A DNA stretch of 63,982 nt, the filler included, from Asterionella formosa (Eukaryota): NCBI GenBank assembly GCA_002256025.1. It is 4 parts of 4 records of this genome, joined end to end, with 100 filler letters (N's around TTAATTAATTAA, not from the genome) between each part and the next. Parts side by side here need not be neighbours in the genome. Positions count along the whole stretch, not along the records: positions 48,457 to 63,982 come from NKIB01005383.1; 3 more parts are not named here. One strand, given 5' to 3'. This document shows, piece by piece, positions 1 through 63,982 of the stretch; position 1 is the first letter of the stretch; each line of letters opens with the position of its first letter. The position numbers and the translations under genes were made by a program. Below the pieces are notes generated by a model that was given only the letters and a program-made list of their open reading frames with translations, had not been told where the DNA came from and did no database searches.

Positions 1-849
1 AATAAACGGGAGTCATCACCAATTTTTCAAATGGTCGAAATCATACATTTATTTATATAGACATATCGACCAAAATTCATATGGCCTACCGGTAGTACTG
101 TATAATTGCTGGTAACTACTTCCATTACGGAAATACCACAATAGTGAAGCGGAAAACTGAATATGCTAATGTCTTTACTAGGATCATTTGATCATAGTTT
201 TAAGATCAATTAATCCTGATTCTTGAAAATAAATGTTGATTGTTCATTTTCTCATCAACGACACCGTTCATCATATGATCAATATGTTATGATTAAAGGT
301 TTAGGATAAACGAATCAAAATTTATTGATTAAAGATCATAGTTTATACCGGAGTAGTTGCTCATGCATGCAACCCCTTCCCCCTCCCCCTGTATAAAGTA
401 CGGAAGTGATAACCCCCAAGCTACCAAATTTTTATGTCTTGTAAGAATTATCGCAGCATGCATGCATATGTACATGACTCCTACTGGTATATACAATGCG
501 GAAATGATGACCACCAGTAGAATTATCGCAACATGGCTGCATATCTATTGAAAGGGCGGGAGGAATCATCCATGCACATGTATAGTATGAAATATGGAAA
601 TGATCTAATATAGTCTACACAAGGAGCAGTGCACCATATATGCCCTGTCTTTTTAATTCCTATGAAATCTCTTGATCTGTTCTGCGCTTTTTCGCCACAA
701 TTGTTTTCATTGGCTGATTCACTGGACAGCATTCGAATTGATTGTGCTTCGAACAAAGCAATGATCAAAGTGCACCCCATTGCAGAATGGTGAGTCTCAC
801 AACTAAGTATCAGCCAGTCGATTAAAATTGGACTGTCTTTTGTGCACCC

Positions 850-1790
850 TCGTTGTGTTTGTACTTGACTTGGCAACTGTCAGCCAAGAGCAGCCATGGT
901 ATGCTACCATTTATTGTCTATACGAGTTTCGAATGCGTTCAGCTATGATAACTTTTGCTACCCCCTGCCTCCTAAACACTATCTCACAACGCACCCTTGT
1001 CATAGACTTTTCTTTATCCTTTGGCTGCAGAGGCCCAGGTTACTCAATGCCTTCATCTGCAAGGAGTTCAGCCAAGCAGGTCCACGTTGGCGTCAAGAAA
1101 ACCTCAACCACGATTTTCCTCACATGCTCCACCCATTGACTTCTTCATTGATGAAGTCGAGGTAGCTATATTGATGTCAGGTGGTGCAGGCTTGTGTATA
1201 GATTGATCATGCCGAAACCCGTAGGTATCTATTTGTCAACATTGTTTGGGTCAATCTATTCTTGTTCCCGCAAGACCAGAAGCAATTATCCCTTTACTTC
1301 TCCTCCCAAGAACCTTCATTTATCTTTCACAATTGTCCTGGTGTTTGCAGAGCATTTTTAGTTCCCTTTTGATTTTTCCACTGGGTTCGATCCCTTTTGC
1401 ATTCAAGTCAAGAAACAAGCAACTCATTGAGATTTCTGGAGGTTTTGGTCAGTGGCACCATACAGCAACAATCAACAGATCATGGCGGCTGTTCTGCATT
1501 TTCTGTAGCAAGCGACATTCAAGAAGGGTCTGGGATCATTGGGGAGAAAACTTAGTAGGATTCTCTGTGTTTGCCCCCGCCTGTTTGGCATTCTACCATT
1601 GCTTCCTCTCAATCAATACTAGCTAGTATAGCTAATGAAAGGCGTAATTAGATGAAATGTGACTTCCGGTTTCTGATATTTTACATTGTTGCACTACTGA
1701 AACTTGAATCCATAAATGGGCATTCAACTTGCGCTTCTTGCATTTTTGCAGTATAGATTGGCTGGTGTTCGATAGGCCAAAGTGTCTCAC
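850..1790 (-). pseudogene. Degenerate DDE transposase remnant, probably Tc1/mariner-IS630-like (DDE_3-type family common in stramenopiles and fungi)
   Basis: Minus-strand frames, broken by stops and frameshifts, give FSPNDP.PF...SRHD, EGSWEEK.KG...VLREQ..IDPNNVDK and DFINEE...VEVFLTPTWTCLAELLADEGIE. These resemble the W.GK.KG..QVL.ERG and TPK.H.ELAGEGIEY.W motifs. Boundaries approximate. Confidence 0.55.
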
Positions 1791-1814
1791 TTTTGATTAA
1801 CATCTACAAAGTAC

Positions 1815-2735
1815 TATGATGATTTACTGTCCCGCTGCAGTAGCAACAGTCCTGATCATATGGTGTTCTCTTGCTTGCTTTCTACTCCAACTATCCCCTT
1901 TCAATTTTATGATCATACAAACTGTTGCTCGCTTACTACTCCAACTACCCCCATTATATCACTTCCTACCTGCTACTGGTACTCTGTAAATATATGATAA
2001 AATGTTATTGTCTTATAATGTACAGGTACACATGAAGAACTCCCGCCCAAAAAAGGGGCTTATATAATTAGCAACTAGCGAAATCCCAGCATATAAATAA
2101 TGATACAAATGGGTTGTGACTTACACCAATTGAATGATCTGCCGGTAAATAATAACTAGTTCCAACGGACGTAGAAAATATTGATGCAAACAAATTTCAG
2201 AAACAGTACTGGTACACGAGGCGAAGTCGTGGAAAACAATTGACATCTGGTGCATTGAATATCTTCGAATTATCTATATGCAAATATGATCATCTCAACA
2301 ATAGCTACCAGGCGTGCCATATTGAGAGCGAGTTCAGAGTGACACTAACAGCAGGGAAAGAGACACAATATTAGTAGGCACTGCCTGACACATGATTCAG
2401 AATAGAGGAAGAAAAGGGCAAGACAGGAACAATATATTGAGACGAGTGGAGAGAGAAATGCTTGATAGATGTAGAACCACATTACTAATTTGATAGTTAA
2501 ATTACAATCCATTTCAATTTATTTTGAGCAATGCTTGTGATTAGAATTATTATCACGTTTAAGATAGATATACAATGAAATAATTCACATGATAGCATAG
2601 GCAGAGTTTAGCTGATTTTAGGATGCTTTGTAGCAATAATTTACATTTGGTGATCACGAGAAGTGAAAATAAAATGAGAAGGTTTATGATATTGTTAAGA
2701 AATGTTGTTGATCAGTTGACTTACATTGTATGATC
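1815..2735 (+). repeat. AT-rich dispersed repeat; inverted copy at ~61440-63125
   Basis: Several blocks match in reverse complement, e.g. gatttactgtcccgctgcagtagcaac, gatacaaatgggtt, gtaggcactgcctgacacatgattcagaatagaggaag and gagtttagctgattttaggatgc. Confidence 0.85.
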
Positions 2736-2929
2736 GATACAAGACTACCGGTACATAAGCAACTCAATCATGGTGTCATCATATGCATATGGTATGAATA
2801 CAATATTATTCTAGACATAAAAAGATTGCACGTGTTTGAATAGTCTGAAATCATTCTTTTTTAACCCTAGATCGAGCTTGGGGTTCAAATGCAGAAACCT
2901 TAAGAACCTTCTTGACTGATTTCTCTACT

Positions 2930-3180
2930 TGGAGCACTTGTTGTTACGGATAATAATCGGATGCTCATGCCAGGCCAGTAGCATCGTAAAATTTGCCGCA
3001 CATAACTACTAAATATGGCTGAATAAATAGTTTCTCTCCTGCTCCATCATAGCTACTAATGAAAAATCACCCCTCAGTAGCCAGCTGCACAATTTTGTCT
3101 TTCTTAAAAATGACATTAACTGGTAGCCGTTCCTCTTATCTAAAGTGGTTTGCTGCAGTTAAAGTCATTATTACGAAAGT
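2930..3180 (+). repeat. Dispersed repeat; inverted copy at ~49600-49782
   Basis: tggagcacttgttgttacggata and aaatcacccctc match the reverse complement of 49600-49782. Confidence 0.7.
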
Positions 3181-3679
3181 TAGTACATCTGGTGATTGTT
3201 TCGAAAACGTCGTCATCAAATAGGGGGGGGGGCAATATTTTGTTCTTAAGTATTTAATTTTTAATTTTTATAATCCTTCATTCAAACCCTCAATACTCAA
3301 ATTCATCGGCATCAATCATACTCTTGCCTGATCTGCCATTTGGATGGGTGAGAAACACCAGCAGCCAACCCGTTAATTCCATTGCTGCATCATCAGCATG
3401 AGGCAACAAAAACAAAAATTGTCGCTGCATGTAATCCCAACAGGCCTACTACATCCAATCTTCTGGTAGATTTTTGATACTAAAAATATAGGTTGTAAGG
3501 ATACAGCTTTGGTGGAGGCCTGCTAGCAAGAAAAGCAAAGATTGTGGAGGAAAAGGTGAGCCCATCATTGCGGCTGGTCTCAGAACTATCACAATCCTTG
3601 GTGACTTCATTGTTGATTGTCAAATGTCATTATTGGAATGTCCTCCAATGATATGCATGTCTTCTTTCATAAACCTCCT

Positions 3680-4075
3680 GAAGTAGGCACAGTTTGCGAT
3701 TTAGTGCAACACGAATACATACAGAAAGCATGAAAATGAAATAATCTCGACAATGAAGTCTTGGGTGGTGTATCTTTGATCCATCATCATGTTCAAAGAC
3801 TCGAGTGGCGATTCGGGATTGCTGTATGGGAAGGAGGCTGTTGGGTGCAGGTGGATATACTTGGAATCAAATTGGCCTGATGTCCCATGAGGTGTCCAGC
3901 CAGCCATATCCAATAATCTTCCGATGTCACCATTCATTAGGAGGACAAACTATTCACTCTATATGTTCATAGAAATTGAATTGACAAATATAGAATTTAA
4001 AGGGTTCATCTACTGCTCCTTCTTTATTCACAACAGTAGTTGTATTGTTTATTATCATTAGCAAGAACAATTAAG
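3680..4075 (-). repeat. Dispersed repeat; copy at ~58280-58690 (+)
   Basis: Shared DNA. Both copies translate to MAGWTPHGT.G...SK.I.LH.TASFPYSNPESPL. Confidence 0.85.
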
Positions 4076-4134
4076 ATGGACATATCAATTTGTTGCAACA
4101 AACCGGCATGCAAATTACCATGATAGTACCAGCC

Positions 4135-4320
4135 ACCAACTTCAGTGGTTCCACCATCAACGAAGAAGGGGGTCATGAAAAGTTAAAATATCCGACTATA
4201 GAGAAAAGTGAAGAAATGAAAATAAAAAATTCCTGGAATAGCCATTGGCCTACATGACGTTCCCGTAGATGACATACCAAGGCAAAATTTCCATCCATCA
4301 CAAGGACTGCTCCATGTGTC
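4135..4320 (+). repeat. Dispersed repeat; direct copy at ~49405-49585
   Basis: accaacttc.g.ggttccaccatcaa...gggggtcatgaaaagttaaa...cgactatagagaaaagt.aagaaa.gaaaataaaaaattcc occurs in both places. Confidence 0.85.
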
Positions 4321-4677
4321 AAAGTTTTGTCGACAACCCTACCAGTAGTTCGTATTCATAGGGTTGCGGTCGTTGGGAGGACAGACAAGCAGCCAAGCAA
4401 TAACAATACGAAACAGGACAACTTGATAACATACCGGTACTTGTTATCTGGTTTTTTCCAGGTACCCAGGGTACCTTGCAAGTTGGGGTACTGGTGCTGA
4501 AGGTAAATATTTAGCTATCTTTATCCCATGTTGCTGGTAACCAGGATCCAGGTACCGTTACCGTTAGTATCGCTCCCCTCGTCGTCATGTCGATTTATGG
4601 AATGAAAGAACACAGCGGGCAATTTCTCACTACCATACTCGACTCTTTTCTTTTGCTTGCTGGCCTTCGTTGCTATC

Positions 4678-5385
4678 ATGGCTTTGAATCAGCTGGAGCA
4701 TTCCAAGAGTCTAATTCGCTTGAATGCACCTGAATCCCAAACACAATTCGAACGCGATCCCGTTGACGACAATGCATTCGTGCTGTATTTAATCAACCGG
4801 ATGCAGCAAGTACGGTGTCCTAAACGAGGAAACGCTTCCGAAGGTGTTCCTGTGATTGAAGGCCTTGACAGAGTGATCTTTAGCACTGTTTCCGCTGCGG
4901 ATGCCATCACTCTTTGCGGAATCCGGCCGCCCAGATACCTCTGCTACATGGTTTCTGGTTTCGTTTGTGACATAATTCAGTTCGGAATCGATCTCATGCT
5001 ACACTATCTCTTTCATATCAACGACGCTAGTATATGTTGGGTCCTTGGTTTTGGAATTAGCATCTTTTTCCGACATACGACACACAGATATCTGGTATTT
5101 GGTAACTATGTTGGTGGATATTGCAACAGTCTTGCTCGAATGTATGCTGGTTACTCGATCACTATTGCGCTATCGACAATTTTCAACTTCTTGCTCACAG
5201 CAAAGGCCAACTTCAGCCACTATCACGCTTGGATTTTCACCTTGGTCTGGACTGGAATAGTGAACTACTTCATTCTCCAACGAATGTGGTCATTTGGAGG
5301 AAGCAGTAACCTTGGCAAGCGAAAGTCAGTGGGTCAATCACAACTGGAAGTCAAGCGACTCTCTGACGACCAAGAAGTTGTTTGA
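4678..5385 (+). CDS. GtrA-like small multi-pass membrane protein
   Basis: Intact ORF from ATG 4678. The C-terminal half has about four hydrophobic helices with a GtrA-like pattern (RYL.Y..SG...; HRYLVF; NYFILQRMWSF). Confidence 0.7.
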   Translation: MALNQLEHSKSLIRLNAPESQTQFERDPVDDNAFVLYLINRMQQVRCPKRGNASEGVPVIEGLDRVIFSTVSAADAITLCGIRPPRYLCYMVSGFVCDIIQFGIDLMLHYLFHINDASICWVLGFGISIFFRHTTHRYLVFGNYVGGYCNSLARMYAGYSITIALSTIFNFLLTAKANFSHYHAWIFTLVWTGIVNYFILQRMWSFGGSSNLGKRKSVGQSQLEVKRLSDDQEVV

Positions 5386-6516
5386 TTGTTTGATGTTGAT
5401 TGATTCCCGAATATTTAGAATGTGGTGAGTCGTGTTGTGAGCTGTGCACTCCTTGTACTGGACGTACCACGGCTCCGTTCAAAATGAGCGATGAGTGCGA
5501 TGTGTTAACCTTTTTTGTATGGAAGATGTAAGCGATGAATCGAGGAAATATGTATGTGTATCAGTACTTTATGTTACCTGGTACCTGGCACGGGACACCA
5601 AACAAATTATGACAGAAGGCCGTTGCGGGCCAATATTGATGAACAGTGTCGCATTTGGTACTCTTCCTGGCTTGCAGGCATCAGTGTGAGCACCCTTTTT
5701 TACCCTGTTCGCTTGTTTGCATGTATCCAATGCTCCCCAAATAATTCAAGTCAAATATGGTTGGCTTGGTTCGTTCAATGTTTGGTGGATAGCTCTATGC
5801 TATTACCGGTATACTTACAGTACCAGCTGAACAAGCTACATTCTAGAATCGTGTTTCGTATTGATCTTGAAATTGTGCTGTACGATTCCGACGACTCACT
5901 TACTCTTGCCTTTTATAGCGACGACTCGATATTCTGGAATATTGAAAGCATTGGCCTATTGTGGGATCACGAACACCATTTGCTTTATAGCTAGGCTGTC
6001 ACACAATCATCGTATATGATTAATATACGAAGCAATTGTATTCTCGCACATGCAAATTAACCGTCAAACGCAGCAGGAATAGGGAACACAACCTTTACTA
6101 TCGACAACGATCATTATGTGTAATATTGTTGCGCACCCTTTATCCGGCGGGTCTAGAATTTATTTAGTGTCACACCAGAAAACAGTCAAACGTGTCGGGT
6201 GCAAAATGTGAACATACTTGCGCGTTGTTCGGTATCCTTCGGGATTTGCTAGTTTCACACGATCAGGAGCGTTGTTTAACCGTTATATTGTTTTGTCCAA
6301 GAATATGTTGTATCGTGGTTTCGGATGATAGTCCCACATCAAATTCCACGGGTTTGCGCTGTTTCCCACATGGCACAGGTACTCCTACCAGGGTGTCGAC
6401 CATCAGGTACCTGGTATGATTGTTAACCCTTCCTTGTCCTGCATGCGGAACATGTCACACATTTGTAAATTGAACAAAATATATCCTAGTGGTACCGGTA
6501 ATCAATTTGTAACAAC

Positions 6517-7368
6517 ATGACAACTTCCAAAGTTAGTCCGGAAGACCGGCTCGAACGCAAAAGAAAGGCGGCTCGATTGAGACAGCAACGATGTCGTTCG
6601 CGCAAGCGTAATAACGTCTTAATGATGATGAAAGAAAACCTGATAGGACAGGAACAACAAGTGTCAAGTCCCTTGGTTATGGCGAACACTCCACCTTACG
6701 AAGATGTTGACTCAAATCATTACAATCGTGAAACGATTTCTACGAGACCAAGTGTAAGTTATAAGTCTCAATGGCAGCCTTACTGGAGAGTAAATTCAAC
6801 ACACCGACAGGAAGAAGTGCCACCTGTGAACTTCAAGCATCCATGCGAATATCCAGTTCGCAAGCGAACCCACCATCCGGTGAGCACTTCACATGCATGT
6901 GAACCACCATTACGTGCATATCAGAGTTTTGTTTACGAACAAAGATGTCCATCATATGATCTGAGTCCACCCTTTATGCGAGAGGAATATGGAAGTGAAC
7001 GATTGCCACTTTACCAAAAGCCGCCTTTGTTGCCAGTACTTTCTCCATACAAGCATCGGACCTGCCAGGACTATCAAGAGCGATGTGAAAATGAAGAATC
7101 CAGGGTTAGCCCGGATCATCACTCTAGTGGGCGAGGATCATTTGATAACAGGGAAGAAGCTGCTATCGATGCTATCCTGTCGTTAAAGGATTCATTTCCT
7201 GGGCCTCAACCCGAGAAAAATGAGGGAAGCGCTACCATAACATGCCATCATTTGCGATCGTCTTTTCGACCATACCATCGACCTACACCATTACGCTACT
7301 ATCAAAAAACAAGCTATCACGATCACCAGACACATATGAAACCTGGATTTTACTTGCGTTTCAAATAG
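6517..7368 (+). CDS. Hypothetical protein with a bZIP-like basic region (putative transcription factor)
   Basis: 283-aa ORF with N-terminal ERKRKAARLRQQRCRSRKR, a Pro/Tyr/His-rich disordered body and an amphipathic EEAAIDAILSLK motif. Confidence 0.7.
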   Translation: MTTSKVSPEDRLERKRKAARLRQQRCRSRKRNNVLMMMKENLIGQEQQVSSPLVMANTPPYEDVDSNHYNRETISTRPSVSYKSQWQPYWRVNSTHRQEEVPPVNFKHPCEYPVRKRTHHPVSTSHACEPPLRAYQSFVYEQRCPSYDLSPPFMREEYGSERLPLYQKPPLLPVLSPYKHRTCQDYQERCENEESRVSPDHHSSGRGSFDNREEAAIDAILSLKDSFPGPQPEKNEGSATITCHHLRSSFRPYHRPTPLRYYQKTSYHDHQTHMKPGFYLRFK

Positions 7369-8092
7369 AGCTTCAAATTAGACCATATAGAACACAACAC
7401 TTACTACGAACTTGAGTCCACTCAAATCACGAAAGTGCATGCTATCTGATTAGACATCAATCAACGCTAGGGAATTTCTATAATTCCATTTCCTTTTGGC
7501 TATGTTTCCCTTTTCTTTGATTTAGTCAAGTCATCAAATGTAAGTAGGCGAGAGTACAGCATGGTACGCCATATCAGGGTCGCTACACAAGGAAAATGAC
7601 TTTACATTATGGCAATGCACAAAATGAACTGCATCTATGCTATCAATACTAGAAATCTTGGAAAAATGAGGTGCTTTGAACTGTCACTAAGCCTGTTACA
7701 TGCCTTTTACATCTAGTATCTGAGGACAACAAAATGGTGGAGAAAGGGAATTTGACTAACACAACAAGCAAGGGTGCGAATACTTATATGACTGCTGGTC
7801 AGTAGGCAATGATGTCATATGTCTTGTTCAAGCATTGGAACAGAAAAAAATTAGAAGGGACTCAGGATTTAACTGAATGAGGCAAAGCATATTCGTTTGG
7901 AAGGCCCGAGAATAAAATAAAAGAGGAGATCCATTTTGGGAGACAAGCACAAGGCTTCACAGGTGCTAGTAGCTAAGTACATGGGGGATGTAGTACCTGC
8001 ATATTGCAGTAGTTTGGCTATATCTAGTTCACCCCAACCAGCTTGTTACTCCAAAAATACTATTTGGCTTTGTTCTCATTTAGCCAAAAGCA

Positions 8093-8433
8093 GGGGCTTG
8101 CTTAATTGGTTAGCACGCCTTCCGAGGTGGCGGGCTCGATTCCTGAATTCTCCACCTGTCTTTTATTTTCATGTAATTCTTAGGGTCCTAGATGTGTGGC
8201 TACTGAACAAAAACGACAAGTACCTTTGTACTGTATAGACGATTTGGTACCCTTCTGATCCCCGCGTTCCAGCGCCCAGAGTCGCCAGCTATGATGTTTG
8301 TTGGGATAATATTGGGTTGGTAAGTAAGTATATGAACACCAGCAGTGGCAATGCCACAAAGCGCTACGTGGTCTACCCTTCTAGCAAATTAGTAGTCTTA
8401 AAGCGCTTAATATATAAGTGAAGTTAAATTTTA
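8093..8433 (+). mobile_element. tRNA-derived SINE (family 2)
   Basis: Head GGGGCTTGCTTAATTGGTTAGCAC...GGGCTCGATTCC has A-box and B-box-like motifs. It is flanked by the direct repeat ATTTAGCCAAAA at 8078-8089 and 8434-8445. Confidence 0.65.
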
Positions 8434-9407
8434 ATTTAGCCAAAAATATTGAGACCAACCTGTTATGCATATCATGGCATTTTACTTCCATTGATTTTGC
8501 TTTATGTTGGACAGAACTCGTTGAACTAGCTTTTCTTATAGAAACAATTTTGTATATTTTATAACGTCACCATTTCAAACCAACTGCCATCAAATCACCT
8601 CAAAGTAATCATACTGCTGTTATGCGCAGCCAAGACCGAGCGAAGGTGAAGTAACGATATTCATATTGCAAAAAATATATAAGTAGAATGTAAAATACCA
8701 ATATATACTGGCTATATAATATATCAAGACATCAGAAAATCATCGACTTGTGTGGTAAGCCTTTTGGGATCAGAGTGTTTTCATTCAACTGAGAACAAAT
8801 GCATTTGATAACAGAAGGACACTTCTTGCCTCGTGGGACTCTGGGGTGCCATGAAAGATTCGAAAGCAACCACATGGTGCCAGTGACTTTCAAAAAGAAA
8901 TTCTCCGCCTTGGATCACCACAAGCGAAATTAAAGTTTAGGCAAAGGAGGAGCTGGTTTTCCAGCATGGAGGCATTGCTGCTAAATCAGGACAGAAAAGC
9001 AAATGGGGAGCTTTATCTACCCAAAAAAATTACTATCAAGAAAAGAGGAAACAGTGTTTTGATCCTGTGAATTATCTGTAGAGAACTCGGTTAACTATGA
9101 ATGAATTATGGAGAAAATGGAATTTTCGGTGGATGTTAGATAGCGATGCTGATCATGTTGGAGATTTATATTCTGGGGCTGCACAACGACACAATTCAAC
9201 AAAAGCAGCTCCTGAGGGGGAATTTCTTGAGGAAATTATGCAATTATGAAATGGATCGGCTCAAGTCAATATTTGGTAAGATCAGGCAAGCAGTGAATTT
9301 TGTTACATATGTTTCAAGCATTGCTTCCAAAACATATGAATTTGGTGGGAGTTCTCATTTATGCAGCTGATTTCATTATAATTTTTTTCAGTCACTGTAA
9401 TGCTACT

Positions 9408-9769
9408 AAAAAAGGAAAGTATGTTAATAGCCTATTTGTTCTACCCTATTACTATAGGCAAGTCTTTCATTGCGCTATCTGCTGAAAAGACCTGTGATTC
9501 CCTAAATTTGTTAGCGTAGGTGAGTCCCCAACCACCTTTCGCGAAAAGTGATTGTCTTAGCCGCAGCTTTAGAGGAAAATCCGACCGCCTAGGAAGGCGA
9601 CACAACAAGCTGCTTGTAGGGCGACAACCCACTATTTCGTGCACACCAGGCAAGACTGTGCAGGACGGTAAGGAGTGTGGGAGGAGTGGAACCCAAGAAT
9701 TGCTTCTCAAGAAATTGCGGGAATTGAACCTCACAAGGCAACGTGATATACCACCACTAAGCCATTCCC
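9408..9769 (-). mobile_element. tRNA-derived SINE (family 1), older copy
   Basis: Homologous over its length to 52799-53124. Head GGGAATGGCTTAGTGG...GGTTCAATTCC. Degenerate TSD beginning TCACTGTA at 9392 and 9770. Confidence 0.75.
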
Positions 9770-10728
9770 TCACTGTACTAGCTGCTGGTGCAGTGTATAG
9801 CAATTTTTATGTTGTGTACAAAATACTTATAGAATCAGTAATACTTTGTAAAAAATACTGGTAATACTTTGTAATGATAGAGGGAATGCAATCAAGGACT
9901 TGTTGTCAAGACTCATGTAGTTGTTGCCCCACCCTGCACTCATGTTTCCGAATGATCTCCTTATTAAATCACCATATGTATCAGTTAGTAGTACTAGCTA
10001 CTAGGTTGCTTAATAGAAAATAAAGCAACTTAGCCATTCCTTCATTGTGTTATTGAAACCGAAGGTAGGAATTTGCTGGGCATAGCATTTCTTCACTTCT
10101 TGACATTGTATAGATATAATGTTTTCATGACTATTATGTATCGTTTTTGACTATCAGCTAGCTAGTTCAAATCACTGAGAGCAAGGGCAAAGGAAAGCGA
10201 ACAATGATATGGGGAGATATTTACTTAATTCAGTAATGATGAGGCAACAAAATCTATCTATTTTGATGATAAAATAAAAATTTAATTTATATCATTTACT
10301 AGTACCACTTCTTAAAAAATCTTGATGCCACTATTTCGAGCAAGCCGTCATGATCTCGTCATCTCGTCCACGACAAACTACCGGTAGACCCCCATCCCCC
10401 ATAGCCACTTCTACATACTGCATGGTGAATGATAGCTTACCTTTGTTTACGTAGAGAATATTGGCCATCCGTCAGCCATCAAACCACACGCACCACCACC
10501 GCAGCATCATGCAGGTCCGATTCGATCTATTATATTACCCCCTGGTACCTACAGGTAACGTATTGATGCGCACAACGCACTTCAACGAGGACATCAATCA
10601 TCTACCGGTAGTCTGCCTCACACGAAAGTTGTCGTTTAGATCTACTTCTCCAGGAATTAGATCAGTTTCTTGTTGACCTCGTCTGCGAATAGAGAGAAGG
10701 CGAAATAGCATTGCAGGAGCGTAATGCC

Positions 10729-12588
10729 ATGGTAAAGCGATTGAAAATAATAGTGGAAGGTTGCTCCAGGCGGAATGCTGCCAATACATGTCAGCGACCG
10801 AAAACACCTCATGTACATCGACATGTATTTGAAGAATGCCAGAAGAGGTCGCGCGTGTCTTCAAAAATACAAATACCGAATGGTCTCCTTCTGATGGGAT
10901 CAGCATTGCTAGCTAGTATGCTACTGCTGAATCCAGGTGTTGCTGTCAGCGCATTTAGGGCAACAAGTACATCCTGTCGTATTCAATCAAGCTTGACAGA
11001 ACCGCAAACATCATGCAGCTCCTCATCGACATCGAGACTAAAACATAGCGGCGATTTAAAACAGCGACGTATAGCGGTATTATATTTGGCTGATGAACTG
11101 TCAGAAGAAGATCCTCCCGATGCTCATGAAGAAATAGAAAAACGACGAAGGAAAAGAGTCGTCGAAGGCATTTCCAACACCACTTCAATCGAAAGCGAGC
11201 TCTTGTCAAGAATTACGAAACTGGAGGCGCTACTGTCGAGACATGAAGTCGATCTTCTGCGGCTCCGACGTGAAGTTGATGTTCTGGGTGAAGCAGCAAT
11301 TGCTTTTGCACGTTTGACCCAACTACTACAGAAAGCTGGTTTAGCCGATGCCTTCGACCAAGTAGAAGGTGAAGGAAAACGGATTGTTCCAATAAGTGCA
11401 GAAAATTTGGTTAAGACTGAGAACGATAAGTCTAAGTCATCGAAGGAGCTCATCCCTGGTAAAACCTTTGAATATTTCGACGACAATGAAATCTTCGGGA
11501 CTGCCCCTGCTTCGGTAATTGATGCTGCAGATGCTGCAGGTGCCTCGATTTTGGCTTGTGTTCTGGGAGGCAAACAGCGCATGCTAGTCGACGTTCGCGA
11601 TGCGGAACTTAGTCGTGATCCAGAAATGCTTGTCCAGTTTGTTGAGCTTGCAATTCTTCCTGTTGCAGCAGGCTTGGAAGGATTGCCCAAAAAGACGCGC
11701 AATCGAGTCAAGATTGTCTTTCCCACTGTGTCGCAGCTTCTTCAGCATCGCCGTTCAATGTCCTTAGTGGCTCCAGATGTTGTAGCACTCAGTACACTTG
11801 GATTCGACCCTGTGGAAAAGCAGGATAACCTCGTTGTGATCTTGGCACCTGCGCCGGATGACGAGGAAGGGATGGATGCCATGAACGAGTTGTTAGCGCC
11901 TACTGACCCGACTGCCAAACAGCTGCGACAGCCGGTTGTAGTGATCAATCATCATATGGTGCCACTATCCGGACCAGCCAAGGATTTTGAAGTTGCTTAT
12001 CATCTTCGTTTGCTTAGTGTCCAGTATATGAGTGGGGATAGTGCTGGGGACGCACCGGAGTATCTAAAAGAACTAGCCGAGCAGAGAGCAGGCAATGAGT
12101 TCAATTTGACAACATCCTCTCAAATTTTGAGCAAAGAAGAAGACGATGCAGAGTTGGAAGCTGCTATGAAGCATGCACATGAGATTGGCATGAATCATGG
12201 AATCACCCGCGCTATGGTTATTCGAGCATATCCAAAGCCATGGCATGTATTTGTTGATACTTCACCTGATACTGACGCGGACTTTGAAGTGGCTGCTACA
12301 TTCGATGAAGAACCAACTCAAGATGATGTAAATTTTGCGATTGTCGAGTGTTTGGAGGGAAGCGAAACAGAAGACGAACTTGTTGCTTTCCAGATGCAGC
12401 AAGCATTGGAAGCTGGCCAGCTGGACAAAGTCTCGGAAATGATGGGAATTGGTGCTGGATTCGAGGTGGACGAAATGGAAGTGCAGTCCTTGGAACAAGG
12501 GGAGGGGGGGAACAGTGGTGATTCTAAGCTAGAAGACGATGAGAATTTCTATGACGACTTCGATCTATATCCGGAAGACAGCTGCTGA
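10729..12588 (+). CDS. DUF1995-like (LPA3-related) protein, probably plastid-targeted
   Basis: Long intact ORF with motifs QRMLVDV, VKIVFP, VVILAP, PVVVIN, FEVAYHLR, IRAYP.PWHVFV and F..EP typical of DUF1995. The hydrophobic signal ends in VSAF, followed by a Ser-rich transit peptide. Alternative start ATG 10894. Confidence 0.7.
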   Translation: MVKRLKIIVEGCSRRNAANTCQRPKTPHVHRHVFEECQKRSRVSSKIQIPNGLLLMGSALLASMLLLNPGVAVSAFRATSTSCRIQSSLTEPQTSCSSSSTSRLKHSGDLKQRRIAVLYLADELSEEDPPDAHEEIEKRRRKRVVEGISNTTSIESELLSRITKLEALLSRHEVDLLRLRREVDVLGEAAIAFARLTQLLQKAGLADAFDQVEGEGKRIVPISAENLVKTENDKSKSSKELIPGKTFEYFDDNEIFGTAPASVIDAADAAGASILACVLGGKQRMLVDVRDAELSRDPEMLVQFVELAILPVAAGLEGLPKKTRNRVKIVFPTVSQLLQHRRSMSLVAPDVVALSTLGFDPVEKQDNLVVILAPAPDDEEGMDAMNELLAPTDPTAKQLRQPVVVINHHMVPLSGPAKDFEVAYHLRLLSVQYMSGDSAGDAPEYLKELAEQRAGNEFNLTTSSQILSKEEDDAELEAAMKHAHEIGMNHGITRAMVIRAYPKPWHVFVDTSPDTDADFEVAATFDEEPTQDDVNFAIVECLEGSETEDELVAFQMQQALEAGQLDKVSEMMGIGAGFEVDEMEVQSLEQGEGGNSGDSKLEDDENFYDDFDLYPEDSC

Positions 12589-12636
12589 TTACGGCCCTAA
12601 TCCCAAAAATGTGTAAACTAATAATAGACCGTGCTG

Positions 12637-14358
12637 TTATTTGTTCATCGTTTGTATTGACAATAGTCTTTGCTCCAATTCTTCGTTTCGCTTATCTGTC
12701 TCGGCGAGCTTGGCTTGAAGCATATTTGTTTTTTGAACAGCAGCACATAGCCCCTCGATCATTTTCTTTTCCAGGTCTATTACTGTGGCTTGTGTTGCTT
12801 CCTTGTCGGCATGAAGTACCTGGTTTTCCATTTGAATTTTCCTTGACATTTCAAAGACATCTCGGAATGGAGTGATTCGTTGTTCGTAAGCTCGCCTTAT
12901 GTCGCTGAGTCGGTTTTCGAGTGCTTGCTTTTCTAGCATTAGTGTCTTGAGTCGCTCTTGTAGTGCGTTATTATCTTTGCAGCCAGGACAAATAACTGAA
13001 TGATGGAAGTTGTTTTGAACTTTTGGGTCTGACGATGCCACAATCTCCGAGATTGGCTCCAAAAGTGAAACGCCATTCAGCTTAATTGTCTCCTCCAACA
13101 GAAATGCGCTCGCGCCGGAAGACTCGTCGTCATCTGCCAAGACGAAAGCCTTGGAGCTTTTCGTTGGTGAAATTCTATTGAATGCACTTCGCACGGAAGG
13201 AGCACCTAAAAAAGTGGGGCCAGGAGCCTCCATGCTTGAGATTTCATCTAGATTCTCCACATTAATAGGTGATGGCGTGTCAAGGGGTGATGGTTTGGGT
13301 AGAAGCAAGTACAGAGAATCTGCTCGCCGTTTCCGTGTCGAATGTTTCTGGGCAATTATTTCGGGCGAATCCTCCTCCCATTCGAATCGACTACTATTGC
13401 ATCTAGGAGACTTACTGCATTCTTTCTGCCTTTCATCCTGTTTCGTAGTGAGGTCCGAAATAACTTCCTTGTTGACGTTGCCATTCGCCACGTCTTCAGG
13501 CTCCACTTCATTGAGAAATATATCCAATGTCGCCACTGCCTCGTTGAAGAATTCATCTTCGAATTGACTGAAATTTTCTTCGATATCATCTGGAGGTAAG
13601 CTGATGTATTCGCCAATTGTCAACACTTCTCGATAGGGAGACTCAGCAGATGGCAGCAAGGGAACGGTGCTTGAATGCATGGAGAGAGGCGAGACAGGGT
13701 CTTCTCGTTTAATTTCAATATGTGATCCCACCATCAATTCGTTTGCTGGATACCTTTCTTCGTCATCAACTTCTTCTTGATTCAGGCACTCATGCAGCAC
13801 ATTGTCAGATTTATCACTCGAGTGTGCATCTTGAACCGATGCTGCCGACAGTCTCATTGGTTTTCCCAGCGATTGTCGTCCTCCCTTAGAAGTTGCGAGT
13901 TTTCCAAGAGATGGTTGAACTCTAGGCGAAGTTTTGAAAATGGGTTTTCTTCTACTGCGAGTTGAAACAAAGGTTGTTTTGGTGGTAGCAAGGTTTGTGA
14001 TTGAAGTGCTACTTAGCGAGGAAAATGGTATGCGTGATGTTTCAAAGCTCGTTCTACTCGTCGTCTCCACTCCACGTCGTGGGGTTTGATGCCGAAGTGG
14101 CTGACCAGCAGATCTCGTGGATGGACTGAGGTTGGAGGTGCTTAGATGAGGAGTTTGCTTGATGCTTCCGTAGCTGGTTGTTACACTCAAGCGAGGAGCT
14201 GATGATGGTTTTGGTGTCTTTTGCTGATTCGACGCAAGGCTTGGTCTGGATGAACTAGCTGTACTGCCTTGTTTCTTCTTGTTCTTTTTTTCCTCTCTCC
14301 AAATGGCAAGCTTCTCTTCTCGCGAGAGACATACCGGTACTTCTGCCGTGGTCGTCAT
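12637..14358 (-). CDS. Hypothetical Ser/Thr-rich protein with C-terminal coiled coil
   Basis: 573-aa uninterrupted ORF. It has a basic N-terminal helix (REEKLAIWREEKK) and a heptad-rich C-terminus. It converges on the previous gene with a 48-bp gap. Confidence 0.75.
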   Translation of the reverse strand: MTTTAEVPVCLSREEKLAIWREEKKNKKKQGSTASSSRPSLASNQQKTPKPSSAPRLSVTTSYGSIKQTPHLSTSNLSPSTRSAGQPLRHQTPRRGVETTSRTSFETSRIPFSSLSSTSITNLATTKTTFVSTRSRRKPIFKTSPRVQPSLGKLATSKGGRQSLGKPMRLSAASVQDAHSSDKSDNVLHECLNQEEVDDEERYPANELMVGSHIEIKREDPVSPLSMHSSTVPLLPSAESPYREVLTIGEYISLPPDDIEENFSQFEDEFFNEAVATLDIFLNEVEPEDVANGNVNKEVISDLTTKQDERQKECSKSPRCNSSRFEWEEDSPEIIAQKHSTRKRRADSLYLLLPKPSPLDTPSPINVENLDEISSMEAPGPTFLGAPSVRSAFNRISPTKSSKAFVLADDDESSGASAFLLEETIKLNGVSLLEPISEIVASSDPKVQNNFHHSVICPGCKDNNALQERLKTLMLEKQALENRLSDIRRAYEQRITPFRDVFEMSRKIQMENQVLHADKEATQATVIDLEKKMIEGLCAAVQKTNMLQAKLAETDKRNEELEQRLLSIQTMNK

Positions 14359-14809
14359 TTCAGTTGTCGACTTTTCTTAGTTTTTGTGAGAGGGTAGATG
14401 ATTACCGGTATCAGGTTCCAGTACCCACTGGTAGCGGGAGGCTACTGGTAGACTATACATAGTTGCAGGCACTCCTACCAAGTACCGGTAACAGGTACCT
14501 TACTAAGCACCAGTACTCATGTATATATTTGCTTGTACATTGCTTTGTGTGGGGCATGCAGGGCGGCGCAAAGCAAGATTTGAAACCTCGGTCGGATGCG
14601 CCACTCACTACCTGGTACCAAGTACTAATGTGCAACCTACCGATACTGTCACTCACCGGCCGGCCAGCCCGCCAACGGTTGCTCCCTGTTGGTTCTAATT
14701 CCCGCTCATGAACTGGCATTCGCACTCTCTAGTATGTGCCAACGAGGAATGTAAGATAAACACCGGTAATAAATATATGTATACAGTGTGGCTGGCTGCA
14801 ATTTCTGGG

Positions 14810-16024
14810 TCAACGAGGTGGACCCCGTAGGCCTAGTACCAGCAAAAACCCTGATTCTACTGAATATAATATTTTGTGCCTAATGGAAGGCATCCTTTGT
14901 CCGATTTTTTTAATCCCTTTCAATGTTCTTGACCATTGGAAGGATGGCTGTAGTTTCAATAACTCCTTATAGGACCACTTAGAAACAGCTCGAATAGTAG
15001 AATCATCATCACAGATGATTGTAGAGTAGATAACATTGTTTTTCATTACTGCATCAATCATCATTTCTACACCAGCATCTGGTTCCATTGCTTTCGAACT
15101 ACCAGTTACATGATTCTTGGGACAAACATGTTCCTTGATTGGTTTCTTGTACCATATAGCCCTGTCACACACATTACAGACCTTAGATTTCACTCTGTAG
15201 TCTAGTATCTTTTTCGTGTAGCCGCCAATACAAAAAGCATGTCCACTTACAGAGTTGTACCTATTCCCGCTGGAACGCTGCTGCCAGCCCATATCGTAAC
15301 TAACAGTGAGTCGAGGCATATTCAGTACAGACAAGCGATCCGTAGTACCAGTCAGACTGTTCCACCACTGAAAATCACGTCCTTTGTCACCCCAGTCTCC
15401 TCGTTCATGCACATTGAGTGTCAGATATATTTCTTCCTGACACGCCTCTTTCATTGCAAGAGCGGTTGCAGTAACTTCAGCGTTTCCTACCAGTTCCTCC
15501 ACTGCACCAAAGTTACCTTGCGTAGACCAAAATCCAAAGGTAAGTGGAAGATTCATTGCGGAGCAGATGATATCTGCATCTGCTGGTCCCATTCCGGCTT
15601 CGTGACAACCCAAAATAAACTGTTTGTTGATAGAAAAGTGTTTTGCTTCTATTGCGTTATTTCTTATCTCATCATTCCTGTCTCCATTGCTGTTGCTTCT
15701 TGCAGGTTTGAGTTTAGAAATCAGTTTCTGACAGGTCAAACAAGAGACTGTGAATTCACTTGCCAAGCCGTAATTTTTGGTAGAGACAACAATCAACGGT
15801 TGTTTCATTGCTGAAATCGAAAAGTCAAACACATCCTGCTCCAGAAATGATTCACATTGCTGTTCAATGGACAGCTTTTGTTGTCTATTTGATGTAAAGT
15901 AAGTTACAAAGTCACGAAGCGATTGTTTGCAATATTCTTTTGCAAATTTATTAACACAACTTTTGCAATACATATCTTCCTGCAGAAATTTCGACAATGT
16001 ATTATAGTCGATTATATGATTCAT
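14810..16024 (-). mobile_element. Mutator-like transposase, C-terminally truncated
   Basis: SYDMGWQQRSSG.RYNS.SGH...IG..TKKILD...KSK.C..C...H.C.KNH..GSSKAME...IICDDDS is the Mutator-like transposase motif string. Similarity fades near the ORF end. Confidence 0.8.
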
Positions 16025-16069
16025 TTTCAGTTGAGAGCAGTCTGTTTTAATTGGTGAGATGTGATTGCT

Positions 16070-16169
16070 NNNNNNNNNNNNNNNNNNNNNNNNNNNNNNN
16101 NNNNNNNNNNNNNTTAATTAATTAANNNNNNNNNNNNNNNNNNNNNNNNNNNNNNNNNNNNNNNNNNNN
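16070..16169. other. Artificial contig spacer
   Basis: 44 N + TTAATTAATTAA (stops in all six frames) + 44 N. Confidence 0.97.
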
Positions 16170-16359
16170 CCTGGTCTGTTCATTAAAACGACTGCCCTAA
16201 CGCAACAAAGAATAAGTAATAATAAGAAAGGATACGAAATGTGGCATTCCTACAATCCCAGCTCATAAATAAAGAAAGCAATACTGTATACGACAGGTTG
16301 GTACGGAGTATATTACACGAACATATCGGTAGATCCTGCCTTGCAATTAACGTTCTTGG

Positions 16360-16710
16360 CTACCTGGTACTGGTACCTGCAATAGGTACGGTACCATCAG
16401 ATAAATTCAATGCACGCATGTACAAAAGTATCAGGTACCTGGTACCTGGTACCAGGTACCACAGGTTGCGTATAGTAGATACCCAGGTACCTGGTACTGG
16501 TACCTCGTACTTACAACGGACAGTACCTGGTGCTACCGGTATACCAGGATACTGGTAACAGCACCTGGTACCTCTGGTACCTGGTACCACAAATTACTGC
16601 TACCTGGTACCTGGTACCTTTTACGAAATACAGGTAGGTCGTATGTAGTGCTACCGAGACTTTGTATACCTGTTAGTGCCTGGTACCAGGTTACCAGGTA
16701 CCTGGACCGT
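16360..16710. repeat. Dense GGTACC / TACCWGGTA palindrome array
   Basis: About 15 GGTACC by manual count in ~350 bp, built from 7-mers (GGTACCT/GGTACCA) in both orientations. Confidence 0.9.
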
Positions 16711-17699
16711 ACTCCAGTTGACTCATCCTCAAAAGCAATGGAGTACAAATGTGTCCCGTTCCCAAAATCCGGGTTCAAATCTGGATAAAATCTCCGGGTT
16801 CTGCGGTAGTCGAGTTGCGCTTTGCTGTGGGAGGGACTTCGGGTGGGTGATTTAGACTATGGTTCTGGTATGTACTACATACATAAGTATAAATTGCGAA
16901 AAGCTTGGCAATGCTTTAGACTACTTCCCTGAATTGTATTCAAAGAATTGTGCTCTTCACCCCTGCACTAATTTACTGATGATAATCTTGCATGGTTGCT
17001 ATCTTCCTCCCTTGCCTTACTAGCTGCCGATTCTTGGTTGTTCGATTCAACTCTAAAGCTACTAGAACTTAATATTCACATTGTTCACATTGTTGCTACA
17101 TTAACATCTCTGCTTTGACTGCTTTGATTCTTTGATTCATGTCGCACAGTTTGATACTATAGTCCAGTGTTTGCCTGGTATAACTCCATTGCATCCATCC
17201 TTGTCTGTAATTTAAAAAGTTGGGAAAGCTATCATAATCATTTCGGTAAACAAAGAAGGTACATGACGTTTCCGCAGGCAACATAGGGGATAATAAACTT
17301 ATCCCATGATCCATAACAACAAAATGCTCCATGTATAGTAGGCATGTGGCACTTTAATGGTGAGTTGCATTTGCTTCAGTTTTACCAGACACTTTGACAT
17401 TTACATAGGTAAGATATGAACAAGTCACATGCAATGAATTCTACACACAAGTGTACCACAGGACACTATCCAGAATCCGTTCGTATGCCATACTTGATGT
17501 CTAAATTGGTCAGTGCATTACAAAATATTTAACAATGCATGATGTATGATCATACATAAATTTGTATGGGTGACCCAGTATATATACTAGCAGCAGTACT
17601 CAATGCACCATGATGTGACCGGTAGCAGTAACCAGGTACCAAGGTGCAGTACCACACTGCTGTGAACCTATGGGTGTATGTGTAGGTGCACGGAATTGC

Positions 17700-17940
17700 G
17701 AATTCTCCTTCACTAAGGGAAAACCTTTCATCTATGAAAAAGTTTAATACAACGAATATTAATTTGATAAGTAATATGAATAGTTGGTTGAAAATTGATT
17801 GTGCCATTGGCATGCACTTGAATAACAGTATGAGGACCTCGTCCACGATCATCCAAGGTAGTTGGATTACCCGATAGGATAAGAATCTCGTCGCCAACTC
17901 TGTAATCACAAGACCGATAATGAAAATCAGCACATTTTTA
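17700..17940 (-). mobile_element. Gypsy integrase C-terminal fragment with polypurine tract
   Basis: Minus strand reads DYRVGDEILIL...GPHTVIQVHANGTI...INIRCIKLF, then GTGAAGGAGAA. Paralogous to 31589-31830. Confidence 0.7.
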
Positions 17941-20411
17941 ATGTGTCATCACATAGCAGATTTGTCTGTTCAGCATTCTGCTGGGTTTTAGGCACAATGG
18001 CCACTACGGTAGCTGACCAGCAGAATAGTTCGTGAGCACTAAACTTACCTAAGCAGATTTATAAAAGTCGGCAAGTATGGCCCTCTTCACAGTACCCTAA
18101 CCAGACATCATTGTATAGAGTAGTGCTACATGCTCAGCTATAGATGGATTGTTTCAGATTTGTAAACAATGAGAAATTAATTGCAAATAGTGTTATTCTT
18201 CTACACATAGAGGTTCAAATCAGTTTTTGACTGGTATTAGCAAGAAGTTGCGGTAATTTCTTTGCCTCTTCGTTTGAACATTCCAAAACCGTCAAATATT
18301 CCTGTATGGTATAAACCAGTGTGCATATAATTTCAACTTTGCATAATTGAACTTTCCAGGTTATAATCCCGCCATTCACTTACTCTTTTTAATAATAAGC
18401 ATATATCTCGGTAGTATGTAGGCAGTGCTGCTGCTGAAACCGTCCTCATTCACAATATCTGTGTTGGACACAACCACTCCTCCCTCCAGCCACCTAATCC
18501 ACCTCCGCTTTTCTTACCTCCCAACTTTCTCCACTAGACCTGTTGATCCCTAAAGAGCAGCCAAGTGCCGCTTCCCTGTTGAGATATCGCATTTTCCCTA
18601 CTATGCACACTTCTCACATCATTTTCTTTAAACAAATTTCTCTTCCTCCTCCATTTCCTTTCCCCTCCATACCTTCTACTTCCAAAATTCTCCCTCATTC
18701 AGAACCTGGAAAAACCCAGACCCTGTGGTAATTCCAAGCAAGATAATGTTCTCATTTGCTGCCATCCACATTCTGCCATCAGGCGCAAAAGTCACTTCAA
18801 CCTCAGAACAAGTCAATTAGCTACATACCTCTTTTCCAGTCATACAATGCTTCTCCCCTAAGACTCTTCTATTGTTTTCTTACCAGAAATTCAACAAGCT
18901 GCTTTGCACTGCCCAGCTTCCTCCATTCCTTCAGCTAATTATTCATTTTGGCTGCAGCATTTCATTCATCTGAATATTGATAGTACCTTCTTAATATCAT
19001 CATTCTTCTCTTCTCACATCCAAGATATTCTTTCATCTCACTCTTATTCTTTCTTTCTTCATTTGCAAATAGAATAGTATATTTGAATGATCAGCAATTG
19101 TTCAATCAATTGAAAGTCATTGCAAGCTTTTAATCGAAGTTCAAGGCACATCAATGCACATGAGTCTTTATATTCTTTACAAACAATGTCTTTGATTACC
19201 ACTGGATCATGCCATGTTGATAGCACTACTGCTGTAGTGCTGGATTGAATAAACCAGAGTCAGCCAATGTCATGACATGGTAGTAAGCCAACATGTCCAT
19301 GTTCCAACAAGCTCATCTTGAAAACTTTTGCATCATCAAAATCAACATCACTGCCTCTGATAGACATCCTTTAACACTTCCAATGAAATTGGTATTGGTT
19401 TGATATGCCCATTTGGAACTGGCACAGCACTTACATTCAAATCCCTCTCCAGCAATTTCTGAATGACATTTTGTGTCAACATGACTTCATCTCCAAGCTT
19501 GGTCCCAATGTGCTCATCATTCCTTTTCTCTTTCAAGAAGACATTACATATTCTTGACATGATGTGTCTCAAACTTGGATCAAGGTTGACAATTTCATAT
19601 GCACCTTGTTGTCTAGTTAAAGTTTAATAAGGCAAGTTTTGCCATCAATCAACCCACCCCACAAGACTTGCACAAACCCTTCGCCTTGCCTTCCCACCAG
19701 CCTTCCTTGACTTTTGTAACTTCTCTTGTAACTTCAATTAAGGAATGGAACCGGAGAAAATTGTAGGAATCAAAATTGCCCCAGAGAAATTTGAGAATTG
19801 CCACATCTATTTTCATTTGTATAAAAACAAAATAAGAATAAGATGACTACCTCCTAATGATATTAGATTGCGACTCAAGGTTGTAGAATTCCATTGAGGC
19901 ATCATGGTACAAAGTACACTGATACATCTTTACTGCTGTGTGCGACCATAAGTACATCATAGTTGCGTGGAATACACTTGACAGTGTAACTGAAATTCAA
20001 AGAACAGGAACAACTGTATCAAAGGATCGATGAAAAAAATGAATTATAATATTTTGTGTGTTGTGTATAGAGCTGTAACTGCCAAGGAATTGACTGCTGT
20101 TCTGGCATTTTTGTAACTCTGAAATCCTGTAGACTTAGTCCACTACTGTTCTGGCCCCAAAATTTCGATCAGGGTCAGTGCTCTCAATCCAGTTGCATAT
20201 CATACGGCGACGATGATAGAACGATAACCGTCTACTGTATCAACTAGATGGAGTAAGACAAGTAAATATCATGCAATGTGGGAAGACTCTATTCAGCTTA
20301 GTAGCAGTGTGCGATATTAAATGGCTTTGAGATTGGTATTGCGGCTGGCATATTTGAGCTTTTTCTCGCCTCCGAGGTCTAGATGAACATGAACTAATGA
20401 AGATTGATTCT

Positions 20412-22191
20412 TTACTTGCCATAGCCCTTGAGGAAGTTCTTAACATCATCACTGACCTCTTCCTTGGGCAAGACCCTTCCTCCTGCCTCACCCCCCTTGA
20501 CAACACCAACACCAGATCCTGTTGCAGCTGATGGCGCTGGCACTGGAGCAGGTGCGGGCTTGCCTTTGGCAACTGATGCCGCCTTCTTAGCGTCCGCAGC
20601 GACTTGTGCCTCCGCTTTTGCCGCTTCAGCGGCCTTAGCAGCGGCTTCTTGCTCAGCCTTCTTTTCCGCTGCTTCTGCCGCTTTTTTGATTTTTTCGGCT
20701 TTAATAGCAGCTTCTTTAGCCTGTGCTTCCTTCTCCTCGGCGGCGAGCTTATCAGCAATTGCGTCGGCGGCCTTGCTATCTGCAATAGCGGCAGCATCCT
20801 TTGAAGCGGTATTTGTTTCGGCCTTCTTGTCAGCTACTTTAGCCACAGCGGATTCCTTCGCAGAGGCATTTTCCTTAGCCTTGGCTTCTGCAGCAGCAGC
20901 CTTTTCGGCTGCTTCCTTGGCTTTGGCCTCCTTCTCGGCCCTAACAGCTGCTTCCTTGGCATTGGCTGCCTTCACTTCAGCTAAAAGGGAAAAAAGAAGT
21001 TGGTGAGTTAGTTAGAAAAGTGCTTACATTCCTTGTTGTCCTCGTCTCCGTCAATACGTACCGGCCATTTTATCTGCTTCCTTCTTTGCGGCAAGGGCCT
21101 TGTCAGCAGCCTCCTTTTCCGCTGCCTTCTCTGCGGCAGCAGCCTTTGCAGCAGCAGCACTATCAGTCTTGGTGGGGGTGGGGGCAACGGAATCGGTATC
21201 GAGATTGTATCCACTGCGATTAATCTTGGCCTTCACAACCTTTTTGGGATTAATTTTGGTAGGTGAAGAAGTGATATCGACCTTCGCCGCCTTTGCAGCT
21301 TTGACAGGACGCGATACAGACGGAGCGCTAGAGGAAGGGAGGGAAATGGAAGGTCCCTCAACACCAGTGAAAGGAGATGCAACGATCAAAGCCACAGTTG
21401 CGGCAGCAAATCCAAGGAATCCCTGTAGAAGAAAGCAATAGGTGAGATTCTTAAAACCCAAAGAAGATTCCCTATACACTGAACGAACTCAATCTGGTTC
21501 TTACTGCAGCTTTTGTGACTCCGCTACCATCAACCGCACTTTGGATCTTCTTCTTAGCCTGAGCAGCCTCAAACGCCGCGATTTCCTTCTGTATGACTTC
21601 CCGACGGGCGGCTGTCTTGGCCAAGATATCACGCCCAGCAACGAGGGCCACCAGGGGTGCCAACACCAAAGGCGCTCCACCAACAAAAACTCCAAGGCCA
21701 GCGTTTGGCTCGGCTTCGACAGGTGCCTTTGGTGCCTTGGGAGTCTTTGGTCGATCAACCTTTGCAACGGGCTTTGGTTTTTCAAATTTGATCACGCTAG
21801 GGGCAGCCTTCTTTGGTGTTTCAGGGATGCCAGTTTCAAGACTGTAGCCGCTCTTTTTCGAGCCCTTGACTTCAACGGCTGGAACTTGTGGCTTTGGAGG
21901 CGGCTTCACCACGACGGGGGCTTCCTTGACGACCTCGGCCTTGGGAGCAGGCTTTGGCTTTTCAGCCTTAGGGGTAGGAGCGGGCTTTGGTTTGGGTGCA
22001 GGTTTCGCCTTCTCAGCCTTTACTGGCTCCGGTGGGCTCAGAAGCTTCGACTCCAAGTCCGCCAAGGAGAAAAGAGGTGTTTTCGACTGTCTCGTCGCGA
22101 AAGGGGCAACAACATTGGCGCGGTTGGCCACAGGCACAAAAGCCGACGTTGAGGCGACAACGGAGAGGATGGCGAAGGTAGAGAATCTCAT
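20412..22191 (-). CDS. Plastid-targeted Ala/Lys/Pro-rich membrane protein; exons 22191-21505, 21422-21062, 20980-20412 (~538 aa)
   Basis: Signal peptide MRFSTFAILSVVASTSAF-VP (ASAF-type cleavage motif). Two GT-AG introns (82 and 81 bp) keep the frame. Hydrophobic segments GVFVGGAPLVLAPLVALVAG and FLGFAAATVALIVASPF. Confidence 0.85.
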
Positions 22192-23501
22192 CGTCAAGGC
22201 AGATTACTCAGAAGTAGCGATCGCGGTGGCCGGTAGTTTACTAGTTGTCTTCTTATATTGATGTAACCATCACGGAAGGTGGGAAGCGAAGCCTACGAGG
22301 ATCTACAAACCAAAACTACCTATCATACCGGTATGATGCACATAATGTATAGGAATCACGGCGTCTCTGCTTGGGGCTGGCGCGTCGTGGTGTGGGTTTT
22401 GGGCCTGATTGAACGGGGAGTCGTTGTTGAACACCATACCGTATCTTTCGACAATCTCCCGTCCGGCCGTCGCTCACACTGACGTATGTGTTTCTCCATC
22501 ATCATCAGTCGCTCGTTTCGTATGCAGAGCGAACGCGAGGCTCGAGCTTGCTACTGGCACTGGTACTTACCCTGTTACCAGTCGTCTATGTACCAGGTAC
22601 AACGAATAGTAAGTGTCGGTAGTCTACCTGGTACAAGGTACCATTACAGGGTACCGGTAGTTTAGTCCATGGACATACCGGTACCAGGTAGTAGATTCGA
22701 TTCATGCATTATCCTCCTGTCTTTCTTTTATGTAAAAGCAACTCTACTTTAAGCAAAATGATAGCAAATGGCACAATAAGCAAAACAGATTGGTCTCAAT
22801 ATTTCAGGCCAAATCAGATTAAAGCTAAATATATATAGGAACAACAAGCCGGTCGGGTTGGGTTATTAAACGGATATCAAGAAGAAACACATTTATCAAT
22901 TTGGAATTGGAATCAGAATTGCCGGAACAACGACGTCGTACGTGGAACTAGATATAGCAAAATTAACCCAACTTGCTGGTACTATGTAGCACTACCGGTT
23001 AGTCCAGAATATATTTTGCTGTATTTATATGCCGGTATATGTATAGCAATAATGAATATAAGACACTGAAATAAGAAAGTGCAACCTCTGTTCTGTCCAC
23101 AATCCCCTTGACTTTGCCAGTCACCTTATCTCTCATGAATTGGTACTTGGTACCGGCATACCGTTGCCTCACCATGGCAAACGAGTGGTGCACAGGACGG
23201 AGAGATTAAAGTCTACCGAAAGCGAGTACGCAGTGAAGTGGCACACGACCCTAAAACAACCGGACAAAAGCATACACAATGAATAGAGTTATATCAACGG
23301 GTCACCTTCGTTCCCTGGCTTTCCGAAATCAGCACGCTAAAGATGTTCAATGGCGACTGCTCCATATTCGATCTGCGTATATCAGGGTAATCCCGCGGAT
23401 GTCCTGATGTCGATGTTGTCCCGGCAAATTCGTAGTCATCCATCGGAAATACTCCGCCTTTTTGCAAATCACAACGATGAGCACAATTCTCACTTTTCAT
23501 C

Positions 23502-25604
23502 ATGAGCAGATACGAGAGTACGAAAATGAGCAAGGCTTCTCGCAACAAGACGACAAAGCGCCAGGAGGAGAAATTGCAAGATGTCGACGTGGATGATCGA
23601 TCTGCTGCTTCCTGGAAGCTGCCCGAAGCCGTCTCAGTCACCGGCGACGACGTGGAACCTGGACCGCCTTTGGTTTCGTCGTCAAGCAGATCAGTGTCGG
23701 CTCGGACTTCGATTGTGAGAAAGGACACAAGGTCGAATCAAAAGGCTCTTACCGAGCACTCTGGAAGTACCCATCGCCGCCGTTTCATTATCTGGGGAAG
23801 CATAGGAGCGGCCTTGCTTGCAGCAATTGTTCTCGCGCTTTTGTTTCTTGTGGGACCTCTCGGAAGCACGAGTAGCTCGTCACCTAGTGATCCAAAGGTT
23901 GAAAATGACTCTAATTTTACCATGACGCCCCGCGAAGCAGCCTTGATTAGCATCATGGCAGTCGTCTCTCCCATTGGACTGAACGACGAAGGATCCGCTC
24001 AGTATTTGGCAAAAGAGTGGCTCTTTCATTTTGATTTGCTCCAGCTCACTCCGTCTGCCACTACCAGCAATGACACGATTATTCAGAGATATGTTCTGGC
24101 CGTGTTTTACTATGCAACAAACGGTCCGAAGTCATGGGCAGCAAATAACTGGCTCGCAGGTGGTGAATGTGTGAATTTGTATTGGACTGGAATAAGCTGT
24201 AACGATTACCACCAAGTTCGTGCTATTGCATTTGGTAGGTTTCTGTGTTGTTCTTTTCTGAAATAAGCTGTTGCAACGAAACGAAGGCTAAACATTTCAT
24301 TTTACGCAGACAATGCCGGACTTGAAGGTTATATCCCTGAGGAGCTTGGAGCCTTGTCCATGTTGGAAAACTTAATCATCAAGAATCATCCCAAGATTGC
24401 TGGTCATATTCCAACCACCTTGGGAAAACTTGCTGTGCTTGAACAACTTGGATTATACGAAAATGCATTGACTGGCGGTATTCCATATGAATTGTACAGC
24501 GCTACCAAACTAAACTACATCAATTTGCAGGGTAATCAATTGCAAGGAGGTCTCACTGTTCACATTGAGAAATTGCAAAACCTCGAGAAACTTATTCTTT
24601 TCAACAACAGGTTCAATGGAGGAGTCCCAATTAGGCAAATGGCGAAAACCGGATTGCGCTTGTTGGGTCTTGGCAACAATTGTTTTGAAGGGACAATTCC
24701 AAAACAAATCTCCAACCTACTTAATTTGGAATACCTCTATCTTAATAATAACAACTTCACGGGAACATTGACTCCGAACTATGGAAGGTTGACAAATTTG
24801 GGTAAGCAACGAAATTGTGTGGATTGAAGCAGCGTGGTTTCATCGTTTGCTAACTTCATCATCACAGTGTCAATGAGTCTTGATAATAACGCTTTTAGTG
24901 GAAACATCCCCAGCGAAATTGGAGGAGCAACTTCACTTGCTTTCTTTTCGATGCAGAAAAATCAGGCGACCGGAACTATTCCAAGCCAGATAAATCAACT
25001 CAAAAATCTTCATACGCTGAATTTGGCAACTAACTTTCTCAATGGAACGATTCCTTCCACAGGAGACATGAATTCTCTCGTTAATCTCTATCTCTACCAA
25101 AACCAGTTGACTGGAACAATGCCTTCGATGCTTGGCGATATGAAGTCTTTGGAGATTATCTTTTTGAGTTCCAATAAGTTATCCGGATCCATCACGCCTA
25201 CGCTTAGTAACGCAAGTGCAACCCTTAGGGGCCTTTACTTGTCCGACAACGGCTTAGATGGAACAATTCCTGCAACACTGTGTGCGCTAAGCACTTTACA
25301 CTCCCTATTTTTGGACACGAACTATTTGACGGGCTCAATGCCGTCGTGTCTCGGAACCTTGACTTTACTTCAAAAATTGTATGTTTTCCATAACAAACTG
25401 TCTGGGGAAGTTCCCACATCAATTCAGGAACTTCGATCATTGAATGGGCTGGGACTAGAGAACAACAATTTTGTTGGAAGTGTTCCGTTGGGCATTTGCC
25501 GAATTAGCGCTCTGAGCGATCTCTGGTCTGACTGTGGAGGATCGAATCCCGAGATTGCTTGCACATGCTGCACGACATGTTGCCCATCGTCTTCTTGCCA
25601 ATAA
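23502..25604 (+). CDS. Membrane-anchored leucine-rich repeat protein; exons 23502-24234, 24310-24801, 24868-25604 (~653 aa)
   Basis: N-terminal TM helix, QRYVLAVFYYAT..W...C..W.G..C cap, many LxxLxLxxNxLxGxIP repeats and a C-terminal DC...C.CCT.C cap. GT-AG introns join in phase. Confidence 0.92.
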
Positions 25605-26033
25605 AGCCAGTGCCAATTAGTTTCATGGGTTATGGTCTATGTATGAAATGGCTGTTAAGAAAACGTAAATATTATGTGATATATATTTATTTATTCTCAG
25701 TTATGCTAATGAAACACAAATTGGATTATGGGCTTGTAGAGCGGCTGAAGAAAAAAGGAGTATTTATGACTTGAAGCGCATTTGATAGTTCCGATAAGCA
25801 AAGATTGTAAATGTACGACAATTTTCACCTCAACACAAATTATTGAAAGTACTTTGACCCACCAGGAATCTGCCCTAGGGCTTGCAGGCGCCGAAATAAA
25901 TAGTATGGGAACTGAAATAAAAGTAGCGTTCATTCTCTAATTTACCAAATGCATGCATCTATTCATCATTCCCTTCCTGGAGCCTTGGTGAGTTTCCTTC
26001 TGGTTTACCCACACAGTAAGTACAATTCATTCA

Positions 26034-26270
26034 TCATCCTTCTTCTAACATCCAAAGAATCTCGTTTTCATCGTCGACAGGCTTCATCCAGGAGCTGAGT
26101 CTTCCTACATTGGGATTGGATTCTTTCTCACTGTTGGTGCAGGGGCTATTTGGTGGTGTTCCCACATCGTGGTCCTTGGGAGGTAGAATAGTAGCTCCTT
26201 GCATGGGCCGCTTATCGAACTGACTCTGGACCCCTTGCCTAAGGGATATGAGATATTCATTCCAAGTCAT
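26034..26270 (-). CDS. Small hypothetical protein (78 aa)
   Basis: ATG-initiated ORF inside a gene island, with natural-looking composition (TPPNSP, Trp-containing tail). No recognisable family. Confidence 0.4.
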   Translation of the reverse strand: MTWNEYLISLRQGVQSQFDKRPMQGATILPPKDHDVGTPPNSPCTNSEKESNPNVGRLSSWMKPVDDENEILWMLEEG

Positions 26271-27126
26271 AACTGTCTATTTGTGTATGAAGGGATGCTT
26301 CGCTTTTGTCGTTTTGATGTCTGGAATTACTGATTTTATGATGACAAGATGAGAAAGTATCGATGACACGGCGTCGACGCGATGATGTTTCTGTGAAGGC
26401 CCCTTCTTTGCCATCAAGATACATGTCGTCAGGGTTCTCATTTTTGATGGGTTCGTTCTACATGTCACCTATTTATTATATGGACCGGTATGTACGAAAA
26501 AAAATGATACGTAACGACCTGCCGTTCATGTACTCCGTAGCTAACAAAATAGCAATACATACAGTATGATAAGAAGCAATTACACCAAAAATCGTTTCTA
26601 CAATGTATAAGCATTTACCATTATTATTCTAGTATTGTATATGTTTAAAAAATGCAATTACACATACATTGAGTATACTTATAACAAATAGACATGCCGG
26701 AGTGAGGCAGTATTAATCACAGCTCATATGCACTAATAGCTAATACTGTACTGATAGTGAGGATTCCAGGATGAAAAATTATATACTGCACTGACATCAA
26801 GGCATTTTGTCCTTGATGTCGAATTTTGCGAAGTCGAAGTAGAAGTTTTGCTAGTGACATAGACTATAGTCAAAGTACACCGTTCGAAAAATGCTTGCGG
26901 TTAATGTATACATACACTATACATCATCATTACCTGTCGTCACATGAATTTGTCTGTGTTTCTTGCTCATATTACTCTGAATCTCGTGCTCACCAATGAG
27001 CACATTCATATACCAGGTATTCAGAAACCCACGATCATGAAAAACATTTCAGGATCCTGGTGGCAGAGTTTGGCGGAAGGAAGGCTTCGAATGAATATCC
27101 ATTCTTTCGCAACACAAAATACTATA

Positions 27127-27321
27127 TCATTTACGACTTACCGTGATAGGCGCATTCCACATGTTGTTCAGGATCGTGTTGTCGATGAGAATTTTGCTTT
27201 TCGGCGAGGCAGTAATCATCGACATGGTTCGTCGATCGGTTCCATTGTTGCTCGCAGGAGGTACGATAATAGTTCCGACCATAGGACGGCTTCTGGCGAG
27301 TTGACGGATCGTGCTCAACAT
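27127..27321 (-). CDS. Small hypothetical protein (64 aa) with mitochondrial-presequence-like N-terminus
   Basis: MLSTIRQLARSRPMVG...RRTMSM is Arg/Ser-rich and acid-poor. An A-rich leader precedes it, and it is divergent from the EGF gene. Confidence 0.45.
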   Translation of the reverse strand: MLSTIRQLARSRPMVGTIIVPPASNNGTDRRTMSMITASPKSKILIDNTILNNMWNAPITVSRK

Positions 27322-27784
27322 CCTCTTTGATATCTTTTTGCTTGGCTTGCTTGCTGGTATGTTTGTTCTTTGAAATGTGAGACAAAAGTGAAAGCAACGT
27401 GCTGAAAGTGAGCGATAGGAAAATGTCAGGGAAAATGGGAACTCATTTCTCAGCGGACGGCCGAGGTACGTACCGATGCATACGAAAAAATTTAAAAATA
27501 ATTTTCTTTTACGTATGATGATCATCAGGCATACCAGTGCCGGTACCCGGTAGTCTCTTTCGTATCATATGTATCCAGAGTATACCGGTAGACTACCTGG
27601 TACCCTGGTACTGGTACCGGGAGCTCTGTAATATGGTGTCCGTATGTATCATGACATCATGAATGGTGATGTTCCATCACCGAAATACCGGTATCATGGG
27701 CCACAGCCAAACAGATACCGTACATGTACCGGTACAGGCATTCGCCTCCACAATGAAACTCCAAGGCAAAAGCCATTTCACAAA

Positions 27785-28659
27785 ATGATTCCTCCAGCTT
27801 TCGTCTTCCTCTCCGTGCTGCTACTCACCTCAGTATTGTGCGAGGTTTGTGATTTAGCATGCCGCAATTCAGGAGAGTGCAAATTCGGCAGCGCAGATTA
27901 CTCTTTTGAATCAGACACTTTTGACGATGACCAACTTCCTTTTGCTGAGCACATTGACGGAAAGTATTGCAAATGTATTTCTGGGTGGACTGGGGTGCAA
28001 TGTGAAATTAAGTTCGTGATATGCGGCGAAAACAAGCATACGTGCTTCAATGGAGCACCTTGTCAGGCGGACGCTAGTGGGCTCTTTCATTGTGAATGCG
28101 ACGCGGCAAAATCTGACTTGTCTAGTGTGTATGCTGGTCAGTTTTGCGAGCACGTTGCTACTGTGTTTTGCACCACAAATGACCCAACTACTGGACAACC
28201 CGCCAAGCACTCATTTTGCACTAACGGAGGACGCTGCAAGGAATTTGTCAACTATGACGTAGAGTAAGTTGAAAGGGAAGGAGAATGAACATTTTGCCTT
28301 GTCCAGTTGAGGTGCGAGTACCGGTACTCACATTAATGGAATTTTCCAGACATCAAGGATGTGACTGTGGAGAAACTTTCGAGGGTTCCCACTGCCAGTT
28401 TTACAAAAAATCAAGTGAGGTTTCAGCTAATACTGGTCAAGCCGCTGTTGCTTTGATTGGAATCACCGTTGGTACAATTTTTCTAGCTGTTGCTTCTGCA
28501 TTTTTGTATCGAAAACTGAAGGGAAATCAAATGAACAAATCCACAAGATTGAGCTTACGAGCCTTTGACGACGCTTGCCAGGATAGCATTCGTGGCCTTG
28601 ATGGCGATGCGGATGCACTGACAACTCCTACTGCAACGTTTGAAGGGGAGATGACTTGA
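27785..28659 (+). CDS. EGF-like domain type I membrane protein; exons 27785-28263, 28350-28659 (~262 aa)
   Basis: Signal peptide, EGF motifs (C.N.G.C, CKCISGWTGVQC, CFNGAPC, CTNGGRC, CDC...FEGSHC), a TM helix and a cytoplasmic tail. The 86-bp GT-AG intron is in phase. Confidence 0.9.
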
Positions 28660-29391
28660 ATTAACACGACTTCCCTGAAAAAAACTGATCCTGTCTTGTA
28701 GAAAGTTGAGATTTTCAATTTTTCTTTGCGTTGCGTGTACATATCATACACAAGGCTGCATACAATGGATCTGCATCAAGTCATGCTTTCGTGTTGGGTT
28801 TCTTGCCGAGCTTTCATCGATTACCGTACTATCGCTGACTTAATCATTACATTTCGCCAAGTCAGAAGCTGAAAAGTGGAGAATGAGAGTTTCCTAGTGC
28901 TGACTTGGAATTACAGAGGGAAGGATTTGTAGGCCATCAGCAAGGTGTTGATGTCGTGAATATCTTCATTACTTGAATCTCTTAAAGTGATCGAATATCG
29001 GACTTTGTAATCCAATTTTTTATGGCTAATTATTCCTGTTCTCTCTGCTTGTTGAGACATAATGTGAACTGCGAGCAAAGGCTAGTGTTCAGGTCTTGTG
29101 CAACTTTTGTACATGTCCGATCATACAACTTACTTTCGAGGTTGATTTGCGGCGTACAAGATGTCATGCTGAAGAGACTCCCTGCAGGAGGCTAGGTTGA
29201 ACAATAATCATGGTTTGCTATGGTCGAGGTAGATTACCCGCGAAAACGTCTTCCAAACGGCAGAAGAATATCTCTTGTGGACTAGCGGTAAGCTAACTTG
29301 AGAGGGCGACAACAATATCAATCCCAATGGTTTAAGTAAGTATTACGTTACGAACACTTGATGATCGCAAATTGTTGTGTTTTTGTATGAT

Positions 29392-30382
29392 TCAATAGTA
29401 TGGGTGGTAGGCACCACCCCCACCACCGCCATAGCCTCCTCCACGACCACCGCGACCGCCACCTCTAAATCCTCCACGACGAGCTCCTCTTCCGCCTCTA
29501 AATCCACCTCCTACTCTACCTGATGCTCCCCCACCTCTGCCACCTCTAAATCCACCCCTACCCCTGCCTCTCCCGCCACCAGGGTCCTGGGCATAATAAA
29601 AGTTTGGATCATTGACACGCTTGTGTGTCACCTTGATTACTCTGTCCTTGAAAGTTGATCCGTCTAGCTTGACTGCATTTTCTACAGCGTCTTCGGTCTG
29701 AGTAATAAGAATGGAATAAAAGGCAAATGATTTGTTTTGGATTTCCTTTCATTGGCTTTTGCTGACCGCGGAGTTGCATATAGGTAATCAGACACCAAAA
29801 ACAAACAAGCATAAATACGCACTTACCTCAAATTCAATGTACGCAAATCCTACAAGAATGATCCGAGTGCGGTGAATCAGAGTCAGCACTTACTCAGTCA
29901 CACTACGTGATTCCACAAGTCCACAATTGGTAGCTGTGAAACAGGGAACATGTCAACACGTACCTTTGGGTCTTCCCGTCATTTTATCACACACAATAGT
30001 CACTCGCTCCACTGTCCCACATGCTCCAAAGTGAGCCAATAACTCTTCCGGAGTAGCATTGTAATCGACTTGACCGACGTAAATGGAACACCTGTGGAAA
30101 GGCTGGTTTAGTACGGGCGATCGTAACGGCAGCCAAACATGTTTGGACATTGCCACCTTCTTGTCTTGCTCACCCGTCCCTCTTCGCTATTTCCTCTTTT
30201 GATTCCTCTCCCTTTTTTGCCGTTGCAGCAGTATTCCCTCCACCCTTTTCAAGTGCTTCCGTCTCCTTCGTGATTCGCGCAGCTTCGGCTTCCATCCGTT
30301 CAATTTCCGCCTGCAGCTTCTCGAGGTCTTCGTCCTCCTCTTCCTCCGGCTCTTCTTCTTTCTTGGATTCTACTTCACTCAT
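29392..30382 (-). CDS. PABPN1: Nuclear polyadenylate-binding protein 2; exons 30382-30174, 30091-29964, 29849-29827, 29697-29392 (~221 aa)
   Basis: Acidic coiled-coil N-terminus, RRM ([38 protein letters not shown]), KVT.KR.N and an RGG tail ending YHPYY. All three introns are GT-AG and in phase. Confidence 0.93.
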
Positions 30383-30737
30383 CGTGTCGATTATTGCCTT
30401 TCCGGTATGTATGGACTGCGTTTTGTTGGTAGACAGTCTAATACAGGTAAAATGACTGTAATGAAAAAGCGAAATGTGATGAATTCCAATTCATCTCATC
30501 GCTGCAATGATTATCCCTGTGCGTCATCAGTATCAGCATGCAGGCAGAGGCTAGACAATCTGCAAGCTGCGAGTGGTAAATGAGAATTTAGCTCGTTTTA
30601 CCGTATAGTACGAACCGTCTTCTACCGGGACTTTTCACATCCAACCTTGTTTGTAATTCAAACGTTTGTAGAAGAAAGGGCAATAGAAAATCATTGTAAA
30701 AAGAATCCTAACCAGTCTTCTATTTCATACCTCTCAG

Positions 30738-30809
30738 CAAATCTTGGCAGCATTCCAGACTTAAAGCTTTAGTGAGAAAGCTTTAAGTCTTGAATGCTGC
30801 CAAGGTTTG
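30738..30809. repeat. Near-perfect hairpin; related copy at 45957-46033
   Basis: cttggcagcattccagacttaaagcttt-agtgag-aaagctttaagtcttgaatgctgccaag forms a 28-bp stem with one mismatch. Confidence 0.85.
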
Positions 30810-31400
30810 GCTGCTGGTAGAGATGAAGAAGTCGAAAATTGCAAATTGTAGTGATTCAATAATTTTGGAGATTCATCATGCATGTATTCTTATGTAGAAC
30901 CCTCATAGACTTTGTGTCCCTCTTATAACACCATGGTAAAACTAGTACAGTGAACTACCACAGCACCATAAATAGTATATTATCACACCTCCTCACCTGT
31001 ATCATCAGCCATTCTTGTTAGCATGTCATCTCATTTGCCTTGATTGTGTCTCACAGCATCACCACACAGGTTGATTGTAGGGTTGATATGGCTGCTTGGA
31101 GTTGAGAGAATTGTACACATTGTTGTCATCAATGATGTTATAAAACAAATGATGGAGATACCATATAAACATAGTAAGTGATGAGCAGCAGACTGGATAT
31201 CTTCACACCATCTTTGTCACCAGAATCTCACTAAGAAGTTGTCTTCTTATGGCTTTTACAAATGTTTGACTATGGCGAAGGTTGCATGCTGTACTACTAG
31301 TTTGAGCTACAATTATATACCCAAATGTAGCAGCAGGCAGCAGAAACCTCCTTTTCACACACAGTGGGCCAGAACAGTTTACAGGTAGCAGTGAAGTATC

Positions 31401-31830
31401 TAACTAGAAGTAGTAGTATTTGTTGAATATATGAGCTTATTTGTTAATCCTTGTGTGTAACTCGTTCTCCAAGTCGACACCAAAGTATACAATGAGGGTT
31501 AGTCGAGTTCTCTCATTATTGAGTTCTTATACATAAATGATATAACACTAACCCTATATACATCTGTATTGATGCGCAAGATCGCTCACTCTCCCACACC
31601 AAGGGAAAACCTTTTACCTTTGAAAAGGTTTGATGTAATGGATATTAATTCGTTCCGTAGTATGCATAGTTTGTTGAAAAGTAACTTTACCATTGGCATA
31701 TACTTGAATAAATAGAATAAGGACCTCGTCCATGGTTATCCAAGGTAGTAGGATTACCCAATAGGATTAAAACCTCATCAACAACCTTGTAATCGCAAGA
31801 ACGACGACGGAAATTATCACGACGTAGTCA
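31401..31830 (-). mobile_element. Gypsy 3' end: integrase tail, PPT (31589-31599) and 3' LTR (31401-31588)
   Basis: The integrase tail is paralogous to 17700-17940. GTGTGGGAGAG is followed by TGAGCGATC. The 188-bp segment recurs alone at 49219-49404. Confidence 0.75.
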
Positions 31831-32216
31831 TTTGTCAATTATCACTTATCAACATTGATATCCCAATATCAATTACATATCTGTAATCAAATCATGTTGG
31901 AAAACCCATGTTCCTGGTGAAAATACACAATGTACTATAAATAGTAGCTCGAGCTGCATATGATGCAGCAAACTAGTATCCACAATATTCTGAACTTGAA
32001 ATTCCTTGATTGGAGGATGAGCCTTTAACATGACTTGTACATAGGCTTTTAATGTGTATGAAAGGAATACCAGTAAATTGACCTCCATTGTCATGTATAC
32101 AACCTTCTGGACGGAGATATCCGTCCAACCAATCATTTTTAAATTTCATCGCAATATATTCTGATGTCTTATTATTGATATGTGAAATTTCTGGTAAATT
32201 GGTGACTGTGTTAACT

Positions 32217-32316
32217 NNNNNNNNNNNNNNNNNNNNNNNNNNNNNNNNNNNNNNNNNNNNTTAATTAATTAANNNNNNNNNNNNNNNNNNNNNNNNNNNN
32301 NNNNNNNNNNNNNNNN
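32217..32316. other. Artificial contig spacer
   Basis: 44 N + TTAATTAATTAA + 44 N. Confidence 0.97.
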
Positions 32317-32733
32317 CATCACCTCTGCAGTTCGAATTTGCCTTGACCCCCCTAATAGTCGCTTTGTGACGCTATTATTAAGAAAAGAAGCGACATAACT
32401 GTTCTTCGGAAACAAAGGAGCAGGAGAACCATGGTCGGAAAAGAAGAATAGGTTGTAGCGGACGCTCTTGACTTGACAGTTGGCTCTATAGAAGTCCACC
32501 ACTGTGCCACTGCTTGGAATGGTGATTCTATTGGGATCATAGGACATTGAAGGGTAGCACTTGTTCATGTATGTCATCAATGTTCGCGTAGTCAATAGCA
32601 TGTTGCTTCCAATGTTGAATTTTTGGTTCATGTAGTGAATGAGGAGGTCGGCCGGAATCCAGCGCCCACGTAGTGATGACTCCGCCATCACCAAAGAAAA
32701 ATATCGTCCAAACAACTGAAAGTTTGATGTCAT
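32317..32733 (-). CDS. N-terminal part of an unidentified ORF cut by the contig end (possibly transposon-encoded)
   Basis: Open from ATG 32733 to the gap (139 codons). No family recognised. Confidence 0.4.
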
Positions 32734-33359
32734 CTGTTTTGCGGTTTGGTTTCCGATCAGCGCTATGATAACGGTTCTAATACTATATCGCAAAACACAA
32801 GGCACTGAAGGGAAGCAAAGGGAACCAACCGAGCGCAATCAACATGGTGATGGTTGTAACAACAAGAGATTCATCGCACAAAATATTTAGCTATATTTTT
32901 AGAAATAATGGTTTGTACCAGGCCTACTAGAGCTACTATATGTTCTTCGATCATGCACCCAGCCATAGGAACTACCCGCTTCATACCGGTAAACCGAACA
33001 GAGTACGAAGTGAAGGCAAGGTAATGATTGCTTCTTAGAGCATCGCTACCGCATGGACCAAATACCAATCCAATTGAAGTTGCGGGTCATTACATTTCAT
33101 GATGGATGGTGTTGGTCGGAAAAGCAAAAATATTTTAGCAACCGCATCGACCAAGACCAAATATCAAATATGCTTTGGTCTTGGTCGAGGATTAATAAGC
33201 AAATATCAGGTATTTGGTCTATTAGACTCCGACTGGAGCCAAATAAAAGGAGCATTGTTTCTATTGGTTTAGATTGTGGCTCGTGCCGGCAACCTAACTT
33301 TATAGTTTAATCAGTGCATACATAATAACAGTACATTCACTATAGTCTCTTCACTGAAT

Positions 33360-36300
33360 CGGCCGATTTTCGATAAACCAAAAGGCGGAAAACAAGAAAG
33401 AAATCCAATTGATTGACCCAGAGGAAACGGTTTTCCCTGTGAACAAAATAGCTAGATCAGCAACAGAGAATCTCCAATCAAAAGGAATCTTCCAGAAAAG
33501 CTGGACAGGGGAAAGAGGTTGGTTAGCCAGATTCATATGGAACTTTGAAAAGAACCAACAAAGGAAAGCTGCGAAATGGCGATGATAGTGAGAGACATCA
33601 GTACTTCCTGACAATTAAAATCAACCGCACAGATGCAACGGCCAGCCACGCTTCCATAATGACAATATTGAGGGTCACGATCAAAGCAATACTCAAAACA
33701 GGTCAGGATATCGGCATCCATGCTCCAAATGTACCACATCATCCACCGGCAATCACAAGGAAAAATGGGTGCATTCCGGCAGCAGTAGAAACTAAAATGA
33801 TCCGAAAGTACATCATCAAGGGTGTAATGACCAAGGAAAAGCCTTTCACGGCATAATCTGCATCGAAAAACCAGTATCACTGGACATACATAATCATGAG
33901 AAGTTGAAAAAGTTAGTTGGCATCCATCTGGTCTTGAAGTTGACAACATCTCCCTTTGGGTTGGCTCCAGTGGTTATGGCAGGCGCATTATACAGCACAA
34001 TCATGGCACACGAAAATCAACTTATATTGGCAGAAAACATCACCACCAAAATGGCAATTCATTTGCAAGGGGGAAAAGTCCCAGTCCAGACAAGAGGGTC
34101 CAAGATGCATGGGTCTTCTGATTCTAAAGAATCAGTCTATACAACAATTATCAGATGCAAAAAAGGAGATTACACAGAAGTGTGCGATGCTCTCCTCAAA
34201 CTGTATGGTACAGACACCGCAAATAAAGACTTGACCAGACCCCTAGTTCGCTTCTTTCCGATGTCAATGTTAAAAAGCTTGGCCTCAGCCAACGATAAGT
34301 TCATTTCAAGACTGTTAGCCTTCGAACGGCATTTGTCCATAGCTAGTCCACGCAATTTGAGAGGCCTTAACGATACAGTTCATTACCAGAGTGACAATGA
34401 GGACAGTTTCAAAACTACAGTTGGGGAGATTTTACGGAATGCCATGGATCATGAGGGCAAACACATTTTTGACGCTGTCATCCCACATGGAACGAAGCCG
34501 AACACTATCATCCTCGCAGGCCTCCACAGAAATGCTGGTGTAATGCATAAAGCAAAATAGCACTTATCAGCCTTAGTCCAAGAAACATTCCTTGGCAAAA
34601 AGGAGACGGACCTATTAAATCATGCCAAAAGCAATAATGTAATTGACACGAAATATCAAGAAACTAGAACTAGGCATACACAGGAAGGAGCATCACAATT
34701 GGAGGACATATTTGCTGTCCTAGACAAGGCATTCCCAACACTGTCACTAAATATATATTCGTCCAGAGCAACTGACAAATGTGGACAGAGCCTGAATACA
34801 AACGAGGACAGCAATCACAGTGGCTCCAAGAACCAGGCACTCCAACAAGCTCCCCTGCGCCAGCGGTCCAAGCACCCACAGGAAAAAGCTCGACTCAGTC
34901 AACAAGATCAACTAAGAAGCGCCAGCGACCTGAGCAGCAGCAGCGATGATAGTTTGAGTACATGGAAAAGTCTACTACGAGCTCACAAGCAAAGGTTTGC
35001 CACAATTCCACCTCCACCCAGTAAAAATGCATATCCAAGCACCATGATCACTACCCAGGCAAAACAACCCATTCCAACACACCGACCAACAGAGGATGTA
35101 CCTGAAATAACCCAGTCCGAAACAACATGGATGGTAAGGAGCAAAGTGCAAAGCGAAATGTCCTCAATGCGCACAGAACTTATTCAAATGCAAACAAACA
35201 TTCATGAATATCATGCCACTCAGGCAAGCTTAGTAGACACAGTACAAATGTTGCAAGAAGATACCAAAGAAAGAGGGGCACCCTTTTCATGATGATGGAC
35301 TTAATATAGCAAATTCAACCTGCAATGACAAATAGGCAATCTTTGGCACCCATTGATAGGACTTTTCAGGAGCCCCCCAAGCAATACACAGAACATAACC
35401 ATAACTCCCTCCCCCTTTCAACCCTTTCGACCTGGCAAAGCAAGCCAGATTCGACAAACATCATGAGATCACCATCCCTTACTCCGGACATTCCTTGACA
35501 AGGTTCAGAGAACGAAATCTATCATATCACCACATCACAAACTGATCCACACAGCACGCAAGGACCATTTTCACAACAGCAAGCAGTATTGATAGGAGCA
35601 TCACAGACCAATGCTAGTACTTTAAGCCTCACCAATACTGCAGCAACAAACATCAATGGAGATTGGGGTGATAGTATCCATACACTTGCCGCAGGTGATC
35701 TACGAATTATGTACCAAAACGTAAATGGGATTACCACCTGTAACAACACAAAAGCGGAAATTCAACAAAACATTATGAGAGGTCGCGCACACATCACCGG
35801 AATGTGTGAGACAAACGTGAATTGAAAAAATTATGGGTTTTTTGATTCCTAGGAAAGAAAAATGCAGGCAGGCCTTACAGCACTAACTTTCACTCATGCA
35901 TCATTCATGCATCATGCAATGAGGGTAGGACATCAGTGCTTCAACAAGGAGGGTGTAGCATGATTACGACTAATAGAATGGGCTCTTAAATCACCCAGCA
36001 AGGACACAATGAGGAAATGGGAAGGCTTGGCAAAGGTTTCAAACAAGGGGTTACCAACACCAGGTGATCATCATGGCATATAAGTAAGTCAGCATTTAGC
36101 TAGTGGTTTAGGAATGGACACAGCTTTCATGCAACAATGGAGAATCCTTAAACAAAAAAGCAAGGACCCAGCAAACCCACGCAAAGCCTTCTGGCAAGAT
36201 CTCTCAGCCAAATTAAGCATTTTCCAAAGCAATGGCGACGAAATTTTCCTAATGTTGAATGCCAACTCCGACTCAGAGGACGAAGACATAATCGAATTGA

Positions 36301-37110
36301 CCAGCTACCATGGATTATTAGATCTGCATACACACATCAGGAACTCAGCTCCACCAGGAATTTATCGGAGAGGGGAAAGAAAAAGATAGATTTTATGTTT
36401 GGATCACATGCGATCTTGCTATCAGTAACAAAGGGCAGCATTTTAGCTTACGAAAACGGGTCGACATTTTCCAATCATAGAGGTTTGTACGTGGATCTCA
36501 GCGAAGAACAAATATTCTCTCAAGCGAGCAAGGAAATAGTTCCACATAAGAGGAGAGTAATTCGAGCAGGAAATAAGGAGCAAGTGAAACTGTAAATAGA
36601 AAATGTGCACAGATGCTTTGCGGAACATAACATGATAGCAAGATTTGCAAAGTTAAAATCATTGGCTGAAAATGTGGGCATAAAGAAAGCAAAAGAAGAG
36701 GCAGATAAAATAGATATAGAAGTGACAAAGGCAGTCCTGCACGCAGAAAAACAGGTGTCCAGGAAAAAATTTTGGTATGGATAGTAGTCACCCAAGCTGG
36801 CGGTGGCCGGCAGACAGTTAACATTTTGGAAGAATTGCTTACGTATGAGGAGGAGCAACCACCATCTCCACCACACGACCAGAAGAATTTGACTTAGTAA
36901 CAACCGGACTACCGCAGTCCTTCTAAGAAGCACGAGTAGAGGATGCATGGACAGCTCTACACCTCATCTAAGATCATGCAAATGACGCGAGACACGAATT
37001 CTTAGAAGAGAAATACCTGGAGGTCTTAAAAAAGTGCGAAAAGCCAAAAGCTGCAATCTTAAAAGCCATCAGAGAAGCGGAATACATGGATCAATTGTGG
37101 CTACTTACAC
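33360..37110 (+). mobile_element. Degenerate non-LTR retrotransposon (Ambal/L1-like): ORF1 remnants and APE endonuclease of ORF2
   Basis: APE motifs LRIMYQNVNGI, GMCETNVN, QQGG, TAFMQQW, NPRKAFWQDL, LMLNANSD, IDFMFGS and SNHRGLYVDL, then SPKL. Many stops and frameshifts. Confidence 0.85.
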
Positions 37111-38816
37111 TGGCAACATTGACTTTCCATCACCACACAATCGAAGACCGAAAGAAGAAAAAAAAAGATGATCCCAATTTAGACCTGCATCGTTATGTAG
37201 CGTAAATGGTCTGGTTGCTGCAACCATGCGCATCGCTGTAGTAGCCTGACACCATAGCAGTATTTCTGCCACAGTCATTCCCCCGCCCACCAAACAAGCA
37301 ACCCTGATCACTCCATTCTGAGCAAGCGTGATTGCTACGCTGCTCCAGCACTATTGACTCTTTCCAGCTGAGTATTATGTAGCTTTTGATACGTACTAGT
37401 AGTAGAAATGTAGCAAAGCGCGTTAGTACAAGAAAAGCATTGCTTGGCGGCAATATTGACATCATGGTAAACAACTACACACATCAACAAATACGATCAA
37501 CAGCAATATGTTGTCAAAGAGTAGTCATCGATAAATACATTGGTTCTTATGTAGATAGATACAATCGAAACAAAACGACAGTGCAGAATGACAAACGACG
37601 ATGGAAGCAATCAAATGGACCATGGAAGCGGAACTTCGACAATTATTATCTATGGTCACATTCAGTGTTTCACTGTTGTACTCAACGATACACTCTACCA
37701 AGCGTAACACACAGCAGACGATGGGCTCATAAGAAAGTCGAAAGTTCCTGTTGCAAGCAGCCCGAATTGAGCAACGGCATGCAGGATATAGTGAGAATTA
37801 TAATTGTGAGGACGGCATCTGGCATACGGTACGTAAAATCAATCAATATGTGAACAATACAATTTAACATTCTGGTCTCGAAAAGATAATACTGAGTCTA
37901 CAGCGATAATATTATAACGTGTTCAAAGTAAGCATTAAAGCTAAGCTTTAACCATGCATGATTGTTTTTAGTACCACGTACGTATGTAGGCTAGTTGACT
38001 ACCAGTAGAATATCCGTTAAGCATCATCACATGCATGACTGGAGCAAAAACTTGCCACCAACATCAGATGTATCGATATCATCGTTTGTCCGACGAAATA
38101 TGGACGATGCGAACTACGTGAATCCCTCGAGAAGACAAGCAATCCAACAACCAACCGCATCCATTAAACAACGAATTGCTACTTGGGTCATCACTGAACT
38201 GATTTCGCTTCAAACCGGTCATGATGGATGACGATTGGCATAGTGAAAGGTGAATTGCCAGAGTCCACTTTTCAGGAGACGAACTAAAACGAGGTGAATT
38301 CTAGATATAAATTATTAGATCTGTAGAGTAAATAAAATGGTTTCCTTAAGTAGGCTGCTTGCCAATTTCGGCAATCCCAGGGCTGGAAAACCGAGGGGCA
38401 ATGGCTACAAATTGTAATGCCAAAATGCGAACATAGCAAATACATAAAATATATTTTAATGATGGGCAATATCGGACCCATTGCAAATTTCGATGTGAAG
38501 AAAGGGAATTTACTTTATATGATGGGCTATAGTGAGCTAAAATTGACATTTAATACACTCGATGAGTGGGCAGTAGTAGGTAAGTGAATGACACGACGAA
38601 AACTAGTTTGTGAATTGTCTCAGCAAAACCCTTCTCAGTGGCTACATGCCTTCTCGTACACTTCTGTCCTTGCAGGCATGAGACCACCTCAGGCGTGTAA
38701 TGCCTTCAGCAATCCATGTGACATTGATGATCAATCTGTAAGTCAATAAATATAGAAACCAACGCCACTAAAATATTAACAGAGAATCACTAAATAATTA
38801 AATCAGCTGAAATGTA

Positions 38817-39112
38817 GCTAATCTAAGTATCGAATATGCATTCCCGGCTCATTAGCTAGGGTAATCTGATTTGACCCAAATTTTTGCGACAGCTACCTTT
38901 CGACCTATTTATCGCTTATCCAAGTCAAGTGTTAAATATGGGTTGCCGGATCATTAGCTAGGGTAATCTGATTTGACCCAAATTTTTGCGACAGCTACCT
39001 TTCGATCTATTTATCGCTAATCCAAGTGTCGAATATGCATTGCCGGCTCATTAGCCAGCGTAATCTGATTTGACCCCAATTTTTGCGTCAGCTACCTTTC
39101 GACCTATTTATC
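38817..39112. repeat. Minisatellite, three ~100-bp units
   Basis: cattagc.ag.gtaatctgatttgaccc.aatttttgcg.cagctacctttcga starts at 38850, 38952 and 39049. Confidence 0.92.
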
Positions 39113-39449
39113 TCAGGAACGGCAAGCACGAAACCTCAACTTACAAGTATGAACATTGCTCTTTCATACATCATGTCAAGGAACAAGTTTGTCTGAAACA
39201 GAACCAACGTATCTCCAATATTCATCCCAAAATGTGTGATTACCCTGTTTAAGGATGACTCTTAGTAAAAAGAAGGACGATGACTCTCAGTTTTTAGGTG
39301 CTACAGTGGAACCATCCTATAATTTTTAAGATATAACCTATTTGCTCCTGAAAGTATGGCCTTTTTGTACTCGATTATCTTATAGGGAGGAGATGTAGCG
39401 CATCTACGATGGAGGTTCAACTGCACAATTGCAAAGTAGTATGCATATT

Positions 39450-40850
39450 ATTATTTAATGAAAATTTTAGAGTATATTAAAATTTAAGCTCATAATCGAA
39501 CTTGTGCCACGGTGACACAATGGAAAGAGGAAGGGAAAAGGGACGAGGGGGGACGACTTAAGAGGGGCAAAAGCAAGCCCAAGGGCGGCGTCCCTCCAGT
39601 GTTTCTCATCGTTGTGCAAGGCAGAGCCAAGCTTTGTATTCTAGCTAAGGATGTAAGTGTGGATGGTTCCCAAACATGTAGGGCTGTGTGCTCAGTTTTG
39701 ATCCGCCCATAGACGTTTCCAGACGTGGCAAGGAAGTAAAAATAAGGAGCGGTCCATGCGTGCTACTCTTTTTGCATTGGCATATAGGGTGGTGATGAGG
39801 GAGTCAGTTCCATTCCCAGCTATTTGATGCGTTCCTCCGCCCCTCCGTTTCCCCATGTAAGAAAGAATTCCTGGATTTTCACCATTCTATGCCGAACTGC
39901 CACATTTCTGTTACCACTCTACTTGTCCATTTGTAGTTGCAGGCAGTGTCAGTGTGAAGTTGACGTGATCAACAATAGAGAGAAATTGCTCTGCCCCAGT
40001 GAAGGCTCAATCGAACTTGTATGTCCTGGTCCCAAGCCTATCTCCTGTTGGTTCACGAATGCCTCGAAGAATATTGCTTGATCGATGCTGTCGCTCATCA
40101 GGGAGACAAATGGGCTCGCCCCACATCCCATTAGCAAGGTTTTTGAGTAAGAAGGGGCACTTTCTAAACTGCCCTCAAAGAGTTGTTGTGATAAACTCTT
40201 CCCAGGCAAGCAAACATTCTGATTGGGTGTCGGGCACCAGACGACATAGTTGAAATCTTCATTGAACCTACCGTATCTCGGCTGTTAATCGAAGGTTCGT
40301 AGCATTTGCGGCGTTTCATCATTGCGAGCAGTTCAAATGTCTTTCATTCTAAATATTGTGGTATTTTGTGTCATTGGGCTTTGCCCCCTTGCTTGGTGGC
40401 AGTCAGGCCCATCAACTTGATTATACACCATAGTATCCCACCCTGTCTTTGCCAGGATATAAGTCTTGAATTCCTCTTGATAACTGGCCTCTCGGATCGC
40501 CATAGAGAGATGATGAGTGAACGCAGTGGTATCCAAAATTGCTGTAGCCCCATGGCCCGGCAGTAGCATGCAGGTTGCTGGGTGCCCTGGGTTACAGGTC
40601 AAGCAGGTATGCGCTGCCTCAGCCATTTTTTCCACTTCGAAATTTAGCTTTGCCTCCCAAGGTGAATTCTTGTACGCTACTGTGTCATCCTGATGGGACT
40701 TGACATGGATGGGATTTAGTAAAATAGCAGCATGTTTGATTGCAATTGGCATTGCCACCTGGCTGGTGCAGCAGGATATTGTCTTCTGGTGCAAGTGTGC
40801 CCAAAGGTCCTTGGTGTGTCCATTTAAGGATTTGTTCAATAAGGGCCTTA
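39450..40850 (-). mobile_element. 3' fragment of an RNase H-bearing non-LTR retrotransposon (Ambal-like)
   Basis: HVKSHQDD...WEAKLN...A, LLPGH.AT, AIREA....F..YI..KTGW and FVNQQEIG. Degenerate; boundaries approximate. Confidence 0.7.
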
Positions 40851-43229
40851 TTGTAAATGTATATTTTCAAAGTTACAGGGTGTGGTGGGGTCTTGAGATG
40901 ATGTTGAGTGGAGAGGAAGAGCACGTTGACTGCCACCATCCCTCCTACTAAGATCAAAAGTTTACTTACCTGCAACTGACTTTTTCCTACCTTCCTGCCT
41001 TGTTGTTTTGTGCACAGTATGCATAAAATAAGGCAGAAAGGCAGAAACAACAAGTCAGTTGCAGTTTATTAAAATTATTTAAGAAAAAGATTCAATTAGA
41101 GGATAAATAAGTCTTGAAAGAGACCTTTTCTGAACAAAGTCAATTATTTCAAGCAATGGAAGCAAGCTCCTGCTCAAATAAATCATTTTTTGTTACATAC
41201 ATCGATGGTATTTTTTAAACCAAGCAATGCGGCTCATTGGTTTATAGAAACCTAATTGGACACATCACTGATTGCTGCCATAATACTGCCTTTATCCAAG
41301 GCACTGTAGAAGCAACAACATATATTTTCTATATGAGACGATGCAGGCTACAGGTATGTTGATTAGATGTATATACTTAGGCGAGTACAATGCTTAATAG
41401 CTACTATAAATGTGCTTAAGTTTCGTTAGCCATTATAGTTGTTTTGCTTTACATGGATTGGTATGCGACATTCAAGATGGGCTTACTACAATTGCAACAA
41501 AAAAGAGTAAAAATGCCCAACTAAACGAAAATTTGGCATCGTGGCTGCTCAATTTTACAGTCCATGGGCAAGTCTTTTTGGACCTCAAGGCCAAAAACAA
41601 CGTCCATTCTTCCGTAATTTACCATGTCTGCATTCGTAATTTTTTGCCAGTCAGTATTATTGGGTTTCTTGAAGTCAAGCAACGTTGCATGATTTGACAA
41701 GCAATGAAGAAGAAGCAAGCTATTACGGTTGCTTTGTTGGGGAAAGCCAGACACCAACTCAAGGGAGGATGGCAAGGCTTGTCGTTGTTGTTTTTGTCGT
41801 TTTGGCTTTTGTCTTTTTAACCAAAAGATTAATCAAGAAAGCTCCCTTTCATTGAGAAGTATGCTGAGATGCGGGAGTTATCGGAAATTCCTTGGATGTC
41901 TCTGTCAGACACAAGAGCAAATGTGGATTTAGAGTTCGAACGTATTCTTTTCAACGAAGAAATACACAGGAGGTGATAATTAGTAAACATGAGGTTTTTC
42001 ATGTAGATAGCTAATTTGGATAATGTCCAACCCAAACCAGCTAGAAAATGTAAGAGTAAATACAAAAAAGAGGTTGAGATAATAGAAATAGATTTGTTTC
42101 GACTCACATTATATAATAAATTTTCGTCCTATTTTAATATTATGAATGTCTAGCTATAAACCTAATGTATAGACTTAGAAGACATAATACCACGAAGCCA
42201 TTCTATTCAATCAGCTATTGCAGGGAAGGTACCTCTGAAATGCTTCTTTTCCAATATGTGGAATCTTGTAATCGATCCACCATGAATCTTGTTTAAAATC
42301 ATATCTTTATGCTCCTCCTTTGTAATTTTCAGCAACTTAGTCTCAAGAATATCCCTGTCTTTGTTAGCCAACCTCCTGATTGCGGAAACTTGTTTAACAA
42401 ATGGACATATTCCGATTTATCCGTCAAAAACTATCTCGGTTTTGCAACAGCACTTAAAAAATGACCTTTTTAATTCGAGACTTGTGACGAAAATTCCTTT
42501 CTGGTGGCACCTTAACATGAGCTAGATATATCAACTGAGAAGCCTTCGATACAAAGAACCATTTTCGTCTATATGGATATCGCGATAGAAGTGATCAGTG
42601 AAACCAAACTTACCGGGGTCAAACGGTTCATGATTCATCTGATCAGGATGGTTAATTGCGAATGATTAATAGTATAAAACACAGGATTCAAAGCATTGTT
42701 AGGAGTTAGCAATGGTATGATTGCATTAGGAAGAGCTGAATCACCTCTATCTCAGTTGAATTGGTGTAACAAATGAGTGTAGTGACTGGCTGGGAGGCCG
42801 AGATTCTTCCCTAATGTGCAGCAAGGTCGTCGCTGATGGTGAGGAATCAACTTGACAGCTGTTATGATAGCAATCATCAGCAGAATATGCTATACTTCTA
42901 CCACTCTTACATTTTCTGGACAGTGTCTTGTATGATTGTTGACCTTCCCCATTTTTGAATGATTCGATAAATTGTGATTCTTCTGAAGTCGAATTTGTTT
43001 CGTCCCTTTTGAGGTCTTGAAGCGAGCAATCGACGATGTCTTGTTGATGTTCTGGTGTTAAATCCTTCTTTACATGCCTATTTACTAACGAAGGGTCAAT
43101 GAAAAAAGAAGGGGGAGGGTCCAGAGCAAACGTTCTGATCGGGGCGCGATTTCACGAAAAACGCGCCAAAAAACCATTTTGTTAATAGAATAATTTTTAA
43201 ATATGTGGGGCTACTAGAAAGAGAATTAT

Positions 43230-43925
43230 TGGAGGTTATGTACACCATTTCGAAGATTTTCTTGGTATCTCATCCATTCCGAGGGCATATATGTTGTTCG
43301 AAAGATCCCCGATAACTAGCTTCTCGTATTGCCATTGAAACGTGACCCGTGATCCACTGACCTTGAACAAACAAAGTTGCTCTGTGTCCTGGAGGTAGAA
43401 TATATTACTTTGTAGCATCGCTTTTACACCTTGTGTATGTTCTAGCCTGATTTGCCAATGATTCCACATCGCAATTCAGTTTTGATTCCCATGAGAACTT
43501 ATTGTACTAGGCTATCTCCAAATCTTGATGGGATTTTACATTGTGTGGAAGAATCGTGATGTTATGTTTCTTGGCGATTTGCATAGCCGCTTGGAGGAGA
43601 TCATAATCAGGGGCTAGGGTCTTGGATGATCCGCTATGCCGCCATTTTTGAATACGAGATATGAGTGCCTTATTATCTAGATATACTTCCATGCATTGAG
43701 GATTAGGAGAGTTCTTGATGGGATGATGAGTTGAAAACAGTGTGTCAACAGCCACTAAACCCCCAAGGAACCCAGCCACCCATCTCTGCGTGGAGCGATG
43801 ACATTCCATTAGTACCGCCACTCTGTACCACTCCATTACCACTAGCACTGGTATTATCCTGTCATCATAAAAGTTTCCAGCCCTGAGTTGCATCGTTGCT
43901 GCCCTGTAGAGATCCGTCAGATACT
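43230..43925 (-). mobile_element. RNase H fragment of a non-LTR retrotransposon
   Basis: DGS..., SSLHAE, VYLDNKALISRI, LAPDYDLL, HNVKSHQD and SWESKLN. Paralogous to the 39450-40850 fragment. Confidence 0.75.
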
Positions 43926-44421
43926 TTTTATGACTAGTTCATAGTAATCATTGGTAAAAATTGATTTGATACCCAGAAAAATTTATTAATACAACAAAGC
44001 TAGTGACTTTCAAATGACCATGGCGGTAGTTTTTAGGACCACTACGGATCTAAAAGCAACCTTTAAAGGCAACAGGCCTGTCTATTTGGATTCATTGGAG
44101 ACTACTATGTACGACTGTTACAGTAAATGGTTGAGTTTGTCTATACAAAAGTAGGGACAGTATAGTGGAACCAGAATTACTAGCTTTGTCGAGTATTTTT
44201 CATGTTTAATGGTGTGACAGTTGTGAGCTTATCTGGTTGCTGAGAAGCTAGTACAGTCATTGGATTTGTAGATAGCCTGCAAGGACTGCAAATTGCTAGT
44301 GTAGATGAATTTAACCATTGTTGTAAATTATCAGTTCTAGAAACTATGACCAAATAAACTGTCTGCGAATCTTTGAGACTCAATCTGTGACTTTTTGAGA
44401 TCTTCTGGTGCCATGATTGTG

Positions 44422-44605
44422 CTTGTTGGTTGTTGGTTGTTGGTTGTTGGTTGTTGGTTGTTGCTTGTTGCTTGTTGCTTGTTGGTTGTTGGTTGTTGCT
44501 TGTTGCTTGTTGCTTGTTGCTTGTTGCTTGTTGCTTGTTGCTTGTTGGTTGTTGCTTGTTGCTTGTTGGTTGTTGGTTGTTGGTTGTTGGTTGTTGTTTG
44601 TTGTG
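44422..44605. repeat. Heptamer tandem repeat (TTGTTGG/TTGTTGC)n with occasional 10-bp units
   Basis: Directly visible. It produces the spurious QQATSNK and CWLLVV ORFs. Confidence 0.95.
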
Positions 44606-45183
44606 AGCGGTTGTGTGTTGTGAAAACAATCTTGTTCTTGGTTTCGTAGATACCATTGCTGTTGCGGCGCTCATAATGCCTTCTGCTGATTCTTGGTAGT
44701 GAGACCATCTGGTATTATTTTCACTTTATTGCTTGTGTGCTTGTTTCTTGTTGTGGGCGCTTGTTGTCACTTGCGTGTACTGAAAACAGTCCTCTTGTTC
44801 TTTATTTTGTAAATGTTGTTTGTTCCTGTTGTGGCGCTTGTGAAAGCATTTGATGCTTCGGTGGGTGACATTTCCATCGAAGCACTTGTTGGTTGTTGGA
44901 TGAAGTGAGTGCTGAGGTGCTTGCATCAACCTGTTGATTGTTGTTTCCACTAGCTGCATTCAAATACTGTACAGACAACTCTTCGATTTATTTCTGTAAA
45001 ATGGCAGCACTCATGGCATGAGGTTTGAGTACTTCAAGGTAAACAGCACTGTGGAAAAGTGGAGCGAAACATCCCAGTTAGCAGTAGAGTAATTGTCACT
45101 TGAATCAAGCTAATTGTTGTGACAATCCTTTGTATATATATTATGAGAAATTTTGTCTAGCGTCATCGTGATACAACGAAACA

Positions 45184-45879
45184 TGTAAAAGTGAGCTCAT
45201 CTATGTAGTTATGACTCGGAGTCAAACGAGTCGAATGAGTCAACTTTGATGTACCAAGCTCTCATCAACCACACATTTTACGTTGCTACTCTGCCAATAT
45301 TGAGCCGGACAATATAAGCTGTTGAAATTGCGTCCAGAAGCCCTCTATTGCTTTCTTGTATCCTGTAAGGACACGTCTCAGGGACCAAATAGGCTGTAGA
45401 TATGAACAACGATGTTGCAGTAATCGATTGTAATTGTTCCTAAGAGTTTTAGTAGAATTATGGGTTTTACTGGTGATGTAGATTGTTTTCGAATTCTGAG
45501 TTTTCTCTGGTACCATATTCTTTTTGATTCATTCGATTCAATATGTAGTAGGTAATTTATAGCGGGAATTTCTTTCCTAAAATAATTTCTCCAACATAAG
45601 CTGTTTCGGAAGACCGATAGTTTGAAAATGAATGATCATGGTTAAAAACCTATGATCAGTAAGTGTGAGATAGACATGGGTCTATCTATGACTGTATGAT
45701 TCTAGAAATGCAAACAGCATTTTGGAGAATAGTTCGTTTGTTTGTTCAAACAGAACAACCTAAACTAGTTTAGTTAACTCACACTAAGAATTTAGAAATG
45801 GAAAGAGAAACGAATGTCTCTTTCTATAGTCCCCTTTTGTCTAAAGATTTAGATCTACCTAAAAGGTAATACTTTAAAA
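45184..45879 (-). mobile_element. Solo LTR, family B, with 6-bp TSD GAAACA; interrupted by a family A solo LTR
   Basis: Inverted homolog of 53503-53922. GAAACA occurs at 45178-45183 and 45880-45885. Confidence 0.85.
45320..45596 (-). mobile_element. Solo LTR, family A (CoDi-type Copia), with 5-bp TSD TAAGC
   Basis: TGTTG...CAACA termini. TAAGC at 45315-45319 and 45597-45601. Homologous to 57947-58222. Confidence 0.92.
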
Positions 45880-45956
45880 GAAACATACCAGCAGTAAAAC
45901 TTTGAAAGACATTATTATCATTGGTTCTTCAAGATTTTCAACTTCTTCATCTTTCA

Positions 45957-46033
45957 GCCAATCTTGGCCACATTTCAGGCTTAAGCTTGCTGTATATGAA
46001 ATAGCCTTAGTCTAAAATGTGGCCAAGATTGGC
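45957..46033. repeat. Hairpin of the same family as 30738-30809
   Basis: gccaatcttggccacattt...aaatgtggccaagattggc forms a 19-bp perfect stem. The flanks match the other copy in reverse orientation. Confidence 0.8.
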
Positions 46034-47175
46034 GGACAAATGAAAGAAATCGTTTTCGATTGACCCCTCATTTCCTTGCTCATGATTGCAGTGACGAAAC
46101 GAAATTAATGTCGCAATAAACAATGGGAAGAAATTAGAATTCTTTTTGCCACCAAAATAAATTGCCCTTTTAGTCACTTCTAATTTGAAGCACAACATGT
46201 TGCATGTGTGTGTCGTGGATCGCGTCCGCCGAGACGTGCGATTGTGTTGTGGACGCGACTATTGAGTCAGGAAGGCATGTGGTTGGAATTGCGTGGGTGT
46301 TTTGGTGGTATACCGCCCTCACAATATGTTGCATGGGGGTATATTTCTGCATGTGTCTTAAAAAATAAAAAACGATGAACAGAACGAGCAATGTAAGTGC
46401 TGTCGGTGGCATCCCTGATGATGATGCACCCCGAGGGCATGCCCCGTCGTGACAGGGATGATGATCTGTTTGCGGAGGTGGAGGATGTGTTGGCCCGTGT
46501 GCAGCATGATGCGGAGTGGGTGCAAGAGTTGATGTGTCGCAAGACTCAGGGGCTGATGCCAGTGTTTTGGAGGCGCATTTGTGGCGGCTGGGTGGGCTTC
46601 CACCAGGGGGCGAAACCTACTTGCGGCCTGGGAGATCCGTGAGATCGAGTTGGCTCGTCGTGTGCAGGGTTAACCAGGGTGGAAAGTAGACCCAAATATA
46701 GTATTTGGTTTTTGAATGAATATTATATTAATAGTACATAGTGTGCGGGGAGGTCACGAGGAGTGATGAATGCGTTGAATGCTCTGTTTTGGTTGTCGGA
46801 AAAACTGTCGCCTTGGGGAGCCATGTTCGATGGACTTGATCCCTCAAAGAGGGTGAAAGCTATGGGTTATTCTCTAATTTTGGAGACATGACGATTTTCA
46901 ACTCCAAAGATAATTGCTTTATTTATTTCATGTTAGTGCACACTTACAAAATGTCTAAAATTTGGATTCTTTGCAGACTAGTCTGTAAATTATATTGAAT
47001 TATAATTGGCAACTATAATATCGGTCTACACTTGTGATTTCGTTTACTTGCTTCTTTTTAACTTGTTCTTTACCGAAAGGAAGGGAAAATTACGCATGGG
47101 TAAACATACATGCAATCTACTTCATCAGTTCCAATTCGGAAGCGTTCTTCTCAATGTAGCGAAATATTGCGAACA

Positions 47176-48356
47176 CTAGTCTTCAAGAAAATATTCTGCC
47201 GTGCTCATGCGGTCCTCTCTTGACAAGGCTGATGGTCGATAAGGCCATACTGCGTTGTCATCATCATTGTGGTCAAAATCCATGTCGAAACCCAAATCAT
47301 ACTCAATGGCTTCGATTGTCGTTCTTCTATCGATTGAACTTAAACTGGCTGGCTTACCTGTGAGAGCCGAAAGAACCACAGCATCTGTGTTAACTCTATC
47401 ATCGATTGTCGATGCCCTTGGGCGTTCGTCGATGTTGAGCCTAGATTGCTGGAAAGAGTCCCTAAGAAAATCAATTTCTTCAACAGACACCTGTCGTTTC
47501 TCGAGAATATCAGGACGTAGCGCATCATTATTATATTGGGCTTTCAATGCATTTGAACGTGCACTTGCATCGCGGTTAAGTGCTGCTCGCTTGACTGATC
47601 CCGAAGCAAAACCAAGCTTAGTTGTTTCGTCCTCGTTTTGATTGGAAGTCATTCGTTTCACCATGTCCGGCCTTGACAGTACGCTTTCACTTTTGTGCTG
47701 ATTGTAGGAATCAAACGGATTAAGGAGAGCCGGCACTTCACCGGACCATGAACTGTGCAGCGCACCACTGTCACATCCGTTTGCTACCGAGGTCCAAAGC
47801 TGCACCATGGTCACTGGATCGACATCGGAAACCTTACGGGGATATGAATCAGTACTGCAGTTGATCACAACAGTACCGTGGATTCCTGATGAAACCTGGC
47901 AATTCCCCTGAACCGGACTGACAATGTCTAATGGAGCACTAGATCCTGATGCAAAGCCTCCATGTGAGGTCATGATTGAAGGTTGGATCGCACCATGTTT
48001 CAGCGAAAGATCAAGAATTGAACGATTTTCATCGCTCAATACTTCATCGCTGATAAGACGTGCATAGTTCCTGTGTTGTCCTGGTTCGTCAGTTGTCATC
48101 AGTGTACTGGAAGGCATTGAAATGGGCTCCCATGTCATCGATCTGCGGCTTTCAAAAGGATCTGCTTGACTCAAAATAGATGCACCAGGTAAATTAAATC
48201 CTCCAAGTGAGTGAGCTTCGTTGAGTGCTGTCAATGGGACTGATGGCCTTGGATCATGGTGGTAGGAACCAGATCCATACGCTCCTTCAGCTTGAAGGGG
48301 TGGAATTGCCTGGGGAGGCCCCATCGGCGGAAGTGCAACCATCCGGCCATCGTCTT
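47176..48356 (-). CDS. C-terminal part of a diatom-type low-complexity protein, 5' end cut by the contig boundary
   Basis: Open for more than 388 codons up to the gap. The motif RPDMVKRMTSNQNE...SVKRAALNRD.S..SNALK is one I associate with diatom DUF6824-containing proteins (unverified). Confidence 0.75.
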
Positions 48357-48456
48357 NNNNNNNNNNNNNNNNNNNNNNNNNNNNNNNNNNNNNNNNNNNN
48401 TTAATTAATTAANNNNNNNNNNNNNNNNNNNNNNNNNNNNNNNNNNNNNNNNNNNN
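48357..48456. other. Artificial contig spacer
   Basis: 44 N + TTAATTAATTAA + 44 N. Confidence 0.97.
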
Positions 48457-49170
48457 GATGGAAAAGTTTTGAACCGAATTACAATCTTTGTAGTGATTGA
48501 GTTCATTGACCAATAAATAAAACTTACAACCTTTGTGACAATTGATCGTTCAATTCTATGACGTTCTGATATGCCTTGTTGGTACTTTCAATAGTCTGAT
48601 TCATCGGAAGTAGTGCATCAGAACCATTCCACATGAAATCGGCAATGTATAGCCGAGTTAGGCAGGTCAACATTGGGCAAACCAATCCTGTTTGTGATTG
48701 GAAATGCCTTTCATACTACTGGGACCAGATAGGCAGGGCGGGATGTTTGATTCTCTTTTGGGACCAGAAAAAAGCACATTAGATTGATATTCTTTTTTAC
48801 AGTACCTGCAATTCGCGAACTATAACCTCAAACTTACATGTTCACAGCAAAACTTCTTGGTTTTGAAAATAAAACTCACAACCTTTGTTACAATTGATGG
48901 TTCAATTTTAGCTAAGCGGGAACGACATTCTGATAAGGCTGCTGAAATAGAAGATTCTTGACAACCTCGTATGGACGAGTTTTGAACCGAATTACGACCT
49001 TTGTAGTGATTGAGTTCATTGACCAATTGATAATATCCTTTGGCAAGTGCAAAATGTTTTCCCTCAGTTTATCATGTACTTGTTGGTCCGTGCGATTAGA
49101 AAATTTATGATATGGTAGAAGATAAAATTTGATCAAAGGAATGACAGAAACCCTTGAATACATTGCCATG
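48457..49170 (-). repeat. Internally repetitive element; inverted copy at ~63660-63982
   Basis: 48457-48583 is the exact reverse complement of 63856-63982. 48860-49120 is a diverged inverted copy of 63680-63930 (both read FSN.TDQQVHDK.RE). Confidence 0.85.
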
Positions 49171-49218
49171 TTTGTTTTGTTCTAATTGGACTCTTTTTGA
49201 ATTCAAAGTGAATTTTTT

Positions 49219-49404
49219 TAACTAGAAGTAGTAGTCTTTGTTGAATATATGAGCTAAATAATTAATCCTTATATACAACTCGTTTCCTTAGTCGACATCA
49301 AAATATACAATAGGTTTTAGTCGAGTTCTCTCATTATTGAGTTCTGATATATTTGATATATCCCTAACCCTATATACATCTGTATCGATCTGCAGGATCG
49401 CTCA
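49219..49404 (-). mobile_element. Isolated copy of the Gypsy LTR seen at 31401-31588
   Basis: Same two boundaries (taactagaagtagtag...gatcgctca). No TSD found. Confidence 0.7.
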
Positions 49405-50615
49405 CAACCAACTTCGGCGGTTCCACCATCAAAGGAGGGGGTCATGAAAAGTTAAATTATTCGACTATAGAGAAAAGTAAAGAAAGGAAAATAAAAAATT
49501 CCCTAATAACCATTGGCATACCTGACATTCCTGTAGACGACATCTTGGGGCAAAATTCGCATCCGTCATGAAGATTGCTCCATATGGGAACGGTTACCAG
49601 TTAAAGTCATTTTTCAGAAAGGGAAAGTTGTCCTATTAGCTGCAGAGGGGTGATTTCTCCTTAACCTGAAGGAGTAGTAGAGAAAGTATTTATTTAGCCA
49701 ATTTTAGTTATTTATGTCAACTTTTACGACGCTATTATTGCCCTGGCATCTGAATCCTATCCGTAACGACAAGTGCTCCATGTGATACTAACCTACAACG
49801 TACTACCTGGTACCACGCCAATAATGAATAGAATTCGTCAAATTCCTATGTAATTGAATGTCACCGCATCTCGTTTTATGATTGCTGGGCCGCAAACTTC
49901 AACATATCAATCACATCAAAAGGAAATGCCTAAACCTACCGGTACATGTGTTTCGTCATGCTTTCCTGTTTAGCAGAGCAAAGAATCAATGAGCGAACAC
50001 TGGTGTCACAGAAAGGTGGTGTTCTCGTCAGCCATTTCTCCGACTCTCGACATGGTCGAAAATATAGCCCATTCGCAAACAGAGTCAAGCCCAGCACACT
50101 AGCAAGACTCTCATGTCAAAGCGTTCGCTTCAGTCTTTTTGGTTATACTTGTTGCTTGCAGGCCGCGAATTACATTGAAGTGCAAACAAATATATTCAAA
50201 GTTGCTCCGGTAGACATTCAGAGTTCAACAACAATGCCTTCGCTTTCACCATTTTGCGTTCGAAACATATGAGAGATAACATACTGACGAGGAACAACAA
50301 GTATCCCTTCCCGGTACTCTTGTGTCTCATATTGACATCAAGTCAAGCCTTTGCTTATGCTCTCGTGATGTACAAAACATATGAAGGGGTACAGACAAGG
50401 CCCAAAGACATCATCAAAACCACTCCTTATGATCGAAAGGAAATGATGAGAAGCGAACAGGTGAACCGCCGAATGAGAAGCGAATAGGTGAACCTCCGAA
50501 TGATTTACAAATGCGAATTACAAAATTGCAAAGCAAAAAAGCTGATGCTCATAATTTCTCGTTTTTAAACGCATGAACTCTAGATAACTTCTCATATCAT
50601 CGAACGATATCCATC

Positions 50616-51737
50616 ATGAAGCTCCTTCTGATTGCTCCCCTTCTTGCCATTGCTTCTGTGATAGTTGTGCCTGATATTGAGGCACGCATTACGAAGAGGA
50701 AGCGGCATGGCATAAGAGGCCTTCAATCCAACACTAATAACGATATATTTTCCCTGTTGGCCGCCATGCCTGCACCAAAAAAAGGGCCAGCATCAAAAAA
50801 AGGGCCAGCACCGAAAAAACCAAAAATTCCAAAGTGTTCTTATCCCGGAGAATACATTGACCCAGTGTCGAAAATATGTGTGAAGGCTTGTGATGGTTCC
50901 AACAATGTCATTTTGCTTGGAGAGCCATATGATTGTGACACTACTATTGAATTACCTCTTTCCTCCTCTACTGGTTATGAAAAAATTCCACAATCAATTG
51001 TTGGGTTAACTAAGTTGACCTCCTTGGAGTTACATGGATTCAAAAGAAGTATTCCCAGTGAGCTGGGAAAACTCACAACTCTGTCGAAATTGGATTTAGA
51101 AGGTTCTGACCTTTCAGGAATGATTCCTAGTGAGCTGGGCAAGCTCACCCTCCTAACATACTTGAGCTTAAATGGAAATGATCTCACTGGTACCATTCCG
51201 GCTCAATTGAGCAGTCTCAGCAATTTGGGATACATGGATGCTTCAAGAAACTCCCTCAAAGGGACAGTTCCTAAATTGGGCACTAATTTGATTCATCTGG
51301 ATTTAAGCTTTAATAATCTCGCAGGAAGCCTTCCTTCTGACTCAATGACTAAGTTGACATATATGGATTTGGAGGAAAATAAATTTTCGGGGACCATTCC
51401 TGCTCTCTATGGCACTTTCACACTCTTGACATACCTAGATTTAGACCGCAATCTCGACCTCTCGGGACCTATTCCTAGTGAATTGGGTAATTTGCTTGCT
51501 TTGCAAAAATTTTATCTTGACAACAATAATCTCTCGGGACCTATTCCTAGTGAATTGGGTAATTTGCTTGCTTTGCAAGAATTGTTTCTTTACAACAATA
51601 ATCTGACTGGCGACATGCCCTCTCAAATTTGTGATTTGAGAAATTTTTTCGATCTTTATGAACTCGGGGCTGACTGTGAAGGAACATCTCCAGAGGTGAC
51701 ATGTGTTCCACTAACATGCTGCACGCAATGCTTCTAG
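50616..51737 (+). CDS. Secreted leucine-rich repeat protein (373 aa, intronless)
   Basis: Signal peptide, PAPKKG repeats, LxLxxNxLxGxIPSELG repeats and an ADC...C...CCTQCF cap. Confidence 0.92.
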   Translation: MKLLLIAPLLAIASVIVVPDIEARITKRKRHGIRGLQSNTNNDIFSLLAAMPAPKKGPASKKGPAPKKPKIPKCSYPGEYIDPVSKICVKACDGSNNVILLGEPYDCDTTIELPLSSSTGYEKIPQSIVGLTKLTSLELHGFKRSIPSELGKLTTLSKLDLEGSDLSGMIPSELGKLTLLTYLSLNGNDLTGTIPAQLSSLSNLGYMDASRNSLKGTVPKLGTNLIHLDLSFNNLAGSLPSDSMTKLTYMDLEENKFSGTIPALYGTFTLLTYLDLDRNLDLSGPIPSELGNLLALQKFYLDNNNLSGPIPSELGNLLALQELFLYNNNLTGDMPSQICDLRNFFDLYELGADCEGTSPEVTCVPLTCCTQCF

Positions 51738-52798
51738 GATCCAAGAATGTGGACAACCAAAGAATGCTGCATCAAAGCCATTGGTACTCATTTCCCTCCT
51801 CAATCGTCAAGTTTTCTCCCATTCTCTTCATACCTGATTTAGGAATCCGTAAAAAATATCAATCTATCGCTCATGAACCGTCCCAGAGTGTAGATATACC
51901 TTTGGAAACAATAATTCAGGCATACACAGATAAACATTGATTGTACAAGCCTGATATTACACATAAAAACTAAGAAATTAATGTGTCTACTACATACTTT
52001 CTTAAATGTATTCATTTTTAAAATGTTAATTTGTTTAGCTATTCTTAACTAACTTTACGAAGATGGTTGATCTCCTCAGGAATTCCACGGGAAAATTCAC
52101 CAAGGTCATCAAGCTGTTGAGATTTTTCAAGACACTGTACTGTACTCGTCTACCGCTAGCTGAGTTTAACAGACAAAATTGGAGGTGCATCCAATGTGTA
52201 GCAAATTTAGGGTATACTGCATGTATGAATTACCGGTACCTACTACATATTGAATCAAATGAATCAGAAAGAATATGGTACCAGAGAAAACTAAGAATTC
52301 GAAAACAATCTACATCGCCACTAAAACCCATAATTCTATTAAAACTCTTAGGAACAATTACAATCGATTACTGCAACATCATTGTTCATATCTACAGCCT
52401 ATTTGGTCCCTGACGTGTCCTTACAGGATACAAGAAAGCAGTAAAGGGCTTCGGGATGCAATTTCAACAGTTTTAATAGAATTATCCGGCCAGGAAGCGC
52501 TGAAATATCACAATCAATAACAGGCGGACTGTGGAGAGTCCGGAGACAAGATTTGAGGGTACCACCTAAAAACTGAGAGTCAACGTTTGGAAAATTTTGA
52601 ACTGAGAGTCAATGTTAAATCGAGTAAATATTCAAGCAATGTTGTAGCGATTTATGTACTAACCAATAATGATCGTGCTTTGAACTTGTCAATTAGCTAG
52701 CTTTACTTCCGTATTTGGTCCCAAAGATTGCTGTAGACGAGAAATGGAACAAAAAAGCTAAATTAATTTTTACTCCATTCCGTTGGCATCACCTTTTA

Positions 52799-53124
52799 AA
52801 AAGTTAGTATGTTTTTTAGCCCATTTGTACTCCCCACTTATTTGATTGTGCTACCTGCTAACAAGACCTGTGGATCCCTAGTTTTGTTAGCGAAGGTGAG
52901 TGATTGTTGTAGCCGCAGCATTAGTAGGGGAAACTCCGACCGCCTAGGAAGGCGGCACAAGCTGCTTGTAGCTAGGGGGGGGGGAACCCTTCTTGCACCA
53001 CCAGGCAAGACCATGCGGGACGGTAAGGGGTGTGGGAGTCAAACCCAGAAATTGCTTCTCAAAAAAGGAATTGAACCCACAACCTCAGATTAAAGGCAAC
53101 GTGCTTAACCACTAAGCTATTCCC
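52799..53124 (-). mobile_element. tRNA-derived SINE (family 1) with 16-bp TSD
   Basis: Head GGGAATAGCTTAGTGGTTAAGCAC...GGGTTCAATTCC (A and B boxes). TTGGCATCACCTTTTA at 52783-52798 and 53125-53140. Ends in TTTT. Confidence 0.88.
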
Positions 53125-53502
53125 TTGGCATCACCTTTTATATATATACAGGTATTAGAAATTATTTCTGTTGGTAGATTCATTTAGTGTCCGAATTGAT
53201 TTTTTTGCTACGGTAAAATATATAACGACGAAATTTTTCATTTTCTTCTACCCAAATGGAGAACATCATCTGCGACCTCTTGGTGTGACTACCTGAATTA
53301 TTGCATATGAGGATTTGTCCTGAAATCACAAAAATCACCCGTGAAATGAATTGAAACAAGAGGAGGACCACAGGACAGATGAGAACTTGAAGTGATTGAT
53401 ATGCAAGGTCCGAATGAATACTTGACAAATATGCTACCAGTACTGTTATGATTGGCACTTAAAACCTTGATACCTGGCACCGGTAGCTGGTTTTACTAAT
53501 TA

Positions 53503-53922
53503 TGTTAAAGTATTAACTTTTTGATAGATCTATATCGTTAGACAAAGAAGACTATAGATAGAGACGTTCGTTTCTCTTTCCGTTTCTATATTCTTATTGT
53601 GAGTTTACTAATCTAGTTTAGGTTGTTCTGTTTGAACAAACAAACGAACTATTCTCCAAATGCTGTTTGCATTTCTAGAAACATACAATCATAGATAGAC
53701 CCATGTCTATCTCACACTTACTGATCATAGGTTTTTAACCATGATCATTCATTTCAAACTATCGGTCGTCCGAAATAGCTTATATTGTCCGGCTCATTAT
53801 AGTCGGAGTAACAAGGTACAATGTGTGGTTGATGAGAGCTTGGTACATCAAAGTGGACTCATTCGAATCGTTTGACTCGTTTGACTCCGAGTCCTAACTA
53901 CGTAGATGAGCTCACTTTAACA
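53503..53922 (+). mobile_element. Solo LTR, family B (420 bp), with 6-bp TSD TAATTA
   Basis: Perfect 9-bp inverted termini TGTTAAAGT...ACTTTAACA. TAATTA at 53497-53502 and 53923-53928. Strand is arbitrary. Confidence 0.88.
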
Positions 53923-56900
53923 TAATTATAGGATCAACAAAAGTAATAGAAAATAGTTTTTGTGTTAACAATCGAGTTAAAAAAACGGTTTGGGGGTAAA
54001 AAATCTTCATGTATAGATTAAAAATATGTACTGAGAGTCAACGTTAGGAGTCAAAATGGGTAAGACTAAATGGCTTAGATCTCCACAACTGTTTGTTCTA
54101 TTTTAGAACTGATGAATTGATAGCTATCCCCGTTCTATCGACTACAATAAAGTTCGTACTTGGTTCGAATTTTATCATTTACGAAACTTCGATAATTTTA
54201 GTCCAAAGAAGGCGTACTGAAACGTTGTTGACTCTCAGTTTTTAGATGGTACCAGACCATCCAGAGTCTGAAGAAGTCGCACAAGGCGCAAAATGGGTGG
54301 CAAAGGAAAGTTTACCAAGAAGGCTCAGGCCAAGGGCAAGTTTCAAGCCAAGGGAGGGAGCAATAATGCTTCTCACACCAACAAGAAGTCTGTCAATGAC
54401 TACAACTACTACCTCGGATCAGCAAAGCAGGCATCTGACTATGAGTCTACTACTGAGTACCTCATCAACTAGATCAAGAAATTGTTCAACTATGGCAATG
54501 ACATAGGAAATGCGCTCAGAACCAATTAATACATCGGCATGGAAGCCAAGAATGCAGCTGAGCTCTGCAACAGCTGAAGAAGATCGCGCAGTGGAGAATC
54601 GTCAATTTGAAATCGAGTTTAAGGCCGATTACGATGCATATAGCAAAAGGGTACAGACCTAAGAAAATAACACTACCAAGGCGTATGCATCGCTCTGGGA
54701 AAGATTCAACAAAGCCATGAAGAACAAGATCGAAGCGAGATCCAATTACAATAGGATCGAAAATAATCTAATAACATTGCTTATGGCAATTGAATAACAA
54801 GCCTTAAAATTTCAAGAGAATCAATTTTCAATGTCGATCATTTTAGATGCGATGAGAAAGATTTTAAATACAAAGCAAAAGGAAGGAGAAAGTCTGCAAG
54901 ACTACACCAAGAGATTTCGTGTGGCATGGGTTGTGCTCAAGTCACATCTTGGAGGACCCATAATCCTCACCAAGTTCGTTGAAGCCATGGATGGGTACAA
55001 CAAGACAAATACCAAGCTACAAGATAAATTTCGTGAACAAGCTTTCAGTCAATTCCTGGCCTATTTATACCTCGATAATGCGGAAAAAGCCAAATATGGA
55101 TCAATTATGACTGGGCTGAACACTCAACAGTAACTTGGCAATGATCAATACCCGAAGAGTATCACCAAATCAATTAATATTCTCAGTAACCATAGGTTGG
55201 ACGTAACAAATAAACCCAACAGTCACAAGAAACCAGGAGATCGTGATAAAAACAGGGAACAAAAGGATGCAGGGAAGGAAGATGAAGATGCGAACTTATC
55301 GTTTGCACAATTAGAAGGAAAATGATACTGCTGTGGAAGAGCTAGACATAAATCATCATCATGTTGCAAGAAGAAGAATAAACCCAAAGAGAAATGGACA
55401 ATCAATAAAGCCCAACAAAATCATCATCGATTACCTTTCTAAAATTTGCCGCGCCTGATGATAAAGATTTTAGTTACAGAATCAGCAAAGAAACCCGAAT
55501 TAATAGGACATCCCTGTATTACAGTCCTCGGACTATGCTCGACATTGCCAGTATACATTTGGTACTTATGTCCAAGCACAAGAAGAACCTGTGTTTTCAA
55601 ACACTAATGCACCACACAGCCTACATTGCATTTATCTACGCTACAATGACAACCTGCAAGGAGTTCATGAGTTACTAGACCTACCAACAAATTCATACAT
55701 CACAAGACATACAGTTGCTCCTCTACCACTTACACCAGCAATCACACCCTTGCTGTGCAAGAAAATATGACAGATGGTCTCAAGTTATCTAATCGAACGG
55801 GACAACTAATTTACAAGTGCTTGAATTGCAGGAGTGGATTATGACAATGAAGCATTTGAAGATGCATATTATTAAGATTATGAAGATCAACAAGCTGGTG
55901 ACAATGAAAGTAATGATGAACTGCTCGGAGAAGACTAAGATGAAATGGCTCCGGATGAAAAATATGAAGCAAAACAGTTTGAATTAAACAATATCCAAGA
56001 GGATTACCCTGAAACTGAGGGCAACAATGAAAATAATGTTGAAATGAATGCAGATGAAATCCAAGATGAGGATGAAGAAGAACCAGTGAATGAAACTGAG
56101 AATGAAGAGGCAATGTTAGTAGGAAAAGTCAATCCAAGCACTAAGGATGACACAATCCAAGCACTAAGGATGACACAGACCCAAATTTTAGAATTACAAG
56201 TTCTGGAAGGGTCTCAAGACCACCAACAAAACTAACTTAACATCATTTGCAAACCCAAGCACACTGTCAAGAAGAATATACCACTAATAATGCGAAATTG
56301 ATCGCAATGACAATGTGTCATACTTTGAATGAGATGTCTTTCAATAAATTGTTCATTCATACAGCTTATCAAAATGTCTCAAGAAATTTGGCCAGAAAGG
56401 AAGGGATACTGCGTATAAGTAAATGAAATAACTACATGATAAAGTTGTATTTGAACCGATTAGGGTTGAAGACCTAACAGAGCACGAAAAGCGACGCGCA
56501 ATGGAAAGCATAAATTTCTTGGTTGAAAAGAGAGATAAGAGTATTAAAGGCAGAGCTTGTGCCAATGCCAGTTCTCAACGTGAATATATGGAGAGAGATG
56601 AAGCAGCTAGTCCAACTACCATAACTGAATCTGATATGATAACAGCAACAATTGATGCGAAGCAAAATCGCGATGTTATGGCGGCAGATATAACCAATGC
56701 ATTTGTGCAAGTGGATATCGATGAGAAAGAAAAAGGGGAACAAATCATTATGAAGATTAGAGGCTTACTTGTCAAAATGTTGATAGAACTCAGCCCCAAG
56801 ACTTAAGAAAAATATGTTATTTATGAAGGCAACAACAAGGTTCTATATGTTAGGATGATTAAGGCATTATATGGCATATTACAGTCATCATTGTTATATT

Positions 56901-58689
56901 ACAAGAAATTTCAGAAGGATATTGAGTCAATTGGATTCATGGTCAATCCATAAGATCCATGCATTGCAAATCACATTGTTAATGGCAAACAGCATACAGT
57001 TACTTGGCATATAGACGATTTGAAATCTAGTCACATGAACAGCAAAGTGAACAATCAAAATACGCTTCTGGCGAAATTGGTGAAGTCAAGGTCATGCGTG
57101 GAAAGAAGCATGATTATTTGGCTATGACGCTAGATTACTCTATTCCAGGAGTGTTGAGGTTTGATATGACTAAATATGTGAAATCCATGATTGACGATTT
57201 TCTAGATAAACTTGAATGTGTCGGAATATTTCCATGGACAGATAAATTGTTCACAGTTGATACAAAATCAAAGAAGCTTGAATATGAAAGAGCAAAAATA
57301 TTTCATACTTTTGTTATGAAAGGAATGTTCCTTCGTAAGCGAGGAAGACAGGACATTCAACCAGGAATTTCATTTCTGACAACCCAAACTACTGAACTGA
57401 ATGAAGGCGATTGGGTAAAATTAGTCAAGAACATGAATTTCTTGAAAGCAACTCAAAATAATGTTGCGTCTACGAGTGCTGATGACACTCATTAAATGGT
57501 ATGTTGATGCGGCATTTGCGGTAGGCAAAGACTTTAAAAGTCATACAGGAGCTATATTGTCACTTGGAAATCCAATCATTTGTTCTATGTCTACAAAACA
57601 GAAAGTGAACACGAGAAGTTTAACTGAAGCAGAATTGGTTGGTGTCAACGACATTATATCAAAGGTGTTGTGGACGAAATTATTTATTGAAGCACAAGGA
57701 CACAAGGTGACTACGAATGTCATTTACCGTGACAAAACTAGCGCAATGAAGCTAGAAGAAATGGAAAAGCAAGATAAGGAAAATGCACCCAACATTTCAA
57801 CCATAAGTATTTTTACATCACTTACCTTATTGAAAAAAGGAATTACAGAATGAATACTGTCCAACGGATGCAATGATTGCAGACTACATGACAAAACCAC
57901 TATCAAAATATGAATTCAAAGTAAGCATCCGTGTCCAGCAGGAGTGTGTTGCAGAAATTATTTTAGGAAAGAAGAATCCCGGTATGGATTACCTACTACA
58001 TATTGAATCGAATGAATCAGAAAAAATATGGTACCAGAGAAAACTAAGAATTCGAAAACAATCTACATCGCCAGTAAAACCCATAATTCTATTAAATTTC
58101 TTAGAAACAATTATAATCGATTAATGCAACATTGTTGTTCATATCTACAGTCTATTTGGTCACTGACGTGTCCTTACAGGATACAAGTACGCAATAAAGG
58201 GCTTTGGGACGCAATTTCAACAGTACCATTTCTATGATGGTTACTTGCGTGCCGGTTTGTTGCAAAAATTTGATAAGTCCATCATGGTTGCTCTTGCTAA
58301 TGATAACAAGCAAACAATACAGTTACTGTTGTGAATGAAGGAGCAGTAGATGCATTAATTAACAATTTTAAGTCTATATTTGTTAATTCAATTTCTACAA
58401 AAATATAGAGTGAATAGTTTGTCCTCCCAACAAATGATGACATCGGATGATTGTTGGAAATGGCTGGCTGGACACCTCATGGGACAGCGGGCAAAAATGT
58501 TTCCAAATTTATCAACCTGCACCTAACAGCCTCCTTCCCATACAGCAATCCTGAATCGCCACTCCCGTCTGCCTCCGAACATGATGATGAATCAACAAAG
58601 GTACCCAAGTCTCCTTTCCCAAGATTATTAACTCTTGATGCCTTCTGTATGTCTCCTTGTTGCACTAAGCAAACTGTGCCTACTACTTG

Positions 58690-61235
58690 CATGTTGGACT
58701 TGATCTGTAGGAATTGCTATTCCATTTATGAATTCCGCATATATTTTCCTGAACTGACCTTCTTGTTCCATGGAATTTTTCACCATGACTGTTGGTTGTG
58801 CAGACTGTGCAGTCATTACAGTACTAGATATTTGACTGTCTGCTAACAGTAGTCGTTTATCCTCAACATCCTCCCTCCAACATTCAAGGTTCCCATTTCT
58901 TATCCTTGCTGCATGCTTTGTGTGCAACTTCTCTGGACAGTTCTTGCTTAGTATGTCAGCTGAGTTCTCTTCCGATCATACAAACTGTACCATCAAATAT
59001 CCTTGATCTTCAAGTTCTCGGATGAAATGTGCCCTGACATCAATATGCTTTGTCCATGCACCCACATGTTGGTTCTTTACCAAATAGATAGCTCCTAAAT
59101 TTTCTTTGTATAAACGCCCAACCAATTTCTCCTCTTTTGGATATTGGATCACTTTTTCAAGTAGCATGGATATGAACTTGTTCTCACATGCTCCTTTTGC
59201 CAAACTGATATACTCCGCTTCTGTGCTTGACAATGTAACTACATGTTGTGTCTTTGACTCCCAGTCCACCAATGTACCACCGATTGTATATAGACCAGAC
59301 AAAACACTCTTCCTGTCATCAATATTCTTTGCATAGTCTGAGTCCACAAATGATATAGGCCTCAGCTCCTTTGGGCTCCGATATGTTAACCCATCATAGT
59401 ATCTTGCTTTTATGTGTCCAACCAGTCTTTCAAGTGCTTTCCAGTGCTCCTCGCCTGGGTTTGACAGATGTTGTGCCAACTCTCGTGCAGGGTTTGCCAT
59501 ATCTGGTGCCAACTTTGTCATCGAATACATTACTTTTCCAACCATAGAACGATATTCCGTCATTTTTGCTGGTTCTCCTCTCTGTCTCCTTAACATTCAT
59601 CCCAAATTTTTTTTCGAATGACTCAACAATTTCATCCTTCAACTTTGTCATACTACCCACAATGGCTGTAGTTTCACCATTTTTATCAGTTTTCCATTCA
59701 TATCATACGCCAAGACGCTTCTTCAATCTTCCTAAATCCGAACTATTAAACCTCTTCTGTAATTCCAACTTTAACTTCTCAATTGTTGTCTTTTTTCCAA
59801 TCAATAAAACGTCATCAACATGTACCACAGCCATCAGAATGACTTCATCCACTTTACTCTTCCTGTACTAATGTAAACAATGTCTTGGGTTCTTAAGGAT
59901 CTGACACTAGTGTTGCATTGAATGCCACTTGATCCGTCTTATTGCGTGTTTTTATTCCAATTTCACCATCTTCAATCATAATTGGCACTTCAATTCCAAG
60001 CCGTTTCATTTCATTTTTCAACCTTGTCAAATTGTGTTGTCGTTTTTCAGCTTGCTCACCAGTTTCTACGGTATCATCATCTGCTCCATACGTCTCCATT
60101 TCTGGAGCATTTGGTCTTGTATAAATTTCTGGAAAGTCATCAACATCACTGTCGTCTGTCTGCGTCAAATTTGACTCATCACTCGTCTTTTCTTCATCAT
60201 CCTCTTCATTTTCTTGCTCAATTCTTGAGTCTTTTTCTTCTTGAGTTTTCTTTTCTTCCTCATACATCCTCCCTGCTCCAGACAATGGAAAATCCAGGTT
60301 TGATGTGGATTCTGCCAATTCATCCTCATATGTGGGGATTATGTGGATAGGAGGACTGTCCTCATCAGGTTCTTCAATCACTTCTGGAGGTTCTGGCTCC
60401 TCCAAATCAAGTCGGGGTCATAAATTTCAGCACTCATGGTCAATCTGATATCGTTGGTAGCATTTGTTATGTCTGCCCAATCATGAATATCTCTTGTTTC
60501 AACCACTTTACTGGTTACTGGATTGTACATACGATACACATCCCTGGCATGGTTCTCACCATAGCCAATCATCACCATAGGATTTGCTTTTTCTTTGAAC
60601 TTCCCTTTCATTGTGGACCTGTTTGTAACATAGCCAACTTTTCCAAACTCAATCAAGTGTGTGTAGATGTCACTTGGCTTTCCATAAAATAACTCATCAG
60701 GTGGTACCGCACTTCGGGTGTTTGGAAGGGAAATTCCTAGTATTGCTCCTGTTTTTGTCGCTTCAGCCCATAATTTAGCTTGCATCTCTTTGGTCCACGC
60801 AGCAGATATCATCATTGCCAGCGCACGCTTTGCGTCACGTGAAAACATCCTTTCCACTACCTCATTGTGCTGTGGTGTGTGAGGTGCTGTGTATTCCAAC
60901 TGAATTCCATATTCCCCTTCACATTTTTTTCGTAATTAAAACATATGCTCGCCTGCATTGTCACACCGTAGAAATTTTACTGGCTTCCCAGCAGCCTTCA
61001 ACTTGTCCAAAATTTCCTTCAGTACCTTTGTTATGCCATTTTTTCTTGCTCCATTAAAATCCCATGATTTCTTTGTTTTGTCATCAAAAAATCTAAACCA
61101 ATAATGTGAGCCCATCACTGTCTCTGAATATGGGCCACTTGTATCCATATAGATTCTCTCGCCAGGTTTTTCCGCTACTACTGTAGTCACCTTGTTTGTT
61201 CTTTTCTGGGTAGCTTTTGCTCGTGAAACATTCCT
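58690..61235 (-). mobile_element. Second Ty1/Copia remnant: integrase, partial RT, RNase H, PPT and start of 3' LTR at 58868
   Basis: GERIYMDTSGP, LRCDNAGEH, YTAPHTPQHNEVVER, VHVDD, FVDSDYA, LSSTEAEY and KHIDVRAHFIRE. GGAGGGAGGA is followed by TGTTG. The RT N-half is missing near 59880. Confidence 0.9.
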
Positions 61236-61439
61236 GAAGGGAGTGTTGATAATGGCAATCATCTGCAAATAAAAGGTATCATGCATATAGGATCAAGGGT
61301 ATCGTACGCTAAGTGGCACAGGATTTTCATATATATGATAATTTTTGGATCAAAACTACTATGATCCAGGTATCCTGTAACTATGATGATTTATTAATAT
61401 TTTACCGAACTTGCAGTATAATGATAAAAAGAACATTAT

Positions 61440-63125
61440 CATCACACAATGTATATCAACTGATCAACAACATTTCTCATCAATATCATGAACCTTCTCA
61501 TATTATTTTCACTTCTCGTGATCGCCATATGTAAATAATATCTACAACGCATCCTAAAATCAGCTAAACTCTATGCTATCATGTGAATTGTTTCATCATA
61601 TATCTATCTTAAACATGATCATAATACAAATCACAAGGAATGTTCAAAATAGATTGAAATTGATCTTAATTTAAATATCAAATTTAGCAATGCAATCTGT
61701 GATTTTACAGGCCAGCGACAAAATGTTTCTCTCTCTACTCGGCTCAGTGTGTATTGTTCCTATCTCGCCCTTTCCTTCCTCTATTCTGAATCATGTGTCA
61801 GGCAGTGCCTACTAATGTTGCGTCTCTCTCCCTGCTGTTAGTGTCACTCTGAACTTGCCGACTATTCCGTTGTTTGATTGGTTTTATTGTCCTATGCAGT
61901 TACAGTAACAATGAGAAGGAATGACTTGGTTAGCTACTAGTCATGTTACACTGACACAACTTCACGCAATTCCATCGTATCCTCTTGCTTCACTAAATAC
62001 AAATCAAAGCAAGTGATGCATAAGTCTGTAATAGTAAACTGTCAGTAAATTCTTGAATAAGTAAGTTTCAGGTATCCAATGATGTCGAATAAAACTTTCC
62101 GATTCATTTTCGTGTTAGCTTAACTTTGAGAGAAGATAAACATGTCTGTCAGTTATGTTCCAGCAGAAGTGAATAGGTCCAACAACAAGAGCACTTACCA
62201 ATTTTGTTTTGTTTTACATTGGTGCTCCCCAACAAGCGAAATGAAATATTTAATCAACTAATAAAAAAGAAAATGCGCATTTAGTTTACTATTTCATGTT
62301 GTCCTCCCAACAATTGTCATCAACGTACCACATTGATTTTCATTAGCCTTAACATACTCCATCCTTAGAAGGCATGATGTGTCGAAGCCACAATGTTCTT
62401 CGTGATTGCGTAAACTTTCTTTGTTATATTCTTTACTACGATGTTTTTTCATGAAGCAGGTATTGTTTGTTAACATGTCAGAATGATTTCAAATATAGTT
62501 GCCATGTATATAGTTATAAAATTTGTAAATATATATATATACACATCAAGCGTCATACATTTATAAAATTCAAAGGCACTCTCAATATGGCACTTCTGGT
62601 ATTGTTTAGATGATCATATTCGCCTATACAAAATTCGAAAATATGCAATGCACAATTTTTCCATTGTTTTCCACGACTTCGTGTACCGGTACTGTTTCTG
62701 AAATTGGTTTGCATCAATATATTCTACGTCTGTTGGAACTAATTATTTAGACCATTCAATTGGTATAAGTCCCAACCCATTTGTATCATTATTTATATGC
62801 AAGGATTTTGCTAGCCAATTATTTAAGCCACTTCTTTTGGAGGGAGTTATTTATGTGTACATCATATGATCATAACATTTATAATATATATACAGAGTAC
62901 CAGTAGTACGTAGGAAGTGATATACTGGGGGTAGTCGGAGTAGTAAGCGTGCAGAACACCATATGTTCAGGATTGTTGCTACTGCAGCGGGACAGTAAAT
63001 CATCTTAGTTTCAGGATCGTACAATCGTAAACTTGAAAGGGGGTGGTCGGAGAAGAAAGCAAGGAACAGAACACCATATGTTCAGAACGGTTGCTACTGC
63101 AGCGGGACAGTAAATCATCATAGTT
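61440..63125 (-). repeat. Inverted copy of the 1815-2735 repeat, with a ~700-bp insertion (~61860-62570) and a duplicated ~115-bp block
   Basis: Block-wise reverse-complement matches. agaacaccatatgttcag...gctactgcagcgggacagtaaatcatc occurs twice (~62955 and ~63070). Confidence 0.8.
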
Positions 63126-63982
63126 TCAGGATTGTATGATCGTAAAACTGAAAACAAGATATGCTATTACTCAAACTCGGTTCTGATTTTGCATTCGATA
63201 ATATAAATATCACTGTTGGTCTTATGGTATCATATCTAGACAGCGTCAAATATTATATGTAGTGGATGATGATTCATTTAATTGTAGCAACACCGATTTT
63301 AAGATCATCAAACATAAGCAAGACAACAACAACAGTTTTCTAGTTGTACAAGCAATGTCTTCAAAAAAACTTTAAAGAAGTTCATGGAAACAAGCGACAT
63401 GTGGCAAATACTGCCGGTATGGAACAAAGAAGCAAGTACCAAAATGAGTTAGCAAAGAAAAAGCGAATCGGCGATTATCCAAAGGAACCCAATCGGCGAC
63501 AGGGAGTTAGTGGGGGGACTACCACATTGTTGATGGGGACACCATCAGCTACTCGTACACAGGATCCCCTAATTGATACTGAAAGCGATGATGACGTTTC
63601 TTCTTCAGTTGTTGCTACAAGAAAAATGGCTCCTGTCGATGATACCATTAATAACTCCAGGATGCAGATGGACAACATGGTACCATATCGTACATTTTCT
63701 AATTGCACAGACCAACAAGTACATGACAAAGTCAGGGAAAAACATTTTGCACTTGCCAAAGGATATTATCAATTGTTCAATGATCTCAATCACTACAACG
63801 ATTGTAATTCGGTTCAAAACTCGTCCATACGAGGTTATCAAGAATCTTCTATTTCACCAACAAGGCATATCAGAACGTCATAGAATTGAACGATCAATTG
63901 TCACAAAGGTTGTAAGTTTTATTTATTGGTCAATGAACTCAATCACTACAAAGATTGTAATTCGGTTCAAAACTTTTCCATC

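Follow-up and report, generated by a model that had tools for sequence, protein, structure and literature searches.

Iterated TA-CC(W)GG-TA palindromes in diatom DNA as candidate excision footprints of TA-targeting transposons

Described here are two short palindromes, TACCGGTA and TACC(A/T)GGTA, that recur in a 63,982-base stretch of DNA from Asterionella formosa, referred to throughout as the window. With a probability that we place at roughly 55%, they represent the excision footprints of cut-and-paste transposons that target TA, carry CC(A)...(T)GG ends, and are Tc1/mariner-like in behaviour.

The events that could have produced them may be outlined as follows. Insertion of an element whose ends are CC(A)...(T)GG would duplicate the target TA, and its subsequent excision would leave the outermost two to three bases of the element on either side. 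If the cut were staggered by 2 bases, as it is in Tc1, end joining would yield TA-CC+GG-TA, a net gain of 6 bp. With a 3-base stagger, a one-base overlap, and resolution of the A/A mismatch, the product would be TACCAGGTA or TACCTGGTA, that is TA-CC(A/T)GG-TA, a net gain of 7 bp. In non-coding DNA such scars would be retained while decaying, most rapidly at the central CpG, into TACTGGTA or TACCAGTA. The family would prefer the TA of GGTACC, and each excision from such a site would turn one GGTACC into two. Sites of repeated excision, of which the hot spot at 16360-16710 would be one, would therefore grow into GGTACC-rich arrays, to which replication slippage of the 7-bp unit would then add copies or from which it would remove them. 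It is from the sequence that we infer excision as the maker of the indels, the stagger of the cut, the hot-spot loop, and the superfamily.

Results

Window and Samples

The window comprises four ~16-kb pieces joined by linkers of the form N44-TTAATTAATTAA-N44 (N runs at 16070-16169, 32217-32316, and 48357-48456). Its GC content is ~41%, and CpG is depleted, with an observed/expected ratio of 0.70. All of the evidence was drawn from these 64 kb, from a few paralog pairs, and from one comparison with metagenome contigs that spans 16170-32216. In that comparison the metagenome runs X2, X3, X7, and X11 were employed, contig cover being incomplete in X7 and X11 and the uncovered parts uninformative, and the indel figures given below refer to the indels listed. 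Runs matching this DNA are mostly labelled as freshwater, lake, or algae metagenomes. A DUF1995 protein is encoded at 10711-12588; its best named relatives, at ~60% identity, are those of diatoms, and unnamed relatives show identities of 78-82%. Both lines point to a freshwater diatom as the source. Searches for tRNAs and for Rfam families across the window gave no matches. The coordinates of the features discussed are collected in Table 1.

Table 1. Location of the palindromes, motif-bearing repeat copies, and transposon ends, numbered from the first base of the window.
Feature	Position	Strand	Remarks
Single dispersed TACCGGTA	87, 2746, 4432, 5804, 6493, 10379, 10603, 16534, 22326, 32984, 49937		Unique contexts
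TACCTGTA in copy E	2021..2028	-	TA in copy D (62853-62863); 6-bp indel
TACCGGCA plus extra ATT in copy E	2140..2147	-	TA in copy D (62743-62753)
Smaller cluster	14332..14617		Upstream of minus-strand ORF starting at 14358
Densest cluster	16360..16710		TA count, interval units, 7-bp tandem runs
Intergenic cluster	22591..22690		TACCAGGTA, TACCTGGTA, TACCGGTA twice, TACCAGGTA
Cluster	27583..27734		Promoter or 5' UTR of EGF-like secreted-protein gene
Solo end, related subfamily	39281..39300	-	...CCACTG TA-GCACCTAAAAACTGAGAGTCATC; TA but no GGTACC
TACCGGTA in copy A of ~275-bp dispersed repeat	52231..52238		Plain TA in copies B and C
Non-autonomous TIR element, 1,688 bp	52562..54249	+	Flanked by TA inside GGTACC
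TACCGGTA in copy D	62684..62691		CpG substitution in copy E, giving TACCAGTA (TACTGGTA on the plus strand at 2207)

Abundance and Placement of the Palindromes

Within the window, TACCGGTA occurs 22 times and TACCWGGTA (where W is A or T) 18 times, the latter with a central T in 13 instances and a central A in 5. The corresponding means in 100 dinucleotide-preserving shuffles are 0.37 and 0.31. Neither observed count was reached in any of the 100 shuffles, the highest shuffled count being 2. A comparison of k-mers with a Markov background had been proposed in the preliminary description of this DNA. When carried out on the window with an order-2 model, it placed TACCGGTA at the head of all 8-mers seen at least six times (22 observed versus 0.47 expected). 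TACCGGTA is also the commonest palindromic 8-mer, and among all words of the form TA-N4-TA and TA-N5-TA it and TACCWGGTA are the most frequent by far. Indeed, 22 of the 28 ACCGGT sequences in the window are parts of TACCGGTA. The excess of TACCGGTA, which is ~60-fold in the window, is distributed unevenly among the four pieces; these contain 13, 22, 1, and 4 sites, respectively, when TACCGGTA and TACCWGGTA are counted together. The analogy with the cyanobacterial HIP1 (GCGATCGC) that had been drawn at the outset holds in appearance only, and HIP1-like over-representation was assessed on the window alone. As in HIP1, the motif is an 8-bp palindrome that lies far above expectation, and HIP1 is spread through the genome; unlike the diatom motif, HIP1 (PMC4390886) is bacterial, resides for the most part within genes, has been linked to methyltransferases, and is not known to originate by insertion.

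When the flanks of the 22 TACCGGTA sites were compared over 12 bases, all 44 proved to be unique and to lack a consensus. What recurs is accordingly the 8-mer alone, embedded in unrelated sequence. Sites 87 and 2746, which have TACCGGTAGT..TGTAT in common, were considered as a related pair and rejected, the similarity being within chance (by estimate, ~1.3 such pairs are expected). The sequence GGTACCGGTACC, which corresponds to TACCGGTA in a GG..CC context, is absent from the window, and the isolated TACCGGTA sites are located outside of that context. A family that seeks GGTACC thus cannot by itself explain them, and a more general TA-taking family or mode would be needed.

No TACCGGTA or TACCWGGTA site was found within confirmed coding sequence in the window, and roughly half of the sites precede likely start codons by at most a few hundred bases. 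Several are situated within dispersed repeats. The TACCGGTA at 6493 is positioned 24 bp ahead of an ATG at 6517. The smaller cluster contains TACCGGTA at 14332, 14403, and 14483, TACTGGTA at 14443, and TACCTGGTA at 14609. Two sites of the cluster that begins at 27583 fall within ORF 27644 (27644-28267), which encodes the EGF-like protein; its signal peptide begins at residue 48, at about base 27785. Since both sites precede the signal peptide, they are assigned to the promoter or 5' UTR. The sites of this cluster are the same in the spanning contigs of X3 and X2. An additional TACCGGTA, at 28319, lies between two EGF-like coding stretches, in a likely intron.

The main rival explanation is that TACCGGTA is kept in promoters by selection, as a conserved transcription-factor site, and that its resemblance to transposon ends is coincidental. 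Sites near likely starts, namely that before 6517, those at 27583-27727 before the signal peptide, and those at 14332-14483 where the minus-strand ORF begins, show the rough upstream tendency that it calls for, and the oomycetes furnish a precedent. In the promoters of Phytophthora infestans, TACCGGTA is known as motif M94 and is listed beside M93, TACATGTA; the string 'transpos' is absent from the main text of that study (PMC3597505). According to the available passages of Seidl et al., TACATGTA lies upstream of 12,070 Phytophthora genes, and motif-9, an inverted repeat, is found upstream of 1,284 genes and is threefold enriched at those for RXLR effectors (PMC3520976). In Plasmopara halstedii, again from the passages at hand, ATACCGGTAT is located upstream of 206 genes and has been equated with motif-9, GTACCGGTA (PMC10031896). 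That TACCGGTA is a published oomycete promoter motif did not figure in the preliminary description. Selection on a factor site does not, however, account for the same 6 bases inserted at TA in such unrelated places as repeats (52231, 2140, and 62684) and a likely intron (28319). Decayed variants are plentiful, arrays with up to three abutting units are unlike factor sites, and the relevant passages of the oomycete papers report neither a test of the motif nor a binding factor (PMC3597505 and PMC3520976). Furthermore, a role in promoters is compatible with a transposon origin followed by co-option. On balance, we regard selection as the primary origin of the motif as unlikely.

Gain of the Motif at TA

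In four comparisons, provided by paralogs and by strain polymorphism, a plain TA is opposed to TA-xxxx-TA. The first concerns the ~275-bp dispersed repeat, in which copy B (~45545-45558, minus strand) and copy C (~57986-57999) read ...AT-TA-CCTACTAC and copy A reads ...AT-TACCGGTA-CCTACTAC. The repeats are 94.1% (A-B), 92.8% (A-C), and 90.7% (B-C) identical. On the basis of these three copies, which are unrooted, the event is likely a 6-bp insertion in A, and it is for this comparison only that the polarity is resolved. The ~12-15 bases immediately to the left of the insertion in copy A have been replaced as well, in a manner that resembles the break repair following excision described in the available passages on rice (PMC4423477).

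The second repeat pair consists of copy D (61400-63160) and copy E (2790-1780, minus strand). Copy E displays TACCGGCA and TACCTGTA at positions where copy D has TA, and TACCGGCA is a 6-bp indel of the motif type that subsequently underwent a T>C change. At position 2302, TAGCTA in E replaces the TA of D (62596-62604), a 4-bp indel; the word TAGCTA is itself enriched (31 versus 12). Neither the TACCTGTA nor the TAGCTA indel matches the terminal bases of the TIR element at 52562-54249. Among the paralog indels listed, 3 of about 47 are of the TA-x-TA form, the event in copies A, B, and C being a fourth.

The strain polymorphism lies in the intergenic cluster. In run X3, exactly 6 bases are missing at 22650-22657 (depth 154.4 of 154.4), such that the TACCGGTA at 22652-22659 becomes TA, and both X2 and X7 retain the long form; the difference is unpolarised. 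For contrast, a case of ordinary slippage is provided by X3 at 19334, where ATCAAA has been duplicated.

Nothing next to the D/E site corresponds to the added CCGG, and in the other two cases CC or GG alone was present beforehand. Clean tandem duplication is accordingly not what produced these events. The preliminary description had anticipated 6-7-bp insertions with a duplicated TA, as opposed to substitution or simple slippage. Indeed, where the motif is gained, the paralog and strain differences are 6-bp insertions that duplicate TA and add foreign bases, and none of these cases shows a substitution or a clean tandem duplication. As judged from the aligned copies, the motifs originate as indels at TA with bases foreign to the site and not by substitution.

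One paralog difference is of another kind. The TACCGGTA of copy D and the TACCAGTA of copy E differ by a transition at the central CpG, and no other of the 12 one-mismatch classes is as enriched as TACTGGTA/TACCAGTA (14 versus 1.3-3.5). Given this transition, the rank of the class, and the CpG depletion of the window, TACTGGTA is best read as decayed TACCGGTA; neutral decay would yield just such an enriched class. The same CpG depletion and the same paralog pair are what can be offered for a quite different idea, raised as an alternative in the preliminary description, whereby methylation or repair acting on CCGG/CCWGG gives rise to the motif through substitutions. The CpG transition in question, however, destroys the motif and does not make it, and all four informative comparisons of motif gain are indels. 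Creation by substitution is accordingly held to be most improbable. Methylation as the creator of the motif is without support, although CpG decay does explain the enrichment of TACTGGTA/TACCAGTA.

That the indels are real is also expected if a transposon-free process of break repair or insertion adds CCGG+TA at TA, for example through a nuclease with a fixed filler or through palindromic additions of the hairpin type. Half of the palindrome, either GG before TA or CC after it, was pre-existing in two of the four cases, as would suit hairpin additions, and TAGCTA is both enriched and found as an indel. When the motif is removed, however, most sites have no GG or CC beside the TA (a G before or a C after it is present at 12 of the 22). 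The constant CCGG was therefore not copied from the flank. We know of no non-transposon process that adds CCGG+TA at TA, and a matching TIR family is at hand. A process of this sort is considered to be improbable, and excision of TA-targeting transposons is retained as the preferred origin of the indels.

The TIR Element and Its Relatives

It had been noted previously that a TIR element at 52562-54249 has CCA...TGG ends flanked by TA and is located in a GGTACC site, and the sequence indeed reads so: GGTA-CCACCTAAAAACTGAGAGTCAAC ... GTTGACTCTCAGTTTTTAGATGG-TACC, where the hyphens denote the limits of the element. Its ends are CCACCTAAAAACTGAGAGTCAAC and, as the reverse complement, CCATCTAAAAACTGAGAGTCAAC. 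The inverted ends, TA-CCA...TGG-TA, extend for 23-27 nt, and the 27-nt arms, with GGTACC counted, are 96% complementary. The end sequence of the family is CCAYCTAAAAACTGAGAGTCAAC. Subterminal ACTGAGAGTCAA repeats are found at 52601 and 54030, and the interior is composed of pieces of other repeats and is devoid of a long ORF. The proposed identity between the terminal bases of the element and the bases added in the motifs holds for both scar types, CC+GG and CC(A/T)GG.

The solo end belongs to a related subfamily. Its subterminal repeat lies ~25 nt further in, in the layout observed for the complete element, and the end begins with GC. No partner end for it was found in the window. When metagenomes were scanned with the 19-nt terminal sequence of the element, five loci were obtained, of which two are true copies (L001 and L003). 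The other three (L002, L004, and L005) were rejected as chance matches in unrelated sequence, with no TACCGGTA in 18.8 kb. L003 is a true fragment in a low-coverage chimeric contig with bacterial-looking ORFs on both sides, and its flank is therefore untrustworthy. Genome contigs searched with the 19-nt end pattern gave no match.

TA adjoins all five of the family termini seen, and GGTACC is present at four of them. Given that GGTACC is a nested palindrome, a duplication of TA, of GTAC, or of GGTACC, or a longer repeat arm, would be indistinguishable at these four termini. The GGTACC could thus belong to the inverted repeat and not to the target, which is one weak point of the excision reading. 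The solo end at 39300 favours TA as the target duplication and is the only terminus to do so.

A search of the window for further inverted-repeat pairs of the type TA-CC...GG-TA revealed none beyond the known element and self-matches of the array, and a generic scan of the window for TA-flanked TIRs added nothing relevant. Hairpins at 30738-30809 and 45946-46044 were examined as candidates and discarded, their ends not being CC...GG. Tc1/mariner-type DD(E/D) transposases, as defined by Pfam, were absent from the 67 window ORFs scanned; these comprised 13 of at least 200 aa and 54 of the 71 stop-to-stop frames of at least 110 aa, the other 17 being the 13 just mentioned and four antisense overlaps outside of the scan. 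The only transposase in the window is Mutator-like (14810-16024), and an autonomous partner may reside elsewhere in the genome. An abundant CC...GG-ended, TA-targeting family, as envisaged in the preliminary description, is thus represented by the element, by L001 and L003, and by the solo end; the claim of abundance is not matched in these 64 kb, where a single element with CC...GG ends is complete, a single end stands alone, and no Tc1/mariner-type transposase appeared in the ORFs scanned, which is a second weak point.

The Array at 16360-16710

The palindromes had been described as forming dense clusters, the densest at 16360-16710, and this region does contain 15 of the 45 GGTACC sequences and 9 of the 18 TACCWGGTA sequences of the window. 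TA is found 47 times in its 351 bases, about twice the ~22 expected from the 3,993 TA of the window. Of its 46 TA-to-TA intervals, 17 are C...G units of 4-7 nt: CCTGG (seven), CTGG (three), CCAGG (two), and CCGG, CAGG, CCCAGG, CCTCTGG, and CCTCG (one each). The period-7 tandem runs identified by TRF are short, with 2-4.9 copies, and the units are of mixed length and type.

Arrays of this kind appear to be numerous in the samples. In run X3, the loose ends of ~30 contigs meet each side of 16434-16460, and the first bin (16170-16704) has a summed depth ~70 times that of single-copy sequence. It follows that arrays of this type are present at many places in those samples, and a genome-wide enrichment of the palindrome is plausible. 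The X2 contig over 16170-16987 contains 35 gap letters, and its coordinates indicate 28 inserted and 7 deleted bases, both multiples of 7. A 20-nt sequence from the array was found in at least 110 genome contigs labelled bacterial, with a median GC of 0.61 and a few of low GC; they contain 11 TACCGGTA in 851 kb and are uninformative for the diatom. Viral contigs searched with the same 20-nt sequence gave no match.

These features can also be viewed as those of a micro- or minisatellite of the common sort, with the heptanucleotide unit (GGTACCT)n, which expands through replication slippage, is in decay, and has no relation to the single TACCGGTA sites. The period-7 runs, the X2 allele that differs by multiples of 7, and the orientation bias of CCTGG over CCAGG are in keeping with it, and the occurrence of the array 20-mer in at least 110 bacterial contigs implies that such repeats arise independently. 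It leaves unexplained, however, the 22 isolated TACCGGTA in unique flanks and the indels that convert TA to TACCGGTA. Moreover, length differences between adjacent units are as frequent as sequence differences (CTGG, CCGG, CCTGG, CCCAGG, and CCTCTGG), which fits a variety of excision junctions better than slippage with subsequent point mutation. A satellite as the source of the motif is viewed as having little likelihood. Slippage of the 7-bp unit probably adds to the growth of the GGTACC-rich arrays without being their origin. In this respect the excision reading has a third weak point, in that the excess of CCTGG over CCAGG in the arrays (13 versus 5), the homogeneous 7-bp runs, and the 28- and 7-letter differences of X2 are as slippage predicts. 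Simple slippage, which the preliminary description had opposed to insertion with a duplicated TA, is thus set aside for the single-site indels and kept for the arrays as a probable contributor.

Discussion

Excision of TA-targeting, CC(A)...(T)GG-ended elements would link the isolated palindromes, the indels at TA, and the arrays. A further proposal, and one to be regarded as possible rather than probable, is that of a eukaryotic 'highly iterated palindrome' built by a self-reinforcing loop, in which scars breed GGTACC targets and single scars seed the non-coding DNA. The preliminary description had suggested that repeated insertion into, and excision from, earlier footprints was responsible. 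The presence of GGTACC at four of five family termini fits such re-insertion; the suggestion is thus supported in part, for a locus with the element in one strain and its scar in another was not seen in the comparisons made, and a transposase of the required type was likewise not found in the ORFs scanned.

Transposon excision scars are textbook matter, and those of the Tc1/mariner elements Sleeping Beauty, Minos, and Mos1 measure 6-7 bp. The scar left by Tc1 in Caenorhabditis elegans is taCATGta, as cited in the available part of PMC3520976. The likeness is one of construction: a duplicated TA encloses two to three end bases for a gain of 6-7 bp, and TACCGGTA displays the same build with CC...GG in place of CA-TG. 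Scars of the Tc1 type are, however, rare curiosities, whereas in the window the presumed scar is the most over-represented 8-mer, is encountered about once per 3 kb, forms arrays, and is known from sequence alone. In rice, excision, including that of Mariner-type elements that target TA, is viewed as continually generating small indels by which closely related genomes differ (Roffler and Wicker 2015, PMC4423477, in the passages available). Of 94 excisions reported there, 8 were 'perfect' and 86 entailed deletions or filler (PMC4423477). The diatom window differs in that one or two fixed scars dominate, and these are far more uniform than those of rice.

The oomycete motifs provide the closest parallel. 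The same 8-mer occurs in another stramenopile lineage, it is enriched upstream of genes, and its sister motif, TACATGTA, is identical in sequence to the Tc1 scar. The difference is one of interpretation, for in the available passages the motif is read as a factor-binding site, a footprint origin is considered for TACATGTA only, and evidence from indels is not examined. Seidl et al. weighed a Tc1-footprint origin of TACATGTA and dismissed it because of its abundance and conservation, according to the text at hand (PMC3520976).

A literature search returned no description of TACCGGTA or of GGTACC arrays in diatoms, and nothing on a palindrome motif of this kind was found in the literature on excision footprints with diatoms or mariner. 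What is already known, then, are excision scars and, from the available account of rice (PMC4423477), their genome-wide contribution to indels. What would be new is for one type of scar to outrank every other word of a sequence in over-representation. New as well are the arrays at a preferred palindromic target and the match to the published 'promoter motif' of a sister lineage.

If the excision reading is correct, the question of the TA-NNNN-TA words of oomycetes, factor sites or scars, would be reopened, having been settled by argument and not by test in the passages of PMC3520976 available. Should the loop hold as well, oomycete TACCGGTA and TACATGTA would also be transposon scars, some of them perhaps co-opted, and their reading as primarily transcription-factor sites would be overturned. 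A caution for motif-discovery studies would follow, namely that mutational input can mimic regulatory enrichment. The ratio of intact to CpG-decayed scars would serve as a simple sequence clock of past cut-and-paste activity, and a class of hypervariable loci would be explained. Transposon excision would, in that event, be a leading, and not an occasional, source of small insertions in the non-coding DNA of diatoms.

Occurrences of the element and the motif in other contigs

The terminal inverted repeat element located at positions 52562-54249 (plus strand) was recognized in two metagenome contigs. The flank of a second copy, at positions 60-100 of contig L001, contains GCTACCGGTACA followed, 23 bases further, by GCTACCAGTACA. 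These two sequences are the palindromic 8-mer TA-CC-GG-TA, the candidate excision scar, beside its CpG-decayed form, and they lie outside the window. In positions 1-1632 of contig L003, a low-coverage contig labeled marine metagenome, approximately 330 bases of the element end are bordered on either side by bacterial-looking open reading frames. The outer junction of the element coincides exactly with a KpnI site, GGTACC, and the contig looks chimeric.

The 7-bp unit of the GGTACC-rich array at 16360-16710 was also encountered in bacteria. A 20-mer of (GGTACCT)n is present in at least 110 contigs with a bacterial label (L006-L115, genome contigs), several of which come from single metagenome-assembled genomes of Acidimicrobiia, Gemmatimonadaceae, and Planctomycetota. 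The bacterial (GGTACCT)n is a recurrent heptanucleotide repeat with no relation to the diatom.

Repeats and genes within the window

The window is assembled from four pieces, each of ∼16 kb. The joints between the pieces, at 16070-16169, 32217-32316, and 48357-48456, are N44-TTAATTAATTAA-N44 linkers, and adjacency across them is meaningless. The fourth piece carries at its two ends, 48457-48583 and 63856-63982, an inverted repeat of 127 bases that is 100% identical; it could have arisen in assembly or could mark the termini of a large element. The region from 31150 to 32216 is a very high-copy repeat; at 31150-31684, its summed contig depth in metagenome run X3 is ∼800-fold that of single-copy sequence. 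Related pieces are found at 17704-17933 and 49219-49405. The coordinates of the other features are provided in the table.

Additional features of the window
Feature	Position	Strand	Details
MITE-like repeat, copy 1	52190-52473		three copies, ∼275 bp
MITE-like repeat, copy 2	45316-45596	minus	
MITE-like repeat, copy 3	57947-58223		
Hairpin 1	30738-30809		near-perfect (the two hairpins measure 72-100 bp); arms in common with hairpin 2, AATCTTGGC.GCATT.CAG.CTTAA
Hairpin 2	45946-46044		near-perfect, related to hairpin 1
Mutator-like transposase ORF	14810-16024	minus	Pfam PF20700, E = 7.8e-43
LTR retrotransposon remnants	54798-61292		weak gag, integrase, and SH3-like matches
Gene for secreted, membrane-anchored protein	27785-28659		EGF-like cysteine patterns; signal peptide and transmembrane stretch

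The flanks of the minus-strand MITE-like copy match sequences that are contiguous at 53505-53923, with a few bases of overlap per junction, and thus this copy looks like an insertion. A joint that omits 30763-31062, and that begins within the first hairpin, was observed in contigs of three metagenome runs (X2, X3, and X7). The interior of the terminal inverted repeat element (52841-53125) and the first piece (9465-9770) have in common a tRNA-like or SINE-like segment with ∼70% identity; a search of the window with ARAGORN called no tRNAs, these segments included. The gene with the EGF-like patterns contains an apparent intron near 28265-28330.

A candidate second scar

The hexamer TAGCTA is in excess in the window, with 31 occurrences versus about 12 expected from an order-2 model. 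When the paralogous repeats D (61400-63160) and E (2790-1780, minus strand) are compared, TAGCTA is present as a 4-bp GCTA indel at a TA (site 2302). TAGCTA may be a second type of scar, left by a family with G...C ends.

Follow-up and report, generated by a model that had tools for sequence, protein, structure and literature searches.

A six-base TA-CCGG-TA insert in a Copia-type LTR of Asterionella formosa as a probable transposon excision footprint

The insert and its host retrotransposon

The window, that is, the whole stretch of 63,982 nucleotides (filler included) analysed here from the A. formosa assembly GCA_002256025.1, consists of four contigs joined by N spacers. One contig carries a Copia-type retrotransposon with its pair of LTRs, and a solo LTR of the same family lies on a different contig (Table 1). 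The internal region is 84% identical in DNA to a paralogue with an RVT_2 match above the cut-off (one of three paralogue ORFs scanned). The host element has the features of Ty1/copia, namely TG...CA LTRs, a five-base target duplication (at the solo copy) and RVT_2 (in the paralogue). The GTACC after the 3' LTR is presumably a target duplication whose 5' partner is lost. The break in the 5' LTR falls 8 bases upstream of the motif studied here, and the 5' target duplication is missing as well. We did not find the missing 35-base LTR head elsewhere in the window, and the DNA upstream of the 5' LTR had no match among the loci compared. The same truncated junction at 52223 is present in run X2. It is possible that the LTR truncation and the scar described below stem from the same break.

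Table 1. Position and basis of the features at the locus and of the related solo LTR
Feature	Position	Strand	Basis
TACCGGTA (TA-CCGG-TA)	52231..52238	.	six bases gained at TA; probable excision footprint
Empty, sample-variable TA in C-TA-A context	49789..49790	.	contig comparison, runs X2 and X4
5' LTR, Copia-type, first 35 bases missing	52223..52469	+	LTR alignment
CCA-family terminal-inverted-repeat element, 1688 bases, between two TAs	52562..54249	.	inverted-repeat ends
Degenerate Copia-type internal region	54250..57946	+	weak gag and RVT_2 matches below cut-off
3' LTR of the Copia-type element, without the insert, then GTACC	57947..58222	+	LTR alignment
Solo LTR, other contig, without the insert, GCTTA target duplication	45320..45596	-	LTR comparison

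Several other features were observed in the window. Leucine-rich-repeat ORFs are located at 50577-51737 and 24828-25604, with the truncated LTR about 490 bases downstream of the first. The CCA-family element contains another repeat (53520-53920) that has a second copy on the third contig (45219-45837); the solo LTR is inserted into the latter copy, and the former shows the empty site. A seven-base tandem array of the TTG(G/C)TTG type occupies 44400-44620.

In the 5' LTR, the palindrome contains six bases that are absent from the corresponding site of the 3' LTR and of the minus-strand solo LTR, as a preliminary description of this DNA had reported. That description counted three LTR copies; the family in fact has more than 200, and genome-wide patterns with at most one mismatch gave 2 filled against 224 empty copies. 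The long form, checked across genomic copies as a possible ancestral state, is thus the rare one, in agreement with the proposed gain by insertion at a TA. The polarity also held up among the 30 best copies, where 5 of the 10 other minority variants of the filled 5' LTR are common to its own insert-free 3' LTR. Therefore, the insert is the derived state and was gained after the retrotransposon had integrated. A TA doubled at the gain, in a copy that is derived relative to its empty homologues, is what characterizes a footprint of the Tc1/mariner-pogo group.

The other carrier is a solo LTR elsewhere in the genome (L008), which has no other minority variant in common with the filled 5' LTR among the 30 best copies. 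Because the two carriers lack any other common variant, shared descent of the filled LTRs was rejected, and their sequences indicate that the six bases were probably gained twice independently; a very short gene-conversion tract is possible. L008 bears a further insert at C-TA-CA, which reads T-CCGG-TA. Near the site, the LTRs of L021 and L026 read TA-TG-TA at the next TA and are probably alleles, with near-identical flanks, and the LTR of L030 has a nine-base duplication spanning the site.

We compared samples through the assembled contigs of sequencing runs rather than through raw reads. Over 51550-52259 a contig of run X1 is identical to the window, reaching only about 21 letters beyond the motif. 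Run X2 belongs to a different sample and study; its contig, over 51541-52322, has the insert and shows 18 substitutions and 0 gaps across 782 bases. In X4, the contig that crosses the site has 4 gap letters only, and therefore does not lack the whole insert; among the contigs listed for run X3, none crosses the site. The presence of the insert in X2 rules out both an assembly error and a recent or strain-private insertion, and the two LTRs of the pair differ at 17 of 235 bases, so the palindrome was not caught in the act of being created, as had been suggested. A second site does vary between samples: the TA at 49789, in a C-TA-A context, is empty in the window and in X2, and has TACCGG inserted in X4 only. 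This would be the same scar as TACCGGTA.

Indel class, abundance and flanks of the palindromic words

The insert belongs to a recurrent class. Between repeat copies, over approximately 0.99 Mb of compared sequence (unpolarised, with near-identical contexts merged), the change from TA to TACCGGTA accounts for 16 of the 88 six-base indel sites. Among seven-base indels, 5 of 47 are TA-CC(A/T)GG-TA, two of them hard to separate from tandem duplication. TA-CCATGG-TA, the 3+3 form of CCA ends, occurs once as an indel. When the census was made stricter and polarised, TA to TACCGGTA made up 5 of the 13 gains of six bases, counting L008 with one substitution. The insert at 52231-52238 stands outside both censuses, as it does not pass the flank filter owing to the truncation of its LTR. 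The expectation that indels of the CCGGTA, CCTGGTA or CCAGGTA type would turn up in other repeats, and more often than other six-base indels, was thus borne out.

The commonest small gains among the repeat copies L001-L142 are of a different kind, in which two bases, whatever their identity, are doubled around a short core. The core is C or G in 38 of 40 three-base gains with a two-base ambiguity, and GC in 28 of 34 four-base gains with a two- or three-base ambiguity. The inverted order GC hints at hairpins opened by an element that duplicates two bases.

The words themselves are abundant. The window alone holds 22 TACCGGTA and 18 TACC(A/T)GGTA. In two separate 200-kb samples of large contigs, TACCGGTA occurs at 40 and 44 times, and TACC(A/T)GGTA at 55 and 39 times, the second-order Markov expectation, against 0.7 to 1.1 times for the control palindromes TAGGCCTA, TACGCGTA and TACATGTA. 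Over 464 kb we counted 167 TACCGGTA and 189 TACC(A/T)GGTA, and found no TACCGCGGTA, the full 3+3 form. Extrapolation from large contigs, which may be unrepresentative, gives about 25,000 and 28,000 words per genome, respectively. The general density is about 0.6 TACCGGTA words per 100 TA (145 per 24,592). Long ORFs, which make up 32% of a 400-kb sample, contain only 5 of 145 TACCGGTA, a scarcity that follows if frameshifts are purged. Dense chains of TACC(A/T)GGTA and TACCGGTA that share TAs occur between long ORFs at 16350-16710, 22300-22700 and 27500-27740.

The base outside the TA differs between the two words, and we compared it with the same base at the ends of resident transposon families, named here after their terminal letters. 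Counts of A/C/G/T are 2/3/25/1 for CCA ends (non-nested, n=31), a flat 11/14/12/11 for CCG ends (n=48), 12/31/100/13 for TACC(A/T)GGTA and 57/42/46/16 for TACCGGTA. TACC(A/T)GGTA flanks do not differ from CCA ends (p 0.32; second 200 kb, p 0.23) and differ strongly from CCG ends (p 1e-5; second 200 kb, p 7e-6). For TACCGGTA the order is reversed, with p 1e-6 (second 200 kb, 3e-7) against CCA ends and p 0.075 (second 200 kb, 0.10) against CCG ends. These results tie TACC(A/T)GGTA to the CCA family and exclude that family as the main source of TACCGGTA. The TACCGGTA flanks are weakly compatible with the CCG families; the fit is weak because CCG flanks are themselves like ordinary TA (p 0.24-0.27). 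Of the TACC(A/T)GGTA flanks, 72 of 228 were nested, against 13 of 174 CCGG flanks. The flanks of TACCAGTA and TACTGGTA deviate from the CCA profile, and these two words may be old CCGG scars altered through CpG decay.

Candidate donors and the excision model

A profile search of the genome with PF03184 (DDE_1) gave 93 matches, while a search with PF13358 (Tc1-type DDE_3) gave none from 16 candidates; the latter search is lossy, as a family A protein (see below) scores E 3e-8 on PF13358. One CCG family, family A, is about 2.46 kb long, with short terminal inverted repeats and CCG/CGG ends between TAs. Its end pattern occurs 145 times in the genome, and it includes young copies, several of them 99.9-100% identical. 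The open frame of 421-433 residues matches DDE_1 at E 1e-21 with a D..D spacing of 35. Together with its inverted repeats and TA duplication, this domain and spacing assign family A to the pogo-like DD35D transposons. A second CCG family and one CAG family are also present.

The CCA family (ends CCA/TGG) has 483 ends in the genome and likewise combines terminal inverted repeats with TA duplication. One member sits inside the same retrotransposon, 324 bases downstream of the insert, at a GGG-TA-CCA target whose homologues hold a single TA in 39 of 41 matched stretches (some loci overlap). Single-TA empty sites were seen for both CCG families and for the CCA family. Two fragments of the CCA-family protein gave no Pfam match, and the protein has no BLAST similarity to family A; it resembles DDE_1 by Atlas features only, which score 0.97 to clusters with PF03184 in 29-63% of their members. 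The inner letters of both words are therefore those at the ends of resident TA-targeting elements, of which roughly 75 CCG and 240 CCA copies remain, so that, by extrapolation, there are hundreds of scars for every element now present.

Some further elements were recorded. Family A occurs at three loci of public metagenome contigs (L224-L226) at 96-99% identity; one of these copies lies directly within a TACCGG-TA scar, and none of the three loci provided a usable empty site. Other TA-flanked inverted-repeat elements are L126:23-3256 and L132:328-1324 (both CCAG), L129:3286-4041 (CAG) and L133:9353-9576 (CAT).

Taking these data together, the insert is probably a footprint, and we consider it rather probable that it was left by the excision of a CCG-ended pogo-like transposon through a three-base overhang. 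After integration of the retrotransposon, a DNA transposon of the pogo-like kind, or a non-autonomous relative of it, bounded by CCG...CGG would have entered the TA of the 5' LTR, doubling it, and later have been excised. The break would leave a three-base 3' overhang, CCG, on both sides, whose terminal CG pairs could anneal, and gap filling would then produce TA-CCGG-TA. For the CCA...TGG family, the ends would be joined over a one-base A:A mismatch to give TA-CC(A/T)GG-TA, and blunt fill of the CCA overhangs would give CCATGG. As the CCA family prefers GG-TA-CC targets, half of which its own scar supplies, its scars may grow into chains.

The stagger of the cut is two bases in Tc1 and Tc3 and three bases in mariner and Sleeping Beauty. 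The preliminary description had proposed a Tc1/mariner footprint retaining two bases from each end. A footprint of the wider Tc1/mariner-pogo group is supported; the donors, with PF03184 and no PF13358 match, are likely pogo-like, and the figure of two bases is doubtful, since CC(A/T)GG, which is just as common, cannot result from a stagger of two bases, and three-base ends give both words. Among 41 and 8 CCG ends and 36 CCA ends, we came across no site that holds an element in one copy and TACCGGTA in the other. A genome search for the CCA element's own site yielded one short insert, TA-C-TA, and no CC(A/T)GG, and a paralogue of a CCG insertion site (L203 vs L197) reads TA then CCCGG, with its far flank missing.

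It seems rather unlikely that the footprint came from another donor or geometry, such as CCA-family ends cut back to two bases on each side, or a CC- or CCGG-ended family that escaped our scans. Both known families begin with CC, the neighbouring CCA element occupies a TA-CC site, and T is under-represented beside TACCGGTA (about 10%) relative to known CCG ends (23%). Yet G makes up about 80% of the flanks of the CCA family against 29-31% for TACCGGTA, and scanning about 1 Mb of loci de novo for inverted repeats revealed no recurring CCGG-ended family. Local templated repair or template switching, with no transposon involved, would copy TACC back as GGTA and resume synthesis two bases earlier. 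The empty site reads TA-CC, so that the insert is the reverse complement of TACC followed by CC or, in another notation, a TACC doubled around GG; the LTR site underwent this change two times, and a deletion breakpoint lies just upstream. Because fold-back copying gives the same letters in this context, the single site is a weak witness. For the class, by contrast, templating is refuted: TACC or GGTA is present at the empty site of only 2 of the 16 TACCGGTA indels, only TA is in common in 7 of 16, and the CCGG of most of these indels has no local template. Neither the X4 insert, at C-TA-A, nor the second insert of L008, at C-TA-CA, has one. In addition, two events in 226 copies are near the general density of words per TA, and other TA-flanked palindromes show no enrichment. 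We thus regard templated repair as improbable for the insert at 52231-52238, where the context is ambiguous.

Equally little weight, or slightly less, falls on a host enzyme or abortive transposase activity that writes CC(N)GG at TA without a full cycle of insertion and excision. The excess of words over surviving elements and the lack of an element-and-scar pair among the ends examined would suit such an activity; the letters of the words and their flank bias, on the other hand, fit the ends and target choice of resident elements, and the rarer 3+3 form TA-CCATGG-TA exists as an indel. We know of no enzyme that writes CC(N)GG at TA sites. Selection of the word as a regulatory site, or an assembly error behind the insert, is very improbable. 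The scarcity of words in long ORFs might be expected of regulatory sites, and similar oomycete words have been proposed as factor binding sites (PMC3520976, PMC10031896), but frameshift purging explains the scarcity, and the words appear as six-base gains within dead transposons. An assembly error is countered by the contigs of both X1 and X2, which contain the insert.

Relation to known footprints and to oomycete motifs

The excision footprint is a known kind of event; its abundance and the split between two families are what is notable here. End-joined excision of Tc1/mariner elements leaves a footprint between doubled TAs (PMC2874221), generally of 2-4 bases and of 0-3 for ZB (PMC7913693), and Passer, a pogo element, leaves 0-4 bases (PMC9976928). 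The footprints of Tc1, Sleeping Beauty, ZB and Passer described in these sources resemble the present words in placing a few end bases between two TAs. The Tc1 scar TACATGTA, as cited in PMC3520976, has the same palindromic TA-4-TA shape as TACCGGTA and is called rare in C. elegans, unlike the A. formosa words; the letters differ too, being CCGG and CC(A/T)GG in A. formosa. Here each family has one dominant product, and no other non-homopolymer word of 8 or 9 letters is more enriched in the sample. Family A is like the pogo DD35D elements with Passer-like spacing in its TA duplication, inverted repeats, DDE_1 domain and spacing of 35, and differs from them in its CCG ends. We found no reports of such scars in diatoms in the literature searched (mostly papers free of subscription).

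Comparable words are known from oomycetes. In PMC3520976 and PMC10031896, Phytophthora motif-1 TACATGTA and motif-9 GTACCGGTA and Plasmopara streme-5 ATACCGGTAT are, like the A. formosa words, abundant TA-flanked palindromes, and lie upstream of genes. Motif-9 and streme-5 contain the eight letters TACCGGTA. Both studies read the motifs as factor binding sites, unlike the scar reading given here, and PMC3520976 rejected a footprint origin of motif-1 for its abundance and conservation.

Tentatively, the A. formosa genome may preserve, resolved by family, the fossil traces of tens of thousands of excisions, with CCG pogo elements leaving TACCGGTA and CCA elements leaving TACC(A/T)GGTA, rebuilding their own target and producing tandem arrays; the same process may have made the oomycete promoter palindromes. 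Excision scars would then be a main source of small insertions in the genome, at hundreds per surviving element. Each scar word would report its family of origin and how the ends were cut, a testable prediction for pogo transposases. Motif finders can take scar words for regulatory sites, and the same eight letters were listed among upstream motifs in two oomycete studies. If the same process made the oomycete palindromes, some proposed stramenopile binding sites would be transposon scars.
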